Virus record (IMG/VR): IMGVR_UViG_3300035659_000011
Location: 1 to 62,793 of that record
DNA: 62,793 nt
Direction: 5' to 3' (one strand)
Source: a virus
Lineage: Duplodnaviria; Caudoviricetes
The notes beneath the pieces are model-generated. The model ran no database searches. It saw only the letters and a program-made list of their open reading frames with translations, and was not told the origin of the DNA. Positions 1 to 62,793 of the stretch are shown here, piece after piece; position 1 is the stretch's first letter; every line of letters starts with the position of its first letter. A program made the position numbers and the translations under genes.

Positions 1-243
1 GCTGCGCTTAGCAGCTTCTGAAACGTGAATATTTGCTTCGTCGTACTTTGTCAAATCAACTAGTTCAATAACATCTCTTACATGACTCAATGAATCATTC
101 TTTTCAATCTCATATTTATATTTGTTTACGATGAAATCTATAAGTTCATCTGTGATATTAGCAGAGTCTATTAACTCAGTAATTTCTGCTGGTGTTAGTG
201 TCAGATTCTCAATTTTCTTGATTACGCTGTTTATTTTCTTCAT
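1..243 (-). CDS. hypothetical protein (partial, runs off window start)
   Basis: Manual translation MKKINSVIKKIENLTLTPAEITELIDS... is open to position 1 and overlaps the end of the upstream ORF. Confidence 0.6.
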   Translation of the reverse strand, partial: MKKINSVIKKIENLTLTPAEITELIDSANITDELIDFIVNKYKYEIEKNDSLSHVRDVIELVDLTKYDEANIHVSEAAKRS

Positions 244-541
244 TTCGAAATACTTTGAATCTGCTTGAGCTATTAGCATGCTTTATGAAGTGATCTAGCT
301 TAAACTTGAATTCATCAACTACTTCTTGTAAATCACGACCAATTATCATTTCATAATAAAACACAAACCCGTAATCTTTACTTTGTTTGAGCTTATCTGG
401 ATCACCTATTCCAACAACTGACATTTCTTCATCTTTTGTGACCCAGACTTTACCTTTAAGACCGCGCTGCTCAATGTATCGTTCGCAAATCGTTATGAAA
501 ACATCAATTTGCTGTTCAACTATTCGGTAATACCTACTCAT
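209..541 (-). CDS. hypothetical protein
   Basis: 110 aa ORF in a tightly packed minus-strand run. Confidence 0.7.
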   Translation of the reverse strand: MSRYYRIVEQQIDVFITICERYIEQRGLKGKVWVTKDEEMSVVGIGDPDKLKQSKDYGFVFYYEMIIGRDLQEVVDEFKFKLDHFIKHANSSSRFKVFRNEENKQRNQEN

Positions 542-702
542 TTGACAGATTCATCAATAATTGTTGATAGATTGTCATCAAGAAACTTCTTAACAGTCAA
601 TTTAGTAACTTTTGCCAATATGGCTTTTTCTACTGCATTAGCAACAATCTGTCGTACAATTTGTTCTTCATACAACTTCTTTTTAATTACGCTATCTGGC
701 AT
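538..702 (-). CDS. small hypothetical protein (54 aa)
   Basis: Manual translation MPDSVIKKKLYEEQIVRQ...; ATGA overlap with the next gene. Confidence 0.55.
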   Translation of the reverse strand: MPDSVIKKKLYEEQIVRQIVANAVEKAILAKVTKLTVKKFLDDNLSTIIDESVK

Positions 703-1028
703 ATTAATCTCATTACATCATCAAAAGTTTTACAGCTTGCTAAATCTATCTGAAAATTAACGACATCATCATGAGTTATTATGTGTTTACTTTTTAACTG
801 TATTTTCTTATCTAAACTATTAAATATCGAATTTATCTCAGACTGTGATTTAACTTTACTTAATTGTTCTTGCACAGTATCATTGATTGTCGTTTGACCA
901 TCATAGAATGACAATGAGACTTTACAGGTAGGACAATTAAAAGTCATTAATTCTGGCTGTTTCTTGAGGAATACTTCAAATGATGAATTGCATGAGGGAC
1001 AATTGAAAGATATGCACGGTGTCTTCAT
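687..1028 (-). CDS. Zn-ribbon protein
   Basis: Two CPxC motifs (CPSC, CPTC); GGAGG RBS upstream. Confidence 0.7.
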   Translation of the reverse strand: MKTPCISFNCPSCNSSFEVFLKKQPELMTFNCPTCKVSLSFYDGQTTINDTVQEQLSKVKSQSEINSIFNSLDKKIQLKSKHIITHDDVVNFQIDLASCKTFDDVMRLICQIA

Positions 1029-1044
1029 ATTGTCCCTCCTGTTC

Positions 1045-1341
1045 TTAAGGTGAAGCTTTTACTCGTTCAATCTTAGGTTTAAGTGCGTTTTCATATGCTT
1101 CAAGTACTTTGTCATCAATCAATTGTCTAAACGTGTTGTTAATAGGATGAGCAGTGTCTTGAAAGCTACCATCTTTTCGTTTGAAATTCGGCATAACTAC
1201 AAAAAATCCCTTTGAACCTTCAATCACTCGAACGTTGCGTACTATGAAAACTTCATCAAATATGATATTAGCAAAGCACTTGAGCTTGCTATTCACTTCT
1301 TTATTATGAGGAAAAATAATCTGTACGTCTGTTATGTTCAT
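1045..1341 (-). CDS. spoVG: SpoVG family RNA/DNA-binding regulator
   Basis: MNITDV...LKCFANIIFDEVFIVRNVRVIEGSKGFFVVMP...DGSFQDTAHPIN...VLEAY matches the SpoVG consensus. Confidence 0.93.
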   Translation of the reverse strand: MNITDVQIIFPHNKEVNSKLKCFANIIFDEVFIVRNVRVIEGSKGFFVVMPNFKRKDGSFQDTAHPINNTFRQLIDDKVLEAYENALKPKIERVKASP

Positions 1342-1368
1342 AATTTATTCTTGTGAATCTGATTCAAT

Positions 1369-1773
1369 TTATTTACTGATTGCCAATTTCAATTCTTCAA
1401 ATGGAAACTCATCAAAACTAACAATACCTTTATCTTTAAACTGTACCATGCAACTTGCTTTATTCACCGATACTATTTTACCAAGAACTGACCTGTTAAT
1501 AATTTCTACAGCATCATTTATATTGAAACTTTGTAATTCTTTATGACTTTTACTATCGAAAAGCTCAATTGCTATGTTTTCATGCTGCTTTGCTATAAAC
1601 CGTACAATCTTATCTGGTTCAAAAAATATTTGTTCTATTCCACCATAGCAGCTTGCTTCTCTAATACTTATCTTCTTGTACAATGTCCGTTTATAGAAAA
1701 ATAGACTTGCTACAGGAACGTTCTTGAACATTATTTTCTTAGACGGAATAGCCGTAATTTTACGCATAGTCAA
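1369..1773 (-). CDS. hypothetical protein
   Basis: 134 aa ORF; C-terminus looks SH3/KOW-like. Confidence 0.6.
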   Translation of the reverse strand: MTMRKITAIPSKKIMFKNVPVASLFFYKRTLYKKISIREASCYGGIEQIFFEPDKIVRFIAKQHENIAIELFDSKSHKELQSFNINDAVEIINRSVLGKIVSVNKASCMVQFKDKGIVSFDEFPFEELKLAISK

Positions 1774-1790
1774 TTATCTGTTTGAATATT

Positions 1791-2099
1791 TTAACTGAAC
1801 CAAATTTTTTTGATATCAGCTATTACTTTTTCATCTGACGCGCTTTTTCTGATCAATTTGATGTTTTCCATCTGTGCAAAATCTTTTGTGGAACCATCAT
1901 CAAATCTAATATTGACAGATTCTCGATCAAAATTAACGACACGTCCTTCGTTATTGTCATACTCTACTATATCACCCAACTGTACAATACCGCCATTATT
2001 ATACAATAAGCGTTTTCGTTGATTCAAAAATTCAGAACGTTTTTCCAAGTGTGACATCTGACACAGTATCCTTGTCAGGTGAATAAACATCAACGTCAT
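1791..2099 (-). CDS. hypothetical protein (start uncertain)
   Basis: ORF with a KOW/SH3-like segment (LGDIVEY..EGRVV). Confidence 0.5.
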   Translation of the reverse strand: MTLMFIHLTRILCQMSHLEKRSEFLNQRKRLLYNNGGIVQLGDIVEYDNNEGRVVNFDRESVNIRFDDGSTKDFAQMENIKLIRKSASDEKVIADIKKIWFS

Positions 2100-3924
2100 A
2101 CTGATTAGTAGGTTTCATGTACATACTAACATCACTTGCAGTTTTCTTAATAATCGCTTTAACATCTGAACTAAATGCAACTTTATTTGTAACTTGGGGT
2201 TCTAACACTCTTACTAATGACAATGTTGATGTCCACGATGTTGATGCAATCTTACGAACTACATTGATGTCTTTAGCATATTTTAGTGCAACATCGGTAA
2301 GTTGCTTGACAAGTGAAGAACTAATTTTCTTTACACCCTTATTCACGTCAGCAATGAAATATCGAATTGTATCAGTATTATTTGAATCCTTTAATTTCGA
2401 TGCAATTCGATCTAATTCAAACTTATTCGCTAAATTAACTGACTTTGCATGCTCGATAACACTTGCAGCTTGTTTCTTGGTATCCACAGCTGCATTCTTA
2501 ACAATTGTTAATCCTGTAATCTTACAAATTCCTGATGTATTGTCTGATAGTTTACACAACGGTCCTTCTTTAATTTGGAAAATCATATTATTTGCACGAC
2601 GATTCAACATCGGTAACACTGCTTGTAATTCACTTGCATTAGAATATAGATTAGAATCAATATACGTAAGACCCAGCATCTGAGCTTCTTTATCAGCTGC
2701 TAATTTGCCCATAACGTGATTTGCAACATCAGCACTATAAGATTTAGATACTGCAGACTTGATTGCGTCATCTGATTGTCTGAGTGTCTTTAAAGTGTAC
2801 GCCATCTTAGTAGCGCTGTCAATTGATGCTACAGATGTCTTATTGTGCAATTTAGTAGATGAAGATTCCTTCGTAATTGCATCTCTAGAATTAGCAGTCA
2901 ACGACTTTGTACTCAAGAAATTAATGTAACGCTTAAGATCATCACGAGCTTCTTTTAAGAATGTTTCTACTCTAGTATTACTATACTTCTTTGTCAATTC
3001 AGATTTTGCAGTACGAATTGAAGGATTGTTTATAAGTAACTGCTTAAATGCGTTAGACATCTCGATGTCGTCTTTACCCATTTTAATAGCAGCTTCTTTA
3101 TTCTTAAGCTCATTTGCAATTGTCTCTTTTACAGCTAATCTAGTATTTATATGCTGTTTAGCTGTTCTTCTGGTATTGACATCAATCAAAAAATCACTCA
3201 CAACTTTTTCAGGATTTTCAGATGCCAATCTGCTGTAATATTTCGTAATATCAGACGCTTTGATGAAAAACGAATTGACATATTTAAGCGACGCAAACTT
3301 ATTAAGAACAAACTTTGCTTCACTAGCTGTCTTAATAGCAGTAGAATCAACAATGTTCAATCCCAGTTTAACACAGCAGTTGCTTTTATTGAAATTACAA
3401 TCATTACACTTTGCAGACCGTTTAACGTCTCTAATAGCTATACTTGAAACATGGCTAGCATTCTTCAAAAGAGTAGATAGATCATTACATGTGTCGACTA
3501 ATGAAGCGTCAACATAAACATGACCAAGTTTACCATATTCTGGTTCTAATTTAGCTATATCAAATGCTTTGATTTCAATGGATTCATATTTTTTCTTAAG
3601 CACTGATGCTACTTTTTCAAGACTCAACCCTGTCATCAATAATTTTCTAGCTTCTTTTTCAATACTTTCACTTGATGCTAACACTGTTGGGCGGTTATCT
3701 GGATGTCGAATTGAATCGCTTAACATTGGTGCCGGTGTAGAATCTGTGGCTGATGACTTGTCCCAAGTAGATGATATTCCTGTATAAGCAGCTTTATGCT
3801 TAACAGCTAGAGTATCATCTTTCAAGTCTTCATTTGTAAAGTTTGGTGACTCATCATTGGCTAACTTCTCAAGCCAAGGTGACATAGGCTGACGTTGATC
3901 ATCAAACATCTGTGCTTTTTTCAT
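2032..3924 (-). CDS. large hypothetical protein with an internal duplicated Cys-containing domain, possibly virion-associated
   Basis: 630 aa; repeated unit LGHVYVDASL..C..CCVKLGLNIV / LGLTYIDSNL..C..CKITGLTIV. Confidence 0.7.
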   Translation of the reverse strand: MKKAQMFDDQRQPMSPWLEKLANDESPNFTNEDLKDDTLAVKHKAAYTGISSTWDKSSATDSTPAPMLSDSIRHPDNRPTVLASSESIEKEARKLLMTGLSLEKVASVLKKKYESIEIKAFDIAKLEPEYGKLGHVYVDASLVDTCNDLSTLLKNASHVSSIAIRDVKRSAKCNDCNFNKSNCCVKLGLNIVDSTAIKTASEAKFVLNKFASLKYVNSFFIKASDITKYYSRLASENPEKVVSDFLIDVNTRRTAKQHINTRLAVKETIANELKNKEAAIKMGKDDIEMSNAFKQLLINNPSIRTAKSELTKKYSNTRVETFLKEARDDLKRYINFLSTKSLTANSRDAITKESSSTKLHNKTSVASIDSATKMAYTLKTLRQSDDAIKSAVSKSYSADVANHVMGKLAADKEAQMLGLTYIDSNLYSNASELQAVLPMLNRRANNMIFQIKEGPLCKLSDNTSGICKITGLTIVKNAAVDTKKQAASVIEHAKSVNLANKFELDRIASKLKDSNNTDTIRYFIADVNKGVKKISSSLVKQLTDVALKYAKDINVVRKIASTSWTSTLSLVRVLEPQVTNKVAFSSDVKAIIKKTASDVSMYMKPTNQYDVDVYSPDKDTVSDVTLGKTF

Positions 3925-3934
3925 GTTTTATCCT

Positions 3935-4339
3935 TTACTTACCAGAAGCTAAGCCGTTGTTTTCATCAAATGATCTGACTGCATACTGTTTGTCGTCAGA
4001 TATCTTCCAAAAATCGTTAGTTGCAGCGTCTTGATAAAGATCATTACGACCGGCGACTTTAACAAACCGTCCCTCTCTACGAGCAATCCTAACTTGATGC
4101 AATGTCAACTTTTCTGCAGCTGCTTTTTCCATAACTGCCTTTTCAGTAGCTGCCTTTTCAATAGGATGAGTTCCACTAGCAACTTTATCTGCTTCAAGCT
4201 TTTCAACCGGTTCAGCATCGACAGGCACTGAATTTACAAGAGACGCAGCAGTCTTTGTAAGACCTTTGTGTTCCTCTTTTGTCAAAGCTTTGACTAAATT
4301 ATCAAGAAATGTTGATTGACCTTCACGATTTGACAGCAT
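3935..4339 (-). CDS. hypothetical protein
   Basis: 134 aa; DFWKIS motif shared with the neighbour. Confidence 0.7.
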   Translation of the reverse strand: MLSNREGQSTFLDNLVKALTKEEHKGLTKTAASLVNSVPVDAEPVEKLEADKVASGTHPIEKAATEKAVMEKAAAEKLTLHQVRIARREGRFVKVAGRNDLYQDAATNDFWKISDDKQYAVRSFDENNGLASGK

Positions 4340-4342
4340 ATG

Positions 4343-4606
4343 TTATCCTTTCACTTTGGTTGGAACAATTCTAATTAGTCGATTTTTACTAATTGTCCAA
4401 AAATCAGGCGTTGCTATATCTTGATGCATGTCCATTTCAGGCTGTTGTATTCGACTAAAAGAATATGATGCAGATGCTGTCTTTTTAGTTTTACATTCTT
4501 CAATTGTACTCGACATCATCATTCTTGCATCATCACCATCGCCCTCAAACACTTCACCAGCAATTAGATCAATATGGTCTTCAGCAATTCTATCAAGCAC
4601 GTTCAT
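4343..4606 (-). CDS. hypothetical protein
   Basis: 87 aa; DFWTIS motif. Confidence 0.65.
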   Translation of the reverse strand: MNVLDRIAEDHIDLIAGEVFEGDGDDARMMMSSTIEECKTKKTASASYSFSRIQQPEMDMHQDIATPDFWTISKNRLIRIVPTKVKG

Positions 4607-4608
4607 AG

Positions 4609-5112
4609 TTATGCCTTAGGCTTTGATTTCTGAACGTTTTCAGGTTTCTTAGGCTCTAATTCTAATTTCGATTTATCAGGAACAGGCTTTGCAGGAACTG
4701 GCTTAGGCTGTGCAGGTTGTGCTTGTGGTTGCGGCTTCTTAATATCAGCTTCTTTTTCTGCATTACCTTCTTCATCTTCATCATAGAATTCTTTTGAAGC
4801 ATCATCGAAGCCTTTAACATCCTGCATAACTTGTTGTGCTAAATTCATCGGCCGATTCTTAAGAATTGTTCTCTTATCATTAAATTCAAACTGACTCATT
4901 GAATTAACAATACTTTGAATCGAACCAGTAAATCTAGCTGTATAAAGCTTAAGAGCATCAACTGCTGACTGAAACTGGTCTTTAGTCAATGTCTCATTCT
5001 CAACTGCATTTGCTAACTCTTCAATGATCAAGTCATCTTTGTAACCTTCTACAACTGCATTAACAATGGCGTCAACGACCGATCCATCTTTTTTAAGTTC
5101 AAGAACTGCCAT
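4609..5112 (-). CDS. hypothetical protein with Pro/Lys-rich tail
   Basis: 167 aa; AGGAGG RBS. Confidence 0.7.
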   Translation of the reverse strand: MAVLELKKDGSVVDAIVNAVVEGYKDDLIIEELANAVENETLTKDQFQSAVDALKLYTARFTGSIQSIVNSMSQFEFNDKRTILKNRPMNLAQQVMQDVKGFDDASKEFYDEDEEGNAEKEADIKKPQPQAQPAQPKPVPAKPVPDKSKLELEPKKPENVQKSKPKA

Positions 5113-5200
5113 AACGTCCTCCTGTATTTTTCTATAAAACTACAAAATACAAAGTATGCGATTTCACAAATATAGATAGTTTATCAAACTTTGATCAACT

Positions 5201-6157
5201 TCATCGCTTGAAGAAAGAACGGAGCTTTTTAAGTTTAATGCGGTCGAACTTAATTTTCTTATGCCGTAAACGATTGTTTGACTTTGTTATACTCAGTTTT
5301 CTAAGCTTTATCGGCTTCTTATGACTAACTGTCTTAATAGGCACTGTGCTTACTTGTCGATCTCGTTCATCATTATCACTATTGCCATTAAATTGTGCGT
5401 AGTTGTCAACCTGCGTCATGACCTTCATTCTTGTCTGTGAACTATACAATGACTTTTGCTTCGTCAAGTTGTCAAACACTAAATAGTACTTTGCTGCTCT
5501 CTCATCTACTTTCACTTTTCGTTTCAATTTCTTTAGACCTTGCTTCAATCTAGCTGACACTGCAGATTGTGATATGCCCAATTCTTTAGATACAATCCTC
5601 TGATTGTGCTTTAAGAAATATAACATCATCGCTTCTAATTGACGCTTAGACATGTGTTGTGCCAAGCAATTCCTCATGTCATTCACGTCAATCTTGCGAT
5701 TATTGTAGAAATGTAATATCCTATGTATAGCTCTCTTCTTATAATAATTCACCATTTCTTGTGACAAGCCCAATATCACACCAATATCTTCTTGTATCTT
5801 ATTATAGTCAAATATCAATGTCATTATGTCACGTTCAAAGTCTGGTAACAGATTATGAATGATGAATCTAATCTCAGCTAATCTCTCTTCTTCATCATCA
5901 TCATAATGACTTAATGACCTGGACGTTGCATTTTCATCAGCAGAAAAAAATGTAGATAACACATTATTATCAATTGCGATTTCTTTACGAAAACCAACTG
6001 CTCTAAATGTAGACTTGATATAATTATTGCGATTTTTTGTAGTAGTAATATCTATTTTTGCATCATTGAACGCATCAAATATAGTATCTGATGCTGTTTG
6101 CTTATCTTTATCAGTCATCAAATCTTTAGGTAATTCAGAAAAGAATGATTTATTCAT
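5201..6157 (-). CDS. sigma-70 region 4-like protein with tandem HTHs (putative phage sigma factor/transcription factor)
   Basis: LPDFERDIMTL..QEDIGVILGLSQEMVNYYKKRAI and QRIVSKELGISQSAVSARLKQGLKKL HTH motifs. Confidence 0.7.
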   Translation of the reverse strand: MNKSFFSELPKDLMTDKDKQTASDTIFDAFNDAKIDITTTKNRNNYIKSTFRAVGFRKEIAIDNNVLSTFFSADENATSRSLSHYDDDEEERLAEIRFIIHNLLPDFERDIMTLIFDYNKIQEDIGVILGLSQEMVNYYKKRAIHRILHFYNNRKIDVNDMRNCLAQHMSKRQLEAMMLYFLKHNQRIVSKELGISQSAVSARLKQGLKKLKRKVKVDERAAKYYLVFDNLTKQKSLYSSQTRMKVMTQVDNYAQFNGNSDNDERDRQVSTVPIKTVSHKKPIKLRKLSITKSNNRLRHKKIKFDRIKLKKLRSFFKR

Positions 6158-6324
6158 AGTTCTATACTATTATCGATAGTCTGTGAATCATTCAAATTCA
6201 AAATATCAGGCGAACACTCACAACAATATAACTTACCATCTTTAGTAACTGATGCAGGTCTATCACATATACAACATCTATTGACTACAGACATTGGTTG
6301 TGGTGCACCATGTTTCTCAAACAT
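6154..6324 (-). CDS. small Zn-finger protein (56 aa)
   Basis: Manual translation with CCICD...YCCEC; fills the gap between genes. Confidence 0.55.
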   Translation of the reverse strand: MFEKHGAPQPMSVVNRCCICDRPASVTKDGKLYCCECSPDILNLNDSQTIDNSIEL

Positions 6325-6326
6325 TT

Positions 6327-6515
6327 TTACCCTTCTTTCTTTTTAGTTGAAAGTGTGTCTATATTTGCATCTTCTAGTGGACACCATTCTGGAACAGAAT
6401 GTGTATCAACAATAAGTTTCTTAGTCAATATGCAAAATGGTTCTTCTTTCAATACATCTCCACTTGCACAATTACAATCACCACAATTTCTGATAATTGC
6501 TAGTTTGTATTTCAT
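6327..6515 (-). CDS. small Cys-rich hypothetical protein
   Basis: CGDC..C..PEWCPL motif. Confidence 0.65.
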   Translation of the reverse strand: MKYKLAIIRNCGDCNCASGDVLKEEPFCILTKKLIVDTHSVPEWCPLEDANIDTLSTKKKEG

Positions 6516-6518
6516 TTC

Positions 6519-7448
6519 TTATTCCCATACACAAGATTGAGGTTCTTTGTCCAATCGTAAACAGTTAGATCCAGAGTCAACTAATCTTGGATTCTTATAG
6601 CTATTTAATGTTTTTGACTCCGATATGAATTGAATTACTTTACCAGTATAATACTCAATCTTTGATCTAAAATCTGATGCTTGCTCTTTTGTCAACCCAC
6701 TTATATTCGCAACATGTGTTAACCGGTTATATCTATACTGACTCACTTTTATTGATGCTACAAAATCATCAGGATACTGTTCATTGAGATTGAAACCTGT
6801 AATCACACCATCATATGTATCAAACTTCTTAAGTTTCTTCCACCACTTCGATCTGTCACTCTCATATTCTGATTCAACAAACTTGAATACTACGCCCTTC
6901 TCTTCATGATTTGATTCTAATAATTGTTTCCAAAAGACTTGTTTATCAGTCTTCTTAATTAGCCCGCTGATTAACTCAATATTACAAGTCGGTGTAACTA
7001 CTGACGCTAATTTTGATTTCCTAAATGATAATGTCTTACTCGTCAACAATTTATCTTCAAAAGCCATAATATCAAAAATCACATACGATAAGAAACCATA
7101 TTGTTCTTGCAACGTTATTGCATCATCAATACCTGAATTAATAATTTGTAAAGTGTCAGCTACAGGCCGTCCCGGTAAATAAACCTCACCATCAAACAAT
7201 GTTCCCTTTGGCAATTTCATCTTAACTATATCTTCATATATTCTGCGAAATTTCAATCTCAATAGACTAATATCTTCGTGACCCTCTCGACCATATCGAC
7301 CAGCAAAAGATACATCATCATTTATCAAACATTGTATTCGTCGACCATTGATTTTAGGTTCTTGAATCCAATCGGCATCTTCAAATTGTTCGTCAGACTT
7401 CTCTAACTTCAAAATTGACGGGTCCATCAACTTCAAAAAATCTATCAT
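6519..7448 (-). CDS. ATP-dependent DNA ligase
   Basis: Motif I EPKINGRR, FDGEV, YVIFDIM, KGVVFK, WWKKLK, plus a C-terminal OB-fold. Confidence 0.88.
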   Translation of the reverse strand: MIDFLKLMDPSILKLEKSDEQFEDADWIQEPKINGRRIQCLINDDVSFAGRYGREGHEDISLLRLKFRRIYEDIVKMKLPKGTLFDGEVYLPGRPVADTLQIINSGIDDAITLQEQYGFLSYVIFDIMAFEDKLLTSKTLSFRKSKLASVVTPTCNIELISGLIKKTDKQVFWKQLLESNHEEKGVVFKFVESEYESDRSKWWKKLKKFDTYDGVITGFNLNEQYPDDFVASIKVSQYRYNRLTHVANISGLTKEQASDFRSKIEYYTGKVIQFISESKTLNSYKNPRLVDSGSNCLRLDKEPQSCVWE

Positions 7449-7479
7449 GAATACTTATTGCAAAAAATTGGCAGGAAGT

Positions 7480-7791
7480 TTACGAAGATGTGATAATGTG
7501 AAATTTGTCAATTGTATCGCAGTAACTAGCAGCCCACATATTAAGATCATTAACGAACTTATCTTTATCACCTCTACCATGAACTACTAACTTATTCATC
7601 ATCTCATTTTTAACACCAACACAACCATACGAATCAATATCAAATAACTCTATTGCACGTTTAATTGCTATCAACACGTCATCATCTAATCTTTCAAAAG
7701 TATGATTGTCGAACATAAACAAAATCATAATAGTCTTTCTGACGGTGTCAGCATGCAAATTATTGCTGCACATAAAAAATATGATAACCAC
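7480..7791 (-). CDS. hypothetical protein
   Basis: ORF; start uncertain. Confidence 0.5.
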   Translation of the reverse strand: MVIIFFMCSNNLHADTVRKTIMILFMFDNHTFERLDDDVLIAIKRAIELFDIDSYGCVGVKNEMMNKLVVHGRGDKDKFVNDLNMWAASYCDTIDKFHIITSS

Positions 7792-7852
7792 TGTGATACA
7801 AGCATATACAAATATTCGCGCGTCAACAAGAAAACTAAACTTACTAGCAGCT

Positions 7853-10114
7853 TTAATTGTAAAATACTTTGCTCCCTAATTTAGCATCTTTCCTAACATT
7901 TATCATACTTGAAAATGACTCTTTCAACTCTGTTATATGCGACACTAACATCACTTTCTTATAGTCACTCTCTATAAATCTCATAATCTCAATAAATTGA
8001 TCAATACCCTCTTGATCTAATGCTGCTATTCTCTCATCAATAATCAATGTCTGACTTCGTTTACCGGAACGCTTTGTCAACAAGAATGACAATGACAACA
8101 ATATTGAAAATACTATTCTAACAGTTTCACCACCACTATACATATTCAACAATCTTGACGGCTTACCCTTCTGGAATATAACTACATCTAACCCTCCTTG
8201 CTTCTTCAACTTACCAGATTTAGTCACTGGATCTAAGTCAAACTTAACTTGCAATTCTGTATTACCCGTAAACTTTGACAAAAATTCGTTAGTCTTTGCT
8301 TCCAATAACGGCACATTATCATTAATGATATCCTTTTGAATACCGTTTTTACCAAATGAAAAACTCAATTCAGTACATATTCTAAGCTCATCTTGCAATT
8401 CAGCAATCTCAGTTTTTATTGTTTTGACGTCTTCAGCTGCTAAAGTTGCCTGTTCTAACTTTGATGTCAGTGAACCAAGTTTAGTGGAGCATTCAGTCTT
8501 ACCTTCAGTTTCAGTAAAAACATCACCATTTATAACTTTGATTTGTCGTTCAACTGTTACTAATTCAGTTGCAAAATCTGATGCTATATGCTTTTCAATT
8601 TCAGCTTTCTTATTTTCGACAGTATCAATCTCAGTCTTCATTGATGCAATTCTTTTATCTAACAACTCTTTTGACAATGTCAATTCGTCAACTTTAGTTC
8701 TATACTTAATCTTTGTCTTTGGCATCTGCTCTTTTGCAACTTTGATCTGATCCAAATTACTTATAGCTGTTGCAAGTTTTGATGTTAATGTAGATTCACG
8801 ATCAGTTCGTTTGATGATAGTTTCTAATTGACCATCAAGTTCAGTAATACTTTCTCTAGTAAAAGTCAAATCCTTTTGTACTTGTTCTAATTGACTATTA
8901 TACTTAGAAATGACTGCATCAAGCTCATTAATTGTCTTTTTCTTATTAACATCTGACAATTTATCGCAAGTCTCTTCTGTAATTGGACATATAGCGCCAG
9001 CTTTTTCAATTTTCTTTTTCTTATCAGTTATTGCTCTTATATTAGTATTGATCTCAGTTTGCTTCTGAATCAATGTTTCTTTTGAAGTAATATGAGACGT
9101 TAACTTCTCTTTAATTGCTGGCATCTTTGCTTTTTCAACAGCAATTGCTTTCAATGATTCTTGATGTTTAGCTTTTTGATCTAAATACTCTTGTTCTGAA
9201 TCAATTGATTTCTGTAATTGTTCAATAGCCTCAATACCCTCGTCAATTGTCGTCTCAATTGCAGCAGACTTTTCAATTTCATCTTTCTCTAATTGCTGTT
9301 TTTGTTTTTTCAATAATTGAATTTGTTGTTCGACATCAACTAATTGTTTTTTATTTTGCTCTTGTTTTGATATACTGAGATTTATTTGTTCTCGTTTTGT
9401 TTGCAATTTAGCAAGATGTTCTTGAAGATGCTTAATCGTATTTGTGTGAGTTTGAATTTGTGCAGACGTTAATGATACATTAGTCTTAATTGTCGATACT
9501 TGCTCGGCTAACTGTACTTTGTCATTTAGTACAATAGACTTTGATTGAATTTTGCTATCTGCTTCTTTAGCTGATTCTTTTGCAATTTCTGCTGCTTGTT
9601 CATATATTTGACTACCTAAAAGATTGCAAAACAGTTCTTTCCTATCAGAGGCATCACCTTCAATAAATGATGATTCTTCTCTCTGACCTAAAAATACACT
9701 ATTTGAAAATATGTTGTAGTCATAGCCTAATATATTAGATAGTAATTCGTCAGTCTTTCTTTTCGTGTCATCAGATATCAATCGCCACTTTACATCTTCT
9801 AGCTTTTCATTAACTTTGTCAATATACAATTCATTTATTGTGCCTGCCTTACCATATTGTCTGATCTTCTTATATCGCGAGTTATCCATCAAGAAAATTG
9901 TTTCAACTCTTAGTGTCAAGCATTGATCGTTAATGTAGTCAGACAATGATTTGCCTCGACCGACGCCCCACCAACAAAATGGTACTGCTTCTAACAATGC
10001 ACTCTTACCTTCACCATTACTGCCAGCTATCAATAACGTGCGATAAGGTCTGAAATCTACTTCTTCATCGATGTAACTCATAAAGCCTTGGAGTTTGATT
10101 TTTTCGATAATCAT
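7853..10114 (-). CDS. sbcC: SbcC/Rad50 SMC-like ATPase
   Basis: Walker A GSNGEGKS, long coiled coil with CPIT hook region, signature YSGGE, Walker B LIIDE, LVSH. Confidence 0.93.
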   Translation of the reverse strand: MIIEKIKLQGFMSYIDEEVDFRPYRTLLIAGSNGEGKSALLEAVPFCWWGVGRGKSLSDYINDQCLTLRVETIFLMDNSRYKKIRQYGKAGTINELYIDKVNEKLEDVKWRLISDDTKRKTDELLSNILGYDYNIFSNSVFLGQREESSFIEGDASDRKELFCNLLGSQIYEQAAEIAKESAKEADSKIQSKSIVLNDKVQLAEQVSTIKTNVSLTSAQIQTHTNTIKHLQEHLAKLQTKREQINLSISKQEQNKKQLVDVEQQIQLLKKQKQQLEKDEIEKSAAIETTIDEGIEAIEQLQKSIDSEQEYLDQKAKHQESLKAIAVEKAKMPAIKEKLTSHITSKETLIQKQTEINTNIRAITDKKKKIEKAGAICPITEETCDKLSDVNKKKTINELDAVISKYNSQLEQVQKDLTFTRESITELDGQLETIIKRTDRESTLTSKLATAISNLDQIKVAKEQMPKTKIKYRTKVDELTLSKELLDKRIASMKTEIDTVENKKAEIEKHIASDFATELVTVERQIKVINGDVFTETEGKTECSTKLGSLTSKLEQATLAAEDVKTIKTEIAELQDELRICTELSFSFGKNGIQKDIINDNVPLLEAKTNEFLSKFTGNTELQVKFDLDPVTKSGKLKKQGGLDVVIFQKGKPSRLLNMYSGGETVRIVFSILLSLSFLLTKRSGKRSQTLIIDERIAALDQEGIDQFIEIMRFIESDYKKVMLVSHITELKESFSSMINVRKDAKLGSKVFYN

Positions 10115-10222
10115 TTGTAAATCCTTTTTTGACAGACAAAATCACGACAATTTATTGTTGTCAGTTACAAGCCACAGGTTTACAAAAGATCAGGAAATGA
10201 AGTCAAACTTAGTAGCAGGCGA

Positions 10223-11344
10223 TTAATCAGATGTAGTAGATAATATATTCAAGTCTCTATCTATAATATCTATGCACAGTTCATTTATTGCATTTACGTC
10301 GCTTGTTTTTTGTAACTTACTTGTCTTATACAGCTCATTCAAGATTTCATCCATATTTTTAGCATATTTTTCTAACTGTTCATAACTCCAGTCACCTCGC
10401 TTAATTGCTTTCAACTCATCAGCATCAATATTTGTTCTATCAACATTAACTTGACCAGTCTGAAGTATTTCGGCTCCCATCCTCATCAATCGAACAAGAT
10501 GCGCACCATGCTTAGTATCATACCCAAACTTTATTTCTAAATCTGCCCTTTTCTTATTCCTGGTTTTAGACCATTGCTGATATCGTTGCCATTCGTGACT
10601 TGCGCAATAATATGCTAACTCACGCTCAGTCAAATCTAAATATTCTTCTTTAATATACGTCGGTCCCAAAGATCGTAAACAATTCAAATTTGATTTCAAT
10701 CCAGCTTGTAACCATTCCATTGCTATAGGTCTAAGATTCTCTTTTGTAAATTTCCAAAACAATGGTATGATATAGTCACCATATACAGCGTCAAGCGCAT
10801 CAAAGAAATCTTCTTTAGTTTCTTCAACTAAGAAATCATTCATTGAAGAGTTTATCAGTGCTTTTAGCTGTGTAGTAGGAAGAAAACTTTGATCAGACAA
10901 ACCAAAATCAGATCTCTCTGGTTGTTTCTTTGGAGGATTCAATAAATATGATCTGTGTGTTTTGATTCTTTCTAACTGTGCAATAGCGTAGCCTGAAAAT
11001 GTAAATTTTGCTTTTTTCGATATAAACAGGTGTCGATTGTCAATTATTTCTTGCCACGGCGTCAACAATTTCAATACGCATCTATCTGGAGTGTAAATTA
11101 AATCAAGCATGTTCGGATTGTTGTCGCTAATTAGTCTAATTGCTTTTCTAAAATCATATATTGTTTTGTCTTCGTTTGGATAATTCTGAAATTGATCAAA
11201 TCTGTTAAGTCCATAAATATATGACTTGTCAGTAATCATGACACCGGCTTTATCTATGTCTGATTCTTGCGTGTTAATCCCGTAAGCGTGACTGCCAACA
11301 ATACATTCAAAAATTGTGTGGTCTTCTACATATTTAACATTCAT
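10223..11344 (-). CDS. Pol beta-family nucleotidyltransferase (RlaP/YcgL-like)
   Basis: VGSHAYGINTQESDID, NNPNMLDL, YDTKHGAHLVRL motifs. Confidence 0.85.
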   Translation of the reverse strand: MNVKYVEDHTIFECIVGSHAYGINTQESDIDKAGVMITDKSYIYGLNRFDQFQNYPNEDKTIYDFRKAIRLISDNNPNMLDLIYTPDRCVLKLLTPWQEIIDNRHLFISKKAKFTFSGYAIAQLERIKTHRSYLLNPPKKQPERSDFGLSDQSFLPTTQLKALINSSMNDFLVEETKEDFFDALDAVYGDYIIPLFWKFTKENLRPIAMEWLQAGLKSNLNCLRSLGPTYIKEEYLDLTERELAYYCASHEWQRYQQWSKTRNKKRADLEIKFGYDTKHGAHLVRLMRMGAEILQTGQVNVDRTNIDADELKAIKRGDWSYEQLEKYAKNMDEILNELYKTSKLQKTSDVNAINELCIDIIDRDLNILSTTSD

Positions 11345-12149
11345 TTATTGTTCCTTGATTGCAGACAGTACAAATCACTTGATTATGTCTAATTTTTTTG
11401 CTAAAATCTATTCTGTTTATATCAAATTGATGTCCTTTATCACATTTTAGCGTCATTATCAAATCAACATATTTGAGAAGCATATAATGCATATGATTTA
11501 ATCTTAACATTGTCTTGTTTGTTACACGTCGTATTTTATTTGGAATTGTTCTATCAGTTAAAGCTGCACTTATTTTCTTTTTTGTTTCTTCAGATTGATG
11601 AGAACCAAGTCTGTTGCCTATCTTACATTTAGCAGCATAACTTAATTTTTTCTTGTGCTCTTCTGTAAATACTCTATTTTTATTTGAAGTGCTTATTTTA
11701 AGTTTTGTTTCAATAGAATGTTTTGTGCCTAACCTATTATTTTTACCATGTATTCTGTTTTGACAGGCAAGACTCAATAATTCTCTAGTTTGTTGAGAAA
11801 CAATTCTACCAATATTTGCTTGCTGAATTTTAAGCTTGAGACTAGCTGACATTGGTCGTCCTGATGATCCCTCACCGCCAGCTGTAGCATTGTAACCGTC
11901 ATTATAAGTATTATAGTATTTTATCCAAAATATTTCTCTTTCACTTAAGACGTTTTCATCATTTATATCATTTTCTATAATTTCCCAATAAAAATCTTCA
12001 AACCCATATTTACGAATGGCATTATAAAAATGATATGAGCAATGTCTTGATCGCCGTCTATGTCCTCTTTTTCTAGTTTCTAAAGTACGCATTGTTTTAC
12101 CAATATAAGATTTCTTAGATGTTTTTGATGTCGCTTTATAGATTAACAT
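11334..12149 (-). CDS. free-standing GIY-YIG homing endonuclease with NUMOD3 repeats
   Basis: LIYKAT..KSYIGKT, EIFWIKYYNTY.DGYN, HSIETKLKIS/HQSEETKKKIS repeats. Confidence 0.9.
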   Translation of the reverse strand: MLIYKATSKTSKKSYIGKTMRTLETRKRGHRRRSRHCSYHFYNAIRKYGFEDFYWEIIENDINDENVLSEREIFWIKYYNTYNDGYNATAGGEGSSGRPMSASLKLKIQQANIGRIVSQQTRELLSLACQNRIHGKNNRLGTKHSIETKLKISTSNKNRVFTEEHKKKLSYAAKCKIGNRLGSHQSEETKKKISAALTDRTIPNKIRRVTNKTMLRLNHMHYMLLKYVDLIMTLKCDKGHQFDINRIDFSKKIRHNQVICTVCNQGTINEC

Positions 12150-12159
12150 TTTAGTAATC

Positions 12160-12357
12160 TCATTTGAAAAGTAGTTCTAATGTCAAAACTATCATTCCTC
12201 GATCATCTTTTTCTACAGCAATAATGCGCCGGCCAACAATATCATTAACTGGAATAGTGTCATTTGACATGTGACTATTATCATACATATACACTTTTTG
12301 CCATTGCGTTTTTTGATCATGCATGGCATAGTCAATATACACTTTCATTGTACTCAT
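12160..12357 (-). CDS. hypothetical protein
   Basis: 65 aa ORF coupled to the AAA gene (ATGA overlap). Confidence 0.55.
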   Translation of the reverse strand: MSTMKVYIDYAMHDQKTQWQKVYMYDNSHMSNDTIPVNDIVGRRIIAVEKDDRGMIVLTLELLFK

Positions 12358-15300
12358 AATTGAGGTTCTTCTGGACCAAAACCAACATTTTGGCTTTCTT
12401 CTTTTACATTTGACAACACTTCATTAAACAATGCATCAATCTCGTCCATATCATTATTAGCAAATCTTGCTCGTATTCCTTCGCGTCGCTCTTTGTCAAA
12501 GCCAACCCATTTAACTAGATGTTCTAATTGCTTTTCCATTGTCTTGGTAATTGGTATCTTAATACTTAATGCATGCTTCAAAATTTCAGTATTTAGATCT
12601 GTTTTGCCATCGACTTTATACATTTCAAAAGCGTCATACATAGCTTCATTGACTGCATGCTTGATTTCACGACCTGCTAAATGATTTGATGCTTCGCCTG
12701 CTAACAAATCTAAATCAAATTTTGCAGGATCTCGCTTATTATTCTTTATCTGAATTGCAATGATTTCTTTTCTTTCTGTAGGATCTGGTGGACCCACATA
12801 AAATACTGAATCATACCTTGACACTAATTCAGGCGGTAAAATGTGTATCTGATTACAAGTTGAGACGCTAAATACCCAAGAGTTATTATTATTCATCCAA
12901 ATCAAGAATATTCCAATTGTTCTAGCTGTCGTTCCGGCATCTGAAAATGATGAACTTTGCATGCCGGCAAAGCCCTTTTCAATTTCATCGATGAAGAGAA
13001 TGCAATTGTGAGTAAACATTTTATTTGCTATAAAGTTATGATGTTTATCTAGACAAAGATCATATACATCGTGATTTCCTTTGAGTTTTTGTTTGCTTTC
13101 AACTTTAGCAAAAAAGTAATCGTCAGATAAAAACCAAGGTAGTGATTTATCTTGTTGCAATTCTTGAAAAATTTGTCTAATCTTTGTTGTGGAAATATTA
13201 TGATTATGTTTAAGATCTAAATAAAATTGCAATTTTCGTTTGCTTTTAACAATACTTGATATACTCTTGTAAAAGCTTTGTCTTTTCCAGTCTTCATTTA
13301 TTAATTGTTTCTCTAGCAGTAAATTTATAAGATTTTGTTTGACATTCATAGTATCAAATCTACTGCATTCGCCGTTATGTCTTCCATCTAATGTTTTTAG
13401 TATACTTTTCTTTTTAGGATGTCTACTATTAATCTTAGTCTTGAACAACGTTAAAAAATTAGATGTAATATTTATAGGACAGTTATGATTACTTTTATAT
13501 CTTTTACCATATTCAGGTGTAATGATACCTACTCTGAGAAGCATGTTTCTTAAACATTCATTATTTTCAAATTTAGCTGCCGTATAATTTACTTTATTCC
13601 TAAACACACAACCGTCACCGTCTAGTACACCTGATAACCAAGCCCATTGAAATTTCTCATCTACAGTTAAAAGGTCTTTCTGAATTCGTCTCATAACTTT
13701 TGCTAAAATCAAAGGTATCCCATAAGTCACGAATTTATCATTTGTTCTGCAAAGATCTGCATCAAAATTATCTTTAAGAAAAGTAATTAATTCATTATGT
13801 AATGCTTGCTCTTTATTATAAAACCTTGTTTTGTTCTTATTTCTAACTCTTGTCATTCTATTTCTAGTCATTTCAAATGTAGCACTATCATATTTCCAAT
13901 AATTCTTGTTTCCTAAATTACCGTCAGACCATAATAGCCCAAGAATATAAGCAAAATCTTCAGAAAAGTTATTTGGAATTTTATTTATTGAGCTGTCAGT
14001 GTATCCTCCCAAACCTTCAACTATTTTAGTAATATCATTCGCAGTACTTATGTCAAGTTTGTACTTGATAATTTGCCATTGATAAACATAATTTTGTGTA
14101 ATTTGACGACCTTTTAGCAATTTTTTATCTAAAAGAGAAAGAAGATCTTTATGAAGTTTTTCAGAATAAAATCTAGTGTCTTTGTCAAAATATTCAATTA
14201 AATTAATTGTTTTGCTAGTCTTAATTTGTCGAGGACAAACTATAAAGTCGTCATTGCTCAACTGCGACACTGTTTTCCATTGTAAATTACCATCTGTTAC
14301 AAGTACGGGAAACATATGGTTACTTGTGGCTTTTATATCGCCAATATTTGTTACTACATTAAAGACGTCATTAGATTGCTTTTTTGTAATCAATTTAACT
14401 GTTGATGTCGTTATCTTAAACTCATCATCAAATGAGATCACATTTTGTCTATAATTGTTTTCATGTAATTCCTTTATGGTTGCGACTTGACCATCAGCCA
14501 GTGTTATTTTTGCATCTTCTGTTAAGCACGGTGCAAGACTTTCTATTCTTGCAAGGGCAAGGTGCATATTGCCTTCACTCTCACCGACTCTTGACGAAAA
14601 CACCTTTGACGGATCGAATTCCACAAGATTTAGATTCCATTCACTGGCGAGAGCTTCACAGATAAGACTCTTTCCGCAGCCCGGGAGTCCGATGAGTAAA
14701 CACCCCTTTACAATAGGCAATCCAAACTTTTGACCTTCATTAGTCCACCCACCATGCATTTTCTTGAACCATTTCTTAAGTCTGCCTAAACCGCCAACAT
14801 CTTTGAATGACACAGTTGATTCTTTGAATTTCAACAATGAAGTCTTATTAATAACTTCACGTTTAAGTGCATTAATTATGCCTGGATCCAATTTGCCTCG
14901 ACCTGAATTTTGTGAATCTTTTCGAGTAATGTCAATACATGCAGTAATCATTTGATGTATTTGAGGTATGATCAAACCTTTTAGAGCATTAACAATTTCA
15001 AAATCAGTACATAGTTCAACTTGCTTTTTCTTGTCTTTAATAGCATCATTGAATTTTGCGACCCAAGTCGTAATCTCTTCTTTTATCTCTTCTTCAGATG
15101 GATATGGATATGTAAAAACATCTACATACTTCTCTAATTTGCTTGGTAAATTAAGCTTTGAAGATAACAATACAACTATTTTAAGATTGCTGTCACTATT
15201 GTCAGCTTGAATAACAAAGTCTTTGAACCTACGAACAATTTGAGGATCTTCTAAATGATGATCTGCCTCTGTTATAATGTAGATTTGTCGTCGGTCTTTC

Positions 15301-15587
15301 TTATCTGCCTGATAAATCTGTATAAGTGCATTGTTGATTTCCATTGTTGCAGTATTATTAACACCCTTTTTCTCGTCAATATCATGTTTATAAGCCTGCA
15401 ACGGTATTATTCCTGTAGTAGACTTGTAAATAAATACTTCAGTTGTAAACTTATTTGATTGTCGCTGTGATAATCGTTCGATGCCCATTATCGCACGATG
15501 TTCATCATCAGTGAGGACATACAATAGCGGAGACATCTGGTCTAATTTAGACTGTAGATAGTCTATCGACAGCATGTTAATCTTCAT
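12354..15587 (-). CDS. Ycf46-like AAA+ ATPase containing an intein
   Basis: DVGGLGRLKKW, GLPGCGKS, VGESE, then after the intein ILFIDEIEKGF, LPPELVSR; degenerate N-terminal AAA domain. Confidence 0.9.
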   Translation of the reverse strand: MKINMLSIDYLQSKLDQMSPLLYVLTDDEHRAIMGIERLSQRQSNKFTTEVFIYKSTTGIIPLQAYKHDIDEKKGVNNTATMEINNALIQIYQADKKDRRQIYIITEADHHLEDPQIVRRFKDFVIQADNSDSNLKIVVLLSSKLNLPSKLEKYVDVFTYPYPSEEEIKEEITTWVAKFNDAIKDKKKQVELCTDFEIVNALKGLIIPQIHQMITACIDITRKDSQNSGRGKLDPGIINALKREVINKTSLLKFKESTVSFKDVGGLGRLKKWFKKMHGGWTNEGQKFGLPIVKGCLLIGLPGCGKSLICEALASEWNLNLVEFDPSKVFSSRVGESEGNMHLALARIESLAPCLTEDAKITLADGQVATIKELHENNYRQNVISFDDEFKITTSTVKLITKKQSNDVFNVVTNIGDIKATSNHMFPVLVTDGNLQWKTVSQLSNDDFIVCPRQIKTSKTINLIEYFDKDTRFYSEKLHKDLLSLLDKKLLKGRQITQNYVYQWQIIKYKLDISTANDITKIVEGLGGYTDSSINKIPNNFSEDFAYILGLLWSDGNLGNKNYWKYDSATFEMTRNRMTRVRNKNKTRFYNKEQALHNELITFLKDNFDADLCRTNDKFVTYGIPLILAKVMRRIQKDLLTVDEKFQWAWLSGVLDGDGCVFRNKVNYTAAKFENNECLRNMLLRVGIITPEYGKRYKSNHNCPINITSNFLTLFKTKINSRHPKKKSILKTLDGRHNGECSRFDTMNVKQNLINLLLEKQLINEDWKRQSFYKSISSIVKSKRKLQFYLDLKHNHNISTTKIRQIFQELQQDKSLPWFLSDDYFFAKVESKQKLKGNHDVYDLCLDKHHNFIANKMFTHNCILFIDEIEKGFAGMQSSSFSDAGTTARTIGIFLIWMNNNNSWVFSVSTCNQIHILPPELVSRYDSVFYVGPPDPTERKEIIAIQIKNNKRDPAKFDLDLLAGEASNHLAGREIKHAVNEAMYDAFEMYKVDGKTDLNTEILKHALSIKIPITKTMEKQLEHLVKWVGFDKERREGIRARFANNDMDEIDALFNEVLSNVKEESQNVGFGPEEPQL
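13005..14528 (-). mobile_element. intein (508 aa) with LAGLIDADG endonuclease, inserted just before Walker B
   Basis: AP|CLTEDAKI..., block B IKATSNHMF, YILGLLWSDG and WLSGVLDGDG, ends VYDL..HNFIANKMFTHN|C. Confidence 0.92.
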
Positions 15588-15613
15588 TTGAATCTCTCTT
15601 TAATCGTATACTA

Positions 15614-15925
15614 TCAAAATTCGTATGACTTCTCAATAAGATTCACTCCTTGTTCTTTCAACCATGGCATTAGTTTGTTCTCAAAACAAGTTGGGCATAT
15701 ATGAACATCATACTCATTTCCAGAGCTACCTTCAGGATAATGTTCTCCTTGCCGCCATCTAACTATTGTTTCATTTCGATCATATTGATTTTCACCCCAA
15801 TCTCCTCCTGGCCATTCAGGATGACCTTTTTTGCCACAAATGTCACATGTTACAGCAACTACTCGTTCTTCTGTTTTTGCAGGAATCTCTACAGTTTTTT
15901 TAAGCTCCATAATGTCCTCCGACAA
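15614..15925 (-). CDS. hypothetical Zn-binding protein
   Basis: CDIC...CPTC motifs. Confidence 0.7.
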   Translation of the reverse strand: MSEDIMELKKTVEIPAKTEERVVAVTCDICGKKGHPEWPGGDWGENQYDRNETIVRWRQGEHYPEGSSGNEYDVHICPTCFENKLMPWLKEQGVNLIEKSYEF

Positions 15926-15934
15926 CTGATATAA

Positions 15935-16096
15935 CTACTTTGGTTGCCAACCTGCATGATCATGGGGATAATGATGTCGACCACCACTTAGATATTTCTG
16001 CGAACCACAACCACAATGGTCTCTCTTTTTTTCATCTTCTTTATCAGAAATCTCTTTGTCATTTGTAGTCTGTTTTTTGTCTTCTATATCGTTCAT
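15935..16096 (-). CDS. small hypothetical protein (53 aa, His/Cys-rich C-terminus)
   Basis: Manual translation MNDIEDKK...DHCGCGSQKYLSGGRHHYPHDHAGWQPK; ATGA overlap with the NUDIX gene. Confidence 0.45.
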   Translation of the reverse strand: MNDIEDKKQTTNDKEISDKEDEKKRDHCGCGSQKYLSGGRHHYPHDHAGWQPK

Positions 16097-16632
16097 ATTG
16101 TTCCGTACTTTGAAAAATACAAAAATATCAAATACGACTTTGCACCCTTCTTACGAGTCTGATCATTCAATAACTCTCTAACTTCTTTCTGATCCATCAA
16201 GTATACTGTTATATCTTCTGAATCAACCAACTTAAGATCACTTGTTTTACCTTCTGCATTTGCAAACACTATATGAATTCCCTCATCTGTCAATCCGGCA
16301 GAATTATACACTAACTGACTCTCATCTCTAAGAAATCTAACAATCTTCAACCCTGTTTCTTCTTCAAACTCACGAGAAGCTGCTTGTAAAACAGATTCTT
16401 CAGGATCAATCAATCCTGCCGGACATCCCCATTCATAATCATCTATAGGCACTCGAAACTCTCGAGTAACTACTAATTTACCTTCCATAGTTGCAACAAT
16501 CATGACAGCTTGTTGATCATTGGGTCGTTGTGCCCATGCCCAGTGTTTTTCAACACCCTTCTTGTCAACATAAGTAGTCTCATTAAGATCAACGAAATTT
16601 GTGTGATGTAGCAAAGTCGTTATATTGCTCAT
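16093..16632 (-). CDS. NUDIX hydrolase (ADP-ribose pyrophosphatase-like)
   Basis: PAGLIDPEESVLQAASREFEEETG Nudix box, EFRVP, SAGLTDE. Confidence 0.9.
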   Translation of the reverse strand: MSNITTLLHHTNFVDLNETTYVDKKGVEKHWAWAQRPNDQQAVMIVATMEGKLVVTREFRVPIDDYEWGCPAGLIDPEESVLQAASREFEEETGLKIVRFLRDESQLVYNSAGLTDEGIHIVFANAEGKTSDLKLVDSEDITVYLMDQKEVRELLNDQTRKKGAKSYLIFLYFSKYGTI

Positions 16633-16635
16633 GTT

Positions 16636-16821
16636 TCACCCACAATAGATTTTAGGTAATACGCCGTTATTCAAATCAAGCAGTTGCTGTCGCTCCTCTT
16701 TTGAATATAGTGCATCGATAATCACATCAGAAAATTCAGTGCTTACCCAATCAATAACAATTGTGCCATCAGGCTTAATAATAAATTTCTGAGTAGGAGC
16801 AACTAATTTGTCTAAATTCAT
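16636..16821 (-). CDS. small hypothetical protein ending in YCG
   Basis: 61 aa ORF. Confidence 0.6.
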   Translation of the reverse strand: MNLDKLVAPTQKFIIKPDGTIVIDWVSTEFSDVIIDALYSKEERQQLLDLNNGVLPKIYCG

Positions 16822-16960
16822 GGATTGTAATCATTCCAGTATTGGTCACGAAAATATTGTTTGCTTTGTTCATTTGCTCCCCATACTACAAGCGCTATAG
16901 CTACAATTAAACAAATAATAGAAAGCATAATACCTCGCAAGAGTTTAGTTAGTAAGACAG

Positions 16961-16989
16961 AAAAAGTCGATTGCGAAAAACAATCGACT
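16961..16989 (-). terminator. intrinsic terminator
   Basis: AGTCGATTG-loop-CAATCGACT stem followed by a U-run after the DUF1257-like gene. Confidence 0.6.
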
Positions 16990-16997
16990 ATGAAAAA

Positions 16998-17309
16998 CTA
17001 GTAACCGGCAACTATCTCTATATTGCCATTAACAGTATTGACTGAATTTATTCGATGACCCTTCTTTGCAATTTCTGCTAAAATGAAATGCTTGCTATAT
17101 GCTTGTTTGATCTGATTCACGTTTTTAGCATACATTTCATCAAATCTAATTTCGCCAGTTGAAATATCAACTGTCATCTTTTGATAACCTGTTCCCCACG
17201 TCATTTTCTCTGCATTAAGTTCATTGAATGAAATACCAAGTTCAGTCAATGATTGCTTGAGAATTGTCATGTTCCGGATATCAGTTACTCCGGTAATTGA
17301 CTTAGACAT
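16998..17309 (-). CDS. DUF1257/Ycf35-like protein
   Basis: MS..TDIRNMTILKQSLTELG...NQIKQAYS..ILAEIAKKGH..VNGNIEIV pattern; GGAGG before ATG at 17309. Confidence 0.7.
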   Translation of the reverse strand: MSKSITGVTDIRNMTILKQSLTELGISFNELNAEKMTWGTGYQKMTVDISTGEIRFDEMYAKNVNQIKQAYSKHFILAEIAKKGHRINSVNTVNGNIEIVAGY

Positions 17310-17487
17310 TTTGACCTCCAATATGCACAGTATCTGTGACAGGAACATCGTCTTGCTTATCTTTGACGTTCACAACTTGACCAAATGACCCAATGACATT
17401 AACAATCTCTGCGCAAGCATGTCGTTCTTTATTAACGACATCGCAGCCCCATGTACCATCATTGTGTATTGTGACTTTATATTTCAT
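17302..17487 (-). CDS. DUF2997-like protein
   Basis: YKVTIHNDG..DVV....C.EI....G pattern, adjacent to the DUF1257-like gene. Confidence 0.65.
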   Translation of the reverse strand: MKYKVTIHNDGTWGCDVVNKERHACAEIVNVIGSFGQVVNVKDKQDDVPVTDTVHIGGQNV

Positions 17488-17512
17488 ATGATCCTCCTAT
17501 CACTATAGTCAC

Positions 17513-17920
17513 TTAAAATGTCAATGCTTTTTTATACATAACTGTGTTTGATAAGAAAGCATCTTTCCATTCCCATTCATCAAGGAAAAATCTTTCAAAG
17601 TCATGCTTAGATATGTCTATTTCATCTCTTACTTCAAGTTCGATCATTTTGATAGCTTTTTCATACTCTTTTTCAAAAGATATCGGCTTCGGCAAATGAA
17701 TGTCTAGCTTCACATCTCTTGCATTATTCGCTTTTAACTCAATCAAAATCGCAGTGACATTATCTTGCGCTTTTGTAATCCAACCTTCTATAGCTTCTTC
17801 AAATTCTTTGTGATGCATCTCTTTGTTTGACTTCAACGTCTCTAGTACTTTGATTTTATTAACTCGAACGCTATCTGGCATCATGACTCCTTTTTTGATT
17901 TGAAATTCTTCATAAATCAC
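17513..17920 (-). CDS. conserved phage hypothetical protein
   Basis: Likely start MMPDSVRV after the AAGGAG RBS; FERFFLDEWEWK. Confidence 0.7.
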   Translation of the reverse strand: MIYEEFQIKKGVMMPDSVRVNKIKVLETLKSNKEMHHKEFEEAIEGWITKAQDNVTAILIELKANNARDVKLDIHLPKPISFEKEYEKAIKMIELEVRDEIDISKHDFERFFLDEWEWKDAFLSNTVMYKKALTF

Positions 17921-17948
17921 TATTCATATAATAGATATCGTCGATTAT

Positions 17949-18521
17949 CTAATGACTTACAGGTTTCTGAAACTCTTCATATATCTTACTACTGTCAATA
18001 GGTTCTGCATGTCCTCGTTGATATTTACCCTTATATTTCAACGATGCATCACCAAATGTCTTCATGTAGATTATTTGACAAAAGTCTACAAATGGATAAA
18101 CCTTTACTGACATCGTAGCTACAATTTCTAATGTCCAATAATTCTCAAATCCATCATCGCCCCAACCGGCAGTTTTATGAACATCAATACCCAATCGACC
18201 TATAGAGCTACGACCTTGTATTTGAGGCACAAAGCCCACTGTCTTTGTCATCTCAGCTGTTCGACCTAAATATAATATCCCTGGTCGCAAAATAAAACCA
18301 TCTTCAGGTATGATCAAACTTCTTGTCGCATTCTTCTTCTTCATATCTAAATAACACTCACCATCAGCTGTTTTATCTAAGTATCTACTATCATAAATAA
18401 GCAACTCATTATGCAGCTTCAGATTATATGAATTGGGATTGACTTTTGACGAATCAAAATTCTCAATATAGATACTACCCAATTTTACTTGTTCAATTAT
18501 TTCAAGACCCGTAAGAACCAT
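17949..18521 (-). CDS. dcd: dCTP deaminase
   Basis: VNPNSYNL, GRSSIGRLGI, TAGWGDDGF, WTLEI. Confidence 0.92.
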   Translation of the reverse strand: MVLTGLEIIEQVKLGSIYIENFDSSKVNPNSYNLKLHNELLIYDSRYLDKTADGECYLDMKKKNATRSLIIPEDGFILRPGILYLGRTAEMTKTVGFVPQIQGRSSIGRLGIDVHKTAGWGDDGFENYWTLEIVATMSVKVYPFVDFCQIIYMKTFGDASLKYKGKYQRGHAEPIDSSKIYEEFQKPVSH

Positions 18522-18530
18522 AAATAACCT

Positions 18531-19700
18531 TTACATTGATTTTGCTTGTTTCAAAATCTCAATTCCTCGATCTATCATCTTTTCTTTTATATCACCAAAT
18601 CTTTCAGCATGCTTTTCAACAAACTTCTTAAGAGCCTCATCGGGCATATCTATACTTGTAATCTTATCAACATTCTCATCTATAGCATCGTCTGCAACTA
18701 CATTAATGTCAGCACTAGTGAAGTGCCAACAATTATCTCTCAAATATGATTCAATAACATCAAGTCTAATAGCCGAAAAATACGTCTGCTTGACATTTAC
18801 TTTCAACTTAACAATTGCATCTTGCAAATCTGTTGGATGAAATTTCTCTAACACATCTTTATAGTCATCTGACAAATTCAATGTAAATGTCACAAATCGT
18901 CTGTCACTAACAGGTATGAATTTGTCTGTACCTTTAGTGAATACGTAAAATCCCTTTTGTTCTGATTCTTCAGAGAAATCTACTCGACCTAATGAACCTA
19001 CATGTCGCACAATGTCATTAAATTCTTGTTGTTTATGTATGTGACCCAAATAAACTTTAGTCCAGTCACCTTCTTCAAACAATTTAAGTTCTATCTTGTT
19101 CTCATTTTCATCAGACGACATATCCAAATCAAAACTATTTCCAACAACAGACTTATCTGTGCCAAAATGACCAAAAAACAGCTTGTACTTAGCATCACTT
19201 GTCTTTGTTTGCTTATTGAAATCTTCAATACACTTTCTTTGATATGCCAAAAACTCTTGAGGTGTCAATAATCCTTGTTCACCTCTATTGACAAATGGTA
19301 AAAAGTATAATTCTTCTTTACCCAATCTTATGACTGTCGGTGATGAAACTATAGTCAAACCATCAATAACATCTGATAATTCTTCCATTTCTGACATTGC
19401 ATGAGCACCGTCAGACGAAGTTGTCATATCGTGATTACCGGTCATCAATATGGTAGGAACGCTGGCTTTTATGAGGCACTTGAGTCTTGCAGCAAATTGT
19501 TTTCTGATTTTTGAATTTGGGTGTTTGACACGGTAGATGTCACCAGCTATTACATAAGCAGATTGCTTGTCAATAGCAAAATCAATAGTTTGATCTAAGT
19601 TGTAGAGGAAGTCAAGTAGTCGAGTGTTCAAACCACTTACTGGATCAGTTTTTCCGTAACTATAATCACCAATGTGTGGATCTGATACAACTGTAATCAT
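18531..19700 (-). CDS. sbcD: SbcD/Mre11 nuclease
   Basis: SDPHIG, AGDIY, GNHD, GH, LGHIHK, GSLGRVDFSE. Confidence 0.92.
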   Translation of the reverse strand: MITVVSDPHIGDYSYGKTDPVSGLNTRLLDFLYNLDQTIDFAIDKQSAYVIAGDIYRVKHPNSKIRKQFAARLKCLIKASVPTILMTGNHDMTTSSDGAHAMSEMEELSDVIDGLTIVSSPTVIRLGKEELYFLPFVNRGEQGLLTPQEFLAYQRKCIEDFNKQTKTSDAKYKLFFGHFGTDKSVVGNSFDLDMSSDENENKIELKLFEEGDWTKVYLGHIHKQQEFNDIVRHVGSLGRVDFSEESEQKGFYVFTKGTDKFIPVSDRRFVTFTLNLSDDYKDVLEKFHPTDLQDAIVKLKVNVKQTYFSAIRLDVIESYLRDNCWHFTSADINVVADDAIDENVDKITSIDMPDEALKKFVEKHAERFGDIKEKMIDRGIEILKQAKSM

Positions 19701-19709
19701 AGTTAATCA

Positions 19710-19732
19710 TATACAATTACAGTCAATAGATT
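19710..19732 (-). promoter_or_regulatory. repeated upstream motif AATCTATTGAC-N7-GTATA (copy 1)
   Basis: Same motif at 41441-41463 and 41973-41995, each just upstream of a gene start. Confidence 0.55.
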
Positions 19733-20235
19733 TACTCAGCTTGCTTGAAATTGTCGACGTATTCTATTGAATCATAGGGTTCAGAATCTTGCACAGGTTG
19801 GTATGAAACTAGCAGTTCTTCGTAAATTCTTTGCCAGCGTTCTTTAGTTAGACCACGATGTTCTTTCATTCGTCGTTCAATATTACCATTAGTGTCAAGT
19901 TTGAATGATACAAATTTGACTTTAATATTACTGTCATAACTTTTTATTAGATTGACTAAAAGCATGCGTCGAGTGACATCTAATGATAGCAATGTTTCAT
20001 CAATTATGATGTTGTTCTTACTAGCAAGAGCCAATTTAATTGCATCAAATGTCAATTGCATTACTATAGGTTCATACTTTGGACTATAACGATATTTTCC
20101 ATGAAGCATTTCTCTAAAACAATCTAAGGATACAATAACAGTATCCTCAGATTGTTCCAATATATTTCGTGACCAAGTAGATTTTCCTGACCCAGGTAAG
20201 CCGACTAAGACGTAGACTTGTAATTGTTTAAGCAA
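19732..20235 (-). CDS. AAA_33 P-loop kinase (polynucleotide kinase-like)
   Basis: LVGLPGSGKSTW, VSLDCFR, IIIDET. Confidence 0.8.
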   Translation of the reverse strand: MLKQLQVYVLVGLPGSGKSTWSRNILEQSEDTVIVSLDCFREMLHGKYRYSPKYEPIVMQLTFDAIKLALASKNNIIIDETLLSLDVTRRMLLVNLIKSYDSNIKVKFVSFKLDTNGNIERRMKEHRGLTKERWQRIYEELLVSYQPVQDSEPYDSIEYVDNFKQAE

Positions 20236-20365
20236 ATTCTTCTTCCATCATTTCTTCAGGTTTCGGTTCTTCACAATTAACAGCTTCCCAACAATCATCA
20301 GAACAGCAACCATCATCTATACTTTTAACTTCATACAGTTTACCACAATGCTTACATGCATGCAT
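20228..20365 (-). CDS. small Zn-binding protein (45 aa)
   Basis: Manual translation MHACKHCGKLY...CCSDDCW; AGGAG RBS. Confidence 0.55.
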   Translation of the reverse strand: MHACKHCGKLYEVKSIDDGCCSDDCWEAVNCEEPKPEEMMEEEFA

Positions 20366-20382
20366 ACACACACTCCTACGGT

Positions 20383-20886
20383 TTAGGTGGAACCTGTACT
20401 ACCAAAACCTTTATCATTACGAGCTGTTTTATCTAAATCTTGTACTTCGATTACTTTAGTAAGTTCTACAGGACATACAACCAATTGAGCAATTTTTTCA
20501 CCAACTTTTATCTCTTGAACAACAGGTCCCAAGTTTGCTACGATAACACCAACTAACCCTCGGTACGATTCATCGATTGTGCCCGGAGTGTTAAGAACTG
20601 TTAACCCTCTCTTTAATGCATTACCACTTCGAGGTCTAACTTGAATCTCAAAACCTTCACCATAAGTGACAATAATTCCAGTATGTACTAATACTCTTTC
20701 TAATGGTCTTAACTCTATTGTTGACAACTTATGCAAATTGTCATCATCTTGACATTCACCACTTATCGAATAATACTTCTCAAACCGATAAACAAAAACA
20801 TCAACTCCAGAATCAGTTTCATTTGCTCTTTCTGGTAACTTTGCATCTGGAAAAATCTTCTTAACAAACATGTCATATCCTTTCAT
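20383..20886 (-). CDS. dut: trimeric dUTPase
   Basis: SGVDV, QVRPRSG, NTPGTIDESYRG, KIAQL, RNDKGFGSTG. Confidence 0.95.
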   Translation of the reverse strand: MKGYDMFVKKIFPDAKLPERANETDSGVDVFVYRFEKYYSISGECQDDDNLHKLSTIELRPLERVLVHTGIIVTYGEGFEIQVRPRSGNALKRGLTVLNTPGTIDESYRGLVGVIVANLGPVVQEIKVGEKIAQLVVCPVELTKVIEVQDLDKTARNDKGFGSTGST

Positions 20887-20896
20887 TTATGTTAAT

Positions 20897-23476
20897 TTAC
20901 CCGCACCGAGAATTCCCACAATCTTTGCATTTAAAGCACCCTGCTGACATCTCAACATTTTCACTTTTGCATTCTGGACATTTCATGCCATCAATTCTTG
21001 TACCATCTTTAATAGTCATTCCTATAAAATGTCGAACAGCTGTCAAAAGAGATGATATGTAGTCCCCCTCTATATTCTGTAAGGCAACTAATATATCTTC
21101 ACGCTTAACGTTATGTCGTAGGCAGAGCGAAATCATCCGGCCCAATCGATTGTACGAGTAATCTGTTCGAGCTTTTTCAATACAATCACTAATAATACTA
21201 GCATCTATTCCCTTTTGTAAAGCTAAATGAGCTAATTTCCTAGCAGCTCGATTACATGTTTTTGTACGACCAACTTCTCTAGAATTACTATATATCCACA
21301 AGCAGATCGGATATTTCATTTCAGTATCTTCTGGTAAATAACTGAAATGAATATAGAATTTCAGTCCTTCACATTTAATAATATGACATTGCCCATTTAG
21401 AAATACATCGGGCAATTTAATATCTTTTGCAATGATCTTTTGTTGAGCTTCTGCTTCTGCTAAACTTGAAATGACAGACTCCATACAACCATCACGATAT
21501 ACTGTGAACCCATTGAGACCATTTTGCCATGCGTCAATATACAAACTTTTGAAATCCTCAAAAGGATAATCTTTCGGTAAATTGCAAGTTTTTGATACTG
21601 ATTGATTGCAATGATATTGAACGACTTTTTGTATATTGATATGATCTTGCGGTAACAAATCTTTTGTTGTTACTAAATATGACTTATGATCTTTTTTTGG
21701 GAAATTATCTAACAGCCATTGATAACCATAATCTCTAACCACACTAACTTCACATAGTCCACGATTGTGTGGTTCGTAATAATATGTCTTACCTTCAAAA
21801 GTTCCTTGCCAATATTCAAAATCTTTACCCTTATGATGCTTCAATTCATGTTTGACATTTTCTATATTCAAACCCTTGGGCCAATGACAAATATTCTTGC
21901 GATCATACTCAAGCAAAAATGCAGGTTCAATACCGTTAGAAACGTTGTCTGCAATTATAGAACTGTTGCCTAAGGGAGGATTAGTTGTGGTTTTCGCGTT
22001 TCTTACACCATAAGTGACGATCATCTCTTTTGTTTTAGGCCACAATCTATTAGATTGAAAATACTCAGTATTTTGAAATTTTTCAGCTACATATGCTTCG
22101 CATTGTCCTTTTTCTTTAGCTAATAATGCTGATGCTTGCCAAGTATAATTCTCTTTCAATTCACATAATCTACTTGTAAACTTAACAGCTTCTTTAGAAT
22201 TGTATGCTATTCCCATCATCATTAAGGCAGATCCAAGACCGTTAAGTCCCATACCGAATTGTCGAGTTTTCTTAATGATGTATTCATAAGAAGGCAATGG
22301 GGCATTTGACAAATCATTTATATTGTCAAGCATTCTTGTAAATGTGCAAATGTCACGAATGTATTTAGCTTCATCAAACTTGACAACTCCATCTTCAATA
22401 TAGACATATTGTGTAACATTCAGTGACCCAAGTAAACAAACTGTTGTAATATCTGCTATGCCTGGGACCTCGCCACAGGGATTGCAGGCATTGCAGTCGC
22501 CTAAGTAAGCAACTGGATTATTTCTTTGCATGCTGTCATAAAATAATACACCCGGTTCAGCTCGATTGTATGTGCATGACATTATCAATTCATATAATTC
22601 ACGAGCATTTACTTTCTTGTAAACTTTACCCTTAAAATGCAGATCATAAAAATCATCAGCTAAAACTGCATTCATAAACTTGTCGTCAATCAGTACAGAT
22701 ATGTTGAACTTTGTTAACACACCTTTTGACTGCTTTGATTTAACAAACTCTTCTATGTCGGGGTGCCACACTGGTAAACACCCGAGCATCGCTCCTTTTC
22801 TTGTGTCACCTTTTACAACTATCTGCAATTCTTCCATCTGTTCTTTTGTCAAATGATTTTTGAGATTATCGACATAGCCATCAGTATCGCCCTTAACCAT
22901 ACATTCAGAAACTGTGTCCCATAACTTCATATATGACATGACACCAGGATGTTTGATTCCAGTACCTTTTATTAATGATCCTCGAGGTCTAATAAACCCA
23001 AAGTTGATTCCGTAACCACCTTCAGAAGCTAATGTCTTTGCTTGCTCTAAAATGGTCAAGAATATATTTGACAAGTTATCAGGATTGTCATCAGTTTTCA
23101 TATCTACATCGTATGAAACTGATCCATCTTTTGATTTTCTATTATAGTGAATTGTTGCACCTGAAACAGGCCCATTCACAAAACAATTCATCAATGTAGC
23201 ATTTTTGAACGTTGTTCCGACGTTGGCAGTAATACGACCACCAAAAGTAGCTTTTAGTCCAAGAGGTTCTTTATTGGGGTAACCATTTTCATCAACGGTA
23301 ATATCACTGTCGAATCTAAGAAGTACTTGTAGGAATTGTTTGTACCATTCTTGAGGATGTTTCTCAATAGCAGCAACAGCTTTTGCACTTCTAATAAATG
23401 TTTCAATTGGTTTCTCATTACCAAATCGATATTTCTTTGACCAATTCTTATACGCTAAATCTGTTTTAAGAATCAT
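20897..23476 (-). CDS. nrdJ: class II (B12-dependent) ribonucleotide reductase
   Basis: TLMNCFV, GGYGINF, FNISV, AEPG, NPCGE, CLLGSLN, PPLGNSS..NVSNGIEP, SVSKTCN, TVYRDG, C-terminal CPEC..CKDC; no small subunit nearby. Confidence 0.92.
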   Translation of the reverse strand: MILKTDLAYKNWSKKYRFGNEKPIETFIRSAKAVAAIEKHPQEWYKQFLQVLLRFDSDITVDENGYPNKEPLGLKATFGGRITANVGTTFKNATLMNCFVNGPVSGATIHYNRKSKDGSVSYDVDMKTDDNPDNLSNIFLTILEQAKTLASEGGYGINFGFIRPRGSLIKGTGIKHPGVMSYMKLWDTVSECMVKGDTDGYVDNLKNHLTKEQMEELQIVVKGDTRKGAMLGCLPVWHPDIEEFVKSKQSKGVLTKFNISVLIDDKFMNAVLADDFYDLHFKGKVYKKVNARELYELIMSCTYNRAEPGVLFYDSMQRNNPVAYLGDCNACNPCGEVPGIADITTVCLLGSLNVTQYVYIEDGVVKFDEAKYIRDICTFTRMLDNINDLSNAPLPSYEYIIKKTRQFGMGLNGLGSALMMMGIAYNSKEAVKFTSRLCELKENYTWQASALLAKEKGQCEAYVAEKFQNTEYFQSNRLWPKTKEMIVTYGVRNAKTTTNPPLGNSSIIADNVSNGIEPAFLLEYDRKNICHWPKGLNIENVKHELKHHKGKDFEYWQGTFEGKTYYYEPHNRGLCEVSVVRDYGYQWLLDNFPKKDHKSYLVTTKDLLPQDHINIQKVVQYHCNQSVSKTCNLPKDYPFEDFKSLYIDAWQNGLNGFTVYRDGCMESVISSLAEAEAQQKIIAKDIKLPDVFLNGQCHIIKCEGLKFYIHFSYLPEDTEMKYPICLWIYSNSREVGRTKTCNRAARKLAHLALQKGIDASIISDCIEKARTDYSYNRLGRMISLCLRHNVKREDILVALQNIEGDYISSLLTAVRHFIGMTIKDGTRIDGMKCPECKSENVEMSAGCFKCKDCGNSRCG

Positions 23477-23552
23477 TTATTTCCTCTACATTATAGTTAA
23501 AAATAGTTTTGATTTCGATTATAAGTCTTGCCTAACAAAAAATTAACATTTT

Positions 23553-24850
23553 GTGAATTGCCAAGTGAATGGCTTTCTGCTTCAACGAACACAACTTACG
23601 CTAATATATGGCGAAGCCACACGTAGCGCAGAGGTCGCATTCTCCACAGACGTAAATTCCCTATATTCCATAGGTACATAGCTATTATTACATTGTCCGA
23701 CATGTAGTATTGTCTTCGCTGCTTTTACGTCGCGATCTTCTACTAAGCCACATAAACAAGTGTAAATTCGCTGCGATCGAGGTATATCGTTAATCTTACC
23801 ACACTTGTAGCACAACTTAGTTGTAGGAAACCATTTATCAACTACACCTACACTATTAGAGCGCTTAAGTTTTGACTTTACTAAGCCCATACAACTATGC
23901 TGCACTTGAGCACCATAATCAGTCGAGTGCCACTTATGCAGCTGTTCGTCTTGAATATACACGTGTTCATGATTCATTAATAGGTAATTAACGATCTTAT
24001 TGGCAGCGTCTAACTTTTTGTTCTTAATCTTCTCATACTCTTGCTGTAACTTAATTTGCGTTTTGTATCTATTGTTAGAACCCTTAAACTGCTTAGCTAG
24101 CTTTCGCTGCAAGCGCTTAAGTCGTTCTGTTTCTTCAATACATACATTAATCACTTCACCATTTGATAAAGTCAAATTGTTCTTAATCCCAAAATCAATA
24201 CCAATAGCCTCCTTTTTCTTGACGTTAAGTGTTTCAGGTTTTATGAACTCATAGCAGGTAAGTTTGACATAATAGCTAGAGGGTTTTTGGATTAGTTTCG
24301 CGTTAGCTATTTCGTAGTTTTCTTTTACTTGATCTAGACCATACACTAATAATAGTTTCTTGATACCATTTATTCTAATTCTGTTACCAACTATTTTGTG
24401 AGTATTACCGTATTGTGACAAGTCAATAGAATTACATGACGATTTGAACTTGAGTCGTCCAACTTTCTTACCTTTTTTCTTAACAATAGATAGTGTGCGA
24501 ATACTTTGATGTAAAAGCTTTACTATGTCTTGCTTATTCTTCGCTGGTAGGTATTTGAGTTCTTTTTGTTCTAGTTGTTTGTCTTTATTGAGGACAGTGA
24601 CAGTTGATGTTTTTGAACTAAAGTCAAATGGATTTTCTTGTGATAAGATGAAATTATAGAGCCATTTAGCTTCTACAAACATCATTTTCAAAGAAGTAGC
24701 TTGCTGTAAGTTTAGTTTTGAAGAGTCTATTTTAAGTTCTATGACTTTACAACGTTGCGATTGACGTTTCAATCGAGTGAGTCGAAGTGATTCCTTTATT
24801 TTGTTTCGCTTTTCTTCTTTCATATAAATCACACTCGAAATAAAAACTAA
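23553..24850 (-). mobile_element. non-autonomous IS200/IS605-like element (IS1341-type); boundaries approximate
   Basis: tnpB followed by GAAGCAGAAAGCCATTCACTTGGCAATTCAC, resembling an IS605 right end that finishes in TTCAC. Confidence 0.55.
23582..24823 (-). CDS. tnpB: TnpB RNA-guided endonuclease (IS200/IS605 family), no tnpA
   Basis: IGIDFGIK, Zn finger CYKC..CLC, DRDVKAA; likely start MKEEKRNK. Confidence 0.9.
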   Translation of the reverse strand: MKEEKRNKIKESLRLTRLKRQSQRCKVIELKIDSSKLNLQQATSLKMMFVEAKWLYNFILSQENPFDFSSKTSTVTVLNKDKQLEQKELKYLPAKNKQDIVKLLHQSIRTLSIVKKKGKKVGRLKFKSSCNSIDLSQYGNTHKIVGNRIRINGIKKLLLVYGLDQVKENYEIANAKLIQKPSSYYVKLTCYEFIKPETLNVKKKEAIGIDFGIKNNLTLSNGEVINVCIEETERLKRLQRKLAKQFKGSNNRYKTQIKLQQEYEKIKNKKLDAANKIVNYLLMNHEHVYIQDEQLHKWHSTDYGAQVQHSCMGLVKSKLKRSNSVGVVDKWFPTTKLCYKCGKINDIPRSQRIYTCLCGLVEDRDVKAAKTILHVGQCNNSYVPMEYREFTSVENATSALRVASPYISVSCVR

Positions 24851-24851
24851 T

Positions 24852-25238
24852 TCAACTGTCATTTGTGCTTCTTATAGCCAGCAGTATGTCGATTTGTTCA
24901 AGAATGAATTGGTATCTACGTGAAATCTGTTCCCACGTCATCCCTCGTTGGCTTAAAGATTGGTCATATCGTTTCGATATACGTTTCTTTAGCCATTCCA
25001 GTGAGTCTGTATCATCTGGCATTTTTAGTTTACTAGCGTAGAGAATTCCCAAGAAATTCAATACTTGATCATCATCAATTTGTGTTATTTGCAAACCTTT
25101 AGTGCCAAGAATTTTGTTTAGTAACCAATTTGTGTTTATTTCACTTGCCGCATATTTGACTTTGATACTGTTAGTTATTAACGGAACAGTTCCGTCTTGA
25201 GCAACTTTCAAATTTTGATTCATGATTATTACTAGCAA
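24852..25238 (-). CDS. hypothetical protein
   Basis: 128 aa ORF. Confidence 0.65.
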   Translation of the reverse strand: MLVIIMNQNLKVAQDGTVPLITNSIKVKYAASEINTNWLLNKILGTKGLQITQIDDDQVLNFLGILYASKLKMPDDTDSLEWLKKRISKRYDQSLSQRGMTWEQISRRYQFILEQIDILLAIRSTNDS

Positions 25239-25261
25239 AAAAATGTCTTCATATTCACAAT

Positions 25262-25288
25262 AAAAAAGCGGATGAAAAATTCACCCGC
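25262..25288 (-). terminator. intrinsic terminator
   Basis: GCGGGTGAA..TTCATCCGC stem plus U-run. Confidence 0.55.
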
Positions 25289-25322
25289 ACATTAACTACA
25301 ATCGTAGTGTTGCAAATTTCTA

Positions 25323-25685
25323 CTACATTATTTTTACAACTTGCATAGCTTTTTTATTGAAAGCGCAAGTTGTCGTCCAACAGTGACGATCATCTTCATC
25401 AAATAGAAGATCAGTAATATTAGGTCCAGCATCTACATAAAGTATATCTTTGTCTTTGCAAATAATACCTTTTTGCCACATACCAAACACATTTGTTAAA
25501 ACTTTAGTACCGACTTGTAAATCTTTAGTTTTTATAGTTGGTAACGTGCCAGGGTCTACATCTGGTGTATAATTTTCTAGTAAATGAATTTCAACACCTA
25601 AATAACAAATATATGACCATCCAACTTTTTCTGAATCTTTTCTTGGTTCAACTAACAATTCGGGCGCTTTTGGCAATTTAGACAC
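25323..25685 (-). CDS. hypothetical protein
   Basis: 120 aa; GAGG RBS, GTG start. Confidence 0.7.
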   Translation of the reverse strand: MSKLPKAPELLVEPRKDSEKVGWSYICYLGVEIHLLENYTPDVDPGTLPTIKTKDLQVGTKVLTNVFGMWQKGIICKDKDILYVDAGPNITDLLFDEDDRHCWTTTCAFNKKAMQVVKIM

Positions 25686-25750
25686 TTTAACCTCTATTCT
25701 TCATCTTTACACTTATTTGCACCGACTTATCAATTTAATAAGAATGCAAT

Positions 25751-26815
25751 TTAGCTGTTTTCAGATTTAAGTGCTTTTCTTTTAATCCAAGCTAATTTAC
25801 TTGCAATACCAATATTTTTTCTCGCATGTTCTGAAAAACGGTATTTTTCTTTTCCATGTTTTATTCTTAAAAAATCTTTGTGCTTTCTGCTTTTCTTACA
25901 ATCATAACAATAAATAGTGTTGCGACCTTTAGATAAAAAATCTTTAGTGCAAACTACGCACGTTCTTTTATATTGTTGATTTAGTAATGATAATCTAACT
26001 TTCTCTTTAAATTCTGCAGATTTTCTTTTACCGCCTTTAACAAAACCTTTCGGCATACGATCATTTTTATCTATTGCTCTTTCTTCATTTGTTTTCTTAT
26101 TATAAATCTTAATTTTTCCAGTATTCATTCGTTGCAGATGCTCTCTAGCTTCTTTTGCCATTATATGTCCAGTGTTAGCTATTCGTAATTTCTCTCTTGT
26201 CTCTTTCGTAACTACATGTCCCATGTTTATGAGTCTTAATTTTGCTTTTACTGATTCTGGCATCATTCTATGTCGTCTTATTTTCAAATTCAATTGTCGT
26301 TTTTTATACTTTTTACCCTTTTTACCTTTGAGCATGATACTAAACTTATTTCGTTGCTCTTTCGAAAATGGTCTGCGACCTTTAATAAACCCATCAGGTA
26401 CTACTTCACCACGAACTAAATATCTCATTTCATCAGTTTTTTCATTATATATTCTAATTTTGCCCTTGCTACTATTTTTAAGTTTCTGTCTTATCACTTC
26501 TTTATTCGGATTTTTTGTAAACGTATCACCGCCCCAAACTTTATCAGTTATATTATACCCAATAGCTGTATCAGTAGAATTCAATTTTTTGATCCAAAAT
26601 ATTTCTCTTTCATCAATGTTAGCTTCAGTACATCGTTCTAATAACTCTTTTGAAAAATTTGACATACCATATTTTTTGAATGCATAATTCAATTTCAAAC
26701 CTGAGCCATAATATTCATCAAAATCAAAATCTTTTCTAGATGTTCTTTGACCAACATATATCTTACCATTTACTAAATTTGTTATCTTATAAATGTATCT
26801 AAATCTGTTTTTCAT
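25751..26815 (-). CDS. free-standing GIY-YIG homing endonuclease (Seg-like)
   Basis: YIYKITNLVNGKIYVGQ, YYGSG, EIFWIKKLNS..GYN, NUMOD repeats. Confidence 0.9.
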   Translation of the reverse strand: MKNRFRYIYKITNLVNGKIYVGQRTSRKDFDFDEYYGSGLKLNYAFKKYGMSNFSKELLERCTEANIDEREIFWIKKLNSTDTAIGYNITDKVWGGDTFTKNPNKEVIRQKLKNSSKGKIRIYNEKTDEMRYLVRGEVVPDGFIKGRRPFSKEQRNKFSIMLKGKKGKKYKKRQLNLKIRRHRMMPESVKAKLRLINMGHVVTKETREKLRIANTGHIMAKEAREHLQRMNTGKIKIYNKKTNEERAIDKNDRMPKGFVKGGKRKSAEFKEKVRLSLLNQQYKRTCVVCTKDFLSKGRNTIYCYDCKKSRKHKDFLRIKHGKEKYRFSEHARKNIGIASKLAWIKRKALKSENS

Positions 26816-27573
26816 GATAATTCTTTCTGTCGTGCAATAGCGACGCCTATACTGTCTGCAATATCATCATTAATAGATGTCTCTGAATAGATTTCTAAAC
26901 TAATTTTGTCCATCTCTTCATTAGCTATCTTTTTATTAGCCTTTGTTTTAGCACCTTTTTCTTGTTTCAATAACTCAATTTTGTGCTCAAAAACTTTAAT
27001 ATCTTCATCTGTTACAGCTTTCCTTAAATCTCTCTTTAATTGTTTCAATTGTTCTTTAGTTGACTTCTTGATGTCTTCTTGATTATCTCTTAAGACTATA
27101 GAATCTAAACTGCTAGTCTCTTTGACAGATGCTCTAATATTATCAATTCTATCTTTATAATGTTTAACTCTATCTTTAGACAATAAATCATATTTTGCAC
27201 AGACAGACAATTGAACATCGCATTTCTTTGCTCCTCCTGTACAACCATCAAGAACTTTTTTCCATTCTGATGGTGCATATAGAGGCGGATCTCGCTGTAA
27301 ATATTTATATGCTTCGATAATTGCTACTCCGTTAAAGCGCGATAATATCTTAGTAACACTGACACTACTGACTTGAACAACATCTTCAATTGCAATTTCA
27401 TCCGGCTTGTATTTTTCAATTACTTTACTAATCTCGTTACCAAATAAGCACAATTTCTGTCCAAGACTCATTTTCCCAGATGGCACTATTTTACCGTAAT
27501 CAAGCAACTTATCATCTTGAATTATTGCCCAGCCAGTGCTGCGCGACGAAATGTCAACTCCAAGAATTTTCAT
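26812..27573 (-). CDS. ruvC: RuvC-like Holliday junction resolvase
   Basis: ILGVDISSRSTGWA, IAIED, APSEWKK, DDIADSIGVA. Confidence 0.88.
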   Translation of the reverse strand: MKILGVDISSRSTGWAIIQDDKLLDYGKIVPSGKMSLGQKLCLFGNEISKVIEKYKPDEIAIEDVVQVSSVSVTKILSRFNGVAIIEAYKYLQRDPPLYAPSEWKKVLDGCTGGAKKCDVQLSVCAKYDLLSKDRVKHYKDRIDNIRASVKETSSLDSIVLRDNQEDIKKSTKEQLKQLKRDLRKAVTDEDIKVFEHKIELLKQEKGAKTKANKKIANEEMDKISLEIYSETSINDDIADSIGVAIARQKELS

Positions 27574-28304
27574 TGCACCATCCAGTGAAATTTGTTAGTA
27601 TGCATAATATCTTCAAGATCTTTATCGACAATCTTAACAACTTCTTGTCGCTTAATCATCATACCTACTTGTTCAAAGCATGAATAACCTATCGATCTAT
27701 TTACTGAATCGTCACCCGCTAAACAACTAAAATCACGAATAGGTATTCTGCCATCTAGTTTTGATTTACAAGCTAATAGTATAGTATCTTCAATATTTGG
27801 TATTTCAAATACGCAAATAGATGATGATAACTTCTGTAAAGTCTTACTTTGTTGTCTAGTTTTAGTATTGCAAAATGCATAGTGATAATTTACTAAATTA
27901 GAAATGTCATCGTCACGTGTGACTAATCGACGTAGTAATTTTCCAAAACATGTTATTTCTATATTTGCAAAGTCAGTAAAAACTGTTTCATGCAAATTTG
28001 CAAGTTTGCGCCACAGTTCATTATCTAAAAGACTAAAAGCAAATACACGATACATTTCAAATATTGGTACTACAACTCGTTCTTTAACACTTATATCAAA
28101 ATCAAATGGATCAAGATTCTTAACAAAAACAGTATCTTTAATGTCATAGTATGGAATTCTACCGGCTGCATAGTTTTCAGTAAGTAACAAATTTCGAGTG
28201 ACGCTATTCTTCAGTAAACCTTGAACACTGTCTGTTATTATTTTTTGAAATGTCTGCCGACCTTCGGCAGAATTATGATAGTGTCTAGCTTGAATTTCAG
28301 TCAT
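27570..28304 (-). CDS. degenerate/truncated major capsid protein-like paralogue (HK97 fold)
   Basis: Pattern EGRQ..RNLLL.E...GRIPYYD..ERVVVPIFE..GRIPIR..D...IGY..FEQVG resembles jumbo-phage MCPs as I recall them. Confidence 0.5.
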   Translation of the reverse strand: MTEIQARHYHNSAEGRQTFQKIITDSVQGLLKNSVTRNLLLTENYAAGRIPYYDIKDTVFVKNLDPFDFDISVKERVVVPIFEMYRVFAFSLLDNELWRKLANLHETVFTDFANIEITCFGKLLRRLVTRDDDISNLVNYHYAFCNTKTRQQSKTLQKLSSSICVFEIPNIEDTILLACKSKLDGRIPIRDFSCLAGDDSVNRSIGYSCFEQVGMMIKRQEVVKIVDKDLEDIMHTNKFHWMVQ

Positions 28305-28319
28305 AATGTATTTGTTTAC

Positions 28320-28346
28320 AAAAAAGGGAGTCGTTTACTGACTCCC
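28320..28346 (-). terminator. intrinsic terminator after recA
   Basis: GGGAGTC..GACTCCC stem plus U-run. Confidence 0.7.
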
Positions 28347-28361
28347 AATATCACTCAATGA

Positions 28362-29753
28362 CTAAATTCTGAGTGATCGCTTCTTTTCACGTTCAAGACG
28401 TTTTCGTTCTCTTCTTGCTGATCTTGATTCGTCAGAACTTTCGGACTCAGACTCAGTTTCTGTGTCAGCGTCTGATTCAGATTCAACTGAAGTTTTAGTC
28501 ATTGCATCTGCTTCATCTTCATCTGAACCCATAGCTGATTCTGGTACGTCTTCCTTCACATTCTCTTTCTTAACAAATATCTTCTTTTCTTCAATCAATG
28601 TTTGAATTTTGCTTTTAATCTTAGGATTCTCTTCTAATATTACTTCAAACTTCTTCTTACCAAAGTCCTTAATGTCAGGATACATCTTCTCACCATTCTC
28701 ATTCACAAAATTGTATCGAATAACTACTCGACCGTCATCTTTTGTGAACTCAAATTCTTTCAAATATCCATTCATAAGAGCAACATCAAATAACTCTTTC
28801 TGATTGTCAACGCCTGATCCATTATGTCTCAAAGTAAACACAATTGCTTCTTCAGGCATTGAACCTGCTTTGTTCTTCTCAAAAGTGACTTTGACATCAT
28901 GTGACAGTATAATGCCATTATCATCTCGAACAGTCGAATCCCAAACTTTTGCTACTTTAAGAGCAATGGTGTCATAAAATGGGAGTGCGTTCCCGCCTGT
29001 CCGATAGTCTGGACTGCCAAATCTTTGATTAGGATTTTTTCTCAATTGATTGATGAAGAACAATATAGTCTTAGAATCAACATCAGATCTTGCCATTGCA
29101 GATGTAACCTTCTTGAGTCCCAATCCAATGGCAACAGCTTGAGTTCCTCTTTGTCTTGATTCTTCCATACCCTTAGTAGCATCAACTGTCGAAACTAATT
29201 GTGTCACACTATCAATTCCGATAATCGCGTACTTACCAGGACTAATGACTTTAGTGACTTTATTAGTCTTCTTGTCAACTTCATGCTCACCAAGTATCAA
29301 TGCATGCATAATATCAAACGCTTCTTCAGCTGTAGACACCGGTATGACAATCAACTTCTCAATGTTTACACCGACTGAAGCAGCCCATTTAGCTTGGAAT
29401 TGAAATTGACGTTCAGCATCAATCAATACACAAGGTTTATCAGGATGTTTTCGTTGTGCTTCAGCTATTGCTAAATACAACAATAGAGTTTTTCCTGCGC
29501 CTTCCCAACCAAAAACTTCAATGACTGATCCGAAAGGATATCCCTTACAAGGTCCCATTGAATTGTCAAGCAAAATCGATCCTGATGAAATCGATTCTGG
29601 CAAACTCTTATACTTATTACCAGAAGGTGCAATTGATCGACCAAATCGCTTTTGTATAATAGCTGCAGCAGTTACAAGAGTAGTCTTCTTTTGTTTACCA
29701 CTAGTTTCTTCTTCTTCAACCTCTGCCACGACAACATCTTCTTCATCAGCCAT
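28362..29753 (-). CDS. recA: RecA recombinase with acidic C-terminal tail
   Basis: SSGSILLD, EVFGWEGAGKT, IDAE, IDSV, FINQLR, TGGNALPFY, KNK; likely start MADEED. Confidence 0.93.
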   Translation of the reverse strand: MADEEDVVVAEVEEEETSGKQKKTTLVTAAAIIQKRFGRSIAPSGNKYKSLPESISSGSILLDNSMGPCKGYPFGSVIEVFGWEGAGKTLLLYLAIAEAQRKHPDKPCVLIDAERQFQFQAKWAASVGVNIEKLIVIPVSTAEEAFDIMHALILGEHEVDKKTNKVTKVISPGKYAIIGIDSVTQLVSTVDATKGMEESRQRGTQAVAIGLGLKKVTSAMARSDVDSKTILFFINQLRKNPNQRFGSPDYRTGGNALPFYDTIALKVAKVWDSTVRDDNGIILSHDVKVTFEKNKAGSMPEEAIVFTLRHNGSGVDNQKELFDVALMNGYLKEFEFTKDDGRVVIRYNFVNENGEKMYPDIKDFGKKKFEVILEENPKIKSKIQTLIEEKKIFVKKENVKEDVPESAMGSDEDEADAMTKTSVESESDADTETESESESSDESRSARRERKRLEREKKRSLRI

Positions 29754-29766
29754 AATAAGTCCTTTC

Positions 29767-29804
29767 AAAAAAAATAGCGAGTACATAATTAATGTACTCG
29801 CTAT
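29767..29804 (-). terminator. intrinsic terminator after the SSB gene
   Basis: ATAGCGAGTACAT..ATGTACTCGCTAT perfect stem plus U8. Confidence 0.75.
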
Positions 29805-29813
29805 CGAGTTAAG

Positions 29814-31169
29814 TTAGAACGGAAGATTTCTTTTCTTAGGAGCAGATGTTGCTTCTTGTTCAACAGCAGCTGGTCCTTGTTTACCTACTTTTCCTTGCTT
29901 TCCCATTGGTTTTGCTTTTGCTTTTTCAAGAGCTTTCTCAATTTCAACTCCTGACATATTTGCAATTTCAATACCAAGTTCAGCAGCAGATGCCTTGAAC
30001 TCTTTCTTCAATCCCTTACATTCACCGACTAAAGCACATTCTTGACAACCAACATCTTCAGGATCATAAGTGCCACGACAGTCCATTTTCTTCAATGTGA
30101 CACTTGATTCTGCTGCAGGTGCCGTTGCTTCAGTAAATGCTTTTGAGTCTTTTGCCGATTCTTTATCTGTTACAGGATCATCTTCATCTTCGTCTGGTTC
30201 TTTTACATCTTCATCATCTTCATCAGGTTTTGTAACTTTCTTTGCAAGCGCGGGTGTTTCATCTTCATCGTCTTCAACTGCAGGTTTTGTAGCTTTCTTT
30301 GCAGGAGCCGGTGCTTCGTCTTCATCATGAGACTCAGTATGAGCTTCATGATCTTCTGCGTCTTCTGCATCAGGTGCGTCTGCTTCTGCTGTTGCTTTAT
30401 CATCATCACCGCTAATCAACTTCTTCAATTTCTTCAAGCTGATGCCGTCAAGTGGAGGTTTTGCATCAACAATGATGTCCAACATATCACTTGGTGATGA
30501 AAACACTCTCAATTTTGCCAAATCATAAGCTTTAGTCTTGATTGCTTCAATTTCTTCATCAGTCAATGCTTTTCTTTCAGAGTCAGGTAATATCGTGTAT
30601 TCTCTCTTGAGTTTCTCACCGTCGACTGTTACCGTGAGATCATATCCTCTTTCTCCAGAAGCAGAAGGGTTTCCCCATTTCGAACTATTGCCAAGTTCGA
30701 TAATAGGTTTCCAAATTGTAGGTCCTGCGACTAATCGTTTGATCTTGATTTTTCCATCATCTGTCTTGTAATCTTCACGATGGATGACATTCATATCATA
30801 CGTCTTTTTGCCACGAAAAGTCTGAATCTGTTTCATCAGCTTCTGGACTTCAGGTGACTTATCATTCATGTCTTCTTCTTCTTTCAAACGATAAACTTCA
30901 CTCCAAAGTGTGCTTACAAATTCGCATACTGGACACTTAAACTTTACATTATGAATGATTGGCCGATTGTTCTTACTAGTCTTCATCGGAATCCAGTGTA
31001 CCGTATACTTGACGAACGGTAATCCACCCTTTGGATTCGGACAAATACGAAGTGTATGATCACCTTGTTTCCAAGTCATACCCAAAACATCTGATCGTTT
31101 TCTAGGAGCATTCTCTTCGTATTCTTTAGCCCATGGATTTGCCGCATGTTCTTCAGCACCCATTGTCAC
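29814..31169 (-). CDS. T4 gp32-like single-stranded DNA-binding protein
   Basis: LRICP..PF..HW..CPVCE..YDMNVI..GYDLTV..REY; long acidic tail ending LPF; sits between recA and the uvsY-like gene. Confidence 0.78.
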   Translation of the reverse strand: MTMGAEEHAANPWAKEYEENAPRKRSDVLGMTWKQGDHTLRICPNPKGGLPFVKYTVHWIPMKTSKNNRPIIHNVKFKCPVCEFVSTLWSEVYRLKEEEDMNDKSPEVQKLMKQIQTFRGKKTYDMNVIHREDYKTDDGKIKIKRLVAGPTIWKPIIELGNSSKWGNPSASGERGYDLTVTVDGEKLKREYTILPDSERKALTDEEIEAIKTKAYDLAKLRVFSSPSDMLDIIVDAKPPLDGISLKKLKKLISGDDDKATAEADAPDAEDAEDHEAHTESHDEDEAPAPAKKATKPAVEDDEDETPALAKKVTKPDEDDEDVKEPDEDEDDPVTDKESAKDSKAFTEATAPAAESSVTLKKMDCRGTYDPEDVGCQECALVGECKGLKKEFKASAAELGIEIANMSGVEIEKALEKAKAKPMGKQGKVGKQGPAAVEQEATSAPKKRNLPF

Positions 31170-31732
31170 TCCTTTGTTGATTGTTGTTCTTCATCATCTT
31201 GAAATGCAGTTCTATCTTTCTCGTCATCAAAATTGTCTCGATGTTTTACTCCAGATGTCGATTGCTCAGACTTCATCATCGATACTATATTCACAAGTCT
31301 CTCGCCGCGTTCACCAAAACCAAAAGCCATTGATCTAATATTCAATGAATCTTTCTTCTTCTCTAACGATTTTCGATACTTTCTCATATACTCAGGATCT
31401 GTCATCACAGATTCTTCAACCATCTTATCAGTCACTCTTTTACCACCCAAATTATCAGCAAGTTCTTCTCTATAATGTTTTGACTGTTGTTTGCACCAAA
31501 CATCAAATTCCATTTTATCTAAGTCATAATCAATTGCTGCTTCATTCGCCATTACATTCCATCTTGCATGTAATGATGGATTCTCAGCCATCATGTTACA
31601 TGCTTTTGCTGGTGTCAATACATCTATAGATGGAATGTGCAACTTTTGATTTATGTCAACTTCAAGAGTCTCTTGTCTAACTGACAAAATAACTTTGAAA
31701 GAATCCTGAGCTTTGCCTTGCTTGCCCATCAT
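31166..31732 (-). CDS. UvsY-like recombination mediator
   Basis: Helical protein with RVTDKMVEESVMTDPEY motif; gene context. Confidence 0.6.
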   Translation of the reverse strand: MMGKQGKAQDSFKVILSVRQETLEVDINQKLHIPSIDVLTPAKACNMMAENPSLHARWNVMANEAAIDYDLDKMEFDVWCKQQSKHYREELADNLGGKRVTDKMVEESVMTDPEYMRKYRKSLEKKKDSLNIRSMAFGFGERGERLVNIVSMMKSEQSTSGVKHRDNFDDEKDRTAFQDDEEQQSTKE

Positions 31733-31775
31733 AATAAGTCTAATAGTATGCCGAAATCACACGTAGTTTTACTGG

Positions 31776-34700
31776 TCATACTTCTTTTGCCATCTCGTCG
31801 TACTTTGCAAGTTTTTGTTCTTGTTCTAATGTCTTCTCATATACATTGCCAATACAACAAATGTCAAGCAAATCTATGAAGATACGACCCATATACTCAC
31901 TAGTTTCTGCATCACCAACTAAAATATTGTTCATCTTAATAACTTCTTCAACTGGTACTTTCTGATATTTACCAGTCACATGATTCCAAACAAAAGCAGT
32001 CTTGCATCTACGATTATAACATGGTATCCGAATTTTGACAATATTGAATTTTGAATCAGTCAAAACTGTGTAGTAATAACTGTTATTATTCTTGCTAGTT
32101 TTTTGTACAATACTAGTAATTATACCCCAAACAGTTCGTTTCATATTTGCTTTTGGCTGTACTAACTTTGTCAACGTTTTAGCATTTAATCTACCAACTT
32201 CTTCTTTATGTAGATCAGATAATTTTGTTCGCCAATCTAAACTATATGATTCTACAAATTGTTCATGTTCATATTTACGGTCATCATAGTCAACATCGCG
32301 TTCCCATTTACTATCTCCCCTTAAGTCTTTATAGTATTTCTGTAATATCTCATTCTGCGTGCCAAAACAATCAAATACATGTGCGTTTATCAAAGCTAAC
32401 ATTGCCGATTTACCGACTTTCTTTATTTGTGAAGTCTTATCCCAAAAATCACCAAATGATGTAAATGGTTGCGTTCTCTTAATCACATCAATAATTGCTG
32501 GTCCGACACCCATAATATGACCCAAACCAAATATGATACTATTACTCTCACTATCTATAGTAAATCCCTCTTTTGACTTATTGATATCAGCCGGAACAAT
32601 ACTAATATTCTTTCCCATAATCTCAGAGAAATAATCAGTGAACTTCTCTTTCGGCGAATTTGTTAGCAACACTACATAAAACTCTAATGGATAATAAATC
32701 TTAAACCACATCATTTGATAACTGAGAATAGTATACGCTACAGCGTGGCTCTTATTGAATCCGTAGCGCGCAAATGACACGCAGCTTTGCCACCATGACT
32801 CAGCAACATCAGCCTTAAGGCCTCGCTCAACGCAGCCATTGATGAATTTATCATGTATTTCTTTTCGTTGTTTAGCCTCTTTATCTTTTGCATCTTTATC
32901 TCTAATAGACTTCATCAAATTCTTACGAACAGTATCAGTCAAGTCCAATGGAAATCCTGCTACTATATTACACAACCTCATAACATCTTCTTGATATACC
33001 AATATACCAAAACTATCTTTCAAACATCTTTCAATCAACGGTGATCCAAAATCGAATGACTTACCATTCTTGCGAGCAGCATATTCATGATGCATGCCCA
33101 TATCTAATGGTCCTGGCCGACCCAATGCAGTTGCACTAGTAATGTCATTGAATGTTGTTGGTCTAATCTCTTTCAACAACGACTTCATTAAATTACTATT
33201 GTGTACTACAAACCCATTTGCAACATAGTTGTGATGTTGTCTATCTGTAAACCCAATATCGTATACTAACTTTTCACCAATAAAATCAATACGCGTTATC
33301 GGTACAAACACATAACGTTTTTTGAAAAATCTAAACTGGCTTAACACCTGAGGCATGCAAGTTCGTTTACCTTCACAAATGCATTTCTTACAATCAGCTC
33401 CAACACCCTTTGACTCAATAGTCTTATCATAGACATTACAGTAATATTGAGTTCTACATCTTTGTTGATCAATAAGTACTTTGTCACCGACTTTCAATTC
33501 AGATAATTTCTTGAAACCTTGGAGCGTATAATATTCGTGAGTCATTGTTGATTCAAGGCACTTATTATCATGATCAACAGTGACTCTATAAACTTCTTTA
33601 AGCTGTTCTTTCATTGCATAAATTGTTTGTCGAACTTTCTTCTTACGTTTAAGATCAACACAACCAATTTTGCGAACCCTCTTACTTGAAACATAAATGT
33701 CTTTGTCTCTAAAGTCTCTATATAGTTCTCTTATTCTGTAATTGCCAATCCATGAATCACCAGCAATACATTCAAACTGGAAAATACCATTTGTATCTGT
33801 ATGTCTAAATCTATCATATATGACTTCATTACCATCTAATGGTAATTTACTTGAAAACTCTTCATACAATAATGATGTTATTTGACCACGATCAATTGAC
33901 TCAAGACTGAAATCAGCTTCTTTACTATACAGTTTTCGTAATCGAATCAAATCCAATATCTCTTTTATGATTGTTAGAGTCTTTAGTCCTAAAATATCAA
34001 ATTTGATGAAGCCTGAAGATTGTAAGTCTTTTCTAGTAATACCATCAACCCAACTTGTTATGAGATCACCTTTATGTCTCATTAAAGGTATTGTCTCATC
34101 AATTTTTGTAGGAGTTGCGACAACTCCTGCAGGATGTTTTGTGAGGTGTCGTAATTGACCTTTGAGTTTGAATAGTACTTCACGAACTTGAGGATATCGT
34201 TCAAGATATTTTCTTATTTCATACAAGTCATTTCTGAAACCGTCTTCACCAGGTTCTTTTGCAATGGCAATATCAAATTCTTCTTCAGTCATCGCATCTA
34301 CATCATCACCAAGATTTTTAACAACTTCATTAGTGTCATTCAAATCAACATCAAAAATTCGAGCTATATCTCTCATGACCATTTTCATTTTCATTTGGCC
34401 ATAAGAACCAATAGCTGCTACGTGGTCACTACCGTATTTGTTAATGAAGTATTTGACGACGTCTTCACGTTCATTTATACTGAAATCAGAGTCAATGTCT
34501 GGAAATGAAGATTGCTTTTTGATTTTGATAGCTATATTGTTTTTGATAGGATCAGAGTCTGAGATACCAAGTAAGAAGTAGACTAATGAGCCATGCTTTT
34601 CTATTTTAGTTTTGTTTTTGATTAGGTCAACAACATAGTCTTGAATGTTTTGTACATCAATGTTGGTCAATTCACGTTCAAGTTGTTGTATGTATTGAGT

Positions 34701-34808
34701 ATTGTCTAATGACAATTCTTTCAGTTTTCGTTCACAAAGGTATTGGACATAATCTAGTTTTGTAATCATGATATTTTCTATACTTATTGGTGCTACTGAA
34801 TTACTCAA
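31776..34808 (-). CDS. dnaE: DNA polymerase III alpha, C-terminal part (palm/fingers/HhH/OB) with mini-intein
   Basis: FPDIDSDF, KHPAGVV, IKFDILGL, GIFQFE, ALGRPGP, LVYQED, YGFNKSHAVAY. Confidence 0.93.
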   Translation of the reverse strand: MSNSVAPISIENIMITKLDYVQYLCERKLKELSLDNTQYIQQLERELTNIDVQNIQDYVVDLIKNKTKIEKHGSLVYFLLGISDSDPIKNNIAIKIKKQSSFPDIDSDFSINEREDVVKYFINKYGSDHVAAIGSYGQMKMKMVMRDIARIFDVDLNDTNEVVKNLGDDVDAMTEEEFDIAIAKEPGEDGFRNDLYEIRKYLERYPQVREVLFKLKGQLRHLTKHPAGVVATPTKIDETIPLMRHKGDLITSWVDGITRKDLQSSGFIKFDILGLKTLTIIKEILDLIRLRKLYSKEADFSLESIDRGQITSLLYEEFSSKLPLDGNEVIYDRFRHTDTNGIFQFECIAGDSWIGNYRIRELYRDFRDKDIYVSSKRVRKIGCVDLKRKKKVRQTIYAMKEQLKEVYRVTVDHDNKCLESTMTHEYYTLQGFKKLSELKVGDKVLIDQQRCRTQYYCNVYDKTIESKGVGADCKKCICEGKRTCMPQVLSQFRFFKKRYVFVPITRIDFIGEKLVYDIGFTDRQHHNYVANGFVVHNSNLMKSLLKEIRPTTFNDITSATALGRPGPLDMGMHHEYAARKNGKSFDFGSPLIERCLKDSFGILVYQEDVMRLCNIVAGFPLDLTDTVRKNLMKSIRDKDAKDKEAKQRKEIHDKFINGCVERGLKADVAESWWQSCVSFARYGFNKSHAVAYTILSYQMMWFKIYYPLEFYVVLLTNSPKEKFTDYFSEIMGKNISIVPADINKSKEGFTIDSESNSIIFGLGHIMGVGPAIIDVIKRTQPFTSFGDFWDKTSQIKKVGKSAMLALINAHVFDCFGTQNEILQKYYKDLRGDSKWERDVDYDDRKYEHEQFVESYSLDWRTKLSDLHKEEVGRLNAKTLTKLVQPKANMKRTVWGIITSIVQKTSKNNNSYYYTVLTDSKFNIVKIRIPCYNRRCKTAFVWNHVTGKYQKVPVEEVIKMNNILVGDAETSEYMGRIFIDLLDICCIGNVYEKTLEQEQKLAKYDEMAKEV
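33198..33770 (-). mobile_element. mini-intein (191 aa, no endonuclease)
   Basis: FQFE|CIAGDS..., ESTMTHEY (block B), ends VYDIG..HNYVANGFVVHN|S. Confidence 0.9.
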
Positions 34809-35127
34809 ACATTATTACTTTGAATTTTCGAGAAGATAGTTTACTGAAATCAAGATCAAAATCACTTTGATCCAGAATGAATGTGTGTTTGTTTACAAAA
34901 GTATCTCCATTAATATCAAACGCATTAAGCTGTCGAATTACATAATCAACTGCAAATTGCATTTCAAGAAACTTAACTAAATCAACGTAATTATTACATA
35001 CTGTTGCTCTTAAGCAGAATAATCGAATGATATATTGAAACCAAAAATTAGACTCTTTAAGTCCAGTGATTTGTATAAAATCAGATATTGTTACATCTTT
35101 ATTGACTATCAAAATGATTTTTTTCAT
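34801..35127 (-). CDS. hypothetical protein between the dnaE halves
   Basis: 108 aa ORF. Confidence 0.55.
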   Translation of the reverse strand: MKKIILIVNKDVTISDFIQITGLKESNFWFQYIIRLFCLRATVCNNYVDLVKFLEMQFAVDYVIRQLNAFDINGDTFVNKHTFILDQSDFDLDFSKLSSRKFKVIMFE

Positions 35128-35141
35128 TCTTCAGTCCAACT

Positions 35142-35678
35142 CTAGATTCTGCTTGGTGGATCAAGAGACACTGGTTCATACCCAGAAGAAGCTGTGCTAC
35201 GACTATAACCTGAAACACCCATAATTCCTGTACTACCTGCATAACCTGAAAATCCTGTAATTCCCGTGCTACCTCGCAAACCTGCAATTCTCGTGCCAGT
35301 CACACCTTGTAAACCCGTACTACCTTGTAAACCCGTGCAGCCTCGCAAACCTGTGTAGCTTGTGTAGCCCGTGAGACCTGCACCAAATAACCCTGTCGTG
35401 CCAGCTCCATAAGTTTGTGAATGTATCAAATTTACAGCGTCTAAATACGCATTACGACTACTATCTAATAGAATTTGTGATTTAGGTTTATATTTGATAA
35501 TGCCTGGAGATTGAACTCGTTTTTCATCTTTATGATAACCATTATGAGATTTGAGATAACCATTTGCAGATTTCTTGTATTTACCAACAATATTTGTAAT
35601 GTATTTTCTAATAGATGAAATAGCAAACATGCGATTACATGTAGTTGTATCACAAGGCGGGTTAGGATTAATAGCCAT
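35142..35678 (-). CDS. protein with collagen-like Gly-X-Y (GxTG) repeats
   Basis: TGLRGCTGLQGSTGLQGVTG...GSTGITGFSGYAGSTGIMGVSG; GGAG RBS. Confidence 0.7.
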   Translation of the reverse strand: MAINPNPPCDTTTCNRMFAISSIRKYITNIVGKYKKSANGYLKSHNGYHKDEKRVQSPGIIKYKPKSQILLDSSRNAYLDAVNLIHSQTYGAGTTGLFGAGLTGYTSYTGLRGCTGLQGSTGLQGVTGTRIAGLRGSTGITGFSGYAGSTGIMGVSGYSRSTASSGYEPVSLDPPSRI

Positions 35679-35686
35679 ATTGACTC

Positions 35687-37534
35687 CTATTCATTAAGCT
35701 TGATGAGTCTATTCTTTGACCATTCATCAAAATCTTCGTCCATAAACAACTCAGCTTTATCTTCAATCTCTTTGAATGTCGGTACTGACATATCATATAT
35801 AGCCATACTTCGTGACATACTCAAAAATCTCTCGAACAACAAATTAAACTTCAATGGATCGATATTTGTAATATCTAGAAGATAACAGACGAGAGACCCA
35901 GCAGCTGATCCGCGAGCACTCCCTACGACAACGTTATTATTTTTTGCATACTTAATGTAATCTGCTACAATTACAAAATAATCGGCCATCTCCGTCCTTC
36001 TTATAACGCTCAATTCTGTTTTAACTCGCTTTACATGCTCACTATTTTCTTCATACCAACTGTCTTCTGCTTTTCTAGTCCAACCTTCGCGAACCATTGA
36101 TACCATATAGTCATAACTACTAGCGAAACCTTCAGTCTGTATCTTTGGTAACTTCTCTTTCGTATCCCATTCCCATACTTCAACTTTATTTGCTAACTTA
36201 ATTGTATTGTCAAGAGCTCTTGTAAAAGTCTCAACATTAACGTATTCATAATGACCTTGGTCAATATATGTATCTATCATCTGGTGACGATCTTTGAACC
36301 AAAAACCCTTAGTAGAAAACTCCCAAACTTTCTTGAATTTCTTCTTACCAGTAACAATATCAAATATCTCTTCAAATGTAATCCCTAATTCTTTATTTGT
36401 TGCAGGACTAAATTCAGCAAATCTGTCAAGCTCAATAAAATTGTTATAAACAGATCGAACGTGAGCTTGAGTTATATCTTCACCAATCTCAACTAATATC
36501 TCTGAAATCACATTCATCCTCTTCTTATCTTTCATCGTAACTTGATCGCCACCATCATCTTTTGACCCGAGCATTAATGATATCTCTTGAGCTTTAGCAC
36601 CACTCTCATCTAAATAATGAACGTCATTTGTTACAATCACTTCTATACTCAACTCTTCAGCAATTTCTAGTAATAATTTATTCACAACTCTTTGTTTGTC
36701 AATCTCAATCATCATAATTTCAATATAGAAATCTTCACCAAAAATGTCTTTATACATTTTGGCAGCTAACAATCCTGCTACTTTTGCATCTTTCTCATTA
36801 TCGTGTTTCAACATTTCATTGTTAATGATTCCTGCAAGACATGCAGATGTAACAATGATGCCTTCTTTATTTTCAGACAAAAATTGCAATGACGTTCGAG
36901 GTTTGTAATAGAAACCATTTCTAGCAGCATCACTAACAATTTTAGTAATGTGTTTACGACCAGTTTCATTCTTTGCTAACAATACAATGTGCTGATTTCG
37001 CTTTAATGCATCTCGACTGTCTGACAATTCTTTGTCTTGAGCTTGTAATTTTTTAAGATGCTTGTCAAGTTTTTGTTTAACTTCAGAATAATCTAATACA
37101 GTAATATCTTCAAACTCTGCAGTTGGCATCTCTAGTATTTGCCTGAAGAAATCAACATTTGCTACAAACAACACTTTATTTGCTTTTTTATGCTTGATTG
37201 AATTCTTTAATACTTTAACTTTTTCATCTATCTTATCGAGTGCCGTATTGAAAGCTTCAACTTCTTCTCGTTTATTTTGCAGATACATTTCTACACCAAC
37301 AATTGGCTTCAAATTCACAGATCTACAATACATAAAGAATGAAGGATGAGCACCAATACTTCCATGATCTGTGATTGCTAATGCAGGCATACCAAGCTCA
37401 ACTGCTCGTTTAGCATATTGGTTTGGTTTGCCGATACCGTCTTTGAGCGAAAAGTCACTATGTAAGTGTAGGTGAATGAAATCTTTTTTCTCACCAGTTT
37501 TATATAATGCTTGTCTAATTTCTTCTTTGTCCAT
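35687..37534 (-). CDS. dnaE: DNA polymerase III alpha, N-terminal part (PHP domain to the RGS/FERF motifs)
   Basis: HLHLHSDFSLKDG, ITDHG, HIVLLAKN, SACLAG, TNDVHY, RGSAAGSLVCYLLDIT.IDP, FERFL. Confidence 0.93.
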   Translation of the reverse strand: MDKEEIRQALYKTGEKKDFIHLHLHSDFSLKDGIGKPNQYAKRAVELGMPALAITDHGSIGAHPSFFMYCRSVNLKPIVGVEMYLQNKREEVEAFNTALDKIDEKVKVLKNSIKHKKANKVLFVANVDFFRQILEMPTAEFEDITVLDYSEVKQKLDKHLKKLQAQDKELSDSRDALKRNQHIVLLAKNETGRKHITKIVSDAARNGFYYKPRTSLQFLSENKEGIIVTSACLAGIINNEMLKHDNEKDAKVAGLLAAKMYKDIFGEDFYIEIMMIEIDKQRVVNKLLLEIAEELSIEVIVTNDVHYLDESGAKAQEISLMLGSKDDGGDQVTMKDKKRMNVISEILVEIGEDITQAHVRSVYNNFIELDRFAEFSPATNKELGITFEEIFDIVTGKKKFKKVWEFSTKGFWFKDRHQMIDTYIDQGHYEYVNVETFTRALDNTIKLANKVEVWEWDTKEKLPKIQTEGFASSYDYMVSMVREGWTRKAEDSWYEENSEHVKRVKTELSVIRRTEMADYFVIVADYIKYAKNNNVVVGSARGSAAGSLVCYLLDITNIDPLKFNLLFERFLSMSRSMAIYDMSVPTFKEIEDKAELFMDEDFDEWSKNRLIKLNE

Positions 37535-37559
37535 TAGCTAAATTCTTTCTGGATCACTG

Positions 37560-37832
37560 TCATACGAATCTAATAGCAAGGCCTTTGATTTTTCGAATAC
37601 ATCTTCTAATGACACTGCATTGTACTTTCATGTCATCATGTATGATCTTAAGTGTTTTGTATGAGTAAAATTTACCGCTAACTTTTATGCCATGCACTCC
37701 ATCTTCAAACCAGTATCTAGCTTCTCCCGAACCCAGCACGCAACGTATACAGAATTCACTAAAGCTTGAATTAGCTAATTGTTGTTTTGTATTTTGCTCA
37801 AGTAATGTTGTTATCAATTTATTCATGTTCAC
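37560..37832 (-). CDS. hypothetical protein
   Basis: 90 aa ORF. Confidence 0.55.
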   Translation of the reverse strand: MNMNKLITTLLEQNTKQQLANSSFSEFCIRCVLGSGEARYWFEDGVHGIKVSGKFYSYKTLKIIHDDMKVQCSVIRRCIRKIKGLAIRFV

Positions 37833-38904
37833 CTGCTTGCTTTGCTAGTTTTCTATCGATACTTCTTTTCATGAAGATATAGAATGGATGATCTTTACCG
37901 ATTTTTTCGTTATGATCATTTGCTTCATCTAATCTATCTTCTTTTAGTGATTTATAGCAAGCAAATACTAGTAACCATTTTTTCCAATATTCTGGAACTG
38001 TATGTATTAAACTACAATCATTGTCATGTCGAATCATTTCTTCTAATGCACCAATGACTTTTATGTATTGTAGCGAATTTAGTGGCATGGGTGGCACTTC
38101 CAATATCTCTCCAACTTTTCGGTGCCTATTATTTAGTATCCTTTGTGCCCATTCATAGTCTCTTTTGTAAATGTGTAATGAACCATCAACATGATAATAC
38201 CAACCAGGTTCAATACCAAGCTCTGAAGCTATGAGTTCCTGTATTGTAGAGAAGTTGTGAGCATCTGTGCTAAGTCCCAGACAGACATCGTTACTTCTCA
38301 TTGATGCTATCATTTCAAGCTTTTTGCATTTTGCAACTTCTCTAATGAAGAACTGGAATGTCATTGTGCACGGTACGTCTTTTGTGCTTATGTAATCTTT
38401 TCCAGCATAGAATATATTGCAAACTGCTTGACGACTATCAGGATCTTCTTTGAGTTTATTGATTACTTGTTGAAATTGATCGACAGTGTTATAACCGGTA
38501 GTAAGTAATCTTCGAAGTCTTGGGCCGTATGCTCCATGAAAATCAATACCGTTATCAGAGAATTGTTTTAGTTTTGAGTTATAGAATGTTATCATTTCTA
38601 CATCATCTTTGCCATTCATAATCCATAAACATTCCGCAAGCATAAATGCCAAATTGACTTTTCGTTCTGGATTGAATATTAGTCGTTTTCTTGAATTTTC
38701 AAAACCGATCATGTATGATATTAGTTCTTTTGTCTCCATACCTCTTGGAAATGTAGTACGACCTAATGTCATTAATGATTCAATCGCATCAGTGTAGCAG
38801 TGTTCAAAGGCAGTTGCTATTGAACAATGAAAGTCCATCTTGCACTCCTCAGAAAATTGGTGATTGTATGAATAATTTGAAGATTCAGAATTTGTCTTTT
38901 TCAT
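37819..38904 (-). CDS. thymidylate synthase homologue, probably dCMP hydroxymethylase
   Basis: GAYGPR, DSRQAV, KDVPCT, MRSNDVCLGLSTD (Asp at the ThyA Asn specificity position), SLHIY. Confidence 0.8.
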   Translation of the reverse strand: MKKTNSESSNYSYNHQFSEECKMDFHCSIATAFEHCYTDAIESLMTLGRTTFPRGMETKELISYMIGFENSRKRLIFNPERKVNLAFMLAECLWIMNGKDDVEMITFYNSKLKQFSDNGIDFHGAYGPRLRRLLTTGYNTVDQFQQVINKLKEDPDSRQAVCNIFYAGKDYISTKDVPCTMTFQFFIREVAKCKKLEMIASMRSNDVCLGLSTDAHNFSTIQELIASELGIEPGWYYHVDGSLHIYKRDYEWAQRILNNRHRKVGEILEVPPMPLNSLQYIKVIGALEEMIRHDNDCSLIHTVPEYWKKWLLVFACYKSLKEDRLDEANDHNEKIGKDHPFYIFMKRSIDRKLAKQAGEHE

Positions 38905-38943
38905 TCATAATATGATTTACTTTTTGGGTCATCAACTTTACAC

Positions 38944-38974
38944 AAAAAAGGCTGATGCATAAGCACCAGCCTTT
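38944..38974 (-). terminator. intrinsic terminator after HU
   Basis: AAAGGCTGGTGC..GCATCAGCCTTT stem plus U-run. Confidence 0.7.
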
Positions 38975-39010
38975 CACTCAATGAATCTGATATGAATCTG
39001 AAACTAGCGT

Positions 39011-39394
39011 TTACTCCTTGTCGTCGGCATTCTCTTCTTCTTCAACGAACTTCTCGAGTTCGATGACGCCGTTAACAAGCAGCTTCAGGCTCTTGAGCGG
39101 ACGGAACTTGACGACGTCCTTCTCAGGAATCTTCGTCATCTTACCAAATGACTTGCGCTCCGTTGCCTTCTTGTGAATCTTGACGAACTTGCCGAATCCA
39201 GGGATCTTCACATATCCCTTGTCCATCAAACCCTTCTTCACAGCATGCACGACTGCCTGAATGGCAACCTTGGATTCACGCCGTGAAAGACTGGTGACGT
39301 CCTGAACAACAGTGATCAAGTCCGGCATACGAAACTGCTCAGCCTTTGTCCGGCGAACTTTCTTCGCCTTCTCTGTCTTCTCTGCCTTTGCCAC
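39011..39394 (-). CDS. HU/IHF family DNA-binding protein
   Basis: VKIPGFGKF..K.TER..KIPEKDVVKFRPLKSLK; strong AGGAGG RBS. Confidence 0.9.
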   Translation of the reverse strand: MAKAEKTEKAKKVRRTKAEQFRMPDLITVVQDVTSLSRRESKVAIQAVVHAVKKGLMDKGYVKIPGFGKFVKIHKKATERKSFGKMTKIPEKDVVKFRPLKSLKLLVNGVIELEKFVEEEENADDKE

Positions 39395-39573
39395 GATGAC
39401 CTCCTACGTTAAGTGAATGGAAAAGAAACTGCAACTATTACCAACGGTTTTATACTATACTGCTTATCGACCGAATTTTACACCTTTTGTTGTTCCGGTA
39501 TTGCAAGGATGCCTTGTGTGAGAAACTGATGCTCATAGCTATCTCGTGTGTTTACAAATTGACAATCAACGTA

Positions 39574-40494
39574 TCAAGAGAATGTAGAGATAAACTCGTT
39601 GAATTTTTGCAGCATCGTAGAGAAACCATACAACTTCATCATGTCACGTAGTTGATGATAGTCAGCATCACTCTGATCAATAACCAACTCTATATCAAAC
39701 TTCTTCTGAATAGTTACTAACTTCTTAGACAACAATAATTGCTCTTTTGAAGCATTAATCTTTTGCTGTAGCTTTTCACTGACTTCTTTCTTCGTGCCAT
39801 CTTTTGCAAATTTATAATGTACATCTGCTTTAACAATATCTTCAATTGTGCCATTACATTGCACTAGCTTTGCTGCTGTCTTCTTACCTATACCTTCAAT
39901 TCCGGCTACATTATCTGAAGAATCACCTTGTAATGCTAACCAATCAATAAACTGACTTGGTTTCACTCTATATTCTTCTTCTACTACTTCAGGTGTCATT
40001 ATCTTATCGCCATCTTCACCTGAATTAGGATGCGCAACACTAACACGACTACTAACCAACTGATTGAAGTCTTTATCGCCTGATATTATTAAAACATCAT
40101 ATCCCTTCAATCTAGCCTGTATTGTCAATACTCCAATAATATCATCTGCTTCTGTATTAGGTAATTGCACTTGCATGACACCTAATACTCTAATGAAGTC
40201 TTTTGTTAAACCAATTTGGAATAGAAATTCTGGTGTCTTTTTTGCTCTTGTAGCTTTATATTCGACACTTAATTCTTGTCTGAAATTTTTGCCGCCACCA
40301 TCCCAAACAACAATAACTTTATCATTTTCCTGTTTATAACGATCAAACATTTTCTTTAGCGACCACAAAAAGCCGTACGTAGCACCCGTAAGCACTTCAC
40401 GATCATCAATAGTCACTTTCAAATCTTGAAATGACGGCACGTGATACGTACGACTTAGTAAGTGATTCGCATCTATCAGTATTACTTTTTTCAT
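39574..40494 (-). CDS. 5'-3' exonuclease / flap endonuclease (PolI N-terminal / T4 RNase H-like)
   Basis: LIDAN, VWDG, FRQEL..EYKATR, EADDII, SGDKDF, LQGDSSDNVAGIEGIGKKTA. Confidence 0.93.
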   Translation of the reverse strand: MKKVILIDANHLLSRTYHVPSFQDLKVTIDDREVLTGATYGFLWSLKKMFDRYKQENDKVIVVWDGGGKNFRQELSVEYKATRAKKTPEFLFQIGLTKDFIRVLGVMQVQLPNTEADDIIGVLTIQARLKGYDVLIISGDKDFNQLVSSRVSVAHPNSGEDGDKIMTPEVVEEEYRVKPSQFIDWLALQGDSSDNVAGIEGIGKKTAAKLVQCNGTIEDIVKADVHYKFAKDGTKKEVSEKLQQKINASKEQLLLSKKLVTIQKKFDIELVIDQSDADYHQLRDMMKLYGFSTMLQKFNEFISTFS

Positions 40495-41013
40495 CAGCCT
40501 TTTGCTTCAACCTTTTCTTTTGCATGAGCTTCTTTTGTCTTCATGATCTTGTCGACGTTCTCCCAATGTATGCCGTACTGCTCTAAGACGTAAGAAAAAT
40601 CTTTGATATCGTGGTCTTCGCACTTGCGATAGTCCTTCTCTCCTTCTTCAAACCCAAGCGCTGGCACATGTAATAGTTCATGCAAAATCAATACGTACTT
40701 TTCTGATTGAGTAATCATAACCCAATGCTCTAAATGCACACTAAGTACATAATCAATATTAGCAAACAAACCAAACATAGGCTTCATGCCAAAAATCTTA
40801 GCCTGATTCTTAGACCGTTTCCTTGAAAATGCGACATAACCAATTTTACTTGGTTTGATATGACTAAGCTTTTCAGGAAACATCTCAATGAGTTCACTAA
40901 CAATGGGTTTGATGTCATCGCGAGTTTGCCACTTAGGCACATCAAGCTTCTTTTTTTCCTGCTGTTCATCATCGGGATTGTCTAATTGAATTGCTGTAGG
41001 ACGGGGCATCATT
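40494..41013 (-). CDS. phage putative metallopeptidase
   Basis: LILHELLH zincin motif, DHDIKDF; likely start after AAGGAG. Confidence 0.75.
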
Positions 41014-41073
41014 GACTCCTTTGTTAAGTTAATATGCTGTTTGACAGTTACCAAACTCGTGTTTCACGATTTC

Positions 41074-41409
41074 TTATAGCTCCTCAAAGAAAGGGTAGAA
41101 CGGATTATCTTTGTGTTCCAACTTGTCTTTAATAAAGATCTCTAAACCTTTCCCAGGGTTGTGGTACTCCAAAGTATCAACTGTAGCTGAGAGACCTACT
41201 TGATTTGCTGCTGTAATACAAGCAGGCATAGCTTTGTCGTACTGCTCTTTGAATGTAGTGACTCCCAATATGGCACTCAGCTCCCATATCAAACATTCCT
41301 TAAAAGCTATAGCCCCAGCATAAGCTGCTGCTATTTTGTCCCGCGGGGTTTTGTATACTCTGGAGTTAATGTCCACATATACAGGCTCTGGGTGTAGTTT
41401 TGGATACAT
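41074..41409 (-). CDS. hypothetical protein
   Basis: 111 aa; AAGGAG RBS. Confidence 0.65.
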   Translation of the reverse strand: MYPKLHPEPVYVDINSRVYKTPRDKIAAAYAGAIAFKECLIWELSAILGVTTFKEQYDKAMPACITAANQVGLSATVDTLEYHNPGKGLEIFIKDKLEHKDNPFYPFFEEL

Positions 41410-41440
41410 AGTTTACTCGACTCCTTTGAATATAGTCTCT

Positions 41441-41463
41441 TATACTAAAAATGTCAATAGATT
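41441..41463 (-). promoter_or_regulatory. repeated upstream motif AATCTATTGAC-N7-GTATA (copy 2)
   Basis: AATCTATTGACATTTTTAGTATA upstream of the 41409 start. Confidence 0.55.
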
Positions 41464-41474
41464 AACGAACTAGT

Positions 41475-41963
41475 TTAAACTAACATATCAAACATTGTAA
41501 ATAATTTAGTAAGATAAGAATATACAAATACAGTTATATTAGCAGATTTGTCAGGTGCATTGCCGGCGATATTTAATGTTTCTACATGGTTTTCATTTAA
41601 CCATGTGCAAACTCTCTCAAATTCTAAATCTGCAATACTTGAGAAATTTCTAATTGGTATGTCCAAATAAGGTTTATTGCATAATTTGATAGCTTTCAAT
41701 GTACATTTTTCACCCGAAGAATTCCAATCTGAAGCAAACCTAATTGTCGCGTCTGATTCATTTACATTTTTGAATGTTCGTTCTTTGTAATCACCAAATT
41801 CAATCAAATTATATTGTTTTGCACGATCAACATTTGGTCCACTTAATGTCAAACAGCCTATAGGTATAAACCCACTAGTTTCAATGTTACAATGTCGTGC
41901 AGCCATTAAGCCGGCAGTATCAGCACCGTCTTGTCCACCAGATATGACTTTTTTCAATATCAT
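41475..41963 (-). CDS. SLOG superfamily protein ('putative molybdenum carrier')
   Basis: KVISGGQDGAD, YKERTFKNV.ESDAT, LNIAGN. Confidence 0.82.
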   Translation of the reverse strand: MILKKVISGGQDGADTAGLMAARHCNIETSGFIPIGCLTLSGPNVDRAKQYNLIEFGDYKERTFKNVNESDATIRFASDWNSSGEKCTLKAIKLCNKPYLDIPIRNFSSIADLEFERVCTWLNENHVETLNIAGNAPDKSANITVFVYSYLTKLFTMFDMLV

Positions 41964-41972
41964 AGATGATTA

Positions 41973-41995
41973 TATACTGAAAATGTCAATAGATT
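41973..41995 (-). promoter_or_regulatory. repeated upstream motif AATCTATTGAC-N7-GTATA (copy 3)
   Basis: AATCTATTGACATTTTCAGTATA upstream of the 41963 start. Confidence 0.55.
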
Positions 41996-42026
41996 TAATG
42001 CTAATTCAAAAAAACGACAAAATAAA

Positions 42027-42105
42027 AGCTCGTAATTGGAAGGAAAAACGAGTTCTCACCTAACTCGTACCAGTCCTTACGGATACTGACTTCCAATCAC
42101 GAGCT
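42027..42105 (-). ncRNA. candidate structured RNA (three-way junction) followed by a U-rich tract
   Basis: 16-bp closing stem, GUAA-capped hairpin and 7-bp hairpin (see findings). Confidence 0.4.
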
Positions 42106-42733
42106 ATATTGATTGTCTCATCAACTTATGCACAATTTTTGAAATGTCGCGATTGCCCATCATCAATTGTCGCAACGCCCAATTGTAAAATGAAGTATAA
42201 CACGGCCTGCAAAACACGCACTTTGATTCATCTGATACTACACCTATTATTTTGCCTTCAAATATGTTACCAAACATTGTTCGACGTTGTTCTTGTGACC
42301 ACGGATGACCATCAACTTCGTCTTTTAGTTCCTGACAAATACAGTTAGTTAGATCTGTACTCATCGTTTTACGCATAAATTCGTCTGCATCAGCAATGTT
42401 AGCAGAGCAGATACAACATTTTCTATCTCGAGGTCTTTCAGCAAATGAAAATAATGATGTGACTTTAGTATATGGCATGAATGCATATAACAAGTGAGTC
42501 ATGAATTTTCGTGATCGTTCATTCGTCCACATGTTGTTAAGTTTGACAAATTCTTCAGAATCATCTGGTCGGCTATAAGCAGAAGAAGGTATTCTCTCTG
42601 ATTGTCGCTTTTCTTGCTCTCTTTTCTTTGCTTCTTCAACTAACGCTTGCTGCTTTTCTTTCTCAACTCTTTCAATATCTGTCGTTGCTACAACTCCTGA
42701 CTTAAGCAATGCTTCTGCAAATGATGTAGCCAT
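42104..42733 (-). CDS. hypothetical Zn-binding protein
   Basis: CCIC..CRPC motifs. Confidence 0.7.
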   Translation of the reverse strand: MATSFAEALLKSGVVATTDIERVEKEKQQALVEEAKKREQEKRQSERIPSSAYSRPDDSEEFVKLNNMWTNERSRKFMTHLLYAFMPYTKVTSLFSFAERPRDRKCCICSANIADADEFMRKTMSTDLTNCICQELKDEVDGHPWSQEQRRTMFGNIFEGKIIGVVSDESKCVFCRPCYTSFYNWALRQLMMGNRDISKIVHKLMRQSI

Positions 42734-42737
42734 AATG

Positions 42738-43034
42738 TTAACTCTTTCTAAGCTGCGGCCATTGAGGGCCCATTCTTTCTCTTACATGTTTACATATCGC
42801 ACAATTGCATTCTTCAGATGCGGGAGTTTCTGCCCAACCCCGAGAATCACTTTCATTTTCTGTCTTCAAACGTTCAACGAACTGATAACGCTCCCCTATT
42901 TTCTTCAACACTTCATGCTCCAGATCTTGTAACTTTACTCCCAGGTCATAGAGAGTTTTCTTCTCATCATCAAGGACATGAATGAGTTCCCAAAAGGCTT
43001 CTGAAAGTTCTCCACTATAATGAGAGTCTGTCAT
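42738..43034 (-). CDS. hypothetical protein
   Basis: 98 aa; CNCAIC. Confidence 0.6.
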   Translation of the reverse strand: MTDSHYSGELSEAFWELIHVLDDEKKTLYDLGVKLQDLEHEVLKKIGERYQFVERLKTENESDSRGWAETPASEECNCAICKHVRERMGPQWPQLRKS

Positions 43035-43264
43035 GATTGCATTTCCTTTTCAAATTCAATCGCATCCCATAAAACCAGCCCACACAAATAAAGTGACTCT
43101 AACAACGTCATAATACAACAATATACTATAATAAAGACACTGTGATTAACAGTAACAGCTATCAAACTTGCAACCCATAATGCCATGATTGTTAGTGATA
43201 AAATTGTTCGAAACGGTGCAACGAAAAGCGGTCGACAGGTTCTAAAAAATTTGTCTTTCATCAT
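43031..43264 (-). CDS. small membrane protein
   Basis: Two hydrophobic segments. Confidence 0.6.
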   Translation of the reverse strand: MMKDKFFRTCRPLFVAPFRTILSLTIMALWVASLIAVTVNHSVFIIVYCCIMTLLESLYLCGLVLWDAIEFEKEMQS

Positions 43265-44892
43265 TTACCCTTTGAAAATTGACACGCTTCTATGAACCAG
43301 TCAGGCAAAATACTTCTATTACGTTGAATGAATCCTCTAGCACCACTGTCAAAGATATATGCTGTTCCCCAGTCTTCTTCTGATCTAAATATCCGGCCAT
43401 AACTTTGTACTAATGTCAAACAAGTTTGCCAATTGTACCAGTCAGGATCAATCGCCATCCTTCTAGATACTTGCTTATCGCCAAGGTATAGATATGGTAT
43501 CTTAACTATTACTTCCCATCGAGCCAAATCATCTTTAAGATCAAGACCTTCTGTCATTGATGGTGACACAAGTACGCTTGGTTCATCTGACAACATGAAC
43601 TTCTGTAGCATTTTCTCACGAGTCAATGTATCATGAAATATCAATCGAGAGTCTTGAAGATTTTCTTGTATATAATTTGCAATTTTATACGAGTGACAAT
43701 GAATTAATCCTCGCTCGTTCTTATGATAGTTTAGTGCTTTCTTCAAGTCATTAACAATTTCAGGTAATGTGTCGTTAATGTTAGCCATGTTCATGTAGCC
43801 AGAGTTAGTGAAGAATATCTTTCGATTTTCTGCTGGAAATGTTGACGGTACTCGAATAAAGGCAGCTTCGTCAGGTTCAATGCCTAAACTATGACAAAAA
43901 CTCTTTTTGTCAAGAATAGTAGCTGACAGATATAATCGTTGTTGACCATACTTTAATAGGCAATCAGGTGCAAACATGTCAATTGTCAATGGTCTGAAAG
44001 CTATCCGTTTCATCTTTAGCTTTTCAGTTTTTTCAACTGTGAATACCCATTCTACAGTGCCAAGAGTATTCAAAAACGTCGTCATTCGCCGATAAAGTCT
44101 ATCAATATCTTCAACTTGAGATACTAATTCTGTCGCTTCGCCTGATAATTTCTTAAATTCATGAGATACTCGATCAATACCAACTCTATATCGATTCAAC
44201 GTGTCTAGTTCTGCATTTTTCTTACCCAATATCGTCTTTACTTGTTCAATATTGTCTTTCATCCACACTTCATACTGTTCCAGTGACTCATATGTCGGTA
44301 TTGACACTGGATATCCAGCACGCTTAAACATGAATTCAGACAGCAGAAACTCAACCTGACCCATCAACTCGCTTTCAAGTGAATGCGCTTCGTCGCATAT
44401 CAGCAGCTTACGTTCTCCAAATGCTTTGCTTGGATCGCAATCAGTGACGTTCAAAAAATATGAATAATTCATCAGTGCTATCTGTGCTGCTATCGTTCGC
44501 TTTTTTGCAATTTGATAAAGGCACGTGCCATCTTTATAGCATTGCTTTTTTGCAGGTTCATAACACTCATTGCACATTGTAGGTTCGCCCAAAAATGTAC
44601 ATTCATAATTGCCTCGACCCTTCATCACAGATATTCTAGGATCTTCAGTAAAATCTTTAGTATATTGATCTTGCAAAATCTTTTGTGATGTAAGACAATA
44701 AGAATTCTCAGACCACAATCCACATGCAATAGCTACCGGAGACTTTCCTGATCCTGTAGGCATCTCAATGATAATGTCTTTGACACCATCAACAAGACAT
44801 TGCTGTATTTTATCAATAGTCTCTCGTTGATGAGGTCTATATGAAGGGAATAAGAAAAAGTCAGTTATGTTTTTTTGATCAAATCGTACCAT
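43261..44892 (-). CDS. DinG/XPD-family SF2 helicase
   Basis: RPHQ, MPTGSGKS, KGRGNYEC..C..C..CLY (Fe-S), DEAH, LSAT, EGLDL, QSYGRIFRS. Confidence 0.9.
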   Translation of the reverse strand: MVRFDQKNITDFFLFPSYRPHQRETIDKIQQCLVDGVKDIIIEMPTGSGKSPVAIACGLWSENSYCLTSQKILQDQYTKDFTEDPRISVMKGRGNYECTFLGEPTMCNECYEPAKKQCYKDGTCLYQIAKKRTIAAQIALMNYSYFLNVTDCDPSKAFGERKLLICDEAHSLESELMGQVEFLLSEFMFKRAGYPVSIPTYESLEQYEVWMKDNIEQVKTILGKKNAELDTLNRYRVGIDRVSHEFKKLSGEATELVSQVEDIDRLYRRMTTFLNTLGTVEWVFTVEKTEKLKMKRIAFRPLTIDMFAPDCLLKYGQQRLYLSATILDKKSFCHSLGIEPDEAAFIRVPSTFPAENRKIFFTNSGYMNMANINDTLPEIVNDLKKALNYHKNERGLIHCHSYKIANYIQENLQDSRLIFHDTLTREKMLQKFMLSDEPSVLVSPSMTEGLDLKDDLARWEVIVKIPYLYLGDKQVSRRMAIDPDWYNWQTCLTLVQSYGRIFRSEEDWGTAYIFDSGARGFIQRNRSILPDWFIEACQFSKGK

Positions 44893-45401
44893 TATCGTAA
44901 CCCCAGCGATGTTTTCATTGTAATAAATGCTTCAGCATTACCTTTAGCATCATCAACTGGATTGTGAGTATGTCTAGTTACTCGCAGATGTTTGAAACTT
45001 GATCTCATGTCTTTCATCATACCTTTGTACAATGACCCTAGATTCGTTGAACTATAACCAAAAGGGTTATTATTTGTAAAATGATGGAAATACCAATTAA
45101 TGAATTGCCAATCATATCCATTGTTATCTGATATGAACATTGGCCGATCATTACTATTTAGTCTCAGCCATTCTGTAAATTTCAACATCACTGAAGAAGG
45201 ATCTGCAAACGTTAGAGTCTTTTCACGAGAAAATCCGCTGATAGCTAGAGCTTCTGGAATCCATTTTTCAGAAATAGGTTTCAATTCTGAATAAAATGTC
45301 TTAGTTAAACCTGGTTCAACAATAACTGCTCCAAAACAAATCATCGAATAGTCTCCCGGAATTGGACCGTCAGATTCTACATCAACCATAACATAACTCA
45401 T
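44892..45401 (-). CDS. DEDDh 3'-5' exonuclease
   Basis: VDVESDGP, YDWQF, HNPVDDA. Confidence 0.88.
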   Translation of the reverse strand: MSYVMVDVESDGPIPGDYSMICFGAVIVEPGLTKTFYSELKPISEKWIPEALAISGFSREKTLTFADPSSVMLKFTEWLRLNSNDRPMFISDNNGYDWQFINWYFHHFTNNNPFGYSSTNLGSLYKGMMKDMRSSFKHLRVTRHTHNPVDDAKGNAEAFITMKTSLGLR

Positions 45402-45410
45402 TCGAACCGC

Positions 45411-45632
45411 CTATCCAAAATCATGAAAGAATGCCACTGCTTTTGCGCTTTTCAGTTTATAAAATGCACCGTATCTATCATCAGTACAAATTTTAGCCAA
45501 TACATAAGGTTTATGACAATCAGTTCTTTTCTCAATCTTCCAGTCTGTTTTATAGCCCATTGCAAAATAATATTGAATCAAGTTATCATCTTTAACTCGA
45601 TTGTGAGATCTTATCCACTTTCGTGTCGTCAT
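45411..45632 (-). CDS. hypothetical protein
   Basis: 73 aa ORF. Confidence 0.55.
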   Translation of the reverse strand: MTTRKWIRSHNRVKDDNLIQYYFAMGYKTDWKIEKRTDCHKPYVLAKICTDDRYGAFYKLKSAKAVAFFHDFG

Positions 45633-46735
45633 TCTTGCGTCTTAAAAATATGAATAAGCTTTTTCATCACGTTATTAATGTCAAACAATTCTAACTTGTC
45701 AATATTTTCATCTAACAGTTCTTGTCTCTTCTCTATTCTCATCTCATTCAACATATTAACTACTTGTATCAAATCATAAGAATCTGATACTATGAGGTCT
45801 TTGTTTACAAATTGTTCAATGCCTCGCTGTTCTTTAAGACCAATAGCAATGACTCCATTTGCAGCAACTTCATGAATTCTCTGAGTTATATGACAATGAT
45901 CAGCGTAATTACTTTTACATAACAAAACTGTTGATAGACATTGTCGGTAGATATTACCCATTTCTCTTGGTAACACACGGTTAGCAAATTTGATACATGG
46001 AAAATTTGCATCATTACGTTTTGCTATTTCAGGATATTTTATCCAGTTACCAACAAACAACACTTGATGAGGATACTTAAATGAGAAGGGATTGATATAC
46101 TTGTAGACTTGCTCATCACGCTCATATTGAGAACCTACATAACCAATCAAGTGTTGGTAATGTTTGTTAACTCTAGTACCTTTGATTGATTGTAAATCAC
46201 ACGGAAACAATAGAGTTTTACGAATGAAGTGTTGCGTGATTGGGTAGATAGCAGGTGACAAAATTTCAATTTGGTAGGGCCATTTACGATTTGATTTTAA
46301 CCATAGTTCATCTATATCAGTTAGCTTTTCATCCTTATCCCAGATTATGATTCGAGTAGATGTCTTAATGTAATGTTCAAGTAATTCATTTTGTCTATCA
46401 TAATCTGGAGTATAATTACTACTTGTCTTACTAACATTGTGATTTCGACCAGGAATTATCCAACGCCATTCAAGAAATAAAATGTCAATGTTTGGAAAAC
46501 CAATATCATATTGAAGCTTACACAACGTCTGCCTTTGCATATTGAAATATTCTTTGTCTTGTGAAAACAATGGCTTGTTAAGATCATCAACATCTCGATT
46601 TTGTTGTAACCAGACAATGTCGTAGTTTTCATTTAAAAGATGTTCAATGAGTAAAGCTCTAGTAAGACGACCGCCGTCAGGAGAATCTACGACTCCGTCG
46701 CCAACAAAACCCCAAGCTGAATAACCAATTTTCAT
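45629..46735 (-). CDS. GT-B glycosyltransferase, DNA beta-glucosyltransferase-like
   Basis: MKIGYSAWGF.GDG..DSPDGGR, FLEWRW, YVGSQYERD, TQRIHE; adjacent to an NTP-PPase gene. Confidence 0.7.
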   Translation of the reverse strand: MKIGYSAWGFVGDGVVDSPDGGRLTRALLIEHLLNENYDIVWLQQNRDVDDLNKPLFSQDKEYFNMQRQTLCKLQYDIGFPNIDILFLEWRWIIPGRNHNVSKTSSNYTPDYDRQNELLEHYIKTSTRIIIWDKDEKLTDIDELWLKSNRKWPYQIEILSPAIYPITQHFIRKTLLFPCDLQSIKGTRVNKHYQHLIGYVGSQYERDEQVYKYINPFSFKYPHQVLFVGNWIKYPEIAKRNDANFPCIKFANRVLPREMGNIYRQCLSTVLLCKSNYADHCHITQRIHEVAANGVIAIGLKEQRGIEQFVNKDLIVSDSYDLIQVVNMLNEMRIEKRQELLDENIDKLELFDINNVMKKLIHIFKTQE

Positions 46736-46768
46736 GATTGATTAGTCCTATAGATTTGCAACGATTGG

Positions 46769-47113
46769 TCAGTAATTTTTGTCGTGAACGCGTTGAACGT
46801 TCTTTTTATTTTTGTCAACGAATGCTGCAATAAGATCTTCAGCATTCATCCCCCAACAGCAGGCCAAGTTGATTACAAAATGTTGAATATCGGCTACTTC
46901 TTCTCTAACATTCTGAATGTTGACAGGCTTTTTTGTTTTCTTATATGTCTTGAAATTTATCTCCCTTAACAACTCGTGAGTTTCTTCAGACAAGTACAAT
47001 ATCATGTCTCGTGTGTATGTTTCTTTTTCATCAATTGTCATTTTATCAAAATCGTGACCATGCAGTAATTGAAGGTTCTTTTGTAAATCAAATAGTGTTT
47101 GAAGGTCTGCCAT
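46769..47113 (-). CDS. MazG-like all-alpha NTP pyrophosphatase (dCTPase/dUTPase)
   Basis: EETHELLREI.FK, REEVADI, KNKKN.QR. Confidence 0.82.
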   Translation of the reverse strand: MADLQTLFDLQKNLQLLHGHDFDKMTIDEKETYTRDMILYLSEETHELLREINFKTYKKTKKPVNIQNVREEVADIQHFVINLACCWGMNAEDLIAAFVDKNKKNVQRVHDKNY

Positions 47114-47625
47114 TATGCCACCTTGACGTCATCTATTTTTAAGTTAGTGTATATTGCTCTATTGAAAATTTGAATCTCTATATTTAACGTGTTTATGTCT
47201 TTGATATCGATAACTCGTCCAGATAAGCCTTTACAATGGCCACCGACAATCTCAACCATATCACCAATCTTATACTTAAAAGCACTACTGATTTTTATAT
47301 TCCCTGCAATTGCTCTAACGACTTCCATTTCTTCGTCTCTAATATATAAAGCGTGGCCCAAGCCCAAAAATCTCATTACAAAGCTGACTTCGAGTACTGC
47401 TGATTGAATATCACTGTCGAGATTGGCACGGATGAATAAATAGCCAGGGTAGACAGTTATATTGCGAACGATTTTTTTGCGGCGAACTTCGTAGATTTCT
47501 TTTGCAGTAGGTAGCAGTACTTCATCAATTTTTTTATCTTCTACTAATGATCTGAGTCTATCTGCAATATAAAATTCTTTTCCTTGGACGACAAAAAGCG
47601 CATACCATTTAGAATTTTTAATCAT
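47113..47625 (-). CDS. nusG: NusG-family transcription elongation/antitermination factor
   Basis: KWYALFV.QGKE, VYPGYLFI (NGN), KOW GDMVEIVGG..KGLSG.V, IFNR. Confidence 0.9.
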   Translation of the reverse strand: MIKNSKWYALFVVQGKEFYIADRLRSLVEDKKIDEVLLPTAKEIYEVRRKKIVRNITVYPGYLFIRANLDSDIQSAVLEVSFVMRFLGLGHALYIRDEEMEVVRAIAGNIKISSAFKYKIGDMVEIVGGHCKGLSGRVIDIKDINTLNIEIQIFNRAIYTNLKIDDVKVA

Positions 47626-47663
47626 GTTGAATTTTTGACAAATTTCGCTCCTTGATTTACGAA

Positions 47664-48464
47664 CTAAATTGCGACGAGTCGCTTATCTGCTACCAAATCA
47701 AATTCTTCAATTGTCTCGTGCCTTATTTTCTTTATCGCTCTGGCAATCTTTCGCTTTTTAATTGCTGATATAGTGGGTTCTGATTTATTGTACTTTTTTG
47801 CTAATTCTTTACCAGTAATAAGACCTTGGATGTCACTTCTTATGAATATGTCATATTGCATTGGTGTCAATTCTTTTTTACATTTGTTCAATATAGCCTC
47901 TGCAATCACTGCTTCATCTTCTGATATATCATCAACTTTGTCAGCTATTATATCACTTAAAGTGGCTCCAGAACTATCATCATTGTTAACCGGTTTACTT
48001 AAACTGTCAGTGAAATAATGAGGACTTAATCTTTTAGTCACTTTTTTACCATTTGCGTCTTCAACACAAATTTCAACCGTGCGCTTTTTCTTGCGAAGTT
48101 CAACGAGGACTCTGTTTACAGTCTTTTCAAGTGCAGTATACATGTATGTAGAAAATTTAGTGCAAAAACTGAAATCAAACTTTTCTGACATAGCTTTATA
48201 TAGACAGCATAAACATCGTTGGTATAGATCATCTTCATTATAAATATCAAAACCATGTCTGGACTTTGATATTCGCCACCGTACATACTTCCTAATGACA
48301 GTATCCCATGAAGCTTTAGTTTCATTTTCTCTTTTGCGCATTAGCAACGTCTTAAATATCTGTACTCTCTTAGAATCTGTAGTTTGAGGACTTCGATATT
48401 GAGCAATTAACTGCTCATCAGTTATATAAGTAGGTTTAGAAACCGTAGCGGTTGAATTTAACAT
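47664..48464 (-). CDS. phage RNA polymerase sigma factor
   Basis: EDDLYQ..LYKAM.KFD...KFSTYMY (region 2), LTPMQ..KELAKKYNKSEPTIS (region 4). Confidence 0.82.
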   Translation of the reverse strand: MLNSTATVSKPTYITDEQLIAQYRSPQTTDSKRVQIFKTLLMRKRENETKASWDTVIRKYVRWRISKSRHGFDIYNEDDLYQRCLCCLYKAMSEKFDFSFCTKFSTYMYTALEKTVNRVLVELRKKKRTVEICVEDANGKKVTKRLSPHYFTDSLSKPVNNDDSSGATLSDIIADKVDDISEDEAVIAEAILNKCKKELTPMQYDIFIRSDIQGLITGKELAKKYNKSEPTISAIKKRKIARAIKKIRHETIEEFDLVADKRLVAI

Positions 48465-48591
48465 GAACCCCCCTTACAAACGAAGTGAAGTATTGTGGAT
48501 GGGTTTTGTGGTAGGAATTGCTAAAGCTAAAATTAACAGGCACCTAATGCTATATAAATAAATTAGAAACATTCCAAAAGTACATACCTTT

Positions 48592-49767
48592 TCAAAATAA
48601 ATTTGCATCACTGTTGTCTGAATCAGCAAAGTATTGAGCAAACTCTTCTCTAGTGCACTCGTCAGGATCTTTGTTCGGCGGTAAAACAATATTGTATACA
48701 TCTACGCGATTATATAAGCTATCTTTGATAGCCTGTGCTGACTCTTGCCCTGCATTCTTAGCTTTACCAATGTCATTGTCTAGTGCAATGTAAATTCTAT
48801 CAAATTGCTTGAGCAGCAAAGATCTATTATGTGCGCTCAGTTTCGTGCCGCATAGTGCAACAGCGTTGAATCCCCAAGCAAACAACCTCATACAATCAAA
48901 AACACCCTCAACTAAAATAACATAATCTTTACCTGTCTGTACTGCATTATCGTAATTAAACAATAAATGCTGTATCGGAGAACCATAAATAATATTACCC
49001 TGCAACACTCCATTTACTTTGTCAAACACTGGTGGATACAAAATCTTCTTACACTCATATTTACTCTTCAACTCAGCTATCTCAGTAACAGTCAACTTAT
49101 CCTTCTTAGCTTGACTCAATATCTTTAACCACGTATTTGCTTTGCCTGTCATATCTCTAGCAGCAAAAGACATCACTCGATTGTTTACCGTTATCGGTAT
49201 GATTAACCTATCTTTGTAATATCCACTTACTGCGTATTTCAGATTCCATAATTTTATCATCTGATGACTAACACGCTTCTTAACCTTAATAAAATGTAAT
49301 GATGCATCTTCAAATTCTGGATACTTACTAAAATCAATCTCTATATATTCTACTTTTTTATGCTCAATACCCTCTTCATTCAAAACATCATTCAACTCAT
49401 CTATCACGTTATCTATCTGAGTAACTTCGTCACTCTCATAACCAATCATCTTCTTAACAAATTCTATAGAAGCTCCAAATGATTTCAAACTCTCTAACTC
49501 TTGCACTAGCTTGAAAAAATTTCGACCACCACAAACATAACAATTATATATCATCTTATCTATATTAAAACTTGCAGATGGTGAACTATCTTTATGTCCT
49601 GGCAATATACAGCACATTCTAAGTTCATTACCACAGTTATTAACTTTAGCATGATAATGCTTAAAAAACTTATTTAAGTCGACCTTTTTGTAGATCTTTT
49701 GTAATTCTGCTTTAGAATTGTAGGCCATGCTATTATCTAAATCAATCTTGTTATTGAAGATAGACAA
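48592..49767 (-). CDS. dnaG: DNA primase (CHC2 zinc finger + TOPRIM)
   Basis: CILPGHKDSSPS..CYVC, RLIIPI, FAARD, LVEGVFD, LDND, KDPDE. Confidence 0.92.
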   Translation of the reverse strand: MSIFNNKIDLDNSMAYNSKAELQKIYKKVDLNKFFKHYHAKVNNCGNELRMCCILPGHKDSSPSASFNIDKMIYNCYVCGGRNFFKLVQELESLKSFGASIEFVKKMIGYESDEVTQIDNVIDELNDVLNEEGIEHKKVEYIEIDFSKYPEFEDASLHFIKVKKRVSHQMIKLWNLKYAVSGYYKDRLIIPITVNNRVMSFAARDMTGKANTWLKILSQAKKDKLTVTEIAELKSKYECKKILYPPVFDKVNGVLQGNIIYGSPIQHLLFNYDNAVQTGKDYVILVEGVFDCMRLFAWGFNAVALCGTKLSAHNRSLLLKQFDRIYIALDNDIGKAKNAGQESAQAIKDSLYNRVDVYNIVLPPNKDPDECTREEFAQYFADSDNSDANLF

Positions 49768-49769
49768 CT

Positions 49770-50130
49770 ATTATTATAAAGAATTAAATATTTAATTATA
49801 CGAGTTTTTGACCATGTATTTAGCTCGTCAGATAAGCGACTAAAGGATATTTTGAATAAATCTATTTGTCTGCTGTCTAATATATAAATTTTAAGTATTA
49901 TCATTAATCTCGTTGCGAGATTAAATATTCTCAGTATAGTTTACAATAATCGTCTTTGTTAGCAACATTGTGCAATTATATTGTTAATTATTAGTTATAA
50001 TATCAATTAACAGTTTAACTATCGCCAAGCAGATGAAGATATTTTCTTGAAGAAGATTACAGACAACATTAAGCATTATTGTTACTAATAAGATAATTAA
50101 AAATAAATTTTAGTGAAACGCGTATATAGC
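49770..50130. other. AT-rich non-coding region, candidate replication origin/regulatory region
   Basis: Longest AT-rich gap in the window, upstream of primase; contains the inverted repeat TTAATCTCG-TTG-CGAGATTAA (49904-49924). Confidence 0.35.
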
Positions 50131-50140
50131 TCGACAGAAC

Positions 50141-50177
50141 AAAAAAACGGCCGCCAACTTCTTACGATTAGCGGCCT
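50141..50177 (-). terminator. intrinsic terminator
   Basis: GGCCGCTAA..TTGGCGGCC stem plus U7. Confidence 0.65.
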
Positions 50178-50208
50178 GTGCGGAAAACTGACCTTGCGCA
50201 ACGAACAA

Positions 50209-50541
50209 TCATACATCCATAGTATCTTTAGTATAGTCAATACCCTGAATGTTCTGAGTCTTCAAATATTCATAACATTGCTTAATCTGATTAACTCCTT
50301 GAGCATTCAATACATCAGTTGAAAAGAACTTCTGCATATCATCTCCAGATATCTGCGGCAAACAAAAAGTCATAACTGGACTTTTGTCTGCACATTTTGC
50401 AGCTTCATCTTTATAAATCGCAACTTCAATCAATATACGATTATCTTGACCATTACGAATTGTATTAGTCGCAACAACCTTATGATATGCATCTGCCACT
50501 ACAATGTCGCTCTGTAACGTAATTGCTTTCTTAATAGCCAT
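50209..50541 (-). CDS. phage hypothetical protein
   Basis: 110 aa; AGGAGG RBS. Confidence 0.7.
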   Translation of the reverse strand: MAIKKAITLQSDIVVADAYHKVVATNTIRNGQDNRILIEVAIYKDEAAKCADKSPVMTFCLPQISGDDMQKFFSTDVLNAQGVNQIKQCYEYLKTQNIQGIDYTKDTMDV

Positions 50542-50557
50542 ATCATCCTCCTATGGT

Positions 50558-51178
50558 TTATGAACGATAAAGACCATTCTTATTTATATATTGCAAAACT
50601 TCTGGTTGCAAATTATTCTTAAGAAACTCGATATTATTTTGTTTCACTGCCATTCTTATATTTGTTGACGAAATTTCAGGTATATCTGCATCTTCTAAAT
50701 AAACATGAGGATATTTCAAATACCAATTAACTTTAGTATCTCTAGTCTCACTTTTTCTAGGAACAACTATAAACCTAACAATGTTTATCAATTCTTCATA
50801 TTTAGACCATTTATCAATTGTATTGGCATTGTCCATACCAATAACAAAACTAAACGCATGAACTTTTCCTAATTTTGTTTGTAATTGTTTAGCTACTAAT
50901 ATCGTTTCGCCAGAAAAATTGCTCCAGCCTTTTATAGGATTAGCGCACACGATTTCAAACGTCGATAATTTCAACCTGATATCAATACCAATAGCCAACT
51001 TGCACATGTTTAATCGATCTTCAACCGGTGCCATCACTTTACCAAATCGATGTTTGAAGCACGGCATGAACCATACTTCATCTACTAGTCCAGTTGCTAA
51101 TACTCGATCAGCAGTTTTGACATGACCCACAGTGATCGGGTCAAACGCACCGCCAAGAATAGCTACATTTGTTTTCAT
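50558..51178 (-). CDS. nadD: nicotinate/nicotinamide mononucleotide adenylyltransferase
   Basis: AILGGAFDPITVGH, VWFMP, RLNMCKLA, FVIGMDN, EISSTNIR, YINKNGLY. Confidence 0.9.
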   Translation of the reverse strand: MKTNVAILGGAFDPITVGHVKTADRVLATGLVDEVWFMPCFKHRFGKVMAPVEDRLNMCKLAIGIDIRLKLSTFEIVCANPIKGWSNFSGETILVAKQLQTKLGKVHAFSFVIGMDNANTIDKWSKYEELINIVRFIVVPRKSETRDTKVNWYLKYPHVYLEDADIPEISSTNIRMAVKQNNIEFLKNNLQPEVLQYINKNGLYRS

Positions 51179-51210
51179 AATAAGAATTTGAAATAATGGA
51201 GATGGAGGGA

Positions 51211-51450
51211 CACATAATCTACAATTTTCATTGTAGTGTGGACTATCTCTTTATCCATTGGTTATGGATAACGGGCGCTAATAGAGGTTTATTGATTGAG
51301 TTTCTCACCTCTTAGTCTCTGCACCTTCTGACTTACAACTGTCCTCTTCGGTCAGCTTGGCTCAGGGTTATCATGTCATTTCTGATTTAGAGTTCCCTGA
51401 ATTCACCCGTTTTTCATTAGTCATTACTGACCAATGCGACCATTTTGTTA
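51211..51450 (-). mobile_element. group I intron (240 nt, no ORF) in the tmRNA T-loop
   Basis: P AATTCAGGGAA, Q AACCCTGAGC, R GTGCAGAGACTAA, S AAGAGATAGTCC; 5' exon ends in U, intron ends in G; removal restores a 7-nt T-loop. Confidence 0.88.
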
Positions 51451-51669
51451 ATCGAACCCTCGTCCAGAATGCAATCCGTAACAGCTACTACATGTTTATC
51501 TGGTTCTACAAAGCGCTCTCATTCAATACTCAGAACCAGCAAGTTTCATAGATGAGAGCCGTAGATGTAATTTCGGTCACCTTCTCTACTACGATTCGGT
51601 TACCCTATCCACATATGAATTGTCAGACTCTAACTGCTGTGGCTCCATCAGAATCTTAGTTGCTTTTAA

Positions 51670-51756
51670 TTAAGCAACAGCTGCAACCGGCATCGCCATT
51701 TCGCACATTGCAGCGAACTGCATAGCGAAACGGATTCCGGCATTAACTGTTTTGGC
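51670..51756 (-). other. tmRNA proteolysis tag reading frame (A)AKTVNAGIRFAMQFAAMCEMAMPVAAVA*
   Basis: Starts at GCC after TAACT; Ala-rich hydrophobic C-terminus. Confidence 0.75.
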
Positions 51757-51938
51757 AGTTAAATTTCGACCGGTATTTTTAGGAGGCCAACGATCATCCT
51801 CCACATGCAACTGTGACTTCACACAATCTGTCGAAAACCAGGTCATCCCCATAATTTCAAAGAACATGAATATCAACCTTATCAATCAATTAATCAAGCC
51901 ATATATCGATGTAACTCATCATAAAGACCTCTTAATGT

Positions 51939-51991
51939 AAAAATAGCGGCGGATCTGCGACAATGACAGATAATTGCATCCCACCGCCGCT
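51939..51991 (-). terminator. possible terminator/structured element upstream of tmRNA
   Basis: AGCGGCGG..CCGCCGCT stem with large loop, followed by a U-run. Confidence 0.45.
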
Positions 51992-52017
51992 TGGCAATGC
52001 AAATGCTCCCGTTGTCA

Positions 52018-52722
52018 TCATGATTTCATTAATTCGCTAATCATCTTGTCAATCAGATCTATTGATAAATTCGGATTTTCAAACTTCAACTGAATTGCAT
52101 CACTTTGCTCTTGCGTCACAGTTCTAAAAGAATAATTCACAGGCTTACACTGATAACCTATTTCATTCTTACAATGAAATTCAAACACTAACTCATCTTG
52201 TCTTATCTTAACATCATCTAATCTTACATTATCAGTTACAAACCCAGCACCAGTAGCCAAATTTGATAACTTACCATTTTCAAACAACTGATAAAACAAA
52301 TCATGTGTATTCAACTCTGTCACATTAACTCGATCAGCATAGTGCTTTCTAATATCATCAAACTTAATTGTAAGTCTATACATTCGATGAATCTTTACAG
52401 AAACATCAACACCACAACGAACAATTTCAAACTTCGTTTGCTCTAGAAGTTTATACTCTTTATTATTCCAAATTATCTCATATCCATCTTCATATAATCT
52501 ATCTAACATTCCCAGCATTGCTGTTTCACTCTCTTCAACTGTAAGACACATATACTTTTCATCATCAAATTTATCACTTACATCTTTAAGCGCAACTATT
52601 GCATATTCTTTAATATCAAATTCTACACCACAGCCATTGTCAACAGTATCACCAACTTTACTTGATTGTAACACATACAGCACATCATTAATGAACGGCT
52701 TTATCATCTCTAAGTCAAACAA
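52018..52722 (-). CDS. hypothetical protein
   Basis: 234 aa; AGGAGGT RBS, TTG start. Confidence 0.7.
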   Translation of the reverse strand: MFDLEMIKPFINDVLYVLQSSKVGDTVDNGCGVEFDIKEYAIVALKDVSDKFDDEKYMCLTVEESETAMLGMLDRLYEDGYEIIWNNKEYKLLEQTKFEIVRCGVDVSVKIHRMYRLTIKFDDIRKHYADRVNVTELNTHDLFYQLFENGKLSNLATGAGFVTDNVRLDDVKIRQDELVFEFHCKNEIGYQCKPVNYSFRTVTQEQSDAIQLKFENPNLSIDLIDKMISELMKS

Positions 52723-53374
52723 TTTTACCTCCTAAATATACTATCAACTGCTTAATATTCACAATAGCTTTCTGATTGTACTTGTCTCGAAAATATGGTG
52801 TATGATATACAAATCCATTTGCAAGCAGTTGATTCAATATCTTAATTCGTTCTCTTTTATATACTTCGTCAGTAACGTAAAAATACTCCTGTCGAACACC
52901 TCGTTCCATTCTGTCCATAACATAATCAAAATCTTTACCGAAAATCGAAATATCAATGTCAGCTATAATCTTCTTTTTTGTTGACGTTAAAAAATCTACA
53001 TTGTTCTGAGAACTTAATGCTGTTGCATTTATCAATGACATAATCTCTTCTGCTATTTGTGTCTCGACACCCAATCTATAACAGTCATGCATACATCGAT
53101 AACCTGACAATTTTTCCATTTCATAATCAACATCACTAATATATGAAGACGGCAATATCACAATATCATGTTCGTATATGGCAAATGATATAATAGCTTT
53201 CTCGACATCATCAAGATCCAATAGATCTAATTCTGTTTGACAATCATTAATGTGCAACATGTTGTGGTAATGTCTATAAGACATCGTGTACTCTTGCAAA
53301 ATATCAGCCATTACGTCTTTGGCAGCGTCAATGTGTTGTACATTTAACAACTGACAGACTTTAGTGAAATTCAT
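52715..53374 (-). CDS. HD-superfamily phosphohydrolase
   Basis: RHYHNMLHI, EHDIV, DIDISI, VRQEY. Confidence 0.85.
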   Translation of the reverse strand: MNFTKVCQLLNVQHIDAAKDVMADILQEYTMSYRHYHNMLHINDCQTELDLLDLDDVEKAIISFAIYEHDIVILPSSYISDVDYEMEKLSGYRCMHDCYRLGVETQIAEEIMSLINATALSSQNNVDFLTSTKKKIIADIDISIFGKDFDYVMDRMERGVRQEYFYVTDEVYKRERIKILNQLLANGFVYHTPYFRDKYNQKAIVNIKQLIVYLGGKIV

Positions 53375-53383
53375 AGATATTCC

Positions 53384-53587
53384 CTATAAATCTTCAATAG
53401 TGTCGTCGAATACACTTTCCATTTGATCTAATAATTCATCATCGCCTACATCAACAACATCCTCTTTACATTCTTTGCAAATGCCCTCATTTTCAGCGTA
53501 ACAAGTCTCACATAACGGCTCACCACAATTTTCACATTCGTGCTTCTCTTTCGGTATCTGTACATTACAAGAAGTACAAAAAGCCAT
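53384..53587 (-). CDS. small Zn-finger protein
   Basis: Four CxxC pairs. Confidence 0.7.
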   Translation of the reverse strand: MAFCTSCNVQIPKEKHECENCGEPLCETCYAENEGICKECKEDVVDVGDDELLDQMESVFDDTIEDL

Positions 53588-53598
53588 GGCACGTTCTC

Positions 53599-54123
53599 CT
53601 ACGCATTCGTTAGTTTATGCCACAGTGATTCATAATCAGCTTTCATACCCGATACTTTATACAGCACATCAAACACATATTGATTTGGGTTTATCTTTCT
53701 ATTAGCATCACGATATTTTGTCTCGTCCAATCCCAAATATCTACATACAAATAAACCAACAGCTCCTGAACGACTAATACCGGCCTCGCAATGAATGACT
53801 AGATCAGTTATCTTATCTTTTAATCTATCTATAAAAGCAATTATTTGTTTTGCATGAGCATCTGAAAATAACACTAAATGTTTCTTACGACTCTTGTACT
53901 TACTCATACTATCATACTGCGTATTTGAAATATCAGAAAATCTAATGCTCAATACTTCGTGACAACCTAATAATCCCAACACACCATTTTCATCAACAAC
54001 TGGCCCTTTTGTATTATAAATAGATATCAATGCCCAATTACTGAATTTACAACGACAAGTCTTAATAATTCGATCAACTTGACTTCGAGATAATATATGT
54101 ATATTCACAATCATTCTAATCAA
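53599..54123 (-). CDS. Cys-dependent (tyrosine/dual-specificity-like) phosphatase
   Basis: VIHCEAGISRS CX5R motif, FSDI, PNQYV. Confidence 0.87.
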   Translation of the reverse strand: MIRMIVNIHILSRSQVDRIIKTCRCKFSNWALISIYNTKGPVVDENGVLGLLGCHEVLSIRFSDISNTQYDSMSKYKSRKKHLVLFSDAHAKQIIAFIDRLKDKITDLVIHCEAGISRSGAVGLFVCRYLGLDETKYRDANRKINPNQYVFDVLYKVSGMKADYESLWHKLTNA

Positions 54124-54124
54124 T

Positions 54125-55354
54125 TCAACCCACTAAGATTTCAGTCTTAGTCGGTAATCCCATCTTATCCAACAAATTGATAAAAGGCACAGGGTCTAAC
54201 TCTTCTACGTTTACCATAGTCTTAGAATCCCAGATGCCATTTGCTACTAATATTGCAGCAGCTGCTACGGGCACTCCTGCAGTATAACTAATCGCCTGTG
54301 AATCAGTCTCCTTGTAACAGTCTTTATGATCGCACACATTGTAGATAAATATCTCTCTATAATTACCTAGTCGTTTACCCTTAACTAAACAACCAATACA
54401 AGTCTTACCAACATAATCGGGAGCCAATGTCTTTGGATCTGGTAAACATGCTTTCACTACTTTCAACGGTATAACATCTAATCCTTCAGCTGTCTTGACA
54501 GATTTCTCTGACAATAGTCCAATATTCTTTAACACATTGAAGCAATTGATATAATGGTCACCAAATCCCATCCAAAAACGTATACTATTAGCATCAATGT
54601 TTTGAGACAATGAATGCAATTCATCATGTCCTGATAAATAAATAGTCTGTTTACCAACTTCTGGAAAATCATACACTTTCTTTACTTCATGCATCTCATT
54701 AACTACCCACTTACGGTCAATCCATGACATGACTTTTCCAGTAAACTCCCTAAAATTAATCTCAGGATCGAAATTTGTAGCAAAATACTTACCATGACTT
54801 CCAACATTCACGTCCATAATATCTATTGTGTCAATTACATCAAAGTAATTTCTAGCAGCTAATGCGCAATATGCATTAACAACTCCCGGATCAAACCCAA
54901 TACCCAAAATAGCAGTAATTCCAGCTTGTTTGCAAGCTTCTCTCTTTTTCCATTCGTAATTTCCATACCACGGCGGTGGCTCACACACTGTAGCCACTCT
55001 ATCAGGATGCTCATAAACAGCAGTGTCTATATACGCCACGCCAGCTTCAATGCAAGCATCTAAAACTGACATGTTTACAAACGGTGATGCCAAATTGAGT
55101 ACTATAGTAGATTCTGTCTCTTTTATCAACTCGATTACTGACTTAGTATCTAGAGCATCAACACTGGTTGATGATAGCAATTTCGAATTGTCTTTCATAC
55201 TATCATGACTAAAAACACTCTCAAGTATATCGTCACACTTGCTTCTAGTTCTAGATGCTATGCAAATGTTTCCCAAAACATCATTATTTTGCGCACACTT
55301 ATGTGCTGCAACTTGTGCCACCCCTCCTGCCCCGATGATTAGTGTGTTGTGCAT
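54125..55354 (-). CDS. carboxy(nor)spermidine dehydrogenase/synthase (saccharopine dehydrogenase family)
   Basis: IIGAGGVAQVAAHKCAQ, YIDTA, GFDPG, FATNFDPEINFRE, SQAISYTAGVP; adjacent to nspC. Confidence 0.92.
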   Translation of the reverse strand: MHNTLIIGAGGVAQVAAHKCAQNNDVLGNICIASRTRSKCDDILESVFSHDSMKDNSKLLSSTSVDALDTKSVIELIKETESTIVLNLASPFVNMSVLDACIEAGVAYIDTAVYEHPDRVATVCEPPPWYGNYEWKKREACKQAGITAILGIGFDPGVVNAYCALAARNYFDVIDTIDIMDVNVGSHGKYFATNFDPEINFREFTGKVMSWIDRKWVVNEMHEVKKVYDFPEVGKQTIYLSGHDELHSLSQNIDANSIRFWMGFGDHYINCFNVLKNIGLLSEKSVKTAEGLDVIPLKVVKACLPDPKTLAPDYVGKTCIGCLVKGKRLGNYREIFIYNVCDHKDCYKETDSQAISYTAGVPVAAAAILVANGIWDSKTMVNVEELDPVPFINLLDKMGLPTKTEILVG

Positions 55355-55362
55355 GCATACTC

Positions 55363-56466
55363 CTACGATAAATTGTATTTATAGTCTTCATATCCAAATT
55401 TGCGCACAGTATCAATAGATCCACCAATTCTCTTGACAACAATTGCGGGCATTTGCAAACCATTAAACCACGTCTTTTTAACCATGGAATAGCCAGCTGC
55501 ATCTAAAATACGCACTGTGTCACCGACCTTGAGAGGCGTTTCAATCTCGCAATGACCAAAAATATCTCCAGCTAAACATGACCGACCAGCAATCAAATAA
55601 TAGTTATGACCATTGTTTCTTCTATCAAATTCTGACTCAACATTGTAAATCAATCGATCTAACAAATGCGCCTCAACTGAAGCATCAACTATCGCAATAT
55701 CAATCTCATTATGCACAATATCGACAACTGTCGTAACTAACTCTGCAGCATGAGAAATAGCAGCTTCACCCGGTTCAATGTAAATTTGAATATCAAACTT
55801 ACTGCTAAATGACTTCAACTTATTACAAAACATATCAAACGGATACTTACTTTCAGTAAATAACACTCCTCCACCCAAACTTACCCATTTCAATTTCACT
55901 AAAACATCACGATACATGTTACCAATAAAGTCTAACATATTTGAAAAGTCATCAAAGTCTTCATTATCGCAATTAAAATGAAACATTGCACCGCTAATCA
56001 ATGGCAAAACACTTTCAACTTCTTTCTTATCAATAACACCAAGACGTGAAAATTTACGGCCAGGATCAGCTAAATCATAATCAGAATGACTAACGACAGG
56101 ATTTATTCGAAGACCAATTGGCAGGTCAGCCACTATAGAATGATATGCTTTTAACTGTGATACAGAATTGAAAATGATCTTACTAGCATATTGTCTAATG
56201 TCTTCTACATCTTGTTTTGAATAGCCTACGCAATAAGCATGTGTTTCTTTACCAAAAGTCTCATATCCTAATCGAGCTTCATACAAGGAAGAACTAGTAG
56301 TACCATCCATGTATTTTTTCATTAAGTCAAATACAGACCACATTGAAAAACATTTCAATGCAAGCAGAGATTTTGCACCAGAAATATCTCTTACACGCTT
56401 GATTTTTTCAAGATTGTGTAGTAGTTTACTTTCGTCAATAAAATAATACGGCGTGGGAATAACCAT
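55363..56466 (-). CDS. nspC: carboxy(nor)spermidine decarboxylase
   Basis: TPYY, LLALKCF, SSLYEARLG, SRLG, SLGGG, EPGEA, SCLAGDIFG, YSMVKKTWFNG. Confidence 0.93.
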   Translation of the reverse strand: MVIPTPYYFIDESKLLHNLEKIKRVRDISGAKSLLALKCFSMWSVFDLMKKYMDGTTSSSLYEARLGYETFGKETHAYCVGYSKQDVEDIRQYASKIIFNSVSQLKAYHSIVADLPIGLRINPVVSHSDYDLADPGRKFSRLGVIDKKEVESVLPLISGAMFHFNCDNEDFDDFSNMLDFIGNMYRDVLVKLKWVSLGGGVLFTESKYPFDMFCNKLKSFSSKFDIQIYIEPGEAAISHAAELVTTVVDIVHNEIDIAIVDASVEAHLLDRLIYNVESEFDRRNNGHNYYLIAGRSCLAGDIFGHCEIETPLKVGDTVRILDAAGYSMVKKTWFNGLQMPAIVVKRIGGSIDTVRKFGYEDYKYNLS

Positions 56467-56519
56467 AAGTCCATCTTATGATAGACTTAGAAGACTATTT
56501 ACTAAAGAGGAATAGAAAA

Positions 56520-56595
56520 TGGCGTGCCTGGAGAGATTCGGACTCCCACTATCGGTTTCGTAAACCGATCCCCTATCCAGTTAGGAAACAGGCAC
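56520..56595 (-). tRNA. tRNA-Arg(ACG)
   Basis: GTGCCTG/CAGGCAC acceptor stem, anticodon arm TCGGT-TTACGAA-ACCGA, encoded CCA; T-loop reads TCCGAAT (C at 55). Confidence 0.88.
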
Positions 56596-56602
56596 GCAAA
56601 AA

Positions 56603-56676
56603 TGTCCCTAGAGAGACTCGAACTCTCAATCTGCAGTTTAGGAAACTGCTGCGCTATCCAGTTGCACCATAGGGAC
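56603..56676 (-). tRNA. tRNA-Arg(CCT)
   Basis: GTCCCTA/TAGGGAC acceptor stem, anticodon arm GCAGT-TTCCTAA-ACTGC, TTCGAGT T-loop; no CCA. Confidence 0.9.
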
Positions 56677-56805
56677 AGATGTTCGTCTAAAAATATCTAA
56701 ATCTTTACAGTATCGTTCAACAAATCGTCTAAGTGATGTATGACTAATATTTAACAATTTTGATGCTTCGCTCACCCAACCAAATTTACTTGTATCTATA
56801 GTCAT
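56677..56805 (-). pseudogene. HTH-bearing fragment, probable remnant of an endonuclease gene within the tRNA array
   Basis: Translates TIDTSKFGWVSEASKLLNISHTSLRRFVERY and runs into tRNA-Arg(CCT). Confidence 0.4.
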
Positions 56806-56844
56806 CAATGCGCATCACTGCAGCTAAAATACATCATGAAAGCT

Positions 56845-56920
56845 TGGCTGGGGCCCGGAGATTTGAACTCCGAACTACATGCTCCAAAGGCATGGGCTCT
56901 ACCAATTGAGCTAGACCCCA
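56845..56920 (-). tRNA. tRNA-Gln(TTG)
   Basis: U1-A72 start TGGGGT, G73, CCA; anticodon arm CATGC-CTTTGGA-GCATG. Confidence 0.87.
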
Positions 56921-56927
56921 TCATAAT

Positions 56928-57002
56928 TGGTCGGGACAGCCGGATTTGAACCGACGACTACAACATCCCAAATGTTGTATGCTACCACTGCATTACGTCC
57001 CG
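56928..57002 (-). tRNA. tRNA-Pro(TGG)
   Basis: CGGGACG start, anticodon arm CAACA-TTTGGGA-TGTTG, A73, CCA. Confidence 0.92.
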
Positions 57003-57018
57003 TGCTTATTTCAACAAT

Positions 57019-57054
57019 AAAAAAGGCCTCACTTTATTCAAGTGAAGCCTTTTT
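57019..57054 (-). terminator. attenuator terminator (3:4 hairpin) in front of the tRNA operon
   Basis: AGGCTTCACTT-GAATA-AAGTGAGGCCT followed by a U-run, 16 nt upstream of tRNA-Pro. Confidence 0.85.
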
Positions 57055-57083
57055 AGAAGAGATTCTTCGACAGCTTCACTTGA
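57038..57083 (-). promoter_or_regulatory. antiterminator (2:3) helix
   Basis: TCAAGTGAAGC (57083-57073, spanning the leader stop codon) is the perfect 11-nt complement of GCTTCACTTGA (57048-57038, terminator 5' arm). Confidence 0.8.
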
Positions 57084-57138
57084 GCATACGTTGTCCTGGT
57101 TGGGGTTGACGCTGCGGTTGTGGCTGCCTGCGAATCAT
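57076..57138 (-). CDS. attenuator leader peptide MIRRQPQPQRQPQPGQRMLK
   Basis: 14 of codons 3-17 are Arg/Gln/Pro; in-frame alternative ATG at 57153; stop codon lies inside the antiterminator arm. Confidence 0.8.
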   Translation of the reverse strand: MIRRQPQPQRQPQPGQRMLK

Positions 57139-57178
57139 AATGTCTTCTCTCATGTTATTAAATGTCCGTATAAAGTAA

Positions 57179-57221
57179 TAATCAATTCTATTAGCGTAGA
57201 GTAATCAATCTATTAGCGTAG
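57179..57221. repeat. near-tandem ~21-bp direct repeat at the 3' end of tnpB
   Basis: TAATCAATTCTATTAGCGTAG (57179-57199) and TAATCAATCTATTAGCGTAG (57202-57221). Confidence 0.75.
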
Positions 57222-58464
57222 TGGTTAATTCATTACTAGACCACTTGTCATGATCTAGCAACATCCTTGAAAAGCTTACGCTCTCCAAATGGGCTAACCA
57301 CGAGCCCTTAATTGGTATGGCGCTGTCACCACAGTAACTCTTCATGATATTCACTGCCCCATTACCATCTCTTGTGAATATCAAAGAATCATTCAGCTTC
57401 ACTATGCGATCTGACAGCTTCAGCTCTGCGTCAAATCGCTCATTTGTCAAACAATTAGTACAGCTTGTATAAGCCTCATTCTGCCTGACAAATAATATAC
57501 CCTCGTCAAGTACTTTGTACTCAATGAAAGTTCTAAATCTACTCAGCGTGCCCTGATTCTGAGTTGATTTATTCAATCCCCTATCCTTCGCTAACTTTGA
57601 ATCTTTCACTAACTTCTTAGTCTTTATGTCACCATAAACAACTTTCGACACTTCATTTTCTATACAGTAATCTACAATCTTCTTACTGACTTTATGCTGA
57701 AAGTCTTTATTCTTATTTGCTAGTTTTTTCTTGCAACGTTTATAAATAGCTGCTAGTCTTTTATATCGTCTAGAGTATTTCTTTTTCTTGTCACGAAGTG
57801 ACTGTATGACTTCTATTCTTTTTTCAAGCTGCTTGTGAAATTGATCGTTTGGTATTTCTATAATCTCTTTCTTATCTGGGTTGTAGATTGTAGCTATGTT
57901 AGTAACGCCAGGATCTATAGAAATTAGTTTCTCTTGAGTGAACGTTTTGACTTTTTTGGGTTCACTATAAGTGAAGATAGCGAAGTACACATCATCTTCT
58001 TTTTTTATTTGCAAAGTTTTAAGAGTACCTACAATTGTTTTACAGTAATCTGGTAATTGAATTTCTAATACTTTTGCTGTTTCAATGTAGTGATTTTCAA
58101 TAAAAATAGTTAAAATATTGTCATTTAGTTTGAAATTGCAATTACGCCATTGAATAGTTGTAAAGTACTTCCACGATTTGAATCTATATGGGAGTCTAGC
58201 TGCTTTGTCTGTTTTCTTTTTAGCAAGATAGCTTTTCACACTATTGATTAGTGTTTTACAAGTTTCATAAGCCGGTCTATATTGTATAGTTAAATTGTTC
58301 TCTCGCCTAAACTTGCTACATTCCTTACTGAACCCTACAATTGTACCAGTGTTTTTCGCATGTTCAAGTAAATGATTATACAATAGTCTATGTTCATTAG
58401 ATAGTGTATTCAACACTAACTTCTGATACCACGACAAATTAAGTTTAACTTTTAACGCTTTCAT
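57205..58464 (-). CDS. tnpB: TnpB-family RNA-guided endonuclease with rearranged RuvC-II
   Basis: MKALKVKL N-terminus, RLLYNHLL, ISIDPGV, VVYGDI, QNEAYTS, RDGNGAVNI. Confidence 0.87.
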   Translation of the reverse strand: MKALKVKLNLSWYQKLVLNTLSNEHRLLYNHLLEHAKNTGTIVGFSKECSKFRRENNLTIQYRPAYETCKTLINSVKSYLAKKKTDKAARLPYRFKSWKYFTTIQWRNCNFKLNDNILTIFIENHYIETAKVLEIQLPDYCKTIVGTLKTLQIKKEDDVYFAIFTYSEPKKVKTFTQEKLISIDPGVTNIATIYNPDKKEIIEIPNDQFHKQLEKRIEVIQSLRDKKKKYSRRYKRLAAIYKRCKKKLANKNKDFQHKVSKKIVDYCIENEVSKVVYGDIKTKKLVKDSKLAKDRGLNKSTQNQGTLSRFRTFIEYKVLDEGILFVRQNEAYTSCTNCLTNERFDAELKLSDRIVKLNDSLIFTRDGNGAVNIMKSYCGDSAIPIKGSWLAHLESVSFSRMLLDHDKWSSNELTTTLID

Positions 58465-58476
58465 AGTAATTATTGT

Positions 58477-59265
58477 TTACTTAATATCATGTAGCTTTTC
58501 CACTTTATTAAACAAAATCCTGAACTTATCATCTATGTCCATATCTTCGTGGAAATGACCACAATAGTAATGATCGAACAACATCTTGTCGCAGATTTCT
58601 TCTAACATCTTTGCAGTCGGATCAGAAAGTCGTTGAATCAATGATGTTGATACTTCATCAACATAACCACTTCTTGGAGTACTTAACATGCCGTGCGGAG
58701 CAGTATTATAATCGCCAAATTGATCAATTCCAAATATTGTCAATAATTTCGCAATCTTATTTCTTGGTAACGTATGGGCTACTACATAATCTACACTACT
58801 ATGTGCACTAATTGTGTGTAATGCTAATTCAAACTCTTCATCTGATGGTATTTCTTGTTTCCACCATGATTCATTTTCAATTCGTCTATTTTTGTCTGTG
58901 GTCATCGCACCGCCGAAACAAAAGAATTTTTTGTTTTCAATAATATATATGTAGCCAGTTTTCAAATGGAATATACTATCATTAACAATGCCGACGGGCC
59001 CACCGAACTTTTCAATGACGTCCAGTTTAGCTAGTCTATTGTAATTGTCATGATTGCCACTGATGAATAATGTAGTGAATGGTTTTTCAATTAACCAATT
59101 TGTCCAGTAAATTTCAGTTTTGTCAGGTTCATCTTCCCATAATAGGCCGAAATCACCACAAATTATGACTACATCATTTTTAGTGAGAGTTTTTACGGGG
59201 AACGAATCAGTAGCTAGTTTGCTGATATCGTGAGGTATGTGAGTGTCACCGGTAATGAATATCAT
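58477..59265 (-). CDS. calcineurin-like metallophosphoesterase
   Basis: TGDTH, CGDFG, GNHDN, AHT, CGHFH. Confidence 0.9.
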   Translation of the reverse strand: MIFITGDTHIPHDISKLATDSFPVKTLTKNDVVIICGDFGLLWEDEPDKTEIYWTNWLIEKPFTTLFISGNHDNYNRLAKLDVIEKFGGPVGIVNDSIFHLKTGYIYIIENKKFFCFGGAMTTDKNRRIENESWWKQEIPSDEEFELALHTISAHSSVDYVVAHTLPRNKIAKLLTIFGIDQFGDYNTAPHGMLSTPRSGYVDEVSTSLIQRLSDPTAKMLEEICDKMLFDHYYCGHFHEDMDIDDKFRILFNKVEKLHDIK

Positions 59266-59744
59266 TTATCAATGCTAGTGCAATAATACCAGCAATCACT
59301 TTTGTTTTGAAGTTGCATGATGATAGTTATAGGTTTTCGATCTTCAGTCCATACTTTGGCTGCTGTGTCATAGTAATAGAAAAATAGCTTGTATGTCTTT
59401 ACTGTAGGGCAATTGGACAATGTATAGTTCAAAACTGCTATAGTTATTCTTTCTCCATTAAATTTTGGTTTGACTTGTCTAATTGTAATGTCACAAAGAT
59501 AGACATCATCACCTTTTAACAAAGATTTACTAGCAGAATCAAGACAAAGTGTAGGATAGAGTTCTATTGGAATGAACTTGTAGATGAATTGTAATGTTTG
59601 CGATGGTCGATTGTCAAATTCTACTTGCTGTTTCTTATAATTCTTGTCAATTAAATCAAATACTGGTTGATATGATCCAAAACACATAGAAGCACATAAT
59701 GCCGTATTTACTAATAAGCAAATTGACATTATGAACTTCTTCAT
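59262..59744 (-). CDS. hypothetical exported protein
   Basis: N-terminal signal-peptide-like MKKFIMSICLLVNTALCA; AAGGAG RBS. Confidence 0.6.
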   Translation of the reverse strand: MKKFIMSICLLVNTALCASMCFGSYQPVFDLIDKNYKKQQVEFDNRPSQTLQFIYKFIPIELYPTLCLDSASKSLLKGDDVYLCDITIRQVKPKFNGERITIAVLNYTLSNCPTVKTYKLFFYYYDTAAKVWTEDRKPITIIMQLQNKSDCWYYCTSIDK

Positions 59745-59772
59745 AGTTACTCCTTTTTATGAGTTCATTGTC

Positions 59773-59970
59773 TCAAGCACATTCATTAATTTCATCAGCC
59801 AATTCATGTCGTAAGACTTTAGTAGTGTCATCATGCGTGTTAAACCAAAACATTAATGTATTGTCTTGCACAGTAAAACAATCATGCAAAGACTTGTGTT
59901 TACCGCATGGTTTGATGTGTGTAAATCGCTCTTTAGCAGTTTGTATCAGTTTCTCTTTAATGTGTTCCAT
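59773..59970 (-). CDS. hypothetical protein
   Basis: 65 aa ORF. Confidence 0.6.
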   Translation of the reverse strand: MEHIKEKLIQTAKERFTHIKPCGKHKSLHDCFTVQDNTLMFWFNTHDDTTKVLRHELADEINECA

Positions 59971-60583
59971 TATTCATCCTATTTGGAGTCCAATTTGTTT
60001 TCCAGTGATCATCGGTCTTCACATGAGATTTTCTAACCCATTTTGCCATATTAATGCTCATTTTATCAATTAGAAATTCATCTGTGCTCCTTACAACATA
60101 GCCTTCAATTTCGTTGCCAAATGCTGACGTTGTTGGCACTTTAAACGCAGGATCAAATGGTCCTCTCTGCAAAATCGGTACATATTGCAGTCCAAATTCG
60201 TTACAAATTTTGATAGTGTCATCTACTGATAAGAAAACATTTCTCTCTAAGTCGATTACTGCAAACACATAGAAAAACGTAGACAACTTATCATAGAAAA
60301 TGCTATGCTTAGCAAAGACATTTTCTCCCACAATTTGAATGTATTCCGGTATTTTCCACGCTATTTGAGCATGAAGTGCTTTAATCCATGACTGAGATGG
60401 ATGATGCGTAGATTCTTCACTTCTTGCATGACATCTGTCTGATTTCAACGATGTACATTCTCCGTCGAGTTTCTCTGTATAAATTACGCCCTTGCCTATC
60501 AAACACTGATCATTCTCAAGTATCTCGTCGTCATCTGAGATACCCTCAGAATTAGGAAGGTGTCTAGTCCTTGGGTACTTAAT
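59957..60583 (-). CDS. ATP-dependent RNA ligase (Rnl2-like family); start probably ATT at 60583
   Basis: KYPRTRHLP.SEG..DDD, TEKLDGE, VGEN, FYVFAV, EGYVVR, KWVR. Confidence 0.85.
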   Translation of the reverse strand: MKYPRTRHLPNSEGISDDDEILENDQCLIGKGVIYTEKLDGECTSLKSDRCHARSEESTHHPSQSWIKALHAQIAWKIPEYIQIVGENVFAKHSIFYDKLSTFFYVFAVIDLERNVFLSVDDTIKICNEFGLQYVPILQRGPFDPAFKVPTTSAFGNEIEGYVVRSTDEFLIDKMSINMAKWVRKSHVKTDDHWKTNWTPNRMNNGTH

Positions 60584-60588
60584 AGAGT

Positions 60589-60828
60589 CTACCTCAATCT
60601 CAATATTCTACAGATCTTTGACCACAAACTTATCGATCTTAATTGCGTAGAATCTTCAGCATCTCTACGCCATTTCCTTATGACATACCAGTAATCTTTA
60701 CATCGTCTACGAAAATTCTTATAAGGACCGAAGTACAATTTCTTACCATTCATTTCAACGATAAGAAAGTTATCTTTCGCATATATATAATCAGCAGAAT
60801 TCAGATCGATATTTCGAATTCTACTCAA
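60589..60828 (-). CDS. hypothetical protein
   Basis: 79 aa ORF. Confidence 0.5.
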   Translation of the reverse strand: MSRIRNIDLNSADYIYAKDNFLIVEMNGKKLYFGPYKNFRRRCKDYWYVIRKWRRDAEDSTQLRSISLWSKICRILRLR

Positions 60829-61156
60829 TTTCTTTTATCTCGATATTCAAATGTTTCATCAACCATTCTGCTACTAAATGTCTATGACAAAACTTTCCAG
60901 ACTTTTCCCAACACAAAATTACAGCATCTTCACCAAGCTCTTCAAACACTTGCTTCGGATCCAACTCATCTAACACTTCTTTTTGATACTGCAATTTATA
61001 GAACTCTTCATCACCATCTAGTTTGTACTTCTTGAAAAACCAATACTTGGGTGCTAACTTTTTGTACTGACGACCTGTGAACCAATCAGGAGCTTTTGCA
61101 GCAATCGATACAGCTTGTGGATGTTTTGAAGATTTTGCATAGTATGAAGTCTGCAT
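60821..61156 (-). CDS. DUF488-family protein
   Basis: TSYYA, LAP, LCWE...FCHRHLVAEW. Confidence 0.82.
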   Translation of the reverse strand: MQTSYYAKSSKHPQAVSIAAKAPDWFTGRQYKKLAPKYWFFKKYKLDGDEEFYKLQYQKEVLDELDPKQVFEELGEDAVILCWEKSGKFCHRHLVAEWLMKHLNIEIKEIE

Positions 61157-61166
61157 ATATCAATCT

Positions 61167-61919
61167 CTATAATTTTGTCAATTTTCGATTTTTTATTCCT
61201 TCTTCAGAAACTAACACATGTTCATTGTAATAAGCTACAAGCGCAGCATCTCCACCCTCAACCCACAATTTATTCTTAGCCTGCCAACCCTCACCCATAT
61301 TCTTAAGTTTCTCTTCAGTCCAATGCCCTTTATACTTTTTAATAAATTGCTGAATAGAGCGTTGTTCATAATGATAAAGTCTCAAGCTTGGATCAAACAC
61401 ACTATTTACTTTACCATTCCAGAATCCCCAATGATTGCCTTGACAAATTCCAATGAGTCCTGTGAGATTTACTATTGCTTTATCATTAGAATACTTGAGC
61501 TCCCAAGGATCATGGTATGTGATACGTTCAATAGGATTTTCAATATTAAGATCTAATACAGTAGGTCGCATAAACGTGCCATGTGAATAAATCTGTTGTA
61601 AAGTACCAGCTCGCATACATGATGCTCGCACATCACCATCTAAAAATTCGTCAGCATCAGCATTAACAGCCCATACACATTCAAGATTTCTAAGAGTACA
61701 GTCCATAGCATATACCCATTCAGACTGTTTATAAGTCTGTTCAGGTATACTTATAATAAAAACAGTGTCACTTTGAATAGATCTTAAATACTCTAACGTG
61801 CCATCTGTACTACCATTATCTTGAATAATCGTATAATCAAATCGAAATATATGATAATCTATCCACTGCTTTATAATATCTATCTCATCTTTGCATAATA
61901 ATGTTAATCCTATCTTCAT
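61167..61919 (-). CDS. glycosyltransferase family 2-like protein
   Basis: KDEIDIIKQWIDYH, DNGSTDGT, DADEF, LYHY; likely start MKIGLTLL after AGGAG. Confidence 0.85.
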   Translation of the reverse strand: MKIGLTLLCKDEIDIIKQWIDYHIFRFDYTIIQDNGSTDGTLEYLRSIQSDTVFIISIPEQTYKQSEWVYAMDCTLRNLECVWAVNADADEFLDGDVRASCMRAGTLQQIYSHGTFMRPTVLDLNIENPIERITYHDPWELKYSNDKAIVNLTGLIGICQGNHWGFWNGKVNSVFDPSLRLYHYEQRSIQQFIKKYKGHWTEEKLKNMGEGWQAKNKLWVEGGDAALVAYYNEHVLVSEEGIKNRKLTKL

Positions 61920-61920
61920 A

Positions 61921-62616
61921 TCAACTCCTAATTGCTGGTGAATGTATTGCAAGACATTGGAAACATATTGAGTATACAGCATTATAACAATTCATTGCAA
62001 CACTTTCCCATTTGTCAAGAAGTGCAACGTGTTCTTCAGATATGTGTCCTATAGATACTTTGCCTCGGTAATCTCCGCAACACATTCTCAGATGTCCATA
62101 ATAGTTAACTACCATCTCTACTCGAGACGGACGAACGCAACCTCCCGCTAATAAATGACACTGATCATACATAGTTATACGATTATCATGAGGAGCCCAA
62201 CTCGCTGTCATATTAGGATAGATCTTACATAGAGTTTGAAAATGCTGCATATCTTTTTCTTCATAAACGCTAACACATACACGATTGAACTTCTTGATAT
62301 GATCATCAGAGAGGTTATGGAGTAGAAATCCATTAGTCCACAAAATAAATTTAGCTTCTGGCAGAGCCTCCATCACAGTCTGCATTCTATCTGGGTAGAG
62401 GCATGGATCATTATAATAGTGGAATGCAATCTCTCCGACAAATCCCCTAACTATTACTGATTTAGCAAAGTGTATGATCTCGTCATCAGTCATCGGATTT
62501 TTAGATTCTCGATCAGGATATCGGAGAGGATCATTGATTGGACACCACAGATGTTTACTTGATAAATTACAAGCAGACCCTATCTCGAAACTTAAGAATC
62601 GCAAATCTTTAATCAT
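61921..62616 (-). CDS. radical SAM-like protein with SPASM/twitch domain (atypical cluster motif)
   Basis: EIGSACNL...H..CP, FHYYNDP, TNG, C..P..VNYYG..MCC.DY..IG..C..C. Confidence 0.75.
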   Translation of the reverse strand: MIKDLRFLSFEIGSACNLSSKHLWCPINDPLRYPDRESKNPMTDDEIIHFAKSVIVRGFVGEIAFHYYNDPCLYPDRMQTVMEALPEAKFILWTNGFLLHNLSDDHIKKFNRVCVSVYEEKDMQHFQTLCKIYPNMTASWAPHDNRITMYDQCHLLAGGCVRPSRVEMVVNYYGHLRMCCGDYRGKVSIGHISEEHVALLDKWESVAMNCYNAVYSICFQCLAIHSPAIRS

Positions 62617-62624
62617 ATTGACTC

Positions 62625-62793
62625 TTATTGTTTGACTTTTTTGACTTTACGTTTACTAAACTGTCGTCGTGTACTATTCACAGGCACAGTAACACCTGTA
62701 AATCCAGCTCTACCTGGTGCCAAACTATCAGGATGATCACCGCATCCAGACTTATCCATTGTATCTCCTGAATCTTGACCTACTTGAAATGGT
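62625..62793 (-). CDS. hypothetical protein (partial, 3' end)
   Basis: Open frame from the window end to TAA at 62625. Confidence 0.5.
   Translation of the reverse strand, partial: PFQVGQDSGDTMDKSGCGDHPDSLAPGRAGFTGVTVPVNSTRRQFSKRKVKKVKQ

Follow-up and report, generated by a model that had tools for sequence, protein, structure and literature searches.

A short ORF on the minus strand of the viral sequence analysed here (IMG/VR record IMGVR_UViG_3300035659_000011, a 62,793-nucleotide stretch referred to as the window) precedes four tRNA genes and is composed largely of codons that these four tRNAs read. Between the ORF and the first tRNA gene there is an intrinsic terminator, and one arm of this terminator can pair instead with the sequence at the stop codon of the ORF. 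We consider it likely that this unit gates the phage tRNA operon by ribosome-mediated, leader-peptide attenuation of transcription, in which case production of the four tRNAs is probably restricted to times when Arg, Gln and Pro codons are translated slowly. A first-pass annotation had proposed the geometry of trp/his/thr-type attenuation for this region, and the anatomy, masked folds, conservation and recurrence described below support that proposal. The features, in descending order of coordinates, are as follows.

57200..57221, minus strand: truncated extra copy of the upstream motif, with 3 substitutions, immediately following the TnpB element at its right end
57174..57199, minus strand: bipartite motif (7-nt box, 8-nt spacer, 12-nt box), putatively promoter- or operator-like
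57076..57138, minus strand: leader ORF, ATG 57138 to TGA 57076, 20 codons plus TGA, MIRRQPQPQRQPQPGQRMLK
57120..57128, minus strand: predicted segment 1, within codons 4–7; pairs with segment 2 in the minimum-energy folds of untranslated RNA
57073..57083, minus strand: segment 2, the antiterminator 5′ strand, over the leader stop codon, TCAAGTGAAGC
57056..57068, minus strand: small 5-bp spacer hairpin within the antiterminator loop, identical in the related contig L053
57020..57054, minus strand: intrinsic terminator, 15 pairs and a T run, −20.1 kcal/mol
57048–57038 and 57034–57025, minus strand: segments 3 and 4, respectively, parts of the terminator, with the T run after segment 4
56928..57002, minus strand: tRNA-Pro (UGG)
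56845..56920, minus strand: tRNA-Gln (UUG)
56602..56677, minus strand: tRNA-Arg (CCU)
56520..56595, minus strand: tRNA-Arg (ACG)

The 20-codon ORF and its codons were exactly as first reported, as were the four downstream tRNAs and their anticodons. Arg, Gln and Pro account for 14 of the 15 codons from codon 3 to codon 17, with CGC, AGG and CGT used for Arg, CAA and CAG for Gln, and CCA, CCG and CCC for Pro. A 25-codon form starting at ATG 57153, which the span given in the first-pass annotation would accommodate, is not conserved, as the upstream ATG is lost in L053. When all six-frame 15-codon windows (125,492) were scored for codons read by the four downstream tRNAs, the leader ORF ranked first, with 13/15 compared to a maximum of 9/15 elsewhere in the window. 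Over the 19 internal codons, 13 are read by the tRNA cluster, relative to a background of 7.7 % in long ORFs (binomial P 6e-11). AGA and CGA, together 70 % of the phage Arg codons, are not used for any of the four Arg positions of the leader. However, we note that all of the leader core codons begin with C, and the Arg/Gln/Pro signal is therefore partly a single compositional feature and not 14 independent events. The predicted Shine-Dalgarno pairing of the leader ORF is −2.9 kcal/mol in the window and −5.4 kcal/mol in L053 (median −3.4 kcal/mol for 45 long ORFs), and the match in the window is weak, with 28 % of random positions equally good.

The terminator stem ends 17 nt before tRNA-Pro. 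Both the terminator and the 11-mer at the leader stop codon that is perfectly complementary to it, noted previously, were recovered. The leader TGA falls inside this 11-mer, TCAAGTGAAGC (57083–57073), which is the exact reverse complement of 57048–57038 in the terminator 5′ arm, and a complement of this length was reached by 0/500 shuffles. None of 300 dinucleotide shuffles gave a duplex as stable as that between the upstream sequence and the terminator arm (−18.2 kcal/mol), whereas for the nine other sites in the window with a hairpin and a T run, 32–294 of 300 shuffles reached the duplex energy. Only one of 17 control hairpins scored as the units do, namely the hairpin at 3760–3810 in L053, which is not part of a unit but has a strong upstream complement (2/300).

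These features might also arise from an ordinary operon-end terminator lying beside a chance short ORF, with the tRNAs transcribed either because the terminator leaks or because a weak promoter overlaps it. Short ORFs and terminators are abundant in phage genomes, and C-rich simple sequence in one frame gives Gln, Pro and Arg. A promoter-like sequence, TTGAAT-17-TATTGT, does overlap the terminator, and its 8/12 match is retained in L053. However, this candidate was identified by eye and is below the scan threshold, and the first rank of the leader among all windows and an antiterminator without counterpart at the nine other terminators both argue against a chance arrangement. The conserved frame and length of the ORF, the invariance of the switch region and the recurrence of the design with different codon sets (see below) point the same way, and we regard this explanation as quite unlikely. 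The first-pass annotation had also named a separate promoter between the terminator and tRNA-Pro as evidence that would count against attenuation, and at the scan threshold no sigma-70-like site was found there.

As isolated hairpins, the antiterminator (2:3, −21.2 kcal/mol) and the terminator (3:4, −20.1 kcal/mol) are of similar energy and are mutually exclusive. When the U tract was included in the fold, the terminator was the equilibrium structure at all 20 ribosome positions, and the switch must therefore be kinetic. Refolding for a kinetic switch used RNA that ended at segment 4, with the ribosome footprint masked. The free RNA then folds as 1:2 plus the terminator. With the ribosome A site at codons 2–4 or 8, the antiterminator is the minimum-energy fold, with the ribosome at codons 5–10 the folds are near isoenergetic (−1.9 to 0 kcal/mol), and with the ribosome at codons 17–21 the terminator is favoured by 8–14 kcal/mol. 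In this model, the antiterminator is favoured or permitted only by stalls at codons 2–10. The 1:2 pairing is predicted for both the window and L053, and in these two sequences segment 1 is made up of different letters.

In the mechanism that we infer, transcription would probably start near the motif at 57199–57174 and proceed into the 20-codon leader, which would be translated as it is made. With smooth translation, the ribosome would reach the TGA and cover segment 2, the 3:4 terminator would form and few tRNA transcripts would be made. With slow decoding, the ribosome would stall over segment 1 (codons 3–10), leaving segment 2 free to pair with the nascent segment 3. This 2:3 pairing would block the terminator, and RNA polymerase would read on into tRNA-Pro, tRNA-Gln, tRNA-Arg(CCU) and tRNA-Arg(ACG). 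If the leader were not translated at all, 1:2 and 3:4 would both form and transcription would stop. As the leader is decoded by the very tRNAs that the operon supplies, this arrangement would constitute negative feedback on the decoding capacity for these codons.

The gene upstream of the unit (58464–57205) encodes TnpB, with OrfB_IS605 and Cas12f1-like TNB domains, and the 3′ end of TnpB genes includes a structured RNA. In principle, the region could be the omega RNA of this neighbouring element or its right end. However, the homology with the TnpB element of another contig, G001, extends only to 57225, which leaves 87 nt up to the leader. Moreover, contigs from three of four sequencing runs, together with the metagenome contig L053, do not include the TnpB element but do retain the leader and the switch. 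An omega RNA or an IS200-IS605 right end is thus refuted by the empty-site relatives and by the point at which homology ends, and we assign this identity a negligible probability. Because relatives that lack the element still have the leader, antiterminator and terminator, these three belong to the native phage DNA rather than to the TnpB element, and the sequence comparison indicates that the TnpB gene is a later insertion.

The L053 leader retains the frame and all 20 codons. It differs from the window leader by seven substitutions, all of them in codons 3–12, and codons 13–20 are identical. Five codons are changed, two of them synonymously and the others from Pro to Gln, Gln to Arg and Gln to Leu, and all five still start with C. 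From codon 13 to the tRNA there are no substitutions in about 100 nt (98 aligned), compared with identities of 84.8 % for the flanking Metallophos gene and 87.3 % for the nspC-like gene. This identical stretch could alternatively have come from recent recombination. The window unit is known from two haplotypes with no substitutions in the stems, and hence there are no compensatory changes. The tRNA genes themselves are much more divergent (62.8 % identity for tRNA-Gln and 61 % for tRNA-Arg ACG/GCG), and by this comparison the tRNA genes have been exchanged beneath an unchanged switch, with the set still Pro/Gln/Arg/Arg. The first of the L053 tRNAs is disrupted, and between the switch and most of the tRNAs there is an endonuclease-like gene of 1.2 kb.

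The conservation of ORF length and frame, and the identity of codons 13–20 in L053, would also be consistent with a functional Arg/Gln/Pro-rich micropeptide whose location before the tRNAs is incidental. However, three of the five changed codons alter the residue non-conservatively and yet all still begin with C, and the identical stretch coincides with the RNA pairing segments and runs beyond the stop codon. In addition, the ORFs of the other units described below have no similarity at the peptide level and only the architecture is common. A micropeptide is therefore considered very unlikely.

G001 belongs to the same lineage as the window and L053 (83–89 % identical to both where they overlap) and carries three further units, U2, U3 and U4, each with a motif, a short ORF, an antiterminator at the stop codon, a terminator and a tRNA block. 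The antiterminator strand is at the ORF stop codon in all four units. Exact-complement length is a weak measure for imperfect antiterminators (6 nt in U2, reached by 104/500 shuffles, and 7 nt in U3, reached by 38/500), and duplex energies were used instead. By this measure, 3/300, 2/300 and 0/300 shuffles were as good as the antiterminator duplexes of the three G001 units. The four blocks, PQR, CFNST, DEGHKLMSVWY and AIMRT, jointly include tRNAs for all 20 amino acids in the composite of the window and G001.

That homologous leaders should track the tRNA content of their blocks was a test set by the first-pass annotation, and the outcome supports the model. The U2 leader, MRITTSTFNNNTYSCCFNSNSKLVEFV, precedes tRNA-Phe, tRNA-Asn, tRNA-Ser(GCU), tRNA-Cys and tRNA-Thr(CGU), and is a Phe/Asn/Ser/Cys/Thr leader in which 16/26 codons are read by its own block (P 4e-8). 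It is the best of 225,848 G001 windows for the codons of this block, with 14/15 (next best, 11). Of the 24 ways in which the four leaders can be paired with the four blocks, the actual pairing also ranked first. However, the whole-leader matches of U3 (26/42 relative to a 49 % background, P 0.066) and U4 (9/34 relative to a 16 % background, P 0.074) are weak. The best 15-codon windows in these two leaders scored 13/15 for U3 (top 6e-4 of G001 windows) and 7/15 for U4 (top 5e-3).

The bipartite motif precedes all four leaders of the lineage (at 57199 in the window and at 77816, 91467 and 104320 in G001). It lies 36 nt upstream of the leader ATG in the window, and the distance between the motif and the leader is 36–75 nt across the units. 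L053 has a single copy at 5775, with one substitution and a spacer of 7. No consistent sigma-70 −35/−10 layout was seen by eye in the motif, and the promoter scan found no convincing sigma-70 site for the leader. The sole sigma-70-like site listed nearby (57161–57134) would start transcription within the leader ORF. A search of IMG/VR for the motif found two viral contigs, both without tRNAs or leaders, and these matches were judged to be due to chance. The presence of a common motif in the four units points to a regulon.

The motif could instead combine a promoter with a site at which a phage antitermination factor loads, as lambda Q does at PR′-tR′, with the ORFs minor or irrelevant. Q-type late operons have a strong terminator downstream of the promoter and factor loading site, and in all four units the terminator is 100–230 nt downstream of the motif. 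The motif is otherwise absent, allowing up to two substitutions, from both strands of the window, G001 and L053 (176 kb), and the dominance of the terminator at equilibrium would also fit a factor-dependent process. Left unexplained would be the ORFs of the first and second blocks, which are the genome-wide maxima for the codons of their own blocks, the position of the antiterminator strand at the ORF stop codon in 4/4 units, and the codon matching found in an unrelated phage that has a different promoter-like element (see below). On balance, we think factor-dependent antitermination unlikely as a replacement for leader-peptide attenuation, though the two could coexist.

Cellulophaga phage phi38:1 (NC_021796) is a cultured phage with three leaders before three tRNA blocks, each behind a repeated promoter-like element. 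The leaders match their own blocks at 15/24, 11/28 and 11/28 codons (P 6e-3, 8e-4 and 7e-3), and none of the six off-diagonal comparisons of leader and block was significant. As in the window, a short ORF lists the amino acids of the block and a terminator with an upstream complement lies directly before the tRNA genes, and one of the phi38:1 blocks reads C-starting codons (Pro, Glu, Gln, His, Leu and Arg). However, phi38:1, a 72-kb podovirus that infects a member of the Bacteroidota, is unrelated, carries another promoter-like element and has no sequence similarity to the window leader. In the phi38:1 transcriptome paper, the passages that mention tRNA, attenuation or terminators concern host tRNA genes (PMC5335546).

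At gathering thresholds, the only Rfam matches in the window were tRNAs, a tmRNA and a group I intron. When E values up to 10 were allowed for 56950–57450, only insignificant matches and no known family were found, the matches being Thr_leader on the two strands, with 17.7 bits (E 0.85; gathering 55) and 18.6 bits, and L10_leader with 19.5 bits. A search of IMG/VR with the nspC-like protein found no relatives, and neither a pattern for the terminator nor one for 29 nt of tRNA-Pro had matches there. The Metallophos protein matched 38 IMG/VR loci, at ≤48 % identity, and of the 13 scanned for tRNAs only one (L039) was positive. In the phage GenBank collection, the only match was one of 131 nt at the tRNA level, in a Providencia phage, and the best match to the phage polymerase was below 30 % identity. 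Judged on these comparisons, the lineage is one without a cultured relative. No RNA datasets were listed among the 17 runs found. The first-pass annotation knew of no described attenuator that controls phage tRNA genes, and likewise we found no description of leader-peptide attenuation of tRNA genes in the literature, as judged on titles and the opening parts of abstracts.

Both the rationale for tRNA genes in phages and their control are debated, and codon-usage compensation, supply late in infection and escape from tRNA-cleaving defences have all been put forward. We lean, by a modest degree, towards the view that unrelated phage lineages use a class of device that has not been described, namely codon-matched attenuators that tie each tRNA operon to the reading speed of its own codons. 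The four sediment-phage units with their dedicated motif would then form a modular decoding homeostat that is also switched on after loss of host tRNAs, for example to anticodon nucleases. A specific anti-defence purpose, i.e. rescue after anticodon nuclease action or starvation, is conjecture. If this view is correct, phages gauge decoding speed codon by codon and replenish only the tRNAs that are short, and a textbook mechanism acquires a new class of target and a new logic, in which the product is the sensor's own ligand. Phage phi38:1 provides a cultured system with the same design. The case in the window adds a lineage distant from the Bacteroidota phages, natural variants that can be compared for presence and absence of the TnpB element, the exchange of tRNA genes under an unchanged switch and a motif that is common to four units.

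Among known systems, the T-box riboswitch of Gram-positive bacteria binds uncharged tRNA directly, without translation, using a specifier loop and a conserved T-box sequence. It resembles the proposed phage unit in that a leader senses tRNA status and switches between a terminator and an antiterminator, but no translation is involved, and there was no Rfam match to the T-box in the window at the gathering score nor in 56950–57450 at E up to 10. The E. coli pheST operon, which encodes phenylalanyl-tRNA synthetase, has an attenuator with the pheM leader. Here, as proposed for the phage, a leader peptide controls a component of the translation apparatus in response to the supply of charged tRNA, but the target is a synthetase and not tRNAs, a single amino acid is sensed and the gene is cellular. 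Enterobacterial leaders can be multivalent, as in thr (Thr and Ile codons) and ilvGMEDA (Ile, Leu and Val), and others are trpL, hisL, pheL and leuL. The pheL leader is also covered in PMC3082878. The enterobacterial amino-acid attenuators are close in form to the unit in the window. Their short ORF is likewise enriched in regulatory codons, which can stand for more than one amino acid, and is followed by a Rho-independent terminator. Their segments pair as 1:2, 2:3 and 3:4, as predicted for the phage unit, and the stop codon is placed such that a terminating ribosome masks segment 2, while a stalled ribosome favours the antiterminator, as the masked folds suggest for the phage. The phage unit differs in its location in a phage and in having no sequence relation to these leaders, as the low Thr_leader score illustrates. 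Its codons also match anticodons and not just amino acids (AGG and CGY are present, AGA and CGA are not). Finally, whereas the enterobacterial attenuators control biosynthetic enzymes, the phage unit would control tRNA genes, so that feedback would act directly on decoding and not on the supply of amino acids.

The window holds 62.8 kb of an uncultured virus record with an estimated completeness of 31 %. Its GC content is 34.9 %, and the minus strand carries 45 of the 47 ORFs of at least 150 aa. There is no close cultured relative, the polymerase matches all being below 30 % identity. The replication module includes a DnaE-like polymerase, a UvsX-like recombinase, a ribonucleotide reductase, an SbcC-like protein and a helicase. 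The polymerase is split into two ORFs (615 and 1010 codons, approximately 880 nt apart; 31776-37534, minus strand), and one PHROG family matches both, each with a complementary part. A tmRNA encoded by the phage (Rfam, 86.7 bits) lies directly against a group I intron (103.7 bits) or overlaps it by 12 nt (both within 51219-51842, minus strand).

Features of the switch unit U1 and its neighbours in the window, all on the minus strand, listed 5' to 3'
59265-58477: calcineurin-like phosphoesterase (Metallophos) gene
58464-57205: TnpB gene, with OrfB_IS605 and Cas12f1-like TNB domains
57221-57174: 26-nt motif, one full copy preceded by a partial one of 22 nt
57138-57076: leader ORF of 20 codons, MIRRQPQPQRQPQPGQRMLK
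Between leader ORF and terminator: 5-bp hairpin
57054-57020: terminator
17 nt past the terminator: tRNA-Pro(UGG), then tRNA-Gln(UUG)
Between tRNA-Gln and tRNA-Arg(CCU): endonuclease-like gene remnant, 56 codons
3' of the remnant: tRNA-Arg(CCU) and tRNA-Arg(ACG)
3' of tRNA-Arg(ACG), with no terminator between: nspC-like decarboxylase gene and saccharopine-dehydrogenase-like gene

The last two genes (54125-56466) resemble those of the carboxynorspermidine pathway and may be co-transcribed with the tRNAs while the switch is open.

The first-pass annotation had proposed a leader-peptide attenuator that gates the phage tRNA genes, and what it said of the ORF, the terminator, the tRNAs and the complement at the stop codon all held on re-examination. 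Using conservative wobble rules (U34 reads A/G; G34, C/U; C34, G; A34, U/C/A), codons read by the four anticodons reach their maximum, 13/15, in the leader among 125,492 six-frame 15-codon windows, and the runner-up for Pro/Gln/Arg-set codons outside the leader has 9/15. In the long ORFs, Arg, Gln and Pro make up 10.9 % of codons and those read by the four tRNAs 7.7 %. The four Arg codons of the leader are CGC, AGG, CGT and CGT; it lacks AGA and CGA, which account for 70 % of Arg codons in the phage. However, because 13 of the 15 core codons start with C, the Arg/Gln/Pro content is partly a single compositional feature rather than a set of independent events. When the 130 nt upstream were dinucleotide-shuffled, none of 500 shuffles equalled the 11-nt complementarity of the stop-codon region to the terminator 5' arm, and none of 300 the antiterminator duplex (-18.2 kcal/mol). 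For the nine other hairpins with a T run in the window (dG <= -11), 32-294 of 300 shuffles were as good; a strong one preceding the tmRNA and intron (51991-51945) lacks an antiterminator (294/300).

Three further units are present on G001, a viral contig of 113 kb with 32 tRNA genes within its last 37 kb. The last 2.8 kb of G001 are 88.8 % identical to positions 990-3803 of L053, a 67-kb JGI metagenome contig, and 86 % identical to 60287-61156 of the window. Judged from these alignments, G001 belongs to the window's lineage and stops approximately 3 kb short of the expected place of U1.

Further units on G001
77918-78001: U2 leader, MRITTSTFNNNTYSCCFNSNSKLVEFV; terminator 78027-78062; block of tRNA-Phe(GAA), Asn(GUU), Ser(GCU), Cys(GCA), Thr(CGU) and one CUA-anticodon tRNA
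91550-91681: U3 leader, 43 codons; terminator 91710-91744; block of 15 tRNAs beginning 205 nt further on
104371-104478: U4 leader, 35 codons; terminator 104505-104536; block of tRNA-Met 14 nt past the terminator, then Thr(UGU), Ile, two odd tRNAs, Ala and Arg(UCU)

Codons of each whole leader read by its own tRNA block
U1: 13/19; background 7.7 %; P 6e-11
U2: 16/26; background 14.4 %; P 4e-8
U3: 26/42; background 49 %; P 0.066
U4: 9/34; background 15.7 %; P 0.074

All four Ser codons of the U2 leader are AGY. Leaders match the wrong blocks poorly (e.g. 0/19 for U1 against the U2 block). The first-pass annotation had held that homologous leaders should follow tRNA content. The further units agree with this, clearly for U2 (P 4e-8) and weakly over the whole leader for U3 and U4, and the true leader-to-block pairing ranks best of 24 permutations. 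Among 225,848 six-frame windows of G001, the U2 leader is the maximum for codons of its block (14/15; next, 11), and the best windows for their own blocks in U3 (13/15) and U4 (7/15) fall in the top 6e-4 and 5e-3, respectively. For the Pro/Gln/Arg set no window of G001 scores above 9/15, in keeping with its lack of U1. In all four units the strand able to pair with the terminator 5' arm either includes bases of the leader stop codon or is at most 9 nt away, and 3, 2 and 0 of 300 shuffles were as good as the duplexes of U2, U3 and U4; among 17 non-unit hairpins tested alongside, one (L053 3760-3810) scored 2/300 and the remainder 14-294/300. As a composite of the window and G001, the four blocks supply tRNAs for all 20 amino acids.

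Several other details were recorded. The CUA anticodon of the U2 block (81989-82062; L051 5990-6063) is amber-reading, and this tRNA could shift ribosome stop sites on the U2 and U4 leaders, as both end in TAG. Two tRNAs with four-letter anticodons were called by ARAGORN at 110035-110184 (L052 14036-14185). A second short ORF and a second terminator-tail copy between the U2 terminator and tRNA-Phe (78063-78144; L051 2064-2145) suggest that part of the switch has been duplicated in tandem. Six T's then ATTG follow the terminator T run in U1 (57024-57015), U2 (78057-78069), U4 (104531-104541) and leader a of Cellulophaga phage phi38:1 (~35415), and also a non-tRNA terminator of the window (25288-25268); this tail may be chance or part of the terminator design.

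In L053, the Metallophos and nspC-like genes are 84.8 and 87.3 % identical to those of the window. Its leader, MIRRLQQPQRRPQPGQRMLK, again has 20 codons in frame, with seven substitutions confined to codons 3-12 (CGC>CGT and CCC>CCT, synonymous, and Pro>Gln, Gln>Arg and Gln>Leu); every substituted codon still starts with C, and all five Arg codons (CGT, AGG, CGT, CGC, CGT) are readable by CCU or GCG. An upstream in-frame ATG of the window (57153) is not kept, and between the motif and the leader start codon identity falls to 70 %, with indels. The region that starts at codon 13 and takes in segment 2 (the antiterminator strand), the small hairpin, the terminator and the spacer has no substitutions in 98 aligned nt, the sole change being a 2-nt spacer deletion. 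At 13-15 % background divergence this would be very unlikely without selection, though recent recombination may also have produced it. Behind it, only the first 28 nt of the window's tRNA-Pro are retained, followed by another UGG-anticodon tRNA, a 386-codon endonuclease-like ORF, tRNA-Gln (62.8 % identity), tRNA-Arg(CCU) (80.5 %) and tRNA-Arg(GCG), which replaces ACG (61 %). The tRNA genes have thus been exchanged behind a switch that is retained, as is its amino-acid set (Pro, Gln, Arg, Arg). The replacement UGG-anticodon tRNA (82 nt; together with the cut tRNA-Pro at L053 5976-6112) is odd for proline: its variable arm is long, and position 33 is C. The endonuclease-like gene, with two HTH repeats, is intact in L053 (6177-7335), and the 56-codon ORF of the window (56638-56808) is its remnant (93 % identity over 127 nt), which points to a mobile gene remodelling the cluster.

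The domains of the neighbouring TnpB raised the possibility that the leader is part of a TnpB guide RNA or right end. This was rejected: homology to an 83 %-identical element in G001 covers 58465-57225 and ends 87 nt before the leader, and empty-site relatives keep the leader. In contigs of three of four further sediment metagenome runs, 57186 and 58493 are adjacent, and in L053, also an empty site, the leader is within 57 nt of the Metallophos stop codon. These junctions mark the TnpB as a later insertion. The element (57222-58492) lies precisely at the first box of the motif of U1 and replaces the last Metallophos codons; the truncated motif copy (57221-57200) follows at the expected place of its guide sequence. 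As the RuvC-II glutamate position, aligned to a solved TnpB-like nuclease, is glycine (VVYGDI), the protein may be nuclease-inactive or use a relocated glutamate.

A bipartite motif (7-nt box, 8-nt spacer, 12-nt box) lies 36-75 nt upstream of all four leaders (window 57199; G001 77816, 91467 and 104320); the fit of these sites is by construction, as the consensus was derived from them. L053 has one substitution and a 7-nt spacer. Neither strand of the window, of G001 or of L053 has a further site within two substitutions, and, leaving out records very near the window, 2.9 million viral contigs gave two exact matches, neither near tRNAs. The motif does not fit a sigma-70 layout, and we infer that it is a promoter or operator of a tRNA regulon.

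The isolated hairpin of segments 2 and 3 (-21.2 kcal/mol) and the terminator with A/U extension (-20.1 kcal/mol) are of similar strength. Folding was modelled on RNA outside the polymerase during U-tract synthesis, cut at segment 4 (the terminator 3' arm), with a 30-nt ribosome mask. Untranslated RNA is predicted to form 1:2 (segment 1 lies within codons 4-7) and the terminator. The antiterminator has minimum energy when the A site is at codons 2-4 or 8; for codons 5-10 the two folds differ by at most 2 kcal/mol, and the antiterminator would be kinetically ahead because it is completed first. From codon 11 on, segment 1 is freed again and the terminator is preferred, and at codons 17-21 it leads by 8-14 kcal/mol because the ribosome covers segment 2. 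From the masked folds, the sensing codons would be R R Q P Q P Q R, a set that draws on the two Arg isoacceptor classes, the two Gln codons and two of the Pro codons. Equilibrium folds that include the U tract give the terminator every time, so the model rests on co-transcriptional kinetics, on which classical attenuators likewise depend.

Shine-Dalgarno strengths of the leaders (-2.9 to -5.6 kcal/mol) are similar to those of the phage's long ORFs (median -3.4), and that of U1 (-2.9) is unremarkable. Translation of the leader and the location of the transcription start are presumed from sequence, and ribosome stalls that alter read-through from the model. The circuit's presumed purpose would, most simply, be negative feedback on the supply of leader-codon decoders. 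The phage seldom uses AGG, CGC and CCC (6, 5 and 7 % of their codon families), and its host may do likewise. The first-pass annotation proposed that cleavage of tRNAs by host defences induces the operon; this is compatible with the model, and we hold it with far less confidence than the attenuator itself; amino-acid starvation would open the switch too, without obvious benefit.

The same leader-terminator-tRNA-block design occurs in phi38:1 (NC_021796), a cultured phage unrelated to the window's lineage. Each of three short ORFs follows a repeated promoter-like element and precedes a terminator and a tRNA block.

Short ORFs of phi38:1 and codons read by their own blocks
35283-35360: leader a, MKTIMNIATDIRTKGVK...; Lys, Ile, Gly, Met, Asp, Thr, Val, Arg(UCU); 15/24; P 6e-3
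36744-36833: leader b, MKTNMTYNNFSWYSNCSFSSYN...; Ser, Ser, Asn, Phe; 11/28; P 8e-4
37987-38076: leader c, MNVTLLHQEPLEQLRLP...; Pro, Glu, Gln, His, Leu, Arg(ACG); 11/28; P 7e-3

All six pairings with wrong blocks were non-significant (P at least 0.77).

A T-box was rejected for lack of a match, and no Rfam family matched the switch region. Full-text literature searches, which could miss a subscription-journal paper, gave no account of leader-peptide attenuation of tRNA genes. By its sequence, the unit has the testable features of leader-peptide attenuators; every available sequence-level test, including the tracking of tRNA content, agrees with the attenuator first proposed, and we consider that mechanism likely. 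The design is probably an unpublished form of regulation, a variant of leader-peptide attenuation. The thr and ilv leaders are multivalent attenuators of this kind and the closest known in mechanism; the phage unit differs from them in that it targets tRNA genes, matches at the anticodon level and sits in a phage.
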